The notes under the pieces: model-generated
The model's database searches: none
What the model saw: only the letters and a program-made list of their open reading frames with translations
What the model was told of the DNA's origin: nothing
DNA from: Chrysomallon squamiferum
Lineage: Eukaryota > Animalia > Mollusca
Direction: 5' to 3'
Assembly (NCBI GenBank): GCA_012295275.1
Contig: CM022669.1
Location: 17,794,001-17,858,000 of the forward strand
Length of the DNA: 64,000 bases
In this document: positions 1 through 64,000 of the stretch, piece after piece
How the letters are laid out: every line of letters begins with the position of its first letter
How positions within the stretch are numbered: position 1 is the stretch's first letter
Program-made: the position numbers and the translations under genes

Positions 1-877
1 ACTGGGGATATTTTTTTTCTAATTTTTTGTTTACTAAATACATGTATTTCCTAAGGCCTGCATGGTTTTTATTTTTAATATTTGCACTTGAATAACCTGA
101 ACTGTAGATGTATTCATCGTGCAGGAAACACACGATCATCTGAATGGAAATGAAAGAGGTATTGTTAATATTTGTGATGTGGAATACAGCTGTGGGTGAT
201 ATCAGTTATTAGTTTACGCGTCCTCCCATTATATGACAATGTCTGCACATCTTTCGTTTCAAACCTGCCAGTAATCTGCATACTACACCGACCGCCGCTC
301 ACTGAACCGCTTCCTGCTGTAATGTTATCGCTACAGAAAGAAGACGGAGCGATGGGAAGGAAGACAGTCGAATCTGACATGCGCGGCAGCTGTTTCAAAG
401 AGAAGTTTGTCTACGGGGTCATATGTCAAAGCGAATGGAGATTCCAAAAGTGTTAACAATCAATTACAGTCTCTCTCTCTTTTATATGTAGCTATAAAGG
501 CTCTTTTTCAAAAAACACCACAACTACATGTAACAGTGCTACGTCAAGTGTTAAAATGTAAATGAATGTAATGTGAGAAAAAGAAAATCAAAACGAAACA
601 AAAAGAGAATAAACAAATAGGTTTATTAAGGATTTAACATGTGTTTGATTGATGCTACCGTTTTGAAATTTATTTACTTATCTCTCTGCTTATCTGTTAC
701 CTTATCGTGAAGATTTCCTTATCTGTGTCAGAATATGATAACATAATCCCTGTGAGAATATTTGTTCTACTTGATTAAAAACAGTTTTAGAAACAAACTA
801 AATCTTCTTTTTAAAAAATAGAACAGCACATGGCATAATTTTGATGCGTTAGTATCTTTCTCCTCCTCTCCCCCCTC

Positions 878-918
878 TCTCTCTGTCTCTCTCTGTCTCT
901 CTCTCTCTCTCCGTCTTT

Positions 919-978
<60 letters not shown>
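878..978. repeat. (CT)n/(GA)n microsatellite
   Basis: Direct dinucleotide run; accounts for the RERERE ORF. Confidence 0.95.
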
Positions 979-983
<5 letters not shown>

Positions 984-1898
984 ATATCTATCATCCCTAC
1001 ATCTTCTGGACATTTTCTAAATATGTTAGATGGCTGGATTACATTAAACGTTTCACTTTAAATGAATAACTGAAAGAAATTATAGAGATGTTCAGAAAAG
1101 AAGATATCGTAACTGCCTTATCACAGAAGATAAAGTTCTACATCGTTTTAAATAGCATCTGCAGCATTGACTTGAGAGTTATTACTACCATCATCATCAT
1201 CATCAACATCACAGGTAATCTGAATTAATTTTTTGTAAAAATAAGCAGGACTCATAAACATAATTATACATTTTGGTAAACATTACATTTTAATACATTA
1301 TCTATAAAATATAAGGAAATTTATCTTACGCTTTATAAATGATCACCAACAAAATTCCCTAAATCTGATAACGGGAATAACGACGACAACAACAACAATA
1401 ATAATGGAATAACTGATATAAGAACTGCATGAAAAAAGTTACTAGTATTTATATAATTATATAATTCTTATTTTCGTTCAAATCCATAAAAAAATAAATA
1501 TTTTTATTGTTTCAATAAAATTTTGTTAGAGGTCTGTTAGCATTAACTTTATATTTAAATTTTATTTAATATTATAGACAAAAATAATCCTTGCTAAAAA
1601 GAATATTTAATTCAAATAAGCAAATATATCCCATTTTAAAACATAAATATAGATTACAAAATTCAATATCGTATTTCTTTCTTTTCGTTTACTTTTTTTT
1701 AGAAAAAAACAAAAAATAATAAAAGTAAGAAATAAATTTTAAAATATTAATAATTCACGTCTGGACAATAAAATTGTAAAATATAACGCTTATTATTTCA
1801 TCTGTCTTATTTTCTGTTTCGTTAAAGCCTCTGTTGTCTCTATCTGTTCAATAAACTTGGGTAAAGTAAATAATATTAGAAAATGAAAACACACTCAC

Positions 1899-2640
1899 CA
1901 CTATGAAGCAAACTGTAAACAATCGTCGGTTCGCAACAACGTGCGCGTGCAGCAGACGACACATTGTCTTCTGCCAAACGACGCGAAGGCGCCAAACTCT
2001 CTTTTTTTTTTAAGCAGACAGATGGAACGTCATGAAGTGGTCGTTTATCCAAAAGTTCTCTTTGAAAACGATTATCCAAAGAACAAGGCGGTCCTTTACA
2101 AGGACCATAGCTTCTTTTCTTCTTCCTTTTCTTTTTTTTTTTTTTTTTTCTTTTCTTTTTAACGCAACCGTTTTTCGTTCACAGATAAATTAGAATCTTT
2201 TGTTTTTGAAGAGCAGATGGGAAACTGTGGGTTACAAACGCTAGCTCTGTATGTGTGGCTTTAAGGTCACGACAGAGATGCGTAACCTGAAGAAAAATTA
2301 AGGATGGTTTTTTTTTGTGTGTGTTTTTTTTCCCACCACATGCAAGGTAGACTGAGCGTTCGCGTCTTTTAATCGTTCCGTACAGACTATAACTTGCGCT
2401 GAGACGCCATTTTCGATTTTTATCACTGCTAATTTCTACACGATAACAGCTCCGTTCCAATAAATGTCATGTTGCGGAAAGTCTAATTTCATCAGCGGAA
2501 CACTAGGGAAGTGTAAAAATGTAAACACGTCGATGCTGCTGTTTTGAATTGTCTGTGGCCTTTTGTTGGTGTGTTCACGTGGAATAAGAAATCTTGTATA
2601 TGTATTACATTCGTACGTGCATGTGTGTGGGTACCTTTAT
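1899..2640 (-). other. Possible 5'-UTR exon(s)/promoter region of a minus-strand gene continuing off the left edge
   Basis: CpG-richer island. Minus-strand donor AGTG|GTGAGT at ~1898, acceptor TTTTCTTCAG at ~2287 and possible donor AAAG|GTACC at ~2633. No recognisable protein; the tracked ORF starts at TTG. Confidence 0.25.
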
Positions 2641-3287
2641 GATTTTTGGGGGAAGAAAAAATACTGCAACAGCTACTGCTGATCTTACTCCTACTGCCTG
2701 CTGCTACTACTATTACAACTGCTGTTACTGCTGCTAGTACTAGTACTACTACTACGACAATTACTTCTACCACTACCACCACTAATACTTCTATTACTAT
2801 TACTTACTACTATTAGTACTACTACTACTACTACTACTATTAATAATAACAACAACAACAACAACAGCAATAGCAACACATTTTACTAATGCTGGTAATC
2901 ACCACAATACCACTTTAAAAATCTGAGGTCATGAACACAAACACGAACACCGACTAAACAGAAGCAACAGCAACAGTAAAAACAAAACGACGACAACAAC
3001 AACAATAATAATAATAACAGGAAGAGAGAGTGCGGTTTAAAAAAGACGTTTTGACATTCTAATTAATTTTAGGTGCCGAGAAGCAGACTAGAAGATGTCG
3101 ACAGACTAAAATCAACATATTTTTTGTTGTTTGTTGTTTTGATATACACCACCATTTAGAGGTCTATTAGTTGCGTGCGTTCTTATCTGTGCAGATAACA
3201 GCGTTGAAATGCAGCTACTGACAACGCATGCAATTTGTGCAGAGTTAGATACAGTAAAAATGAGAAATATACAGAAAACTAATACAG

Positions 3288-3326
<39 letters not shown>

Positions 3327-3442
3327 AGAAGAAAAAAGAAAATAGTTCTTTAGTGTGGGTGTTTGCAGGGAGCTGTGAATTTCATAATTATTATATAAAG
3401 TGTGAAGTTGCTACAAAAATAATAATATTAAGTAAATTAATA

Positions 3443-3476
<34 letters not shown>

Positions 3477-4247
3477 GCAATAATAATAACAGTTACAACA
3501 AGAAAAACAACAACAATAATAATAATAATAATAAAAGAAAAAAAAAACATTTATATATAAATTCAACAGTCTAATGGTCTGATTTGTTTTCATGAATTTA
3601 TTTACGATATTTTACTGAAATGAATTTAATTCATAAATGTTCCCATGATTTCAGATAAATCAAATTCATAACGCACTAATTAAAACAGAAATAAGAACGT
3701 ATAAGAAATAATTTATGAATTACCGTATAACATATATATATATATATAAAAAAAATAAAAATAAAAAAAAATAAAATAAAATAAATAAATAAATATATAG
3801 GTCTATATGTAACCTTAACTAATTTTGTTTCTCACGTCGTCATTTCCGGAAATAAATAAGACAATTGACTGACGTCATTAATAATTCAACCAGAGCTGGG
3901 GTGAATGTTTTATCGTGTTATATTATATTTGAATTAGAGACAACTTCTGTAAGTTAAAGTGTTCATTTTATTGATAAATTATAAACTCAAAAAAATATTG
4001 GTTATCAACATTTTAAATTCAAATAATATTCTTTGAAAATCATGCTTTCTAATAAACCTAAATATTTTTCGAACTGTTTCTGCTACTGCTTTTATTTCGA
4101 TTGCTACTAAATATTTTACGAATTCCTTTTATAACTATTACTGCACACTAGTAAATGAATTCCTTTTAAAGTCTTTTTTTTTCATTGTTAAATATATTAC
4201 GTATTCCTTTCCATGACTACTGTTCCTAAATAATAAACGATATTTCT

Positions 4248-4461
4248 CTAAAGTTCTTCTTTCGTTTTTATATCTTCCTGTTCCTTATCATTTCCCATCC
4301 ATTTCTTCCCGAACTCCGCACTGTACTTTTTATATTCAATCATGAAATCATTTCCTAAATATTTTTTGTAAGTTTCCACAAAATCGGACACGTTAAATGC
4401 CATAAGTTCTTCCCAGGAAAGATTGTCGTTTTTGTCTGTGTCAAATTCTTCGAAAACCTTA

Positions 4462-4520
<59 letters not shown>

Positions 4521-4674
4521 CAACAACAACAACAAAACAACAATAACAATAATAACAATAACAGTAACAGTAACAATAACAATAATAATAATAAAAAGAA
4601 GAAGATGATGAAGAAGATTAAGATTAAAAACAAGAATAATAAGAACAAGAACAGCAACAACAACAAAGCATTAA

Positions 4675-4706
<32 letters not shown>

Positions 4707-5146
4707 GACACTTTAAGATTCACCAAAGTAAATTATAAACTATACCTCTTAAAGGACTTAAGTATGTAATCAAACATACTGAACCCTTTGAAAGTAATAA
4801 CTACGAATAATCTTCATTTTAACTAAATTTTTTCTTCTTCTTTTTAAAATCGTATAATTAATTTTGATTTTATTTATGAGTTAACAATATTTTTTCCCTT
4901 TAAACAAACGTTTCAGATTTATTTCTATAATCATAAAAATAAATAACTACAAGTACTTTAAAAATAATAAATAAATAAAGGTTCCGCAAAGAGCTTTGTA
5001 GAGATATGAGAAAATGTCTTCTTGTTAACACATACGAGTACCTTCATTTTAATGTTGTCGTCAGGAATTAGCAGTTCCCAAGCGTAAAATATATCTTCCT
5101 TAGATATGAGACGTTGGTCTGGTAGTTCACTCAGAATCATTGTTCT

Positions 5147-5194
<48 letters not shown>

Positions 5195-5292
5195 TAATTA
5201 CAATAAATACATAATTATTAAAATAATACTTAATACATGACATGATATGACTTGATAAAGCATAAAATATATGACATATCATACACTCACAC

Positions 5293-5328
<36 letters not shown>

Positions 5329-7812
5329 GCACACATACACATACACACAGATATTCGTACCCAATGCACTTACACAGTTGCTAGCAGTGTTAAGTGATTC
5401 AAACTGCGTATCCACGAAATTCATCAAAAATGAATCATTCTTAATAATGCTAACTTAAAATGTTCAGTTTGTATATATGTTTTTATTGATATGTAGAAAT
5501 TTCCAGAATACATTTTCTGTACTTCCATGTTACTGTTCGTTGATTATTTGTTTCAGGAACGGATAAATAACTGTAAACAAAACGTATCCTCAGTCTTTTG
5601 TGTGTATTTTTACCACCCACTTTAATTTAAAATAATAATAATAATAATAATTTATTATTATTATCATTATTAATATTATTAGTAGTAGTACTAGTAGTAG
5701 TAGTTGTAGTAGTAGTAATGGTAGTGGTAGTATTTTAAATTCTATATACCAAATGACATCATGATGAAAGAGGGAAATCTCGTTCGTTTTTTTTATTTTA
5801 ATCGTTATTCTTTATTAGTAGACTGAATACAAGCGATAAATAAAACAATTACTTGGAACAACACATAATATTTTAAATCAGTTTGTTCATAGTACAACGT
5901 AGACTCTGACACTGACCGCAACCACATTCCTATAGTTATAGTAACAGTAACTATAAAAACAACAACAACAATTATTATTATTGTTATGAAGATTATATTA
6001 ATATTACTGAGATTTCCCTCTTTCATCATGATGTCATTTGGTATATAGAATTTAAAATACTACTACTACTACTTCTACAACTAATAATAATAATAATAAT
6101 AATAATTATAATTACTACCCTTTGAACTACAGTTCATGGGTTGGTCTATGTAAAAAATCCCTTCCAGCTATTGGAAAAGAAAAACCTGTCAAATGGCAGA
6201 AGCCAGAAGCCGGTTTCTTCTCGCTTTATGTGTAATGTTCTTAACAATAATATGTATGAGGTTTTAATAGTCAAAAATGTGATGAGTGAGTTTAGTTAAA
6301 TAAGCTGTTTAATTCTTCGTATCTTACCTAAAGAATTCATCCATGTTGGAGAAAGCGTGTTTGGTTAGAGGTTCAGCTTCCAGTGGGACGTTTCCCCTAG
6401 CAACGCAGTCCGTGTTGTTGAAGTAGATGATATGGTAAAACCAAATATTCACTGCCAAGTTTCGTTCTCCCGCGGAATTTACCTGATGAAACCAGCTGGA
6501 CAGAGGAAGAAAGCAAAATGAAAAAAAAAATGTGATTTAATAAAAGTTTGAATTGGTCAGTGCGGAATATCATATTGGTTTTATAATTTATAATTTATTT
6601 TATTTTATTTTATTTTATTTTATTTTATTTATTTATTTATTCATTCATTCATTCATTCATTCATTCATTCATTCATTTATTTCATTCATTTATTTATTTA
6701 TTTATTTATTTTATTTATTTTATTTTATTTATTTATTTATTTTATTTTATTTTATTTTATTTTATTTATTTATTTATTTTTTAGTTTTTAAAATATTATA
6801 CAAAATCGGTGAACTTCATAATAAATTATTGATATACTACACAGTCAACTCTAGATACAAGTTTTTGGTCAATTACACATATAACGTTATTGGGCAACTA
6901 TTTATAAACATCGGGCTATTACCCAAAATACGTTATCGGTCAAATACATATTTAATTTATTAGTCAAATAAACACACGTAAATTATTGGTCAATTACAAA
7001 TACAAGTCATCGGTCAATAACATATAAATTATACATTATTGGTCAACTTTAAGTTATAGGTCAACCACACATATAAGACATGGGTCAATTACATATATAT
7101 ACGTTATCATACTTGCTGGGAATAAATAGGCAGTCTCCTTTTTCCATGTGTGCCGAGTACCAGGAAATGTCCTGGAATTCTGGGAAGGCGTGCATGTCAA
7201 CCTTGTCGACGTCAGCTGTACTGTAGGAAGTACCTTCCATCCAGCCACGTGCTGTGACTAGGTCAGCCTGAGACTGAAAACATTTCAAACATTGCATCAG
7301 AATGTGTGTCTCTGTGTGTGTGTGTGTGTGTGGCCGTTTGGTTAACGCATGCGTGTGCTGTGTTTAGTATACTGTCATCCGACAGTTGTTAAAGTGTAGA
7401 TGCTGTGGACATAAGTTATTCCTTAGCAGAGGAGTTCGGCTCAGTACAATAAATATTTGATTCAACGATATTTTAATACTAACGATTATTAGTATACTGC
7501 TATTAGTTATGTCGCGATTTTGTGGTCAGGAAAGACTCGGTATTGTGAGCTCGATTGTGGAGATACATGCGGTGTGTTAGTGTGTGTACGTGTGTGTGTA
7601 CGTGTGTGCATGTGTGTGTTTGCATATGTGTGTGGACGTACGTAAGTGTATGTATGTATGAATATATTTTGCATGTATCAACAGTAAACAAAGAATTATA
7701 TACAGACAGTCAGACAGACATGCCATCCATACACACCTTCATAGAACTACATATAATAATATATAACAGCCAGTTACACACACAGACAAACGTATACACA
7801 CACACAGACAAA

Positions 7813-7864
<52 letters not shown>

Positions 7865-8231
7865 TATACATATTTATATGGTCAAAGACACATGTAAGTT
7901 TTTGCCATGCGTGTACATGCATAACTATATCTTTCTCTGTGTATATATGTATACCTTATTGTTGACTCAACCAAAAATATTACACATACGTGGTCTTGAA
8001 ATTAAATTACAGTGTACTAACCGGGCTAATAAAAATAAAATCTTTTGTTCCATCCAGCAGACAGTTAATGTTATCAAACTCGTCAGAGTGTAAGACAGAC
8101 CTCGTTCCTCCACTGCTGAACCAAGCGATCGCTCCGAAAATATTCTTCTGAAAACCTCCACACACCAGGCACCTCGGTAAATAGATGTCCTCTAAATAAA
8201 TAAATAAATAACAATAACAAACAACAACAAT

Positions 8232-8283
<52 letters not shown>

Positions 8284-9468
8284 TAAATTAATTAATTAAT
8301 TAATAGAAATAACAACAGCAATAATAGTAACAATATCAACAACAACAACAATAATAAACAGTTAAAAAATATACATTTAATAATAATAAATAAATAAATA
8401 AATAATACGTGTGTGTCAGAGAGAAAGGGAGTGAGACTGTCTGTCTGTACATGTTTATACGATAATAACAATCAGATAACAGAATTAACTTCAGTAAATG
8501 AAAAAACAAAAAAAAAAAACGAATCTACAAATAATAGCATGAATCAATCAACAAATTAAATCCTGTTAGATTTACACTTGTGTTTTACTCAGTAAAATTA
8601 TCTAGAATTCTGATTTCAAACAATAGAAGGCCACATAAACTTTCATTGAGAAACGGGTTTTAAAATAATTTGACTGGTGAGGCAGCTCGTTCATACTAGA
8701 TGAAACGATTCGCATTAACCCTAAGGCTGACTTGGTTGAAGCTTAGGGGCCCGTTATTAAATGTTAACCCTATGTATACGGCAAACGCTGTATGCGCGTC
8801 ACTGAAATCAGTTTATCGGAAACCTCTTTGATACGAGAGACGTTAAGGATGCGTTAAATTATATACCGGTATTTTTGTATTGCTTTGCTTTCTGCCTAAT
8901 TACACGTTGTCTGAAAAGATGATATTATTTTCTTTGTTATTCCATTAATTACTTCATTTGTAAAATTATTGTAATAAACTGTACGAAAGGAGAGCGTGAA
9001 ATTCGCGGAAAGGGCGTTGGGGAAATGTCGAAGGGCCCCACAAAAAGCTCAAAGCCTTAGGGCCCTGTTATGTTGTAATACGACACTGGATGGAACCATA
9101 ACATATTCTGAATTTTTAACTAACCTTTCATTTCTGACGACAAATTTTGCACCATGTAAATATCAGTAGTTTTGTAAAGTTTGAGAAAATCCTTCAGCGT
9201 AATTTCTTCCATTCCCAGATTCCTGTCTTCCTTCTTTCCTTCTTCCACATCAACTAGAATATCACCGAATTTCTCTCTGGGGAAAAAAATATAATAAAAT
9301 GACACACACACATACATAGATACATACATACATACATACATACATACATACACACACACATACATACATACATACATACATACATACATACACATACATA
9401 CATACATACATACATACATACATAAACACACATACATACATACATAGATACATACATACATACATACA

Positions 9469-9547
<79 letters not shown>

Positions 9548-11198
9548 CAATAAACAAACATTGATTAATTAATAATTGAGAGTATCATTAAATAAAATAC
9601 ATTCTAAAATCAGTTATTTGCTTATTATTATTATTATTTGTTGTTGTTGTTATTATTAGTAGTATTATTTGTTATTGTAGTTGTTGTTGTTTTTATTATT
9701 ATTTTTATTTGTTGTTGTTATAATTGTTCTCGTATCGCTTGTTTGTTAGTTATAAATCGTGTAAGAGTTTTTCTGTAACATCTGTTGTTTTTGTCTAGTG
9801 AGAGCAGATAACATCCGGGACAAAAAAAAAAAAAGAAAAAAAAAAGGAATAATAATAATAAAAAAAAGAAGAAAAAAAATAAATAAATAAATAAATAAAT
9901 AAAATAAAATGGATTCAAAATTACAATAAATTAATGAACTGTAAAAAGAGCATTTACTTAACGAGATGTACGGATGTCAAAAGTTTTAGTTTAGTTTAGT
10001 TCAGTTTTGTTTTTGTTTTGTTTTTTTGGTTTATATATATATTATATTATTATTATTATTATTATTATTATATTTATTTATTTATGATTTTGTTCTGTAC
10101 TTTTGTATTTTATTTTATTTTTGTTTTTTTTTTTTTTATTTTATTTTACTTTACTTTACTTTATCATTATCATTTATTATTATCATTCTCATATTATTAA
10201 CGAGAATAACAAATTCAGAACTGCAATCTGTGAGCACTAAAACAAAAAACTGTCCAACGAATGGAAGCATAATCAAAATAAATTTTCTTATATAAATGAC
10301 TCATCCTTATCATCAAAATTATATCCTTAAATTATTTATGATTAGTTATCTTTCTAAATGATGACATTCTGCTCAAATTCATATCTGTATCATAACTATT
10401 TAAAATTATTTCCAGGCGATGTCATAATAATACTTGTACTTAAAATTAAGTCTGCGTCAAAAATGATTTCAGCATGCTCAACATTATTTCCGTAACAGAT
10501 TGACGTAAAGGTTTTTACTCAAAATAAATTCGACATACCCCAGATAGTCAACATGCTCAAAATTATTTCCGTAACAGAATGACGTAAACATTTTTACTAA
10601 AAATAAATTCGACATACCCCAGATAGTGAACATGCTCAAAATTATTTCTGTAACAGATTGACGTAAACATTTTCATTCAAAATAAATTCGACATACCCCA
10701 GATAGTCAACATGCTCAAAATTATTTCCGTAACAGAATGACGTAAAAATCAAAATAAATTCGACATACCCCAGATAGTGAACATGCTCAAAATTATTTCT
10801 GTAACAGAATGACGTAAACGTTTTTACTCAAGATAAATTCGACATACCCCAGATAGTGAACATGCTCAAAATTATTTCTGTAACAGAATGACGTAAACAT
10901 TTTCACTCAAAATAAATTCGACATACCCCAGATAGTCATCCGTCCACAACGTATAGGCAGGAAGCTTCGTCCGTGTAAGAACATTTCTAAACAAGACGGG
11001 TTGTCCACGATCCACATACCTGCGAAAAAATTCTGGAGGGTCGGGGAAATCGTCCAGCGTGGGGATAGCTCCAACAGGGGGAGCATGCGCACCTAGTGGT
11101 TGCAAATGTCCCGGGGGGTCGCCACTACTGCTAACAATCGAATTGAAAAAGCACAAAAGGAAAAATAGTACTAATTCTGACGACGTCCTATCATCCAT
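4248..11198 (-). CDS. JmjC (cupin-like) Fe(II)/2-oxoglutarate oxygenase with signal peptide, C-terminal EF-hand and KEEL ER-retention-like motif; ~411 aa, 7 exons
   Basis: Exons 11198-10927, 9276-9125, 8191-8022, 7273-7113, 6495-6328, 5144-5042, 4457-4248; all GT-AG and phase-compatible, total 1236 nt. Motifs: hydrophobic N-terminus LVLFFLLCFFNSIVSS; PEFFRRYVDRGQPVLFRN; WFSSGGTRSVLHSDEFDNINCLLDGTK (HxD); GDCLFIPSNWFHQV (distal His); EF-hand loop DTDKNDNLSWEE; terminal KEEL-stop. Confidence 0.9.
5727..6063. repeat. Perfect 55-bp inverted repeat (arms 5727-5781 and 6009-6063, 227-bp spacer) in a JmjC gene intron
   Basis: GTAGTATTTTAAATTCTATATACCAAATGACATCATGATGAAAGAGGGAAATCTC is the exact reverse complement of 6009-6063; the flanking TAG/CTA microsatellites are also mirrored. 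Confidence 0.9.
6845..7110. repeat. Degenerate ~20-28 bp minisatellite (core GGTCAATTACA..TATA..GTTAT) next to the exon-4 donor of the JmjC gene
   Basis: About ten recurrences of (G)GTCAA(T/A) spaced ~20-28 bp. Confidence 0.65.
8710..9089 (-). mobile_element. Degenerate non-autonomous DNA transposon (hAT/MITE-like) in JmjC intron 2
   Basis: GC-richer block. One end reads CAGTGTCGTATTAC...AGGGCCCTAAGGC...GGGGCCC and the other GGGCCCCTAAGCTT...CTTAGGGTTAAT, a subterminal GGGCCC pattern typical of hAT-derived MITEs. TIRs are degenerate. Confidence 0.35.
9303..9544. repeat. (TACA)n plus (TA)n compound microsatellite
   Basis: Direct runs; accounts for the MYVC ORFs. Confidence 0.95.
10473..10938. 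repeat. 79-bp minisatellite, 6 copies, spanning the exon1/intron1 junction of the JmjC gene
   Basis: Unit starts CATGCTCAA at 10473, 10552, 10631, 10710, 10782 and 10861 (one copy 7 bp short). Each unit contains ACATACCCCAGATAGT, which is minus-strand ACTATCTGGG|GTATGT. Confidence 0.95.
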
Positions 11199-11279
11199 TG
11201 GAAACGAACACGATAAAAGTTGTCGTTACCGCGATGAATATAAACTTTTCTACGTTCAGCTCAAAACGTTTCGAGCATA

Positions 11280-11400
11280 AATCCTAAGTTGTGTTTTGAG
11301 CTGCAATTGTTGCAGTGTACGTCGTGGTGCCCGTCACGTGCTGCCGCAGCTGGGAGCAGTTAGGTGTCGTTTTGTTGTGACAGCAGGAACAGGTAAGATG
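11280..11400. promoter_or_regulatory. CpG-rich promoter region of the JmjC gene with E-box GTCACGTG; possibly bidirectional
   Basis: GC/CpG enrichment just upstream of ATG 11198; GTCACGTG at 11333-11340; plus-strand donor CAG|GTAAGA at 11392/11393. Confidence 0.45.
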
Positions 11401-11592
11401 ATTTTAGGAAATGATGTTAATTATCTGTAATGTCGAGCAAACACGTTCGATAGCAGATAACATTTTTTATCATTTACTTGCATTAACATAATAATAATAA
11501 TAACAACCACAGATGGCAGTACTGAATGACAGATAATTATGACGGTCCTTTTCTCCAGCTTGGTTTTATTTTATTTGTTTTAATTTGTTTTC

Positions 11593-11623
<31 letters not shown>

Positions 11624-11672
11624 TATATATATATTATAAATTAAAAAAAAAAAATTCTTCATTTTTTAAAAG

Positions 11673-11719
<47 letters not shown>

Positions 11720-12284
11720 GTTTTTTTTTTTTTTTTTTTTTTAAAGTTTCGATTAAAAACATAATAACTCTGTCGAGACAAGAACATTGGATGTTAAAAT
11801 CGCCAGACGCTGATTAACCAATCAAACGAAATTCTCTTAATACTAACAGCGGTTTCAGCTTGTTCAGGATTTCACACTCCGCCTTTATTACAAGCTCTCC
11901 TGTCTGCGAAATACATAAAAACAAAACGAAATAGGACGTGCGGTCTATTTGCACAATAAAATAAATATCAATGTTTAACACGTATATCTGGTAGCGAACA
12001 TGATTGTATTTAATCTTAAAAAAGTACTAAATAGAGTTATTGCCCCTGATATCACGGCGTGTTTCAGTAAGGTAATTAAATGACCATATTTAACACAAGT
12101 TTACATCAATGGTGTAATAGAATTAGCGTAATATATATATCATTGTTGTTTTATTTCTTTATTTCCTGGAGAATTTTGTCTCTTTATTCGTTTATACATC
12201 AGTGTTTCCTTTAACATTTATTTAATTTACTCTTTTTTTTTCTTTTTTTTTAAATCCAGTTATTAACAATGTTTTTTATATCTG

Positions 12285-12335
<51 letters not shown>

Positions 12336-13042
12336 GAAAGAATAATGTTGATAATAATAATTTTTATTATTAAAAAAAAAAAAATGATAATAATAAATTA
12401 ATTAATGAAAATAAATAAAGTAAAATAAATAAAATATAATATAATATAATATAATAATAATAAAATTTAAAAAAAACTAAATAAATAAATACGAATAAGA
12501 ATGAATTTTGGTAGGTAACGAAACATGCTAATAAGTGTGTACATTGTTGTGTATGTATATATGTATGTATTCTTTGTGTGTATTTATTTTACATGTTTCT
12601 ATATATCATTATATTTGTGCATCTTTGTATATATGTTATCTTTGTATGTATGTATGTATGTCCGTATTATGTGTGCGTGTATACGCACGTTTTATGATTA
12701 TTATTATTATTATTAATATTATTATTATTATTATTATTATTATTACACCGCGATTTAATTTTGAGCAGAACGAGGACAATGAAAACAAGCTCATTAAATT
12801 TAATAAAAATATCTCTTTTAACTCAGTTTTACAATTTAAAATATATTATTTGCAATAAAATACTAAAAAGAACTTCAAATAAAAAATAAATAATTGTAAT
12901 AAAAATAACATTTTCAGTCCATGAATTGAACAATATTATTAACACAATTTAAAAATAAATAAACAAATAACAACAACAATAATACACGTTCGCAGTGTTT
13001 TGCCCGTTTTACAACATGATGTAATAATTATTCAATGCAGTA

Positions 13043-13098
13043 TGACCTTTGACCGTAAAAATTATACTAATGACGTCAGCGCATTTCCCCCATAAATA
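13043..13098 (+). promoter_or_regulatory. Motif cluster upstream of histone H1: DR1-like TGACCTtTGACCG, CRE TGACGTCA, TATA-like CATAAATA
   Basis: TGACCT-T-TGACCG at 13043-13055, TGACGTCA at 13071-13078 and CATAAATA at 13091-13098, all within 160 bp of the ATG. Confidence 0.45.
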
Positions 13099-13203
13099 TT
13101 CGTGCAGCACGTGTCGAGCTTGTTCTTTCTTTTTCGATTCAGTCGAGACGTTACCGGAGTAGTGCTCGTGCCAAAAAACAGAAAAAAAAAAAAATATTGA
13201 GCC

Positions 13204-13827
13204 ATGGCCACCAAAGTTGTAACGGCGCATCCCAAATATCTGGATATGACACAAGCAGCCATAAACAGTTTAGGAGAGAAGGGTGGTTCATCAAGACAGG
13301 CCATCCTGAGGTACATTTTGGAAAATTTTGATATAGTAGCAAACGAAAAAGTTGTCAACAGTCACCTGAAAATGGCGCTAAGACGAGGGGTGGAAAATGG
13401 CGATTTAAAACAATCGAAAGGAACGGGCGCGTCAGGTTCATTTAAAATTGGCGAAGCAGCCAAGCTGAAGGAAAAAGTAGCAGCGAAATTGAAAGTGGAT
13501 AAAGCGAAGGCTGAAAAGAAGTCGAAAACGGAAAAGAAAACGAAAGAAAAAAAGCCCGCCAAATCTGAAGACAAAACAAAGAGTACGAAAAGTTCGGTGA
13601 AAAAGCCTGCATCTAAGTTGGTTAAGCCGAAACCAGAAAGCGAAGATAAGACGCCAAAGAAGAAGAAGAGTGTCACCATCTCAAAAGTCAAATCGGTGGT
13701 AAAGACGACGCCCAGCGCGGCGAGCAAGACGAAGAAGCCAGTTGCGGAGAAATCGCAAAAGAAAAAGGCCGCCATTAAGAAACCGAAAACTCCAAAGAAA
13801 ACGCCGAAGAAGGTTGTCAAGAAATAA
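13204..13827 (+). CDS. H1: Linker histone H1, replication-independent H1.0/H5/H1-delta-like; 207 aa
   Basis: Winged-helix globular domain HPKYLDMTQAAINSLGEKGGSSRQAILRYI...HLKMALRRGVENGDLKQSKGTGASGSFKI and a Lys/Ala/Pro-rich tail with TPKK motifs. Solitary, no canonical 3' stem-loop, AATAAA at 13887-13892. Confidence 0.96.
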   Translation: MATKVVTAHPKYLDMTQAAINSLGEKGGSSRQAILRYILENFDIVANEKVVNSHLKMALRRGVENGDLKQSKGTGASGSFKIGEAAKLKEKVAAKLKVDKAKAEKKSKTEKKTKEKKPAKSEDKTKSTKSSVKKPASKLVKPKPESEDKTPKKKKSVTISKVKSVVKTTPSAASKTKKPVAEKSQKKKAAIKKPKTPKKTPKKVVKK

Positions 13828-16044
13828 GTCGCTTTTAGATACAGTGTTATGAAAAGCTGACGTTTAAAAAGAAAATTAAGTAGGTGAATAAACATTCAAA
13901 AATCCGTGTTTGATTAGATATTCACGGTGACAATTTGAAACTATGGAGAACCCCCCCCCAAAAAAAAAAAAAAAACGGAATGAAGACTTGCTGAACTTTT
14001 TATTTTTGTGAAGCCTGTAAACTGTAGTTGTATACGCAATTTCCATTAACTACGATATGGGAACACAAACATTTTTTCACTTTAATTTTCATTTTTTTTT
14101 TTTTTTTTTTTAATGTACATAATTTACTGAGAGAAAGTGAAAGAAAGGGACACTGATTTTACTACTTGTATAGTTGTCGGCTCGTGACCATTTTTATTTG
14201 TTTTTAATTTGTGAATAAAATATTTTTTCAAATGTAAGCTTTTAAAGTTGTCATTTTTAATGTTTGAATTAAAAGCTACATTTCTGATCTTGTGAACATC
14301 ATACAGAATGTATCCTAAATTCACTATGTTTAGTTACTCTAAGTCTAATGGCTATAAAACCACCTGGTATAAATGATATAGAATACTTCATTAAACGATG
14401 AGGCAATATAATGAATATTAAAGATTTAAAAAAAGAAAGCTGACAATAACTTAACTAGATCACATAAAGTGGGCTTTACAAAATAAAGTGATCCTGTATA
14501 TGATTTCATTAAAAATGTAAATGGGGAAAAAATATATGCTGATATATTTATTTTTAAAAAAAAAGAGAAAGAAATGCAAAAAACCTTAAATTTTATTGTC
14601 CTTTTTAGAAAATGTGTATGTTAATGTTAGAACAAAGGCTTTTTCATTGCATTATTTTCAGCCCAAATCAAATGTCATCAACTATGCAAATAGTAAATAT
14701 CAGAACATTTTGCACATCAAATTAATTTCAATAATTTCTTGACTTGCATGCTACCAATTAACCTGAAATTATTTGAGAATCTGTAACAGTAGCAGCAATA
14801 ATAATAATAAAAAATAAAAAAGTATAAATTGTCTATTAAAGTCAGAACTGCAATCCTGGTTAGATACATGTTGACCCATTTATATCAAATGTTTTCAAAA
14901 TGATCCTCTTTTTGGCTTGCTTTGTTTAATGTGGTCCGTCTTCATATGAGATCACTAAAATGCTGTTGACTTAGAATTTAAAACATATTTCTCATGAAGA
15001 AAGCAAGAATTCATATTGTTTTACAATTCCAATCAGAACACCTTTTTAAATCTTTATTCCAATCCGTCCAATGCTCTACGGTTAACATAATGATATAAGC
15101 CATATGCAGCTTGCATATGTCAAAAAGCAGTATTTTCAGTTAAAACACTTTTTAAACATTTGTCAAAAAGCAAAACAAAACAAAACTGACCTGCTAATGT
15201 ATTTTATTTCATTTCATTTCATTTGTTCTTATTATTATTATTATTATTTTTTTTTTACAAATTTATATAACAATGCAGAAGCAAAATTAAATTAAATTCT
15301 TATATATTTATTTATTTATTTTTATAAATATGTACACATACTCACACATAACAAAGTAAAAAAATGTTAATGCAGTTGAAAAAATGGGCACAATTACATT
15401 GTTGGTAATACACTTGAATACCAAACAACAAAACAAACAAAAAAAAATGGAGAAAAAAATGCAGTTCCAATTTTCTTAATTATTCCCTTCACCGATAATT
15501 TGAATTCTGTAATTCTTTATTTGACATTGAATTAATTCAAAAAGAAACACTTAATTAAATCCATGGTGAAGCTAAGAAATATACCCACTCGTGTTGATAA
15601 CTTATTAATGGCACATCCAGAATATATCAAAATAAAGTTTATAAAATGAGTATGTTTAGTTTCTCATCATTGCTATAACACCTCCTAGTGTGAATACAAT
15701 GTGACTGTACTCTGTTACTGGAAAAACCACTGTATAAACTATAAGATGATCTCTTGATTCTTTGCTATCTTCATATATTCTTACAATGTAGCTCACCTTA
15801 AAATGCCATTTCTCTGAAACTGTTTAATTCATAAAAAAAATTAACAATAATAAAAAATGTTAATAACGTAACATTTCTTAAACTGAATAATTTATTATTT
15901 TAAAATAACCATCTGATATATGTGTGTGTGAATGAATGAATGAATTAACAATGTTGACAGTAATTAAGATTTCCAACATCTGATGAATATTAAGTGGTCA
16001 TAGTTCACAGCCAGTTCCTCATTGCCAATCATTAAAAACTAACT

Positions 16045-16438
16045 TCATGTGTTCCACCAAATCCAAGTTGTTATAGTGCGACCAGCTACAACTGTCGTGT
16101 GGGAGCCAAGTTCTTTGTCTACGAATGTTATTGGAAAAGAAATATAATCTCTGGAAAATAAAAAAAAGAAGAAAATGAAATATACATATTAATTTTTATA
16201 CAATTTTTTTTTTTTAGTATATGTACATATGTGTGTATATGTGTGTGTGTGTATGTCCATATTAATGAATGTGTGTGTATGTATGTATGTATGTTGCTAT
16301 ATGTGTATAATACTGAAAAGTAATACTATAACATACTGTATTTCATAGAGAATTATGTCAAAGTATTTTAAACCGATTCTTAAAATATTTCTTTTTATTT
16401 TATTGTTTTGCATCAAATACACCATGGATTGATTTTCA

Positions 16439-16514
<76 letters not shown>

Positions 16515-19500
16515 AATAATAAATGTAGTAGATCATAAAATCAGAAGCTGTCTGCAGCTCAGTTTTTGGAGTATTTGATCTGAATTCTGACTAATAACAT
16601 GATCAGTTCACTACATTGTTTTCCAGTTCCAGCCAGCACCAAAGTTTGGTTTATCAAACAGGAGCCTAAGGGAAGGTGTGTAAAAGAAAGATTCCTTGCT
16701 GCTAACTGATGAGTGGTGGTTGAATGTTTCCTCTGTTGTTACATCACTGAACAAAACTCATTTTGTATATCTTGCTATTGCTAATATTCAAATATATTTT
16801 TGAATGTTAATTTTATGAATTTTTATTAATTCACTAAAATTATTGAGAGAGAAAAAAAAAATTGTAATATTATATTTTATTTTTTAAATTAACTAAATAA
16901 ATTATTTATTTATTTACTTACTTACTTACTTAATTATATTTTATGTTATGTTATGTTATGTTATGTTATGTTATGTTATGTTATGTTATGTTATGTTATG
17001 TTATGTTATGTTATGTTATGTTATGTTATATGTTATTTTAGCTGTTCCAGTATTTGATACTCACTCGTTTAAAATGGTTAAAACAATAGATTTATCTGGG
17101 AGGAGAAAAGCAACAGAGAAAAGATTCTTCCTGATACTCGACTGTACAAGTTTAACTCTCTTTGCTCCTGGTATCACAAATTTACTGGAACAAAAAATAG
17201 GAGCAAACAATTAGATACAGAGAAAGTGCTTAAAGATAGAAAAAAAAACTAATAATAAAAATTAAAAAAACTTAGACAGAGATAATTATTAGAAAATATA
17301 TAAAAATGTTTTTGATAAGTTCATTATTTATTTTTCAGATTTTAATTAATTCTGATTTAAGCTGATGTACATAATGTAACATGCAATATTTCATGACAAC
17401 TTTTTCTGATGATGTTTCATACCCAATATATTGCCCATATCAGTGTCAAAGATTGCTGTTAATGTAAGGTAGGCTTATTGCACAGTTAGATGATATAATT
17501 ATACTAGCCACTGTATTGAGTGTTCACTTGTGTGTGTGCTATGTAAGTTTTGGCTGTAGGGTCCAAAGGGTTAAATAAATCATATAAGAGTGGTCACACC
17601 TGATGTATGTTAGGCTGCTATGTCAGTTCATATCAGTTTGTCAGCTGTTTCAAATCTAGTTTATTAAGTGGCCATTGTAGCTATTTTACTAACTATGGGA
17701 AGGTGGATGTAAAAAAATATCTTTGTTGCTAAATCAATAACAGTGATCAATGAAAATATGACATCAAGCTTCCTTTTACTTTTAGTAAAATAAATTAAAT
17801 AATAATTTAAAAAAAATAATCCATTCATTAAATAAATATATACAAAAACTATCCACACCTGAAATGTCCCATTGCATAAAACATTGGCTGTTTATAGAAT
17901 TCCCCCATCTTGGCATTTACAATTACAGGACTGTCCACAAAATTGTTTACCCAGTTTGGGCCTCCTTGCATATCCAAAACAATGTTCCAGTCAGTCCAAC
18001 CAGTGACCCAGTGATTCAAATCCTACACAGCAACAGAACAGAATGGTATATCAGTATTTTTAAACTATAATTATCAATAGCATATTTAATTATCCACATA
18101 CAGAATTCTGTTCTTTTACAAGTTATGATTTCAGTGTTTAATATTTACCAGTTCTATAATAAAATTATACTTTTAAATAATCATTATTTTGATGCTGTTT
18201 TAAAACTCTTTTAATTTTTTTGAAATTTCTTTTAATATTATAAATTTTTTACCCTAAAGGAATTATTTTGAGAAAACTTTAAATGGCATTTGAAATCATA
18301 CTGAGCAAATATTAATTTCCATTTAAGTAGCTTTTACTCTTAATTAATACCAATATATAACTTTGATTATCGGATATCTTTTTTATATCACATGCAGTAA
18401 TACTTATTTCCATAACAGAGACATTTTTTCTATTAATAAATTTACTATATATATATGTATATTTGTTTGTTTGTGTGTGTGTGTGAGTGTGTACATTATT
18501 TTAGCTAAAGAGATATATAAATAAAGATAGCGATATAGGGATATAGATGTGAATACAAAGATATAATAAACAAATGAATAATTATTAAGCGAGCAGTCTT
18601 ACCTGTATAATGGAATGAGCATAATTGGCAGCTCTTTCCCAGCTGCCAAGAATGACTTTTCTAAACTGCCAGGGCTGTGAACCTTCGCAAGCTTCAGTGG
18701 CAAGGATAAACTTGGTGGGGAATGTGTCGTGGGTTTTGTCAAGGATGGAGAGTGGGGTAATGAAATCCCAATACCAGTGGACTCCTATTCCTGAGACATA
18801 TTTCAGATTATCTAGATTTGAAAATACCTGGTTGGATGAAAATAGTTTTTAAAAAAAAAGTCTTTAAAAAGAAAGATTAAAACTGTCTTAAGATGAAGTA
18901 ATGGTTTGAATCAAATTTAATCTTGTTTTTTTCGTTTTTTCTTCTTAAATTTGGTTAATTTAATTAGAAATTATATCCATTCCACCCCTCTTATATTCTA
19001 TTTTTATTTTATTACTATTACTATTATTGTTAAAATTTTATTTTATTTTTTATTATTATTATTATTGTATTTTTTTACCCAAATGCTGGACTGATTCTGT
19101 TTGTGAATGTCTACAGCTGTCTCCTGTTTAAATATCTTTCATTTTCATTGAATGACTGGTTTAATTAGGATTTCTTTGTGCAGTGTGCTGAGACAAATAG
19201 AGGTGAAAAAATCCAGGAATTTATAAAAATTTATAAATAAAATAATTATATGGCCGCTGATGATGTTCTAATTAACAAATATGTTCCTGTTTATCAAACG
19301 TCTAAGCTTTTTAACTACCCTCATACGCAATAATTAATTTAACTAGTGTTTGTGTATACACTTAACCACTTGGGCCCAGCTCAGTCAGTAAGCTAAGAGT
19401 CACTGCACTGGGTATTCATTCAGCTATAGTGGGAATGTGAAATTATGCTGTATCCTGCATAAACACAATACATTTTGAGCGTGTGTTATTAAATAATGAA

Positions 19501-22500
19501 AACTGACAAAAGCACCTTTTTCATAGTTTATGTCAAAATTATTTGTATTGGGTCTGGTATTATCTGGTATTATAAGTCATACAATTTTCTAGCTACAAAT
19601 GACTGTGGTTTTGCCTTTTTCTGAGAACATATCAATTATTTCTTTCTAAATTACTGTGCTGAAATTCACTTCACAATTCTGCAAACTTTTCCTACCATGA
19701 CAATCTGCTGCATTCCCCTCACCATTACATGATGAACCATTTGACCTGTCGTTCCAGTGACAAGACTGACCAGGACGTTCATCAAAGGAATGTGATAGTG
19801 CAAGGACTCTTGTGAACATGAAGGACCGAGTGAGACACATATGAAGACATGATGGTGGCTCTGGCATGGAAAGAAGCTCATCTTCTGAGCATCGTGCTCA
19901 CCAATGTGCAAAGTCCAAATGTCAAGTGAAAGCAGAATGGTGGTACAAAATAAACCTGCAGCTGTGCTAGAAACTCAGACTGGATTTTTTGGACCAACTC
20001 CGCATATGTCATCAGCCAGCCAGGAAAGAAGACTATGAGATAATACAAAATATTTTTTCACTTTATGGCTTGCTGCAGAACTATGATCAAACTTCACATA
20101 TTTCCTTCTGTCTTTTCTTTATCTGTGACAGCAGCACCTATCCACAAAGACAGAGAATCGGGCCCATGTTGAAAGACCAGCCCACTTCACAGAGTGCCAT
20201 TTTCTGGTAGACTGCTACGTGAGTGGAACATGAAGGAATAAAAATTTCCATTGCCAGCATTGTAACATTTCATTGTGCCTACAGTGTTTTGAAATTTACC
20301 ACACTGTTGACTAATGGTGTAATCAACTGTATAATTATTTGAATAAGATCGAGTACTGACTATGTTATTATTTTAGTCAGATCCAGTAGAACTAATTCGA
20401 TTCATGAACCATGAAAATGCACTTTTTAATGATCTCAATATATTAGGTTTAATTAGGTAATAAAAAGATTACTGAAGGCACTGATCTTTTCAACAGAATA
20501 TGGCTACGCAGGGTATAGGATGATTTCACACTCCCACTACAGTTATCTCAGTGAACAGCTAACCAGTGCAGTGACTCTCGCTCAAGGACCATGGAAATGA
20601 TGATGAAATCATCTGTCTCTACTCCAAAGTTTACCAGCCAAAATATCAGCTTGGAAAACCTAATCAAAATATACCAATCAGTGAAAATAAACTAACTGTC
20701 GTCATCACTCTGGATCAAACCCAAGTACAGTGACCCGGGCCAAAGTAGTAATGTAAACAAACACTACATAGTTTGTCCCATGAAAAAGAAATAAAGCAAA
20801 AATGTATCAGCCATTAATAAAACAAAAAAACAACAACAAAACATAAATTGTAGATTAAGTCATTTGAAAAATAAAAAAAACCCTTCAAACAACCCCCCAA
20901 AAAAAAAAAAAAAATTATTTATCTTATGAATCAAAAACAAAACAAATTATTATTTATCTTATGAATCAAAAACCAAACTAATTCTACATTTACTTCTGAA
21001 ACAAAATAAGTGATTAAAATTATTTATTTGCAGGCAGTCAGTTTGTGGTTAGTGAAGAAAGCAATCACTTAGGGAAACTGAAACAGCTGATTAACTCTTC
21101 TGGTGCCACTGGTGAGATATTTTGACATGGCACTGTAGCTTAAATAAAGCCTTAATACTTTGCTAGTTAGATGGTGTTGTGTCAAAAAGGGTTAAATAAA
21201 TACACATATAATGATCACTGGTATAAAACTGGACACCTGTATTATATCATGAACATAAAAAATAGCCCGGTTGAGACTTCCTAAAAGTACATTGTGTTGC
21301 CATGGCCATTCTCCTGTGCATGCCTCACTTCCAAAAATAAATTTGTCTGGGAATTTTGCATGCATAACGTCCATGGCATCAGCTGAAACGAAGGCATCGA
21401 GATACCAATGAAGTGCAATTCCAGAGACATATTTAGCAGCAGCTGCATCTTGCAGTACCTTCAGAAAAATGTTGTTTGTTATATACTGCTGAGGTATCAC
21501 TGACAGGATTAGATTTTAATAAAGTTTTAATTATCATTATGGTTATTTTATGTTTAAAAAAATAAATAAATAAAAAGGAAAAAATAATACATAGACTCTG
21601 GGTATAAAAAAGCAACAACATTAACACATAGAATTAGAGGGGGAAAAAAATTAAATTTACATTTTCATGATGTATCCAAGTTATAAATAAATTGTTTAAA
21701 GAAAAAAGAAATTTAAAGATTTCTTTTTGTCAAAAAATTAATACAGAATTAAATAGTTTGTTAATATGAAATATCCAAATTCAAAGAGAAAACCTAAAAA
21801 AAATTACCAAACTGGTGTAGAGGATATGACAGAGAAAAGTCTTAAAATAATATTATTAGATAATAATGACACTGCAAATTATTCAGTGAATAATAACAAT
21901 AATAATAGTGGTAACAACAATAATAATAATAATAAATAACAATTAATAAAACACATTCAACAATAAATAAATAAATATTTTAAATAAATGAATGAATGAA
22001 TGAATAAACTATAATAATATAAACTACCTTATCACTCCATTTAGCAATCAAAACTCTCTGATCATCAAGCATCATCAGCTTGATGTCGCTGTAGCCGTTG
22101 CTGTGAAGGGCAGGTCCCAGATCCTTTGCGATGAAGTCTCTCTGCATTTCTGGTGTCCAGCCCATGCACTGGAAGTAGAATCTGTCAATTTCTCCATCAG
22201 TGGGCTCATTCTGAGCTGTGAGACCCCACAGTGTGATGTTGTGTTTTTCATATTCTTGAAGAAATCTGAAACAGAAAATGGATTCTAAAATAAAATGCTG
22301 CCATTACAAAACGTCATCTTATCTTGCTCATACATTTTCAAAAACATGTAGGTATGAACATCCTTCTTCATACTACTGACCAAAGTAACAGTAAAAAGCA
22401 AAAATAATACAAACAATTACAATACATTTTCCATCAAATCATTCTTTAAATTTTGGAAACAGTAAAATAAATAATTCTCAGAAAAAGTTTTTATCTATAT

Positions 22501-25500
22501 AGCAAAGATGACTACAGTAAGGTTGGTCTGAATAAAAGAAATTTATGTGATAAAACTAAAAATTTAAATAACAATTACAATAAAAAAAAATTAAAAAAAA
22601 GATACAGGCAAAGCAAAAAAAATATATATATATATATAAATACAAAAACATAATAATTATATATTTATAAAGCAAACAAAATGATTCACGACAAGTAATA
22701 TAAACAAACAAATTAATTAATTACCTGACAAAATAATTAGCCCAGGTTTTAAAATACTTCCCACCAGGTTGTCCAATGAGCTGCCCTTTCCCAGTCATAT
22801 TTTTATTTGTCTTCATCCAAGCAGGGGCACTCCATGGACTTCCAAATATGGAAATATTCCTTTTGTTTATAGCAATGGCTCTTTGTATAACAGGAATCTG
22901 AAATGGGTATTGTTATATTTATATTTAACAAAACGATGGTACACACTGAGAAAAATAGGTTGCAATCCAATTAGATATTCATTTATTTGCTTTGGTATGT
23001 AATATCTGTAAAGAATAAAGAAAAAATAGCCCACTAATTCTGTCACCTTATATTTGAGATCTTCTGGTGCCAGTGCAAAGTGCACCAAATCAAAATCATT
23101 GGGAGTGTCATCATAGGAATAGGGATGAGTTGAAAAATCACAGCTTGCCATTGGAATACGCCCAACCGTATATTCGATTCCTGAAGAAAAATATATTAAT
23201 TTTAGAAAAAAAAAATAATTAAAAATAAAAATAAAAAACAAGGAACTTACTAAAAAAAATAATATTTTATAAGCATAAAAACTTTGAAAAGAAAACAAGT
23301 AAAAAAGAAAAACCAAACAATACATAAATATACATAACCAATGTAAAATTGCTTATTCTCCAATTATAAGAAATATACTTTGGTAATAAACTTTTTACAT
23401 CAGGAAGCATTTTGTTTTCAAATTTTTGTTAGTAATAACAGTTCAGATTTGAAATATTTAAGTACTGGCTATGTGAGACTTGCCTCAGAATTTGTGACGT
23501 GACACTGAATGAAATATTCACTGTAAATTATTATTATTTTGTTGCTTGCCTTCATGAGAATAGTATGATCTGAGAAGCTTTTCCTGAGCACTTTCAGGAA
23601 GACTCAGTATGTTGATGCCTGCTGCATCAGTAAATGCTCCACCAAAGCCTTGAATTGTCTGGTAAGTAGTACTTCGATCAATAGTAAAGACAACTAAAAA
23701 ATAAATTTATTACTTTATTCAGGTAAACAGTAATAATTAGAAAGGCAGACAGAGAACAATAATAATAATAATAATAATATTAATAATAATAATAATAATA
23801 AAAAATAAATAAATAGTGTAGAAAGAAAAAGAGAAAGAGAGAAAAAGAGAGAAATCCATTGTGTGGGAGGAACTGAGTGTATTTTGTGTATCTTTGAAAT
23901 AGAGAGGGAGGGTGGGGTGAGAAAGGAAGTAAAGTTCCCAGCTACACTGATAAGAAGAAGAAACATTTTAACGTGAAAACATTATTAATGTAACAAACAA
24001 ATCTGGCATTAGAATCATTCCATGCCAAAACAACCAAATTCCAGAAAATTTCCCAAATTGACCGTCTTCAATTTATGAAAACATTTCACTCATTTGTGCA
24101 TCCACATAGATGTTGGACATATTGGAATCAAATTCTTATTAGTTTTAATTGAACTCTGGGACTATTTTTGAAAGTTTATTTATTATAAGAATACTGAGAT
24201 GAAATGTGCTATGTTACATATTTCATATCAGGAGAATCTAAAAATGGATTCATTTTGTACATGTCTCTGATAGTCTTTGACTAGGAGATAATTAAAGTTT
24301 ACCTTTGTATCATTCATAAATTATATTTTTTATATTTTCAAGGTCAATTACTTTATGATTATTTGTCATTGATACAATTGGTTTATTGTTTTAAAGTATA
24401 TACCTATGGATGTTTCTTTATAAAAAAGAATCCAGTAAACTGTTAATATGTAGTTAGGGTCCAAAGTTGAGAAAAAAAATCTAAAATGTTAAAAATATGC
24501 ATGCCGAGTCAAGGTGATCTGACTATGTGAGCAATTAATATGATTAACTACTATCTATTTACTCTATGTTTTTCAAGTATTGACTTTCTGGCTTAACTCA
24601 TTGAGGGGTAAATGAACTTGGATTTCTAATCCCTATTTCAAAGTTCAAGAACAAAGCATGCACTATTTATCAATGCAAAAAACCTGCAGTTACATTCTCT
24701 ATTAAACAGGTTTTTTACTAGTAGTAACCATATCTTATTTTTAATCTGAATGTTATTCTGGCTATAAGTTAGTTTTAGTGTTACAATAATTTAAAAAAAA
24801 TGCTGTAATGTTTGTTAAACCAGAATCATGCAGCACAGAGCAAATAATTCTGAATCAAACATATTATTGGTAGCAAAACTTTAAGCAGAGATGAATTTTA
24901 CTGGTGGAATGCAGGAAACTAGCCATATCAAAGCTGTTATAGAGAATTGTTTGGTTAACAACACATATTTTCATTATATCTATTACCAAAAAATAATTAA
25001 ATTTAAGGCAGTATTGGATATATAATAGGCTGTTGAGGACAATTAAATAGAAGTTTCAGTAAGTGAATGAATTAATATAGTGAAACCCTTCCAGAACCAA
25101 ACACTCTGTAAACTGGAACTCCCTAGAAACTGGACATTTTTTTGCTATTCCTTTTTAAATATCAGTTCTGAATATAACCTCAATAGATCTGCCATTGAAG
25201 ATTATATATCAGATTTTTTCACCTTCCATGAATTGGATTTTGATGACATTGTGTACAAACAGAGGGTTAAACTAACAATATTAATAACAATAATGATAAT
25301 AACAACAACAAAATACTGATACCAATAAAAAACATCAAATGAAAAAAATAACTAACTGTCAGCCTTAGACTGGTTGTTGAAATGTACAACAGTTTTGCTG
25401 AGTGTTTGATTTTCAGATGTCACATACTGAGCAATGCCACCTGGTGGAAGCTTTATATTTGGTTCCACAGTGTCACAGTAGGTAGAATTACAAACACAAA

Positions 25501-26363
25501 CAATTCCACCATTTCCAAAGTCACGTACAGAACATGGAACAGTGGCTGAAACAACAACAAAAAATTAAAATAAAATAACGTAAAATAAAATAAAATAAAA
25601 TAAAATAAAATAAATTAATAAATAAAATTTATATATATATTTTTTAATTTGAAAAGAAAAATATATAGCTATAAATACTTAAGTCATTGAACAATTTAGA
25701 ACCTGAATAAATTTTCACACTACTTAAATCGCACTATTATTGCCTCAGAAGTTGTATTATTATACATGAACCACTAAAATTTTCACTTAAGTTTAAGAAT
25801 TCATTCTCCAGAACTGGGGCATGGAATCATATTAACAACACATTGTAAATTTAATATTTATATCTACATGTGAACAATATCTAATAATAACGTCACACTT
25901 TACCAAATTCCTAATGTTAACATTTTCAGGTTACAAGCTTTCATGTGATTTTTCTGTTTATTTATTTATTTATTTTAGGGTGGAAGATTTGTGTATGCAT
26001 ATACATATGAGATCTATCTACTTTAGTATGAAATGTGTCATAATAAATCGGTAAGCAGTTTTATTATATAAATTTGTATCAAAACTCATTGTTATTGTTA
26101 TTATTATTATCTTATAATTACATAAAACGACAGGGTACTGCCTAGACCTAAATCAGGTTTACTTGAAGAATCTAAGTTCTATCATGATCCCATTGATCGT
26201 CTATCATAGATTTTATGTCGATACCTATTAGTATTACTTTTTTCTTTTTACTAATACACGAAATACTAAATGGATTTCATGTTCAACTTATAGACTTGCC
26301 TGTTTGTATAGGTTTCAAAAAAAATATCAGTAACGAGACGATACAAACTAAATTTAAAAACAT
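16045..26363 (-). CDS. GBA1: Lysosomal acid glucosylceramidase (glucocerebrosidase, GH30); ~517/518 aa depending on the alternative exon
   Basis: Exons 26363-26300 (signal peptide, GC donor), 25545-25357, 23693-23550 (GC donor), 23180-23047, 22897-22725, 22265-22028, [21458-21237 or 18827-18603], 18022-17859, 17184-17065, 16150-16045. Motifs: [55 protein letters not shown] (acid/base Glu), HWY, EAC (nucleophile Glu), [36 protein letters not shown]. Confidence 0.96.
16943..17033. repeat. (TTATG)n pentanucleotide microsatellite
   Basis: Direct run in the last GBA intron. Confidence 0.9.
18603..18827 (-). CDS. GBA1: GBA catalytic-nucleophile exon, copy B (75 aa)
   Basis: CAG|[75 protein letters not shown]|GTAAGA; 225 nt, phase 0/0, no stops. 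Confidence 0.92.
19650..20230 (-). mobile_element. Decayed LINE (RTE/CR1-like) ORF2 3' fragment in the intron between the duplicated GBA exons
   Basis: GC-richer block. Frameshifted minus-strand translation ...ELVQKI...[21 protein letters not shown] resembles the post-RT 'LLYGCETWTL...KL..F' segment of non-LTR elements; contains multiple stops. Confidence 0.4.
21237..21458 (-). CDS. GBA1: GBA catalytic-nucleophile exon, copy A (74 aa)
   Basis: AAG|[74 protein letters not shown]|GTGTCC; 222 nt, phase 0/0, no stops. Confidence 0.92.
25076..25275. mobile_element. Degenerate Tc1/pogo-type MITE remnant in a GBA intron
   Basis: Left end TATAGTGAAACCCT followed by repeated AAACTGGA(A/C) subterminal motifs; imperfect right end AGAGGGTTAAACTA. 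Confidence 0.3.
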
Positions 26364-26698
26364 GTTAATTGTTATATAGATCTGACAGGTCCTTAAAATC
26401 ACGTGCTTTAGTTTACAAATAATAAATGATCCCTTCGTCGTTTAAATCTTAGAAAAAAATAATGTCTCAAGCCATTTGTCAAATTCAGCATAGTAACAAA
26501 CAAGGTAAAATTGTTAAGAAATACTTTCAAATGTTAAGACGGTTAATAAACTAACAATTAAAAGTGAATTATGTATATTTATTTGCAACGGCTTAGACGA
26601 CCGAAAGCAATAGAATCACGTGACCAGTTCCCGCTAAATTCAAAGTTTGCAGAAATCATCGTAAATTACTAAATTAGTAATAAATAATCTTCTTACTT
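26364..26698. promoter_or_regulatory. Shared bidirectional promoter GBA/ANKLE1 with two CLEAR-like E-boxes
   Basis: 335 bp between divergent ATGs; ATCACGTGC at 26398-26406 and ATCACGTGAC at 26615-26624 (CLEAR consensus GTCACGTGAC). Confidence 0.7.
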
Positions 26699-29600
26699 AT
26701 GTCCACGCAACAGCTGTTTTATGCACTAAATCGGGAAGATTTAGAGTAAGTTGTAATGTAGATATTATACATGTATATATATATATAAAATTCTAGCTAT
26801 TAAATTCAGTGCAAAGGGTCAAGGTCAGATGTACGGATTTTATTAACGCCGATAAACCGACTGTTACAACTAATGGTACAATGCCGACCGTGAATAATTG
26901 TGGGTTTCTTCCAGACTATTTTCTATGACTGACTGCTTTTCAGAACAGTTAAATATTAATTTACAAGAAAAAGATTCTGCTTCCTTCACTGTATAAAAAC
27001 AATATTCATTATTCATTTTATGAAATTAATCATGTTTGACGTCATATTTAATATTACGTATACCATGAATCGCATGATAATCTCAGGTTAAGCCACTAAC
27101 TTGTGACCAAAATATTAAATTGTTATTTTATTTGAGACAAATTATTACTGTAATTTTTGGATGTGAAGTTTTTAATCAAACCGAAATATTGTTTTTCTGT
27201 ATATTTATACCATCTATATATAATATAGTATATAAATAAATAAAATAATTTATTTTGGGTTTCAGTGAAGCCAGACTCTTGTTGGACGCTGGAGTTGATG
27301 TTAATGTAGTTCTGCCCGAAGAAGGTGTAGCACCATTGCATCTGGCTGCAGGACTAGGTACAGATGCAATTAAACTACTTCTTGAATATGCTGCAGATCC
27401 AAACATAAGGTAGCCTTTTGGACCCCTTTTCAGTTTGTTATTATTGTTTATTTATATATATTTTTTATTTATTTTAATATTAATTTTAATTATTTTTTTT
27501 TTATTGTAATTTTCAAACTCGTTTTGATATCTCATGTTAAAGTAACAACTATTTGTACATAAGCTTTTCAGATGGCATTAAACTAAATCTTTTTTGAATT
27601 CATTTATTTCTCTTTAGATCTGTTGAAGGTTTCACACCTCTTCATATTGCTGCAACATGGGGTGAAGTAGAAAATGTCCGACTGTTGTTGTATAGTGGGG
27701 CAGATCCCAATCTCTGTGATCAGGCAAGTAACTACCAACTGTCCAGAAAAATGTTGTTCATTTAATTATTATTATTTTTTTTAATTATTTATTTATTTAT
27801 TTATTTAATAATACACACATACACATACACATGTATGTGATATATTATATGTATAATTTAAGCTATTTCATTATTTAAAAAATTAAAATAAATTTGATAA
27901 TTTTGTTGTTTGATAATACAAATATTATGTATTATTTATTTACAGTGACATTTTTAAGATGTTGTTTTAAGTTACTTAGATTTTTTTATGGTTACCATCA
28001 TATGACAACTTAAAATATGTGTATATAAGATAATATATATCATTTTTAATTTTTTTTTTTTTTTTTTTGAATATTTTAGAATTACACAGTATTAAAATGT
28101 CATTAATATTTAATATAAAAGAAACCTGTATATTTTTATAACAGGATGGTTTCCTGCCTGCAGATGTCGCTAAGACATACGGACACAGTGACTGTGTTTG
28201 TCTACTCAAATATTACAGTTTACTTCTTTTTAACAATGAACAGGAAGATGAACAACCAAAATACATTAGTAAGAAAAACAATGTTTTTCATTTATTTATT
28301 AGGGTATACATTTGTATAATGTATCTGCCTAATTAAAACAAATTTCTTAGCTTTAAAACCTTTTGTTGTTGTTTGTTTTTATATGTGTATATATAATACG
28401 TGTCAACAACAATAAAACAGTAATAAAAAAAAAAATAATAATAATAAATATAAAACATTTTTTTATTATTATGAAAGGTTAAGCATTAGTTATCTATTAA
28501 AAATATTTATTTTCCTTTAAAATTAATTAATTTAATATTGACATTAATGTTGTTTTAATGTTTGAATTGTTGGATGTTTTCTTATTTATTTATATATTTT
28601 ATTTTTAGGAAAAAGCATCGACAGGTCTAAACTGTCAGACATTGCAGAATCAAAAGACAGCATGGTGCATGACATATCCAATAACTGGAACAACGGTTTC
28701 TTGGACTCGCCACCCACAAATTACACTGACGTATTTCAGAAACAAGTTTATGACAGTGTCCAAAAAGGAAGGAACATATTTGTTGATATGACATCACCGT
28801 GCCATCCTACAATTCACACAAGACAAGCAGCTGGCAGAGAATGCAAAAAGAAGAAAGCATCTTGCTTCAACAGACGAAAAACTTTAAAGATTTCTAGTTC
28901 CCATTTGTCAAACCAGTGTGACACTGCTGATTACTGTATACCAGAGTCTTATGATTATGCTGAAAAATACTGTGGTCTGAATAAGGTTAAGGCACGTGGT
29001 GAAAATAAATCTAATGTTTTATGTTCTTGTTGTGATGATCACATGACCACTGGACACCTCTACCAGAATAATTGTCAGCAACATAGCCCATGTGGCAGCA
29101 GAAAACAATATTTCACTAAGAAAACTTACCAAAGGTACTTTCCTCAACCAGTATCATTGTCACCAAATCATCATGATGACATCTGCACAGCAAAAAGACA
29201 TTGTGACTGCACATATCAAATCACAGAATGCCAACAGTGTCATAATAATTGTTGGCATTATGAATATCCAGTAATTAAATGTGATGGAAACAAAGGTCAT
29301 TTTTACAAATCGTCCTGTATTAATGAGATGGTTAATAAAAGAAAAACTCCAGTTTCAAACACCATCAGCAGCCCACCCATAAAACCTCTTCTTGAATCTA
29401 TACAGAGAGAGACACCAGAAGCAAAAATAAACAGATGGCAGTCCTCTGGTGTATTTGACAGCAAACCAATATTGGAAATCAAACCCAAAACTAAAAAATG
29501 GTTTCAGCCATTGACTGATGATTCCGAATGTGAGCCTGCTAACTCTACAGTTGATAAACAGCTTTTCCAGTGTTTGGAAAAAGGGAAAAGATTCTGTCTA

Positions 29601-32600
29601 GATGTAACATCACCAAATCACCCATTTTTGGATACAAAGAGTTTCCAGTTTAACGTTTCCGCTGCATCATCTGCATTTGACTCAAGTAACTCGCTGTTTT
29701 CTCAGTCTTTAAATGATTCCAACAATGATGAGTGTGGAATTGAGGAATCTTTATTGGTTGTAGATTCTCCTAACATCTCTCCAGCAGTTGAAGGAAAACC
29801 TCCTGTTCATCCACTGAAGAGGTGCAGTATGACAGATATTGGTGGCAGAAACAATAATAATAAAAATTACAGATCAAGAATGAATCGTATCAATGGTGGA
29901 ATGACAAATGGTGTTTTGAATGACAATCTCTTACAGCTGCATAGATTTCTCATCCATCGTCAAACATCTGCAGTAGTTCCACAGCAAGAAGCTGAAATAG
30001 AGAACAGAAAAGAAAACATATTGCTGAGTCCAAACTGTGTTGGAACTGCTGATGATGATGTATGCCAAAGGAAGCAGGATACAAAAAATACATTTGTAAA
30101 ACAAAAATGTATGATAATAAATAGTGATGTGCAGGAGCTTGACAATGTTCAAAATGCTGAAGATGAGTTAGATTTTAAAGGTGAAGTGACTGGTTCATTA
30201 AGGATACCAGGAATTGACCAGAAAGATGTTGAAAATAGACAGAGAGAGGTAAAGACCAATGTTATAAGTGACGGCAATTATGTTTTAAGTACACATCAAA
30301 CATCTTCCAAAGAGGTTTCACCACAACTTGCAGAAAATCAGAAATCAGCCAACAGTGGTGATCTCAGTGAAAGATTTGTAAATAATGAAGAGAGTGGTGA
30401 TAAAGATGTTGGTACGGCAGCTGAAACAAATGGATCAAGACTCAGTGAAGGTAGCATTCTCTCAGCTTCATCTTGTGATACATTTAAAACGTGTGATGAT
30501 GACACAGAATTCACCATAGTTACACACATGAATAATACAAGTGAAAAGGACATCACCAACAGCAATGTGAACAGTTCTCAAACAGAGGAAGGCTACAAGG
30601 AACAAAAGGACAGGGTTGCAGGAAATAAAGAAACATACAGTGTTTCTGAACTACAAGCACGACCTTCACATTGTCGTGTTTGGTCAGCTCCTGAACTACA
30701 CACAATACTAGATGACAGTAATCTAACAACATCTGATGAAAGCTTTTTAAATCCTACGGACAGAAATAAATTGCAATTTCAGACAGATTTTAGTTTACTA
30801 TCACAAAGAAGAACAAAAGAACCACATATGTCTGATGTCACTAAAAACAAAGAAGAAAAAGGAAAGATATCAGAAACACTGAGTAGAAAGGCAAAGAGAA
30901 GAAGCAAAAATGTTTTCCATCGACAAACTAGCCTAGAAGCTTTAGATCTTAATCTGTCTCAAGATAATGCACAAAAGTTGAAAAAGAATCCATCCAAAAA
31001 ATTATTTCCTGATGTTTTTGAACTTAAGAACAAGTCAGAAAAACAGAAACATAAATGGCAGCCACCTGTAAATGTAACCTTTGACGAATCTGATCTGATG
31101 ACATCCGACGAAAGTTTCTTGTTGAGAGAGAAAATGTGCTATGAAAATATCACCAAACTCGCAGACACTTTTGACAAAGTTTGTGTGGAGACGGAAGAGG
31201 AGCAGAAAAAGGGGGAGCACTCTAGTTTAATCAGTGTAAACAACTCAAAAACAGATGCTGCTAAATCTCTTGTCAACAAACGACTCTCGACAGTGAATTC
31301 ATCTTCTGTTTCATCTTCTACTGATGCTCTGGATGTTGGGTTCTGCAAACGCACATCTCTAGATAGTGTATACAGCAATCTTTCTTGCAAAGAATATGTG
31401 TACAAAGATGATGAAACAGGTGTTGTTCTCCTAGAACGGCATATTCCATCTGATCATGAGGGCAGCATTGACAGAAATTCCATCGACAGCCTTTTCAGCA
31501 TTCAAACGGCAGACACTGAAAGGACAGAACTTTATGACTGGAAGGCCTACCAATCTGATCAGAATGAATCGACAGATGAAAAAACCACAACACAACCAAC
31601 TTCTTCAGTTCCTGACCAACTGTCTCAGATGTCTAATGATGAAGTGCGAAAAAAGCTGAAGGCTTTAGGAGATGAACCAGGTCCTGTTGTACCATGCACT
31701 CGACAGCTGTATCTTGTCAGACTGGCCAGTTTGCAGTCAGATCCATACCACTTACACATGGTCAAGTTGACTGACTCAACTCCAGGTAAAACAAAAATCT
31801 TTAAAAATCTTTTATTATTTATCTCATTTATTGTAATTAAATTAAATTTGTTATTTAAAAATTATCACTGCAAACCGAAAATGTCTTTCAGACTGACATC
31901 TATCAATTCCACTGAATTTCTTAATAGAATGTTTCTGCTTTCAATATCTGAAATCCTGTTTCTGGTACAAATCAAAATAATAATAATAATTAGTTATTTT
32001 CATGTGTATATAACTGTCATCACTACTAACATCTTATTTTGTGGGCTTATCTGCATATATATATATATATTCTCAGTTACATTGTTTTTATATTCCTTAG
32101 TTATCAATCACTATAGGCACTAACAGAAACAAAAATCTCCTCCTGGTCAAATTATTAAATATAATAGTTTTGAATAAAACAAAACAAACAATTTTTTTAT
32201 TGTTAGAATGTTCTCATTAAAGAAAAAAACAATTAATTGAAAAAAATTCATAAAAAAGATAATAATTTATTGCACATCTATTAAATGTATCTTGAACATT
32301 TCTAACAGATTACTCTCCAGAGCTTCGACTGGCATTACAAGACAAGTTAGATTTATCAGACACAGATGAACTTGAGGCCAAGATGGTGGCACCGTTTGTT
32401 AATCCACAGGGCAGAAAATGGCGTGAGGGGACAATCAAGTCTTCATTTAACTACCTCCTCCTTGATCCTAGGGTCACTAAAAATCTACCACTCAGAGCCA
32501 AATACTTAGGTTTGATATTAAAAGAAATCTTGTCTGTACATACGTCTGAGTATGATTCTTCTGTCAGTGTCAGATCCATCTATTCAGAATGTCACTCTTT

Positions 32601-34154
32601 GTTTTATTAAATTACCTCTTGTTTTTATTATAATATTTGGGGTAGAAAAAAAAAACCAAATAAATAAAATACTTGCATTTTGTATGCACTCTTATAACCA
32701 AACATATCTAATATTTTTTTTTATTATTTCAGGAGAATTGGAAACCTTCCGTGTTTTTATAGCTGCCATATTTTATGTGGGCAAAGGAAAAAGGTCAAGA
32801 CCTTACTCACATCTGTATGAGGCTATTACTCACATGCAGAAACCAAAAACAAAGGTAATTTTTAAAAGTGTTTTCTAACAAACAATTTTTAATAAAAAAC
32901 CCACTTTCATTATACATGTATTCTACATGTAATTTTTCAAGAACATTCATTCACTTTCAGTGTATATTAAAAATATGCTCATATGTGTAAATCATATTTA
33001 TTAAAGATTTTCAAAAGCATTTTTGTAACCTTTTTTTATTTTGTTGATTTTTATTTCTATTTAAATCTAAATTTCAATTTTTATAAATTTTTTCTTATTA
33101 TTTATTTAACTTTCATTATAATACCATGATAATAATCAGAAAAAAGGAAATATAGCTCTTACAAATCAGAATTTCTTTTTCAGGCTAGTGCTAAGGTGCA
33201 ACATATTGTTGACATTTGGCAGGAAGGTGTAGGTGTGGTCTCACTCCACTGTTTTCAGAGCACCATCCCAGTGGAAGCCTATACAAGAGAGGCTTGCATG
33301 GTCGAGGCATTTGGTGAGTTGTAGTTTGTTACATGCAAGATAGGCCTTTGATGAATTGTAAATTGTTACACACAAGGCAGGCTTTTGGGGAGTTGTATTT
33401 GGTTACAATGAACTTTCTTTTGTTATTTACAAGGCTGAGTTGTATTTTTTGTTATATATATATATACATATATGACTAGATTTTTTTTTGAATTACATTT
33501 GGCTAAACACATATGTAAGTAAATAGATAAAAAAATATATATAATAATAGAAATAAATATTTTTTATTTAAAAATATTGCACACATGGATCTTCAAAAAA
33601 AAGCGTGATCAGCTTTTGTAATTTTAACAGACAAAATATTTTCTTTAATTATCAGAAGCTCATTAAGAAACTACAATGGTAATTTTAGTTTGCAATCATT
33701 AAGAATTGTTTTGTTTGTATTTTATAGCTTGCAGATTGTGAAACCAATCTGAGTGTCTTATATTTTGTATACGCCATGATGATGAGAGATATAAAAAAAA
33801 ATGTTAGGTTTTTTTAATTTTTTATTTTGTTATTATTGTTATTCTTGTGTCTGAGTGTGTGTGTGCATGTGTTGATTATTAATTATGTTTTGGAATACTA
33901 ATTGTAAATGATGAAAATATTTTTCTTTTAATCTGTAAACTCTTTATACTATAGCAAATTGTCACATATGTATCTGTATATCAGGATTATCCAAACTGAC
34001 CAACATGAAGAAGGGTGATTTCTACGGAGCTGCCTGTTCTTGGTCACAGAAACAGAAGAGGCTTATGGGAGTGCTTTTACTGAAAAAAGCTCTGCAGATT
34101 TTTCTCAGTGACGGAGAAAGACAGATATGTCCATATGACATAAAGCAAGGCTAA
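26699..34154 (+). CDS. ANKLE1: Ankyrin repeat and LEM domain-containing GIY-YIG nuclease (ANKLE1/LEM-3); ~1406 aa, 9 exons
   Basis: Exons 26699-26745, 27266-27409, 27618-27723 (GC donor), 28145-28268, 28609-31785, 32309-32509, 32733-32854, 33184-33313, 33985-34154; total 4221 nt in frame. Ankyrins (GVAPLHLAAG, GFTPLHIAATWG); LEM domain (MSNDEVRKKLKALGDEPGPVVPCTRQLY); GIY-YIG region (WREGTIKSSFNYLLLDPR, IFYVGKGKRSRPYSHL, SLHCFQSTIPVEAYTREACMVEA, LTNMKKGDFYG). Confidence 0.95.
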
Positions 34155-34899
34155 GAACAAAGAGCCACATTGTCATATTATTACTAATGACAAACATATT
34201 AATTTGTTTAGCATTTTGAAATTGTCATGGATTGTCTGCACTGCAGATAGTGCGTCTAATATTGTAAGCTTCATTTGTTTTGTTTGGTTTTGCATAAATG
34301 TAAGTATTAGATATATAGAATGAACTAACAAATATTTGTTAAATGTCATCTCACCTTGTTCTAATATTCATAGTTATTAAACAGTTTTTCTTATTTGTAT
34401 AATGATATTTTTAAAAAGGAAGCCTGCAGTAAACAGTTCCATGTCCTGTTCATTACTTTGCAGGAATGCTTCTTTCATATACACCTTCCCATGTACAGTA
34501 ATAAGGCACAAGCCACTGTCTTTGAATAACCATTCATATGGTACTGGTTAGAATGGGAAATAAATTAATAGAGACCACTGAAGAAAATTAATCTTGTTAC
34601 TTATATCACAGGCATACACAATCCATTTAACCTAAAGTTAAAATTATTTAGGAATTCATCAGATAGACACATAACACATTTTACTTTCTGGCTTTGTATC
34701 TATAGTCTTGTGTATAGTTTTATTTATTTATTTATTTAGTTAGTTATTTTGTGTCTCTCAGTACATAACATCCATTTTTTAAAAATAGGTTCAGTGGAAT
34801 TTGTAACCAAATTGAATTATTTTCACAGAAATACCATGCTGTACGCAAATAGCTTCAAATCTGTACATATAAGAAGATTTTATTTTATTTTTTCTTTAA

Positions 34900-35530
34900 T
34901 AGAGATAAAACGTTGTGTCACTCTTAGTTGTGGATACTTAGTGCTAATACAAATACAACATTCTGTCTCTCTTAGTGGTGGATACTTTATATTAATACAA
35001 ATACAATATTGTACCATTCTTTGTTGTGGATACTTATTGTTAACAGAATGTTATGCTATTCTTAGTTCTGATTACTTAGTGTTAATACAAATACAATATG
35101 GTATCACTCTTAGTTGTGGATACTTGGTGTTAATATAGATAGGACATTGTGTTATTCTTAGTTATGGATACTTGATGTTAATACAGATACAACATTCTGT
35201 CACTCTTAGTGGTGGATACTGTGTATTAACACAAATACAATATTGAATCATTCTTAGTTGTGGATACTTATTGTTAACATAGAACACTGTGTTATTCTTA
35301 GTTGTTGATATCTATGCTTAATACAAATACAGTATTATGTTATTCTTTGTTGTGGATACTTAGTGTTAATACAGATACAACATTGTGGTAATCTTAGTTG
35401 TGGATACTTAGTTTAATATAAATACAGTATGGTATCACTCTTTGTTCAAGAGGTCTATACTTAATACAAATACAGCATTGTCTCATGCTTAGTTTTAATA
35501 AAAATACTAAAAAATTCTATTACTCTTCAT
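34900..35530. repeat. 48-bp minisatellite, ~13 diverged copies, with a 5-unit (234-bp) higher-order repeat
   Basis: CTTAGTTGTGGATACT anchor at 34923, 34971, 35019, 35061, 35109, 35157, 35205, 35253, 35297, 35345, 35393, 35440 and 35488. Confidence 0.92.
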
Positions 35531-38500
35531 TTCTTTAGATTGTTGCCATCTAATATCTCCTGTTTTTTGTCAAAATCTTCTTACCTTCAACAGAAATATC
35601 TGTACAAAAATGGTAATAATATAATTGTTTTGTCAATTATCACATGCTAATACCACATTTTACAAAGTTATTCATTGCCTAAGGCCTGTTTTCACACATA
35701 AGATTCATTGTGTCAAGGTTTGTATTGAAGCAGGCTCCTCTGTTAGAAACTGAAATAATTAAAATGCTCATCAAATAAAAAGTCATTACATTAAGATAAT
35801 CTTTTTTTCTTGTTAGAAACAGCAGTCAGAATGTAGAGAAGAACATGAACTTAATTCCCCTGTCCTGAATTTGTAAGTGAGACTTATAAAGTATTATAAA
35901 GATCATTCTTGTATAAATTCTATGTGATATGGAGTTAAACATTCAAGCTTGTGTTACTGACACCAGTTGAGGTCACTCTGCTTCATTCTGATTACATTTC
36001 TATGATATTAGTCCTTAACTTATTAAGGTCATCTTTCTTTTCTCATTAGATTTAACAGTCAAAACAGAGAAGAGCATGAACGTATTTTACCTTTCTTTAA
36101 CTTTTAACTGAATGTTATTAAAACAAAAATCATTAACAGGATATCTAATACTGGTAATTATGTAAAAGTAATATTGGATAATACTGATATAGAAAAGATT
36201 ATATAAAGTTATAAGGTAATTTAAACAGTAAGAAACAAAATCAAAGCTATTATCTAATGTGTCATTGTGTTGCAACATTTGTCTTGTATCTGGAACAATT
36301 CATTACACATTTTGCTTCCTGGGATTTTCTTTGTAATAGCATACTGCACATTACCTAAAATTATTTAATTTTATGAAGTATATTTTGTATTTACTAGATA
36401 TGATATTACATTTTAAATAATCAGTGATATTCATATTTTATACTGTAATTACATCTTTTTCAGTGGATGTTTTCTAAACAAAACAAAAAATAAATAAATA
36501 AGTAAATAAATAAAAGGATGGATTGTGCAAAGTTTCACTGAGTATCATTTTTATCCAAAAAATTATGCATATGTTAATTTTTGTATACTTACAACTCTTG
36601 GATCACAAACAAGTTGATGTGCTTTGGAATAAGTATAATCAAAAACTGAGTGTAATGAAAAAATATATATATACATAAAAATAAATAAAAGAAATCATAT
36701 AAAAGAATAAGTTTAGAATAAGATACCTGTTGTTTTACTAAAAATATTTTACCATACAAATCTAACAAAAATGTTTTTCTTCTGTTGTTCACTTCTCTAG
36801 GCATAATCATGGATAAACTTTCAGCTGTCCAGTCATTAGATTTCTTTGGCAGTGAAATCTTCGTTTCTTTTTCTTTGCTTCATTCTGATTTCATTTCTAC
36901 AATATTGGTCCATTATAGTTATCTCTTTTTGTATGTGTGTAGGTGTGTGTGTATTTATTTATTTATTTTTAAGGGTTTTTTTATCATTAGAAATGACAAT
37001 CAAAATACATTGAAGAATATGAACATATTTCACCTTCCCTGAAATGTTATTTACAAATTTTTAATATCTAATACAGGTAGTTATGTAAAAGTAATATTAA
37101 ATAATACAGATGTATTAATAAATGTATTGCCATCCTGTGAGTTAATTTATAACACTGAAAGAAGAGGAATTATTTAAATTCTTAGTTGGTAAAACTTCAA
37201 GAGACAGTGAGATATATCCATATGTAAACTTCTGATTTACATCTAAATTCTTAGATGGTAAAACATTCAGCAGGGATATTGAGATACATTGATACACAGA
37301 CTTCTGATGTCCTTTCACTATGCTTTTTCTTTGTATCTATAGCAGTAGCACTTCAGTGGTTTTCTCACCTTTTCTTCATATTGTATTTAATGCTTATTGT
37401 TGTAGTCCATCTTATCACTCACTGTATAGTATGTTTTTTTTTCATTTTGTGTTTATTATTAATAGTTGGTGTTTAATAAGTAACCTTGTCACTCACACAT
37501 CTATGTGTAAAGTATGTGTAACACTAGCACTTCAGCAATCAGAATTGATGGTTTTGAGACACGTTTCCTATATTTTTCTTCTGAAGTTGTTTAGTTTGTT
37601 ATCTTGTAAGTGAAAAATACCACAGTTGCTACATCAAGAATAAACATCATGAGTAGTTCTTAATTTACAATAAGCTTCACATGCTAAAATAGAAAACAAA
37701 GTCAAACCTATCCATGATATGTTACTTCTGAAAATAATTTTCCATTTAGATCAACTAGGATTATTATTATTTTTTAACTGTTTTGTATTTGTGTCTGTGT
37801 AAATTCTAAGTCTCATAATTTGTTTTACATTATACTTCAGTTTGAACAAAATACATACATGTCTTACCACTTCTGAATTTTGCCAGTGTTGAAATGACAG
37901 TGATTTGCTCTCTTTGGCCTAAGAGACCAGCCAGATATTTGTTCATATAACCAAACAAAGTCTAGTCTGATTACAATTACTGTTCATTTCTTTAGATGGT
38001 TCTCATCTAACAACTCTTGCTTTATCATAAAACTCGTACTGTTGAAATATTTGAAACAAATGGTAATAATATAGTTAAGCCACAATCACATTCCACTACC
38101 ACATTTTATTTTGTTGTTCATAGTTTCAGACCTGTTTTCATTCATAACATTTATAATTTCCTTGGTAATAACCTGCTAAACATGTCCTAAATTTTTTAAT
38201 TTAATACTTAATACATACAATATAACATTTTAAATAATTAAAAATATTCTTATTTTATAGAGTAATTACATTTTGTTACATAGATGTTTTCTGTTTCCTA
38301 CATATTCATCCACTGTTGTTTATGAAAGTTCTTTATATTATATCACCTATTCTTTTTTTCGACTATGTTGTTAACAAATTAATCAGATAATGCTGTTTTT
38401 CACATCTGTGTTAATCTTACTTGTAGAAATTTAATGCAGGTTGTCCAGTCAAACACATTTCTTTGGCCAGGTTTTAAACTACCTGTTGAAAGTAAGGTTG

Positions 38501-41370
38501 TAAAATATACTTCCGTATATACATCCATTCACTCTTCCATAAAATAAAGTATCTTAAATTCATTTGTTCAGAATCCTTATTATTGTTGTTGTTTTTGTCA
38601 CTGAAAATTATTTATGATTATTTTGTTGTTTCTTTGATCAGAAATTCTCTGACAAGTAGAGTTTGTCTTCACCCATCATTACCCCTCACAGTGGAATGAA
38701 CCTCATTCCAAACAATGAATATGAAGAATGGGATATGCTGCACCAGATGCATCAAGACTGGTTACTTTGTTTTTATTTTCTTGGATATCCTTATGTTCAT
38801 TTGTCACTTATCAGTTCTTTCACAACTTTAATGCTTTTTCTATTGAATGTTGCTCCAGATTTGTAAATTAATGTCTAGGAGTAATATTCAAAGATAAAAG
38901 AAACTCCAACATAGCTTTTGTAAATTTCTGTAAAGTCTAGACATCTGTTTTTGTTTAAGCTCTTTTCTTGTACTAACAGAATCCCACATTTGACCCTAAT
39001 CAGCAGTATATGAATTGTAAAACCAAAAAAAGACCTGTTTGGAACTATACCGTTTTTATATTTTGTAGTTGACATTAAAAAACTCTTTCTCACCTAGTGC
39101 TGTTTTCTGGTCTTATTCTCACATTTTCTTCATCTTGTTTTTATATTAACAACTGCTGTAAAATTAGCAACCAGGTGTCTAATATGTGGGAAGTATATGT
39201 AACAGTAGCACTTCAGCAATCATTTTTCTTTTGAAGTCTTTTTTTGTTTTTTATTTTACATGTGAAAAATATCAATGTATAAGCAAACTGCAATATTTTT
39301 GTTTATATTTAACACATGGACTGGCCAAATGTCAAAGCCTATGTAAAGACATATGACAAATTTGTTTCAACTGTCTATTTAATTATTTTACCTACAGTTT
39401 GTTATCTTTTAAGATCATTCAGTATATAGATAATTATATTATTGTATATAAATTCTATACAGAAGAGCATGAAGGTATTTTACCTTCCCTTAAAATGTAA
39501 GTGAATGTTATTTCAAAAAATAATAATAATAATAAGTAATAGGATATCTAATAGTTAGTTATGTAACAGTAATATTGAATAATACAGATGCTGAAATGAT
39601 TAAATTTGAATGCCCCAAAGTTGATCTTATCCATTCATTCTTGATAACTGCCATATATATATATATGTATTTTTTTTTTGTTTATTTGTTTACATTTACT
39701 CCTGAAAATTCTTTTTGTTGTCTCTAAAAAATTATTTATTTAGTTGTTGGTTCAGTTACTTTGATTAGAACTTTTCTCACATGCAGACTTCATTTTCACT
39801 GACTGTTACAACCATTCCAGATGGTGCAGGTTTTCCTAAATGATTTTGATCCAGAGTATGCTTTAGCACTCACAGTTTGATGATATACTAGTGATGAAAT
39901 GACAATGATTTGCTATCATTCTTGTAAGACAACAGCCAGATATTTGTTCATATAATTGTTACTGTTCATTCTTTAGGTGGTTTCCAACTAACAACTCCTG
40001 CTTTATCATAATATTCATATTCATCCAGAGAAATATCTGTAAAAACGGTAATAATATTGTTTATCCACAATCACATTCCACTACCACATTTTATTTAGTT
40101 ATTCATTATTTCACACCAGTTTAACATTTATCATGCCAAGGTTTGTTGCTTGATTTAGTAAAAAAATGTTAGTATAAATATATTTATAATGAAAATAGTC
40201 CTGTTTTTAAAAATATCTCTGGCATATTATTTAGCACGTATTTTCATCAACAGATAAAGACATAAGAAGTTTTTTTATTTTTTTTTTATTTTTATTTTTT
40301 TGTCCTTATAGTATAAATTTATCTTCGTGTATGAGTTTCAACATAAAATTTAAAATCTAATCAAAAGAGGACAAGTCTTTAACTGTAAGTTTTGTAAATA
40401 ATTATAAATAAAATTCAAAATAATGAAAGTTAAGAAATATATATATCATAAAAACATATTTGAAATTCATTTTAACATGTAGATGTAAACTATTAACAAG
40501 TATGATTTAGTCCATTGATTTTGGTTTGATCTTCATAAGCAGCCAGGCCATTTCCCATTTTAAGCAGTGCTTTATGACTGGTGTATCTAAGGCCTTGTTG
40601 TTTACAAACATCTTTCTGGATTGTAGCAGGTTTTTTCTTTAGATTACCAAAATGGTATTAATAAAGTGATGATAGATAATATATTTTTTTCATTTTCTTA
40701 TTCATTTTATTTAATTTTAATTTTTAATTAATCAGTTTATTTTTTATTATTATTATTTTTTTTTTAAATTTATTATCTGAGCAAAATATATTTGTATATC
40801 CTACCACTTCTGTATTTTGCCCTTGTTGAAATGACAGTGACTTGCTGTCCTTGTCCTAAAAGACCAGCCAGATATTTGTTCATATCTCCACAAAGTTTAG
40901 TCTCATTACTATTACTGTTCATTTCTTTAGATGGTTTCCAACTCCTGTTTTTTTTATAATATTCATATTCATCCAGAGAAATATCTGTAAAAAAATGGTA
41001 ATAATACACTTAAGCCACAATCACATTCCACTACCACATTTTATTTCGTTATTCATTATTTCAGACTTGTTTTCACTCATAAGATTTATCATGCCACGGT
41101 TTGTTGCTTGATTTAGTAAAAAAAAAAAAAACCTCTCCTCTATTAGAGATGCAAATGATTAAAGTGAACATCAGATAAAAAGAAATAATATTAGGCTATT
41201 AAGTTCATCTTTTTTCCCATTAGAAACAGTTGTCAAAATAAAGAGAATGATATGAACATATTTCACCTTACCTGAAATTGTAAATGAATTTCATTAAATA
41301 ACAAGATAGCTATAAAAGTAATGCAGTAGCTATAAAAGTAAGATTGAATAATACAGATACTATAGCATTG
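35520..41370 (-). pseudogene. Decayed tandem segmental duplication (4-5 partial copies) containing minus-strand exon-like segments of an unidentified gene
   Basis: Module ...TTCATTTCTTTAGATGGTT...GAAATATCTGTAAAAAATGGTAATAATA...CCACAATCACATTCCACTACCACATTTTA at ~35520, ~37860, ~39890 and ~40800. A second module GAAGAGCATGAAC..ATTTTACCTT..GTAATATTGAATAATACAGAT at ~35830, 36070, 37010, 39460 and 41240. The best copy (40805-40985) is open with TTTTACAG acceptor and GT donor; the others are frameshifted. Confidence 0.5.
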
Positions 41371-41824
41371 GCACTTCAATGTCATATTTAGTTTGACACG
41401 TCATGACTGACGTCTGGAAAGTATGTCCACCAGAATTCTTCCACAGTCGTAACCGGTGGTCTTGAGCCTGATGATGGATTTAGCAAGCTGTAAAAATGAA
41501 TAAATAGACAATTAATCTTTTCATGATAGATCTTAGTATGTGAGAAAAACAAAAAAGTCACAGTTTATGTAAAACAAATTTCAACCAATATGATAATATG
41601 TGTGTGTTTTAAGAGTAATATATGTTTGTTTCATAAAAATCAATCCATGACAATTTCTTTTCTTTTTTTCTTTCTTTTTTGAAGAAGTATTAAAGCATTC
41701 CGTGACATCAATATATCTATTTTTGTGCCATAGTTTTGTTACTTTTATTACAGTTTATGTTTTTACAATTTACAAAAACTACATTTTGGTTTGCAATTTT
41801 GTTTTATTTGATGTTTATTGATAA

Positions 41825-41868
<44 letters not shown>

Positions 41869-44800
41869 ATATATATATATCTACACACAGGAAAAATAAA
41901 ATAACAAAATGTCATTTTTAAAATATTTCATGTTACCAAGCTTTTTCTAGTATAATATCATTTCTAAAATTGAGAAACAATAAAAGAACAAACAAAATAG
42001 TTTAATGCATATAAAATTTTTTATTTTCAAAAATAAGTTAACATACATGTATGCAGCAACACAAATGCTTCGAATCAGAAAACACTGAGTTGTGTGAAGA
42101 AGAGGCATACTCGGAAGCACGTAATTTTGTTATTGCAGGGTGCATGTTGACAAGCAGTTAATACATAATAAATCATTTTAAAACATCCTTAAACATTCAT
42201 TTTTTTTTTTTGGCAAAAACAATGGCAACAGACAAAATGCAATAGGCTGAGATTCAAAATGATTTTTTTTTTTTTTTTTTTCAGCTTACAAAGGTATTAA
42301 AAAAACAATACAAACTAATGTTCACAATCCAACTCTAAATAATTAACTTGAAAAACAATTTATAGAAATATAAATAAATTAATAAAATAAAAGGATCAAT
42401 TGAAATGAAAAGATAAAAATTGATGAATTCATAAGAAAACCATTTAAATATTGATAAAAATATTTTATTCAGAGATTTTAAAGTGGTATAAATCAATTAT
42501 CTTAGTGTTTAAAAAACCAAAGAACATTTGTCACAGTTTTGCTACACACTTAACAAACAATCCATGTATAAATTTGTCACTTTAAATACAAATGACTCTA
42601 TGGTCATGGATACATAAAAACAATAAGTATTTGTTAGTAGATATTTACTTGTAATGACAACAAATAAAACACACCTTTGGATGGGTCAGAATACTATATA
42701 TATTTATTACTAGAAGAATAGAGAATAGTTATACTTTTGCACATACAACTTATAAATAAATTAAACATTTTATTCAAAACTACTTTTATATATTCCTAAA
42801 TATTTTGTATTTATATTTCTTTTGCCTTTATCCCAAGCTATGTGTGTGAGTGTTTGTGTAAGAGTATCTCTATCAGTTTGATTTTGCAAAGTGTCAGTGT
42901 TTGTGTCTGTAAAGTTTCCCAGTATCAACAACAAATAACAAATTTATCAGCATTACATCCACAAGTCCAAGTCATTATAAATTATCACAATTTATTTTAA
43001 TAATTTTATGTACATTTAATAGACATTAGTTTAAATCTGTCAGGCTTTTACTTCCATAGCATTACAATGTTTTATCACTGCAATCAATTTTAGTAATGTT
43101 TAGATACATATATAATATACTTGTATATAATTATTGCACTGTGTAATTATACATTTTTCTGATGCACAAGTTTTTCATTTATACATATACTCACATGTAT
43201 GTTTATTTATATGAGGTGTGTGTGTGTGTGTGTTTTTACATACATGTAATAAACTGCATTTATTTGATCACCAGATCAAATTCAGACCAAAGAAGATCAT
43301 CCAGATATATTTATTTTGATTTAGGAATAAATATAAAACAGATAATAATAATAATAAACAAAACATAAATAAAAATGTGAACAAAAATATACAATGTCTT
43401 GTCAACAATGCTCTGCACCTATTTTGCATCACTACAAATACAATAACTTATTGATACAGATATCTACAAAGTCTAAAATATTTCAGTGAATTGTCAAGTT
43501 CCTCATTTCCTGGTCACTTGAATCTGGGACTTGGGAATTTTATACCTGGATAATCTTATGGTACATTTAAACATGTGTGTGTGTGTGTGTGTGTGTGTGC
43601 CCTAAAACAATGATAACAAAAAACAAAGCAAAAAACCCAAAAAAAAACATGATAAAATTAAAAAAATAAAGTAAAATTAAATATTTAAAAAGCCAAAGAA
43701 TTTCTGCTAATAAAATATCACTAAATACTTTTTTTTTAAACAGTAAATAAATGCAACCTTAAACAGATAAATCCCTAAGCTACTGAAACCATAGCTTATC
43801 ATATATTTATTAAATATCTTTAGTTAAAACTTCTGACATTTATACAAGTCAGTCAATACACAAAACAGAAAAATCTATGTATACAGTTGTTTACATGTGT
43901 ATTTTCAAAATTAAATTAATAAAAACACAAAGAAAACAGACCAGTGAAAACTGCAAAATAATTAAACATTTAATTTGTTAATTGTCTCATTATAGTAATG
44001 ATATTAACAGTATAATAATTGTAGTAGTCATGGTAATAATATTAGTGTATTGCATCTGTTAAATAAGATTCAGCAGTTAAAAGGAATGTAGATATTACCA
44101 AGAGTTGAAGAGAATTTTGTGAAGGAAGCAGACATAAGAGAAGACATGAATTTCTGGTTTTGTTTGATGAAGTAAATGATATATCATCATGACGAAGAAA
44201 ATGATAAAGAAAAATATTACTTATCTTCACAGGCCAAGAAAATGAGTCATCATGGTAACAAAAATTACTCATAATCAGCTGATGGATAATATAATATTTG
44301 TAATGCTGAAAAGGTGATTAAGTGCATGGGTGCATAGATTTTCAGATCCAATCTAAATTAGCAGTATTAAGATTTAAATGTGAATATAAAGTGACCCTTC
44401 ATTATACTAAATATTTAAATGCTTGAACCCTTATGATTTCACAATATTTTCCAATACCTTTATATATGTGTTTTAAAATGTGACTCAAAATTAAAACATA
44501 TAAATTGGAATAAAAAGAATGTGTGTACAGGAATCCCTGAATTCTTGTTACTAACTTTTAAATAAATAAAGATTTTTTAAAAATTAATTTCCATTTACAT
44601 ATGTTGTTACAAACTTATTTTCTACATTCAGCAATTTGTAAATTTGTAAATTTGCAGTGGAATGAAATCATTAAATGAATGTTTGTATATTAAACAAAAA
44701 TTAATCCAAAGTAAACTGAATGTGATAAATGACATTTTGGCTAGATGAAGTAACGTGAAAGCTTTTTAAATATTAAATTATTAATTTATAATTTCAAAAC

Positions 44801-47322
44801 TGGTTTAAAAAAAAAAAGACTAAAAAATAGAATAAAAAACTAAAATGAAAGAAATAAAATGGACCCTTATGAAATCTATAAATGGTAAAAATCAGAACCC
44901 TTTAACTTGGTAAAACATTTGGACCCTTAATGTTAATTATTATAAAATTGGTAAAAATATGACATGCTAATAGAAAGTAGGTAAATGTTTGGACCCCTTT
45001 TTTGAAATGGTGAAAAAATATGGAAATGTCTCTGTTATTACAGAAGAAACTGGACAAATTTAATGTGAGAATGCTATCACATTTTATAAAATAATGATTT
45101 TTCAAACAGATCCAAAATAAAGAATATATGTATGTCTGTGTGTGTTATTTTATTTACATATATTGAGAAAGATACAAGACATTAAAGCCAAATACGTCTG
45201 AAAGTATTATTATTTAATTAATTAATTAATTAATTTTATTTATTTATTTTATTTTATTCCCTCAAGCACTTCCTACATGTGACAGAAATCTGTAATTACC
45301 AAATATAATTTTTATATGATACAATAAAAAACAAAAAATAATAATAATAATAAAACCCTGACATTAAAAATGGGACCAAAATTAGAATTACAAGAAAAAT
45401 TATCCATAAACAATTATTTTGTGCATAGCATTTATCAGCTCTAAAACAAATCTCCCACAAATTTATCACAAATGGGTGTGTGCAAGAAAATAAAATAAAA
45501 GGCACTTTCTTTTTAAACAAATTGCAACAAAAATTAATATTTTAATGTTAAAATTTAATAATAATAATAATAAATAATAAAAATGTATGTATAAAAGTAA
45601 CATTAATAATAAAAGAAATAAAATATATAATTTGTTTTTAATAACCAATAAATTATTGTTATTTCAATTTATTTATTTTCAGCTGCAAGTTTCCTTTGGT
45701 ATTATAAATCACAGTAAAGATATATATATATATATATATAAATAATAATAATAATAATAATAATAATAAGCTTCTCTTTCAAGATTTTTTATTTTTAAAT
45801 TTTTTTAAATTTTATTTTATTTTTAATTAAACTAAGAAAAAAAAATATATGTGTGCATGTTCTTATTGTTCTTTGTGCAATACTGGTACATAATACAAAT
45901 ATTACACCTTATATGTCAGATGTAGTAAAAACAGTCTATGCATCACTGACAACTGATAAAGTAAATTTTTATTTATTCTTAATTATTTATTTACTTATTT
46001 ATTTAAAAAAAAAAAAAAGAAATCTTGAAAGAAAAGTCTCAAAATAATCCCAAATTGCTAGAAAAAAACAAAATAACTTACAACTGTAATTTTTAAATAT
46101 TAAATTTTATGGGCATTCAGTTTTTTTGTGCAATATATTTTATATACATGTGCCCTTCAAATAATAATAAAAAATAAAATAAAATAAAGAGATAATAATA
46201 ATAGTAATAATAGTAATAATAGCACGTAGTATTACATTAGCTCAAGAAATGGTATCAAGATAAAACATCATGTTACATCTAATATAATATTTATGAAAGT
46301 GCATGAGTTAAGTAGATAAAAAGTTTAAGAAAAACTGTGTACATATATAACATGCACAACCTTAGATTCCCCCTTTCTATCAGATCTAGGTAAAGTGTTA
46401 AAGAGATGCCAGCTGGCAAAGAGAGACTCGTAATAAATAAAATTTCAAATACTGAGTAATTCAAAGTTTAATGTGTTAAATGCAGCTAGCAGTCCATACA
46501 TATATTTTGCATACATTTTTATAAAAGTTTGGAAGAAAAGTTGTAAATCTAATAAATAAAAATAAAATAGGATTTTTTTAAAAACAATATAATGGTGCAT
46601 TATGTTCTGATGAAGATAACTGAGGGATGGATAAATGGATGGATGGAAATATTAATTAAAATATATATGTTTTTTTTAAAAAATGTGTATCTTTTCCTCA
46701 TGTTTAATAAATGCTGTAACTGACTGTGCAGTTTATTTTTTCAGTTTTAGTTTAAAATTAATTTTGGTTCGTGCAGTATGTTACAGTAAAGTTTATAATA
46801 CATCATGGAACATTTTTTCAGTAGTTTTTGTGCAATATTTAAATACCTAACTTTGTGCAATAATGTTTATTGTGCAATGATTTAATTATTCATGTTAGTG
46901 CAATAAGATAAATATAAATACAGCATAGAATGTTATTTTCAGAAGTAATTTAAGTATGAAAATTGTTAAAATCAGGAAAAACTAATATTGAGATACAAAC
47001 CAACACAACAAACGTGTTTCACAGGCACTTTGAAATAATACATAGTCATGTTGGCAGTATTTTAACTAAATAAAATATTTTTAAGTAAATTAAGAACAAT
47101 AACAATAATGAAGAAATAAAATTAAATAAATAAATAAAAGGACATTCTTTTTTTTTTTTTAAAATGCAGAAATCAATATATTTGATCAGTGATGAATTTA
47201 ATTTTTTTTTTTTTTACCTTAAGTGTCCGGTTTTAAAACTAAATACATTTGGCATAGTCAGTGTTAAAAACAAAAATGGAGAATAATTATTTTAAAAAAG
47301 TACTAATCAGAAATTAGTTTGA

Positions 47323-48558
47323 CTACCGAGACAAGTTGGACAGTGTATTACTGGAAGCATTTGTCACTTGAGGCACTGCACTGGTGCTCTCTTCAGTCGA
47401 CTGGTCCTCGAAAGTAGGCACTTTGAATGGAATCCCAGTCCTCAGCAAAGCCTCCATGGCATCAATTCGATTGAACTCTTTCAGTTTCAGCAGCAGCTGT
47501 CTCACTGTGGCACTGTGTTGTTTTGACCACTCCTCAAGTACACGGTCAGTTTGACTGAACTGATACGAATCTACACTGTCCAGAGTGGGCAGGGCATCGG
47601 TCAGCCCCAGTGTCACAGCCAGCAGACACCAGTCACGCCCCATCGGTTCAGAAGGGTCAAGGAGGTAGCAGAGAAGTCGCCTGGTGTGTAATGTCAGATG
47701 AGACACATCCAGATCAACACCTAGAGTAATACTGTTTAGAATGTCTTCAGAACCCATGCAGACAATGTCCACGAATTCCTCTTGCTGATCCCCAGACAGC
47801 ACAATCGAATGTCTGTCCTCCAACTGCATTCGAAGGATTTCCGTCGGAGAATAGCTACGAATAATCTTCCCGTGTTCTTTCAGCTGACTGGGACTCAGAG
47901 TGTATCTCTCTGTACAGATTCCCGGACAGACATTGTCCACAACCTGTTCCACAATGTTCACCAAATCCTCGAGGAAATAGAACAACTGTTTCCTAGTATC
48001 CTCCGTCCCCCGAACTTTGATTTCAATGTACTGCTCATGTTTGTCCATATCGATCATTCCTTCCAGATCTCCGCAGCAGTATTTTGTCCCATGATGCCAC
48101 TGATAGAGGTCAGAGTCATTGTCTGGTTCGTCGCTCTCCTGAGCGATGTTGCGACGAAGATAAACCTGGATTCTTGGGAAGAGATATTTGAGCTGAGCAC
48201 CAGTTTGAAAGCTGGTGTGTATCCTCACCCCTCCATACACACCTTTTGCATAGCGCTTTAAGTCCTTCTGCCACAGCCCGTTCAGCGTTTCAACAAAATT
48301 GAGGCAAGGAAATTCATACTCTATATCACCGTCATTATCACAGGGAGTGCACAGTTCCAGGGCCTCCAGAACCTGCAGGAGGTCGACTGCCTCGGTGTCC
48401 GGGTAAATCAACTGAAACTCGTCCACAGAGAAACAACCAGTGATTCTCGTCTGCACTATCTTGTCATGTGACACCAAGTGACCAATCACGTCAGAGCACA
48501 ACCACTTTGGATCAAACACAACGAGGTCTTGGACAAATTCACTTTCAAGATACACAAT
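47323..48558 (-). CDS. DAPK1: DAPK1 terminal exon (COR C-part, death domain, Ser-rich tail)
   Basis: Acceptor TTTTTTTCAG at 48559; 410-aa open frame to stop at 47323. Confidence 0.95.
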   Translation of the reverse strand: MVYLESEFVQDLVVFDPKWLCSDVIGHLVSHDKIVQTRITGCFSVDEFQLIYPDTEAVDLLQVLEALELCTPCDNDGDIEYEFPCLNFVETLNGLWQKDLKRYAKGVYGGVRIHTSFQTGAQLKYLFPRIQVYLRRNIAQESDEPDNDSDLYQWHHGTKYCCGDLEGMIDMDKHEQYIEIKVRGTEDTRKQLFYFLEDLVNIVEQVVDNVCPGICTERYTLSPSQLKEHGKIIRSYSPTEILRMQLEDRHSIVLSGDQQEEFVDIVCMGSEDILNSITLGVDLDVSHLTLHTRRLLCYLLDPSEPMGRDWCLLAVTLGLTDALPTLDSVDSYQFSQTDRVLEEWSKQHSATVRQLLLKLKEFNRIDAMEALLRTGIPFKVPTFEDQSTEESTSAVPQVTNASSNTLSNLSR

Positions 48559-51003
48559 CTGAAAAAAATTATAAAATATATTTTTAAAAACATTTAAAAA
48601 GTTATTAATTTGAATAAGTCACTTAATAAGATATCTCTTAAATCAAAATGAAAATATATAGATATTATATTTTATTAAGATTTTGTTCTAAGTATGAAAC
48701 TACATATATTTAATATTTCAGCAAGAATATTTATTTGATTATCACTTTGTGCAGGCTTTTTTCTCTCTGTGGGACAGTGCAAATAAAATATATTTTTATA
48801 TTTCTGTTATTGATAAAGGCAAAACATTATATGCACCTGCTAATGTCAAAAAATAAACAACTGTGCTCTAATTAAAATGTTTTTGTCTGACTGAAACTAA
48901 CCTCTCCCATCAGTTGTAACTGTTCTGAAATCTGTTTGAGGTTTTCTTCTGCTGCCAGTGGATTCACCTTCATCCTTGTGTACTCCATGAACTGTTGCCA
49001 TGACAACACAGGAAAAGCAGAAGATGCTTTTCTCCATGTGGGCAGACTGTTGATCATGGCATCCAGAAAACCACTTGTTTTTGGCAGGGACTGAAAACAG
49101 ATGTAGAAATAAGCAATTGCTGTTGTTATCAACATCATCATTATCTTCATAACCACCACTACCACTGCATTAATACTACAACTGCCACTACAACAACAAT
49201 TACTATTACTGCTACTACTGACTACTACTGTGACTATTAGTACTATTATTATTACAAATGCTATCATCATTATTACTACATCTATTACTATAATTAACGT
49301 AAGCATTTTACTTCTACTTCTGCTACTACTGTTACTATGATTATTAGTGTTACACTACTACTACTATTTTTATTATTACTACTATTAGTCTTACTACTAT
49401 CAATACCACTACCACTACTACTACTATTATTCCACTTCTATCATTATTATTATTCTACTATTACTACTATTAATTCTACTATTATTACTGCTGCTGCTAC
49501 TACTACAATTACTATAACAATTACTACTATTACTACTAAAGAAAAAAGAAACATAGTACATGTCTTTGCTGTATGATTAACACACGAAAGTACATTGAAA
49601 TTTCACAGAATTTTCTAGCTGATGAAACACTTCTTACCGAAACAATTTTGTTTTTGATGTCAGAAAGACAGTGTTTGAGAACTTTGATTTCTGTGGTGGC
49701 AGCTACAGTGGCATCCAGAACAAAGAGTTTGTCTTCAATGTCAAGGTCATACTGGAACATCTGTCTGGCCTTGTTGAGGATTGTGTTACCCTCTGGACTG
49801 ATGTAAACACTTTCCTTGTTCCTATGGCAACCAGCTTTGTCAGCATGTGTTGCAACTAACACAACTTTTGGTGTGTTTGGAAGCCTACCACAGTGACCTG
49901 AATAATACATATAAATAAATAAATAAATAAATAAATAAATAGTTTTAATACTGGGAAAGATCTTTAACAGAAAAATTTTTTTTAATTACAATTTAAGAAA
50001 AACCCATCAGCCTCAGTGCAACTTGCTATCTTACTGTCTTATTTTATTATTAACAAAGATTGCTTGCCAAAAACTAATAAATGTAATTTGGATGAATGAA
50101 AAAATATATATTTTGAAGAATTCCATTGTAAATAAACAATAATTTTAAATTAAGACAATATTTATAATAATTTTTAAAAGTGCTATTCAACTATCTGAAG
50201 ATAATAGCATATTAATGATATATAATTTTAAATTAAAAAGAGAAACAAAATAAAATAAAGAAAACATAATTCAAGGGAGACAACTCTCAATTATTACCAG
50301 AAGTCTGTACTTTTACTGTTTTAATTATCTTGAACAAAACAGAATATGGTCATTAGTTAATTACAGAAACAAAATGTTTAATGCAATTTTATTTAATATA
50401 AATATACAAATATATAATTGTAGATTTAAAATTGTATTGCACATATAGATAAATAAAACATTACTCCCTTGTTATATTTCAAAATAAAACCATTTTAAAC
50501 AGATAAATAAAATTACAGATTTAAAAAAAAAATACTCTGTGTTGTTAAATAAAATATTTCTCTCTTTTATATTTCACTACATACATAAAACGTGTGTTAA
50601 GACAAACCTATGGGTAAATCAGGAGGCACTCTAGCTTTTAGAAAATTGAGCCAGAAGATGACTTGAGCCATTTGTTCATCATAGGAATCTTGAAGACTAA
50701 ACACAACCATGTGTATACAGTTGGTGTCACCCAGGAAGTGGTCGTAGACCATGTAGTATGGTTCATAGCCTGAGAAGTCCCACACACTCAGATCACCAAC
50801 ACCTGTAGAAATAATAATATTATCAGTCAGTTAAATCAATGGATTTCAAGTGGGCGAAGTTTCAATACATATAGATCTTAGGCATATAAAACAAAAAATT
50901 ATACAGAATATTAATAATTTATAATACAGTTAATCAATATACTGTCTTTCTTTCTTTTCTAAAATATATTTATTATTATTATTATTATTATTATTTTCTC
51001 TAA

Positions 51004-51101
<98 letters not shown>

Positions 51102-51855
51102 GAATATTTAAAATAAAATTTCTGCAAGAACATCATAACTATTCATATATTTTTATCTCTTACCATAAACAGTAAATTGCAGATAAATATTTTAAACATG
51201 AAATGACACTGACTTTTACTGTAAGAACAATTTACATCCTCTACATGTTAACCACACTGGACATTTTTATGACAAATGGGTATTGTTTTAGAAAGCTTTA
51301 TAACTACATACCTGATAAATAGACTTGCTGAATTTCAATGCCTTTGGTATAAACTGGGTTTCCCACTGAATAACACAGAGGAGTTGGCAAACTAAACTGA
51401 CGTGACAATTTCACTTTATCTGAAAAAATAAAAATAAATAACAAAAATAAAATAGCTGTATAATTATGTATTTTTATATATTTTCAAACATATTTATTTT
51501 AAAACTTGATTTAAACTATTATTTTATTATAGGTCTTTAAAATTTAAAAAATTTTCATAATTATTATTTTAACAACATTAATAATAATAATAATAAAAAT
51601 AATAAACGGAAATAAAATAATCAAAATAACATTTCTTTTTTAAACAGAAGAAAAAAAAAAATAGAAGAACTTGGAAGATAATTATTTTCAGTCAGCCTAA
51701 AGCAAGGATGTATGTACCATTTTTTAAAAATCTAAATTTTATACAGACTACATTACAGTAATTTGTACAAATCATTCCCCGCCCAAAAAATAAATTACAA
51801 AATAAAGAGAGAAATCAATGTATTTTCCTAAGTTATAGCTAAAACAAGCAACTAA

Positions 51856-51902
<47 letters not shown>

Positions 51903-54099
51903 TTATTTATTTATTTATTATTTAATTATTTTCTGTTCATTTTTATTTTTTTATTTTATTTATTTATAACTGATATTGTTTAAGTTTTGGAAGATTTTTT
52001 TTTTTAATATAAATCAGAATGTTTGTTTCTATAAATTATTTCCTGTAAGACAAAAAGTACTTAAATAATAAATGCTTTTAATATTAGCAACAAAATGTCA
52101 TTACCAAGGGAATAAGACTAATATAAAATATATTATTAACTGTTCAAGAAATTCTTCATATTAACTGGAAAAATCAATTAATAATTGCACTTAATAACTT
52201 TTCCAATAATTTTTATTCTTTATTTTATGAAAAAGACAAATCCAGTATTTTATACAATAACTTTGTTCTTTTTATTTATAGTAACAAGAAAAATCAATTA
52301 ATTATATTATTATGGTTAATTGTTTTTAACCAGTAAATTAATATGTAAACATGTAATTTTTATTTTTTTATTTTTTTTAAATTCTTGCAGATAGTCAAAA
52401 AAATATATTTTTGACATCGACAGCATAACTTTACAGTCTTTAATTTTCATATATACTAATTATATATATTTGTGACATTTATGCTATTGTCATCATTTAC
52501 ATTATTATATCAAATATTATATTTTTCATTATTATAATTATTATTAGTTATTATTATTATTATTACACAGAATAACTAATTAACAATTAAACTTGTTTCA
52601 AATATATATATACATACATATAATTTAACTAAAAAAATAACAGCAATAATATTTTAATTCATCACTGACTTCTTCTTCTTCTAATTATTATAAAAACTAA
52701 ACCTAAAAATATCTTCAAATTCTTACTTTTATTTCTCATTGATGCAGAACTGCCCAGTCTGCTACGACGAAAGAAGCTTCCAAAATATCCGTATTTAAGT
52801 GTTTCTATAAGCATGGATTTGCCCACTCCTGTAGACCCAAGTAACTTCAGTTTGATTCGACTGATTGGTTGTGGTTGTGGAATTAACTGAGTAATAAATG
52901 CTGCCGCTCTCTCCTACAACAACCACAACAACATCAAATACAATTTTAGTCTAAAATATGTGTGTGAGAGAGAGAGAGAGAGAGATGAATTTATGCTACA
53001 TAATCAATTTACAAAAATGCACTAACCATAAAATAATTGTAGAATAGAAAATTAATTTTGTTAGGCATATATCTATCTACTTATAAAACAGTTATTAAAA
53101 TGTTAAATTTTTTAAAAACAGTTTATGTCATAGACATGGTTCTGTGAATACAATGAAACTGTCTTGAATGAAGTATTAATTGAAAAGGTTAGACATTTAA
53201 ATGAATTAAGTGAAGTGTATGTTTTGTATGTATAACATTATACTTAAATCATCAGTATTATTTTTTTTATGTTATTATTACTTTACTATTACTATTATTA
53301 TTATTAACTATTATTATCATCATTATAAAATTAGTTATTATTATTAATATTATTTGATCTTACCCCATGGACTTTATTCAGGAGTTCTCCTATTGCTGAA
53401 AAACCTTGTGCCAAAGCCATTATTTCAGCTGTAACTCCATCCTAAATAATAAAATAATTAAATAAATAAATAAATAAAATAAAATAATAAAACAATTACA
53501 AATAAATAAATAGAGGAATAAATAAAATAAACAGAATTTTACAATTTATTAATTATCAAACGATTAGAAACAACAACAAGGAAACAAATGAAGAAATCAA
53601 TAAATAAATTATACAAAAAACAAAATAATAATAATAATAATAAAAAAAAACATTTTCACTTTACATACATTCATATATATATATATATTTTTTAAACAAA
53701 AAACAAGCAAAAAAAAATGAAAACAAAATATTAAAACTGATGTAAACAACAAACATTTTCTGCTATAAGGAGACATACAAATAACAAAACACAAACAGCT
53801 AGAATGAATTGAAAAGACTTCTATGGTTGTTATGTGCAACATCAGTTATTTATTATTGATTAATAGTACTGACTTTCCTCTCATGTTCAATACACTGTTT
53901 CCAGTTATTGACTGTAAAAAATCAAGTTTGTTGACACCATTGTGTTTTACTAATTGATGTCTCTTTTAGAGATTTATAATATGAATACAAACGCAGATAT
54001 GATGCAGGAGTATTCAGATTAAAATGAAGCAGCACTTGTAGAAATAAACTATTATGAAACTTTAAAGTGAATGTTTTTTCAAGTAACATAAAACCCAAA

Positions 54100-54134
<35 letters not shown>

Positions 54135-54567
54135 AATTTACTAGAAAATAATGCTACATTTCAAGACAAAGATCAAAAATAAATAAATAATATTATTAAA
54201 ATAAATTTTATATAAAATAAAATAAACTCTAAAAATAATAATAATAATAATAAAACAAAACATTATAAGTAAATAAATAAATAAAAACAATTCAGGGTTT
54301 TTAAAATCTCAACAAAAAGTGATACCCCCAAAAATTATCTATGAAAATATTTTGAAAAAATGAAAAAAAATATATTAAATATAAAAATAAAACAAAAAAC
54401 AGAAAAAGAAAATTAAAAAAAATCTTTTGAATAACAAACATTTTAAAAAATATGTATTTTCTATAGAATTGAAAAAAAAAAAAATTAATTATAATAATAA
54501 TAATAATAATAATAACAAAAAAAATAAATGAAAAAAAAAAAAAATAATAATAATAATAATAAATAAA

Positions 54568-54614
<47 letters not shown>

Positions 54615-55333
54615 GCTAGCTTCTGATGCAGGAAAAGACCTATAATTACCTTATTTGGAATGTCAGCATTAGCTCCAGCTAAGAGCAGACAGCGAACAAT
54701 GTCAATGTGACCTGCCTTGCTAGCCATATGTAGTGGGGTCAAGCCATCCTGAGAGAGACAAGAGACAGCGTTATTTAATTTGTACATCACACTGCTTCAT
54801 CTGTTCTTCAAGTGTGTCACTTTGACAGGACACACAGACAGACAGAAATTAATCTTAATGGAATTATTTTAGTCCTTTTGTATTGATTTTCTTTTATTAG
54901 TTAAAGATCAAGAGTGCTAGTCCTTTTAAAAATTACAGTGTTAGTGTCAATGTAAAACGGAGAGATGAGGGTGTGAGTAATTGTTATTTGGTTATTTACG
55001 AATGAAGAATCAAGAAATGATATAAAAACCCCAACTGGATGCATTTTTAACCCAGTTTATAGCTTAGAACTTGAGATTAAGTGATTCGAGACCTAAGCAA
55101 TGGCTAATAGGTTTCAGTTAGCAGTATGGTGTCTTTTTATGTTCGCCTTCCCATAGAGTGAAAAAACATATAACAGTCTTTGATGGGAAGCAGTATAATG
55201 AGAGTCTCAGGTGGTCTGATCAAATTATTTGTAACTGACAGACTGCAAATAACCATAATTAATCAGCTTTGTGTGAAAGGTATAATTCACTGGTATATAA
55301 TATGGATACAAACTGTTATTTAATATATACATA

Positions 55334-55383
<50 letters not shown>

Positions 55384-55518
55384 GGAAAGAACATTATTTT
55401 ATTTGATATTTTGTGCAGCCATGTTTATGTTTGAGAATGCAGTCAGAAAACCAAACAAAAAAGTGAAAGATGGAGATGTGTTTGTTTGTGTGCATTAGAG
55501 AAAAAAAGAGAAAGAGAA

Positions 55519-55599
<81 letters not shown>

Positions 55600-58500
55600 G
55601 AGGAGAAAGATACTGACAAGCGAAGAAATAATTTTACATTCTTGTTACTTACACAACGTTTAATTAGTGAATTTGTTTTGTTTTTTTAATTTTACTCACC
55701 TGACTCATTGGATCAACTTTGCACCCGTAGACACACATGGCTTGAACAACTGACGTGAGACCTTCCCTGGCAGCAGTGTGAAGTGGAGTCTCCCCTGTTT
55801 CCTAAATAACAAAATAATTCAATCTATTTAACTTGTTTACATGCATATATTCAAAATTAAAGACACAAAATTAAACAAAAAAAAATCATTATTTTTCTGC
55901 CTTGCTTTGCAAAAGAAAGCCAGTAAAATGTGGGAAAATTCTCTGCAGTGAACTTAAAGATGAATTTTCTATGTATAATTTTTTTTTTTTTTTTTTTTTT
56001 TTTACCGTTATCTAAATTTAAAAAGACAGATGCATTTCAACATCATCATCATCATCATCACATCATTATTATTATTATTGTTTTTATTATTATTATTACT
56101 ATTACTATTATTATTTAAATAATTCTTCAATTTCTTGCTAGGTTAAAAAAAATAAATAAATAATTACAGGCATTATTAAGTATTAAAAGAAGAGAAACAA
56201 ACCTTTTCTATGATGTCCATTTCGCAACCAGCGTTGAGCAACATCAGCGCAATGGATGAATGATGTCGATGACAGGCCATGTTTAACGCTGTACTGCCTC
56301 TCTGAAACACAAACATCACTTTGTATAACTCCTCAATATTAACTTCTAACTGTCATGTATTATTACGTCAAATACAGAATGACTTTATTACACACATATG
56401 TAGAAATACTCGTTGCTATGTATGTATGTATGTATATATATATATATATATATAATGTCTGATGACTCTTTGAAACACCATTTCTGGTTGGCCACAAAAT
56501 ATAAATATAAATTATTAAAATTTTTCTTTTTAATTCTTTTTTTTAATTTTTTTTAATTTTTCTCTTTTTTTTTTTCACATGATGTTCTCAGTAACCTATG
56601 CTTACGAAACTAGAATAATTCAAGCCACTTTTGAATTATTAACATTCAAACAAGAAACAATGAAAGAGATCCATAAGATATAATTCAAAACTGTTTCAAT
56701 TATTACTGTAATTCTCTGAAGATATCTGCTCAACAGAACTTACTGATATTACTGAATTTGCATGTAATATAAATTCTGAATATATATCCCAGTAGGCTTG
56801 GGCTAGAAACTGAATATGAGTGAATTGAATACCAAACAACATTCTCAATAAGAATTACAAAAAAGCTGAATAAATACATAAATAATCGTTTAAAATGTTC
56901 AGTACATACACACATTTAAATATTCATGTTTTAAAAACACCCATACATACACAATACAATTCTTTATTTGAAATGGGTTTTTTTTAATATTTTCAAAACA
57001 TTTTGTCATCATCATTGTTATCATAATTATTATTATTATTATTATTATTTTATTATTATGTTCTTTTTTTTTCTTTTTTTTTTCTCCACATTGTAAAATG
57101 GTAATATGTTCAGCATTCAGTGACTACTGACCTTGTCCATGTGGTTGAGAGGAGCTCCATACTCAAGGAGAATTTTCACACAGGACAAATTTCCTCTCAC
57201 ACTAGCACAGTGAAGAGCTGTTTCTCCTTCCTGTTAAAACAAAACAATTACTTCCATCAAACATTTACAGTTTCTTTCTTCATTTCTTTCTTTCTAATTT
57301 TTTTTTACACAGAAGCTGTATTTAAAATGTCTGTTAAAATGTTTTATGTTCTTTAATTTATTTTTTATTTTTTATTTTTTTTTTGCCCTCAAGTTTTGTT
57401 TAATGTTGTTTGCACTACTTGGGATTCAAACTCTCCACAGTATGAATGTGACTCACCATGAGAATCCTACCACCGTATTTCAATATCGATGACATTCTTT
57501 ATTATAACTTATCTAAAAAATATCTTTCTTTTTATTATAAACTATGTTTTTTTTATATATGACCCTTTTTTTATGTAACAGTAATTTTAAAATGTTTCTC
57601 TTTTTAATCATTAAATCTTGCCTAAAATGTCTCTTTTTTTTTTTTTTTTTTTAAACTGGATCTTATTTTTAAAATTTTCTCTTCTAGAAGTACAAATTGA
57701 TAAAGTTCATCATTTATCTTTTTTACTTCAATAAAACATAACTGATAAGCTTCTGTTGTTTTTTCACAGCCCTAAATTTGATTTTAAAATATACTACTTA
57801 AAGGATATTCTTTTATTTATGTACATTAAGATTATTTTGTTGTTATTGTTTTTTCTCAGGGGAATCAACATGAAAAATCTTTTCATTTGACATTTATTTA
57901 TTTATTTATTTATTTATATATATATGCCATTTTATTAAATAACTTGATATACAATGTAAGCATGTTATAAATTAGAACTCAAAATAAAATGAAATGAAAT
58001 AAAATAAATAAAAAATTCAACACAAAATCAAATTACTGAAACTGATCACTGAAATAAATTTTAAACCATGCAGACATTTATAATAAAACAAGTAAAAAAA
58101 ACAGCTATAAAATAATAGCAGTAACAATAACAATAAACACAACAACTGTCATAAAAATTAATATAATAATAATAATAATAATAACAATAAATAATAATAA
58201 CAATAAATACAATGATAATAAATACAAAACATTAAGCAATCTAACAAAAAAACAGGTGCCTGTTTCACTGAGGTAAATGAATACTACACTAGATCACATG
58301 ATAGAGGGAAAATGTGGCCTCTAACCAGAGGTGGCTGCACAAACTGGTAGTTGCTTAAGACAAAGGTTGCTAATACAAAACAACTGCAGGTTTGGCTAAA
58401 ATAAACAAATAAATCATAAAATTACATACAAATACCACGTCCTTATTAAACAAGTACACACATAGCTCTTGCTAACACAAACAAAATAAATATCTATATA

Positions 58501-59127
58501 CTGCAGAGGTGAAAGAGATAGACCTTCCGTTATTTGTAAAATGAAGTACCTTGTTCTGAATATCAAGTTGTGCGCCTGCAGAACAAAGTGTTCGGACAAT
58601 GTGAGCAAAACCATGCCAAGCTGCACTGTGTAGAGATGTCTCGCCAAGCTAAGGAAAAGACATTGGTTAAAAAATATTTAGTCACAACACATAACAAACA
58701 TCAGCCAAAACATGCACACAGTTAACTGGCTCATTTTTTTTATTTTTTATTTTTTTATTTTTTTTTTATTTTTCTAAATAAATATATTTTTGTCTAGACA
58801 CTTTGGAAAAATGTAAAAAAAATAAAAAGAACTAAAAATCTCATTATGCTTGTCAGCTTTTTAGAAAGCAAAATTCCTGATTATTGTTCAATTTGTTAAT
58901 AAAACTTTTTTTGTGATTAAAGTTTTAATTAATTAAATATTACATTAGTGTTCTTTGGATATTAAGAAAGAAAATAAATAAAAGAAGACAATTTTTTAAA
59001 AATTCTACAATATTCTCAATAAAAATGTAACTATTATTAAGTGCCTACAGGAACCATATAGGCCATGATGTTGTGATGTTAGGAACTATTAAAAATGAAT
59101 TAATATACTGCAAGAATTTAGATGGTG

Positions 59128-59179
<52 letters not shown>

Positions 59180-60553
59180 TGATGATTGGGGTGGTTTTTC
59201 AAATATTATTAACTCTGTTGTTGAATGTTTTTCCCTTCTTGTTACTGAGGAATAAGATGCCATTCTGACAAGTTCTGTGTTATCAAAACATTAAACCAGT
59301 GTGATGAAAGACAACCTATCAAGTGATCTATTGTATTGCATCAATTATCCAGGTTTAAAAAAAACATATACTTGAAACAAATGATAAAGATGATGACAAT
59401 GATGATAATGATATTGATGCTATTGATGATGGTAGTTGTCATGGTGATGATGATGAAGAAGACAAAAATAAAATGATTAAATTAAGAATTTTCATTTTCC
59501 ATTGCAGTTACAATGAACAAAAATTTAAAAATGTTAATTTATCATGCTTAACATTTAAACATTAGCCAGTTAAAATGACAGCAAAAGTTTAAAAAAATAT
59601 AAAATTTAAAACATTTTAAATAATAAAAACAAACAGAAATAAAATGTAAATCAGAAACATGCACAGTTAATAAAATAAATTTTAAGAAATGAATTTCATG
59701 CTGCATCAATCATGAGATATTGCACTGAAGATGTTTTCTGAATGACTTGAACATGAAAAAAAGACATGCTTAGGTGACAGAAAATTATCTACAGTATTGC
59801 CATGTTTTCCCTATCTCTATCTAAAACTTTTAACTATGGAATGTGACTTAATTAATTATTTCCTGCATTAACTATTTTAAAATATGTAACAATGAATCAC
59901 AGTCTCACCTTTGATATTCATACAAATCCAGCTAAAGATACTTTAACACATATTATAAATCAAATTTATAAGTTCTGATTTTTAATAATTATTTAATAAA
60001 TACATATTACAATATTTATTTTTCTTTCTTTCTGAAAAAACACCTATATATTTAACTGAATAATCTATTCACAGTGTTATCCTATATATATTATAATCTA
60101 TTCATCATATCCTGTAGGCTCTACATATTATAGTCTACTCATCATATCCTGTACATATTATAATCAGCTCACTATATCCTACATATACACATAATAATTA
60201 ACTCACTGTATCCTGCAGATTAATAGCCACTTGACAAGAACAGAGGTAGTCCACAATGTGAGCATGGCCATACCTGGATGCCACATGAAGTGCAGTTTCT
60301 CCGGACTGCAAGAAAATACAAGCAAAATGACTTAAAGATAAAAGAAAATTGATCAAGCTTAAAAATGGCTACTGAAGAAATGATTAAATTTATTTATTTT
60401 TTTTATTTTTTTTATTTTTATTATTATTATTTTATTTCTTGCAATTTATTGCAATTTGTTTTTAAATCAACACAATAACAATTATAACAATGATAATAAT
60501 AACAATAAATAAATGCCAATTTTAAAAGAAAATAAAGTGTAATTAATAACAGT

Positions 60554-60598
<45 letters not shown>

Positions 60599-62498
60599 AT
60601 TAAACCACAACTTCATAAATATAATATATTAATAAATAATTTTAATACTTATTTTAAATCAATATGTAATGTCACAGTAACACTCTTATTTTTTTTTCTA
60701 AATATTTTTATTACAATATTTGTTTTAAAAATCTATGTATATTTTTAATGACTAATGAACCATTCAAATATTTTACATTCTTTCTTCTCATTTCACTGTA
60801 AAGAAAAATGCTAATGAAAACATGTGACATTTGTCCTAAAGAGGAAACACCCTTGTTCAACATAACAGGTTTTCTTTAAGAACATTTTTTTCTGTTATGA
60901 CACAGACACAAATGTGCTTGTTCTAGAATATAAAATTTGTCACTTTATTTAACCCTGAAACAATCAGTCAAGTTTTAAACATCCCATTTAAATTAAGATT
61001 CATGGTTTATTTTGAAATGATATGTGACTCAGTAATGTTGTCATACTATAGTTTCTACTAACAACAATGGTGCTAATGTTCAGTAATAGCAAACAGAATT
61101 TGAAACTTTCATTACTACCAATGATTTTTTATTTTATAAAGACTGAAAATAAATACTTTTATTTTACTTTTGTATATCTATTTCAGAAATTATCATAAGT
61201 TATCTGTTAAATTATTTTATATATGTATACAACTGTAAATACATGTATATATGTGTATGCATGAGTAAGTGCGTCTGTGTGTCTGACTGTCTGTTTGTCT
61301 GTCTGTATGGGTGTGGCAGTATTTGTGTATGTGTATATCTTTTCTTTTTTTAATGAAAGAAAAGAAAAATGGACATAAAACATAAAAGAAATAAAGAAAA
61401 AAAAAGAAAATGGAAAAAGAAAGACTGAAAAATTACTTTTCTCCCATTTATATAAACAAACGTGAAATAACGATGTTTATTTATGGATAGGCAGTGTATA
61501 TATAGACATAACAAACTGGTAGATATCAGATGTTTATGTACAGAGACAATAAACCAAAATGTTTCTGTTGCCTCCGGCCACTTACCTGACCAGTGAAAGG
61601 GAAAGTTTAATAGCGTGACTGACAGTTAACTAAGCAGTTTGTCAACTTCTGTTACAATGTAGATAAAACACAAAACTTTGATCCTGACCATGATTACCAG
61701 GCCAAAACAAATAAAATATTTGCTTGCACAACCTCAATACCATTTTGTTTATTTAGCTTATATATCTATAACTTTTTCAGACAGATTTATTAAAAAATAT
61801 ATATATTTAGACAAAACTATATTAAATACTGGTACCTGGCAATAATTATAAATATGTTAGCCCATTAGTTACTATATACATAAATGTCAGGTCAAGCAGT
61901 TTTAATATTGGCATGCAGCCAATATGTTAAATATAAGCTAGGCTGTGTTAAATACATATGAAAACATAAATCCAAGTTTAGTGAATAGTAAAATAGTGAT
62001 TATACTGTAAAAGTGATTTTATTTTGGATTTTAGAGAGAAAGTGTTTACTGAGTTTACATAAAATATTACTGATTTTTCTGATAATAGTTTTAGAATTTT
62101 TATTTGTGAGTTTAAATTAAGAGAATTTGAACACGTTATTTTTAATTTAATTTTACCTATAGAAATACCAGTGTACATAATAATACACATATCACTAATA
62201 TTTCTGTAGATATATACAATATCTCCAATAGTTTATAGTAATTGGATATTCCATGGAGATTTTTATAGAATTTTTAATTCCCAAAAGGCAGTTATTTTTC
62301 AACATTATGTATTGTCTGTTATACTCATATTACAGAAAGTATTCTACAGTAAAACATTAAAAAAGTAATTTTTATCGTCTTGCTGCAATTTTATGTGTGA
62401 TTCGTCTGATTAATGTTATGATTACTAACAAAGAAAAAAAAAACGATAAAGAAACAGAATGAATTAATGTAAAATAAAATGAGAAAAATAAAAGAAAG

Positions 62499-62537
<39 letters not shown>

Positions 62538-63522
62538 AGAATTGAAAAGAAATAAAAAAAAATATATATATATAATAATAAAATTTAATAAAATAAAATA
62601 AAGGAAAAGAAACAAAATTAAAACAAAATAAAATAAAATAAAAGTAAAATAACATATATATTTTTAAATAATACAAAATACCAGACTAAAATGTAAAAAA
62701 AAAAAAATAACAAAGTTAATAACAAATAATATTTATATAATCATACTGAAAATAAACATGCCTTGCTTAACATACCTGAATAACACATTACATCAGAACA
62801 CCGAATGATTAAACATGAACTGACAATAATTTGTTTTAATTTTATTTATTTTCAATACACAACATTAAAATGCCATTAAATTACTCTTACTTTAGTTTTT
62901 GAGGTCAAGAGGAACTCCAGCTTCCTCCAGGTATTTTATAACTTCCAACTGTCCTTGTCTGGCTGCCCAGTACACCGCACTGTCACCTTGCTGAAAACAC
63001 AAACACAGGGCTCAATTTATTTGTGTTGAAAGTAAATGAGGAGACATTATGCTACGTAGTTGATCCAGAAATCAATATGAAACACGTTTCAATGGAGATT
63101 TAAAAAAAAAAATTAAAATGTGATTAGGAAAAACATTATTTGTGTATTAGGATAAGAGATATGACTTAAAAAATGTATTCATAAACTAATTTTAAGTCAT
63201 AATATAAACAGCGATTTTTCTAAATTTATTAACCGTTAAATGTATAAAATAAGAACCCTAGCCAAGCATATCATTATTACCTGAATATTTGATCATTTTT
63301 TAAAGTCACACACAAACAAACACAGTCATGTACACATACTGACATACTGACTGACATACACACTCACACACACACAGACCAACACTTTCTAGAAATAAAC
63401 ACTTAATTATTGTATTTAATTACCTTGTCTTTTACGTTGACATCGACACCTTTGGCTTGTAGAAATTTGATCACATCAACATGTCCTCCACTGGCAGCCA
63501 TGTGAACAGCAGTCTCACCATG
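47323..63522 (-). CDS. DAPK1: Death-associated protein kinase 1, partial (ankyrin repeats, ROC GTPase, COR, death domain); kinase exons lie beyond the right edge
   Basis: Exons 63522-63424, 62990-62891 (100 nt, disrupted), 60305-60207, 58648-58550, 57230-57132, 56301-56203, 55801-55700, 54748-54650, 53441-53364, 52913-52727, 51419-51312, 50802-50608, 49897-49638, 49090-48902, 48558-47323. One-ankyrin exons (GETALH/GLTPLH); P-loop RIKLKLLGSTGVGKS; WDFSG; VLVATHAD; DPKWLCSDVIG; death domain TRRLLCYLLDPSEPMGRDWCLLAVTLGL; Ser-rich tail ending SR. Confidence 0.95.
51006..51099. repeat. (CT)n microsatellite
   Basis: Direct run in a DAPK1 intron. Confidence 0.95.
55523..55601. repeat. (GA)n microsatellite
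   Basis: Direct run in a DAPK1 intron. Confidence 0.95.
60058..60224. repeat. Degenerate ~30-37 bp tandem repeat derived from the exon end/donor of a DAPK1 ankyrin exon
   Basis: Recurring TAATC..(C/T)TCA....TATCCT unit about five times; the last copy is the real junction ACTCAC|TGTATCCTG (minus CAGGATACA|GTGAGT). Confidence 0.6.
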
Positions 63523-64000
63523 CTACAACAACAACAAACACATCATCAACACAGTGACAGCAACACTGATACTACTTTACATTTCTTAGATCATCTAGGT
63601 TAGGATATTTTACGCTTTCTTGAAAAGATTATTATTATTTTTTTCAAATTCTCTTTTTATTAATATATGAATGTGGGTCAGCTTCAATATTTATTTCAGA
63701 CAGATATATGATGTACGAGAGCATGTTAATATGTATGGATGGATGCACATATTTGCATCTACAGATATGTATGCATGAGTTGTTATGTACATACAAATGT
63801 ATGACAGCATTTTTAATAAAGTATTGATGAGTACTCTATCAAATAATTTTATATTTGTGCAATATTAAAAATAATGTTGATAAAGTCAAACTGTGTCTCA
63901 ATATTTATACCACAAATAAGAAAAAATCAAAATAAATCCCTAAATAACAGCTGCAACTAAATAACAGACAAAATTCAATATCTAAACTAAATAATAACTG

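Follow-up and report, generated by a model that had tools for sequence, protein, structure and literature searches.

The glucocerebrosidase gene in the window, as the analysed stretch of 64,000 nucleotides from Chrysomallon squamiferum is called here, raises the question of whether a single enzyme gene can carry two exchangeable exons for its catalytic nucleophile. Glucocerebrosidase (GCase) is the enzyme linked to Gaucher disease and Parkinson risk, and loops 1 and 2 shape its lipid-binding groove. Using tblastn with two mollusc GBA proteins, a GBA1-type gene was found on the minus strand, in which every other exon is matched once and the nucleophile exon twice (Table 1), confirming a sequence-only reading of this locus that had described single-copy flanking exons and no second gene. 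The two copies, A and B, lie next to each other, are homologous and similar in length, share the same phase and are framed by exons that occur once. A first exon encoding the signal peptide was not located upstream of coding exon 2. Taken together, the sequence points to one gene with two intact, long-diverged nucleophile exons, which is probably spliced in an either-or manner to give two isoenzymes.

Table 1. Exons of the GBA gene and the inverted repeat in the intron between exons A and B, in window coordinates
Feature	Position	Strand	Basis
GBA coding exon 2, start of the mature protein	25357..25545	-	tblastn, border analysis
GBA coding exon; the intron after it is of the GC-AG kind (donor AAG/GCAAGC)	23550..23693	-	tblastn
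GBA coding exon	23047..23180	-	tblastn
GBA coding exon	22725..22897	-	tblastn
QNEP-motif exon, single-copy, phase 0 end; acid/base glutamate by homology	22028..22265	-	tblastn
Exon A, 74 aa; nucleophile codon 21326-21324	21237..21458	-	Pfam, BLASTP, human GCase match
74-nt inverted repeat (arms 19396-19461 and 20505-20578) within the 2409-nt A-B intron	19396..20578	.	blastn
Exon B, 75 aa; nucleophile codon 18695-18693	18603..18827	-	Pfam, BLASTP, tblastn
GWTDWN exon, single-copy	17859..18022	-	Pfam, tblastn
GBA coding exon	17065..17184	-	tblastn
Last coding exon, ends at the stop codon	16045..16150	-	tblastn

Exon A (222 nt, bordered by AAG and GTGTCC) and exon B (225 nt, bordered by CAG and GTAAGA) are both stop-free and of phase 0/0, and share 36 of 75 residues in BLASTP (E 5e-24), in agreement with the paralogous pair with AG/GT ends and about 36/75 identity that had been read from the letters. 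This corresponds to 48% identity in protein and 50-62% in nucleotides by codon position. Both match PF02055, the GH30 TIM-barrel domain, at about positions 218-289 with 70.2 bits for A and 67.7 for B (cutoff 23), and the exon that follows the pair scores 91.8 bits on the same profile. GC content is 0.41 in exon A and 0.44 in exon B, as compared to 0.20-0.23 in the short flanking introns. Both exons align to human GCase 295/300-368, including E340, which upholds the assignment of the nucleophile and of loops 1 and 2 to this exon. The gene contains both the acid/base glutamate (NEP motif) and the nucleophile glutamate (EAC motif), counterparts of E235 and E340, the established catalytic residues of the human enzyme. 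In the fold, the exon accounts for loops 1 and 2 together with two strands of the barrel and two long helices, and the predicted B-form structure of Gigantopelta superimposes on human GBA1 with a TM score of 0.94.

Of about 500 residues, 39 would distinguish the two isoenzymes. The claim that the copies differ exactly at the entrance loops does not hold, since identity is evenly spread: the copies share 4/9 residues of loop 1, 7/14 of loop 2 and 25/52 of the rest of the exon. The groove residues of human GCase and the loop limits 311-319 and 342-354 were taken from the available text of PMC6222826, and at human positions 314, 316 and 343 (L, F and V) exon A has L, A and T and exon B has W, F and E. 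Both forms would share the catalytic chemistry and differ in the lipid-tail groove at the counterparts of human L314, F316 and V343, and a different preferred glucolipid or activator dependence is predicted from such groove differences.

A complete reading frame from exon 2 to a single stop is obtained with either exon (496 and 497 codons), and all four possible splice forms, with A, B, both or neither, are in frame, which eliminates exclusion enforced by NMD. Exclusion by steric hindrance or a distant branch point is unlikely, as the intron between the two exons measures 2409 nt and the nearest AG lies only 36 nt upstream of B; the sequence-only reading had already argued against steric exclusion. 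Its further suggestion of regulation through weak sites in A and strong ones in B loses force, because the A donor GTGTCC resembles the constitutive donors GTGTGG and GTGACA of the same gene. The complementary docking and selector elements that it proposed to seek in the introns did not emerge, the best duplexes of -26.1, -28.2 and -19.2 kcal/mol all failing to fall below the minimum of 8 shuffles, and a 34-nt pairing across B was discarded as a regulatory element, being no better than shuffles. The intron does contain a 74-nt inverted repeat (blastn E 4e-8, predicted duplex of -84 kcal/mol), which probably represents the ends of an old DNA transposon; four intron ORFs are without a Pfam match. 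Exclusion would thus be achieved by splicing regulators or RNA pairing, hardly by steric hindrance and not by frame or NMD. Given its consensus donor, its retention of all 15 conserved columns and its use in the model of Gigantopelta, B would be the default form; A would be minor or restricted to certain tissues. Five sequencing runs from two studies share 0.44-0.69 of the words of the window, and carry no weight here as evidence of splicing; as introns make up most of the window, shares of this size would suggest that the runs derive from DNA or from RNA before splicing.

Relatives of the gene place the pair in a wider history. Trees of the flanking exons join the window gene with Gigantopelta and Haliotis (upstream 85/69; downstream 96/89, starred; joined 91/90), and in the exon tree Gigantopelta is grouped with B (99/88, starred) and Haliotis with A (93/76, not starred). 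Annotated protein models agree, in that Gigantopelta carries a B exon, with exon B 80% identical to its protein, and Haliotis an A-like exon. In bivalves, A-type and B-type exons reside in separate genes: each of the 12 B-type exon rows lies nearer to B than to A, six of seven A-type rows lie nearer to A, and the six class-marking residues, chosen after the alignment was viewed, carry no weight as a test. On the joined flanks, a clade of the window gene and the B-type genes of bivalves is rejected (AU p 0.0086), hence exon and flanks seem to differ in history. The exon tree suggests that the A/B duplication would predate the gastropods; a younger one is compatible with the AU tests, in which neither a clade of A, B and Gigantopelta (p 0.174) nor one also including Haliotis (p 0.155) is rejected, so that great age of the pair is not established. 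In all segments, 127 of 138 homologues are single-copy. Ten of the 11 models with multiple matches proved to be fused genes or fragments rather than doubled exons, and the exception is a Pinctada model (one of 138 proteins) with this exon twice between single flanks; its copies are 83% alike and both B-type, and judged by these sequences this doubling is independent of the A/B pair. No pair with identical flanks and a swapped exon occurs among 127 database proteins, and apparent exon-swapping isoforms of Ornithodoros were set aside as paralogues, their flanks differing too. In the database searches, no protein matched A at more than 59% identity. Against representatives at 50%, full-exon matches to A reached at most 57%, and 148 proteins contained no clean doubled exon and three partial repeats; none of 42 candidates emerged from longer proteins, 18 metagenome loci matched over 10-20 residues only, and an Atlas search gave generic GH30 clusters only. 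A speculative scenario, to which we give a low probability, would place the origin of the pair before the gastropod-bivalve split: an ancestral mollusc GBA would have used splicing to exchange the rim of its active site, both exons would have stayed together in one gene in this snail lineage, in bivalves they would have been distributed over paralogous genes, and in the pearl oyster the same exon would have been duplicated anew.

The principal competitor of either-or splicing is that A was long a working alternative exon that recently fell out of use, so that transcripts would contain B alone and A would be a relic at an early stage, which we consider unlikely, if deserving of serious weight. 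On a profile built from 125 homologues, whose own scores have a 5th percentile of 100.8 and a median of 115, exon A reaches 104.5 bits, and it preserves 13 of the 15 columns with at least 90% conservation. Upon simulated neutral decay to 49% identity, 92 of 2000 runs stayed stop-free and none reached this score, the maximum being 65.4 bits; A lies far above all of them and hence has long been under selection, and a copy evolving neutrally over the long term, which would have spoken against two isoenzymes, is not what is seen. Purifying selection over the long term thus applies to both copies, with a recent loss of A possible, since after 10 and 15 neutral substitutions 224 and 80 of 500 runs are still stop-free and at or above A's score, and up to about 15-20 substitutions would be compatible with it. 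In line with a loss, A has L at the near-invariant human W357 position (W in 124 of 125 homologues), a long end branch in the exon tree (0.62 against a median of 0.19), a lower third-position GC (0.28 against 0.36-0.44) and a probable transposon in the intron behind it, and the model of the nearest relative, Gigantopelta, uses B only. However, the splice sites, frame and catalytic motif of A are all intact, F is tolerated at the W357 position in some natural homologues (five of the first 40 rows of one list, one of 125 in another), and 30 neutral substitutions leave only two of 500 runs matching A.

Far less weight falls on the remaining explanations. Collapse of a tandem pair of GBA genes, A-type then B-type, into a chimeric locus with a spare and not necessarily regulated exon recalls the separate bivalve genes and a fused Tegillarca model in which an A-type gene precedes a B-type gene; yet the upstream and the downstream flank alike fall in the gastropod group that includes Haliotis, the AU test above rejects the B-type placement, and a recent chimera would place the downstream exons among B-type genes, so that this account is quite improbable. 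As the ancient origin of the pair, collapsed tandem genes are possible and compatible with either-or splicing. Joint inclusion of both exons into a longer protein is very improbable: A and B together are in frame (571 aa counted from exon 2), and in the gene model from Pinctada the two copies are linked in one protein with a predicted hybrid barrel, but that model has about 90 low-confidence residues (about 431-520) at the active-site mouth, and such a layout occurs in this predicted model only, against the single-copy segments of most homologues. Gene finders commonly join in-frame copies. The same model tempers the claim that including both exons or neither would break the TIM barrel, as the structure predicted for this natural two-copy protein has an unbroken hybrid barrel, from which the surplus residues loop out with low confidence. 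An assembly artefact or allelic duplicate is hardly conceivable, as the identities between A and B are too low for alleles or a doubled contig piece and their intronic surroundings are not repeated.

If either-or splicing is true, two natural isoforms alike save for one exon would offer a clean experiment on the role of the rim in substrate choice, transglycosylation and activator need, and another case of splicing that swaps the catalytic nucleophile with a quarter of the TIM-barrel strands. The bivalves may exemplify an exon pair later divided between genes. Were the origin before the split true, glucocerebrosidase would possess in this exon a specificity module that is swapped recurrently, with natural isoenzyme pairs isolating the roles of loops 1 and 2; were A unused, it would be an ordinary relic.

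Gba1a and Gba1b of Drosophila are two whole genes, in contrast to the two exons of one snail gene. They provide two glucocerebrosidase forms in one invertebrate (PMC4809718), as the snail pair would. Family and fold of the snail gene are common to human GBA1 (GH30; PDB 1ogs, 5lvx). A literature search found no report of a duplicated nucleophile exon in any GBA1, and the name GBA is absent from the main text of the human tandem-exon catalogue PMC9741552. In the sections available, that catalogue describes tandem duplicated exon substitutions in KHK, ACOX1, PKM and PFKP, either-or homologous exons beside the ligand site, as is proposed for the snail pair, of which the alternative exon of KHK carries a conserved catalytic residue. 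According to the same sections such exons generally steer clear of ligand-binding residues, whereas much of the active site of the barrel lies in the snail exon, and some genes split the exon pair after gene duplication, which by analogy fits the A-type and B-type genes of bivalves. OGDH exons 4a/4b (available text of PMC7969005) resemble the snail pair as duplicated exons of an enzyme; they are mutually exclusive, as the snail exons would be, with exclusion enforced by a distant branch point and a long AG-free zone; in the snail this zone is 29-36 nt and, given the long intron, an OGDH-type mechanism is unlikely. The coq-2 exons 6a/6e of helminths, annelids and molluscs (PMC7434440) are likewise homologous exons at an enzyme core, and are mutually exclusive and switch the substrate, as would be predicted for the snail pair; there the splicing and the functional switch, through two residues, were shown, whereas the snail GBA copies differ at 39 positions and carry the catalytic nucleophile, with splicing and function predicted from sequence.

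The GBA1-type glucocerebrosidase (GCase) gene on the minus strand of the window carries two paralogous copies of its nucleophile exon, A and B, which, judged from sequence, most likely constitute an either-or exon pair yielding two isoenzymes. Both match PF02055 positions about 218-289 in a Pfam search and the same region of human GCase (295/300-368), with 36/75 residues identical between them in the protein alignment. Using two mollusc proteins as tblastn queries, the other GBA exons were found once each from 25545 to 16045 and only the nucleophile exon twice, which bears out the sequence-only reading of two intact, half-identical exons between single-copy flanks (the remaining coding exons). 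When exons are joined by coordinates, the frame from the second exon is open over 496 codons with A and 497 with B, and likewise over 571 codons with both and 422 with neither; since all four splice forms are in frame, the choice is not enforceable by frame or NMD. CAGCAG lies 27-30 nt 5' of the A acceptor (window 21487-21459, minus strand) as a possible in-frame alternative acceptor, and the GBA gene also contains a GC-AG intron (donor AAG/GCAAGC, window 23550-23545, minus strand).

Features of the window
Feature	Position	Strand	Remarks
Exon A	21458-21237	minus	222 nt, without stops, AG and GT ends
Exon B	18827-18603	minus	225 nt, without stops, AG and GT ends
Linker histone H1 gene, intronless	13201-13827	+	PF00538
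Ankyrin + LEM-3-like GIY-YIG gene (ANKLE1-like)	about 27600-33320	+	head to head with GBA
Exons with ankyrin repeat, P-loop-like motif	about 41000-60370	minus	Pfam match for ankyrin only
Cupin-like and EF-hand matches, weak	10875-11225 and 4251-4670	minus	below Pfam cutoffs

The ankyrin and P-loop-like exons presumably resemble a death-associated kinase gene, and the cupin-like and EF-hand matches are probably exons from one or two further genes. The A-B intron contains, entirely within it, a 74-nt inverted repeat (E 4e-8), probably a transposon remnant. Window 19361-21195 of this intron has a GC of 0.33, above neighbouring introns, and TTAA-bounded ends, which we take to resemble a piggyBac-like element; four intronic ORFs gave no Pfam match, and without the putative element the intron would measure about 600 nt.

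In a predicted structure of the Gigantopelta aegis protein (mean pLDDT 95.7, TM 0.94 with human GCase), the exon contributes two strands (325-331, 354-360) and two helices (341-349, 377-391), and alignment to human GCase shows that it encodes the glutamate aligned with E340, the catalytic nucleophile of the human enzyme. PMC6222826 delimits loops 1 and 2 as 311-319 and 342-354 and names W312, Y313, L314, F316, V343 and W348 as alkyl-chain groove residues. W312, Y313 and W348 are kept in both copies, and positions 314, 316 and 343 are L, A and T in A and W, F and E in B, differences that may alter specificity. The proposal that the copies differ exactly at these entrance loops did not hold, as differences are evenly distributed (identity 4/9 in loop 1, 7/14 in loop 2 and 25/52 elsewhere).

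The A/B pair is real and conserved over a long time. A profile was built from the exon blocks of 125 homologues, the 127 proteins with a single copy minus Gigantopelta and Haliotis. Against it B reaches 124.6 bits and A 104.5, where the members themselves score 92-130 (median 115), and of 15 columns conserved at >=90%, 13 are kept by A and all by B. Neutral mutagenesis of B to 49% identity left 92/2000 sequences stop-free and none at A's score (maximum 65.4); since this control loads the entire divergence onto one branch, it shows only that most of the divergence of A arose under selection. A second control bounds this argument: 224/500, 80/500, 20/500 and 2/500 runs were still stop-free and scored no lower than A when given 10, 15, 20 and 30 neutral substitutions, respectively. 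A also has leucine at the human W357 position, where homologues have W in 124/125 and F in 1 (F also in 5 of the first 40 rows of a second homologue alignment). That A has recently become idle is the main rival to either-or splicing, and the less likely of the two readings.

The homologue set comprised the best 120 of 1065 proteins plus the nearest matches to B, giving 138. The nearest to B (80%) is the protein of the snail Gigantopelta aegis, whose gene model is marked low quality and to which the flanking exons are 78% identical; the window accordingly belongs to a related gastropod. In the exon tree of 60 rows and 75 columns (54/138 hand-picked molluscs and outgroups, six cut from window, Pinctada and Tegillarca), B joins Gigantopelta (99/88) within a starred set of 15 rows that also includes bivalve genes and a nemertean. 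A falls in the other starred set, whose 40 rows include Haliotis, further gastropods and bivalve genes of a second class; a 43-row exon tree places A as sister to Haliotis (93/76, not starred). Flank trees group the window gene with Gigantopelta and Haliotis, both upstream (41 rows, 85/69) and downstream (41 rows, 96/89, bootstrap not settled), and joined flanks (28 rows) unite all three with limpets (95/92). Placement of the window gene in a clade with B-type genes was rejected by joined flanks (AU p 0.0086). Thus, genes that appear to be orthologues differ in the exon type of their annotated models, which is what an ancestor carrying both types would predict. A younger duplication is not rejected by the exon data (A+B+Gigantopelta p 0.174; with Haliotis p 0.155). 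Searches of proteins, 50% representatives, metagenome contigs and the Atlas turned up nothing closely related to A, and no pair with identical flanks and a swapped exon occurs among 127 proteins, where isoforms about 93% identical would merge in 90% clusters. In several bivalve genera there is a pair of GBA genes, with an A-type version of this exon in one and a B-type version in the other (P0007, P0075, P0046, P0081, P0047, P0089, P0027), and the Tegillarca model is a fusion of neighbouring A-type and B-type genes with the next exon protein-identical over 54 residues. One of the 138 proteins, the Pinctada imbricata model P0030, has the exon doubled between single flanks (residues 386-537); these copies are 83% alike, both B-type, and sisters (100/99), hence a duplication separate from A/B and a further, independent case in which the exon may be spliced either-or.

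If A and B are spliced either-or, steric exclusion is unlikely, as had been argued, given an A-B intron of 2409 nt and AG-free zones of just 29 nt for A and 36 nt for B, which also sets the pair apart from the distant-branch-point design of OGDH (PMC7969005). The suggested docking/selector elements found no support, the best duplexes between introns around A/B being inside the range of 8 shuffles per pair. The donor of A is indeed weaker than that of B, but resembles two constitutive GBA donors. Splicing regulators, as the remaining default, would enforce exclusion. Parts of the window's sequence occur in five sequencing runs from two studies, which carry no weight for the use of A or for exclusion. 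Inclusion of both exons had been expected to break the TIM barrel; the predicted two-copy Pinctada model, biased by alignment rows containing one copy each, combines the first half of copy 1 with the end of copy 2 into a barrel and has low confidence at residues about 431-520, so A+B inclusion would more likely obstruct the active-site mouth than break the barrel.

A literature search with few subscription journals in its range found no glucocerebrosidase with such an exon pair. Tandem duplicated exons spliced one at a time are an established class. According to PMC9741552, such exons tend not to contain residues that bind ligands, the KHK exon includes a catalytic arginine, and after gene duplication each duplicate may retain one exon of the pair. 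The closest functional precedent for A/B is coq-2, found in molluscs too (PMC7434440).
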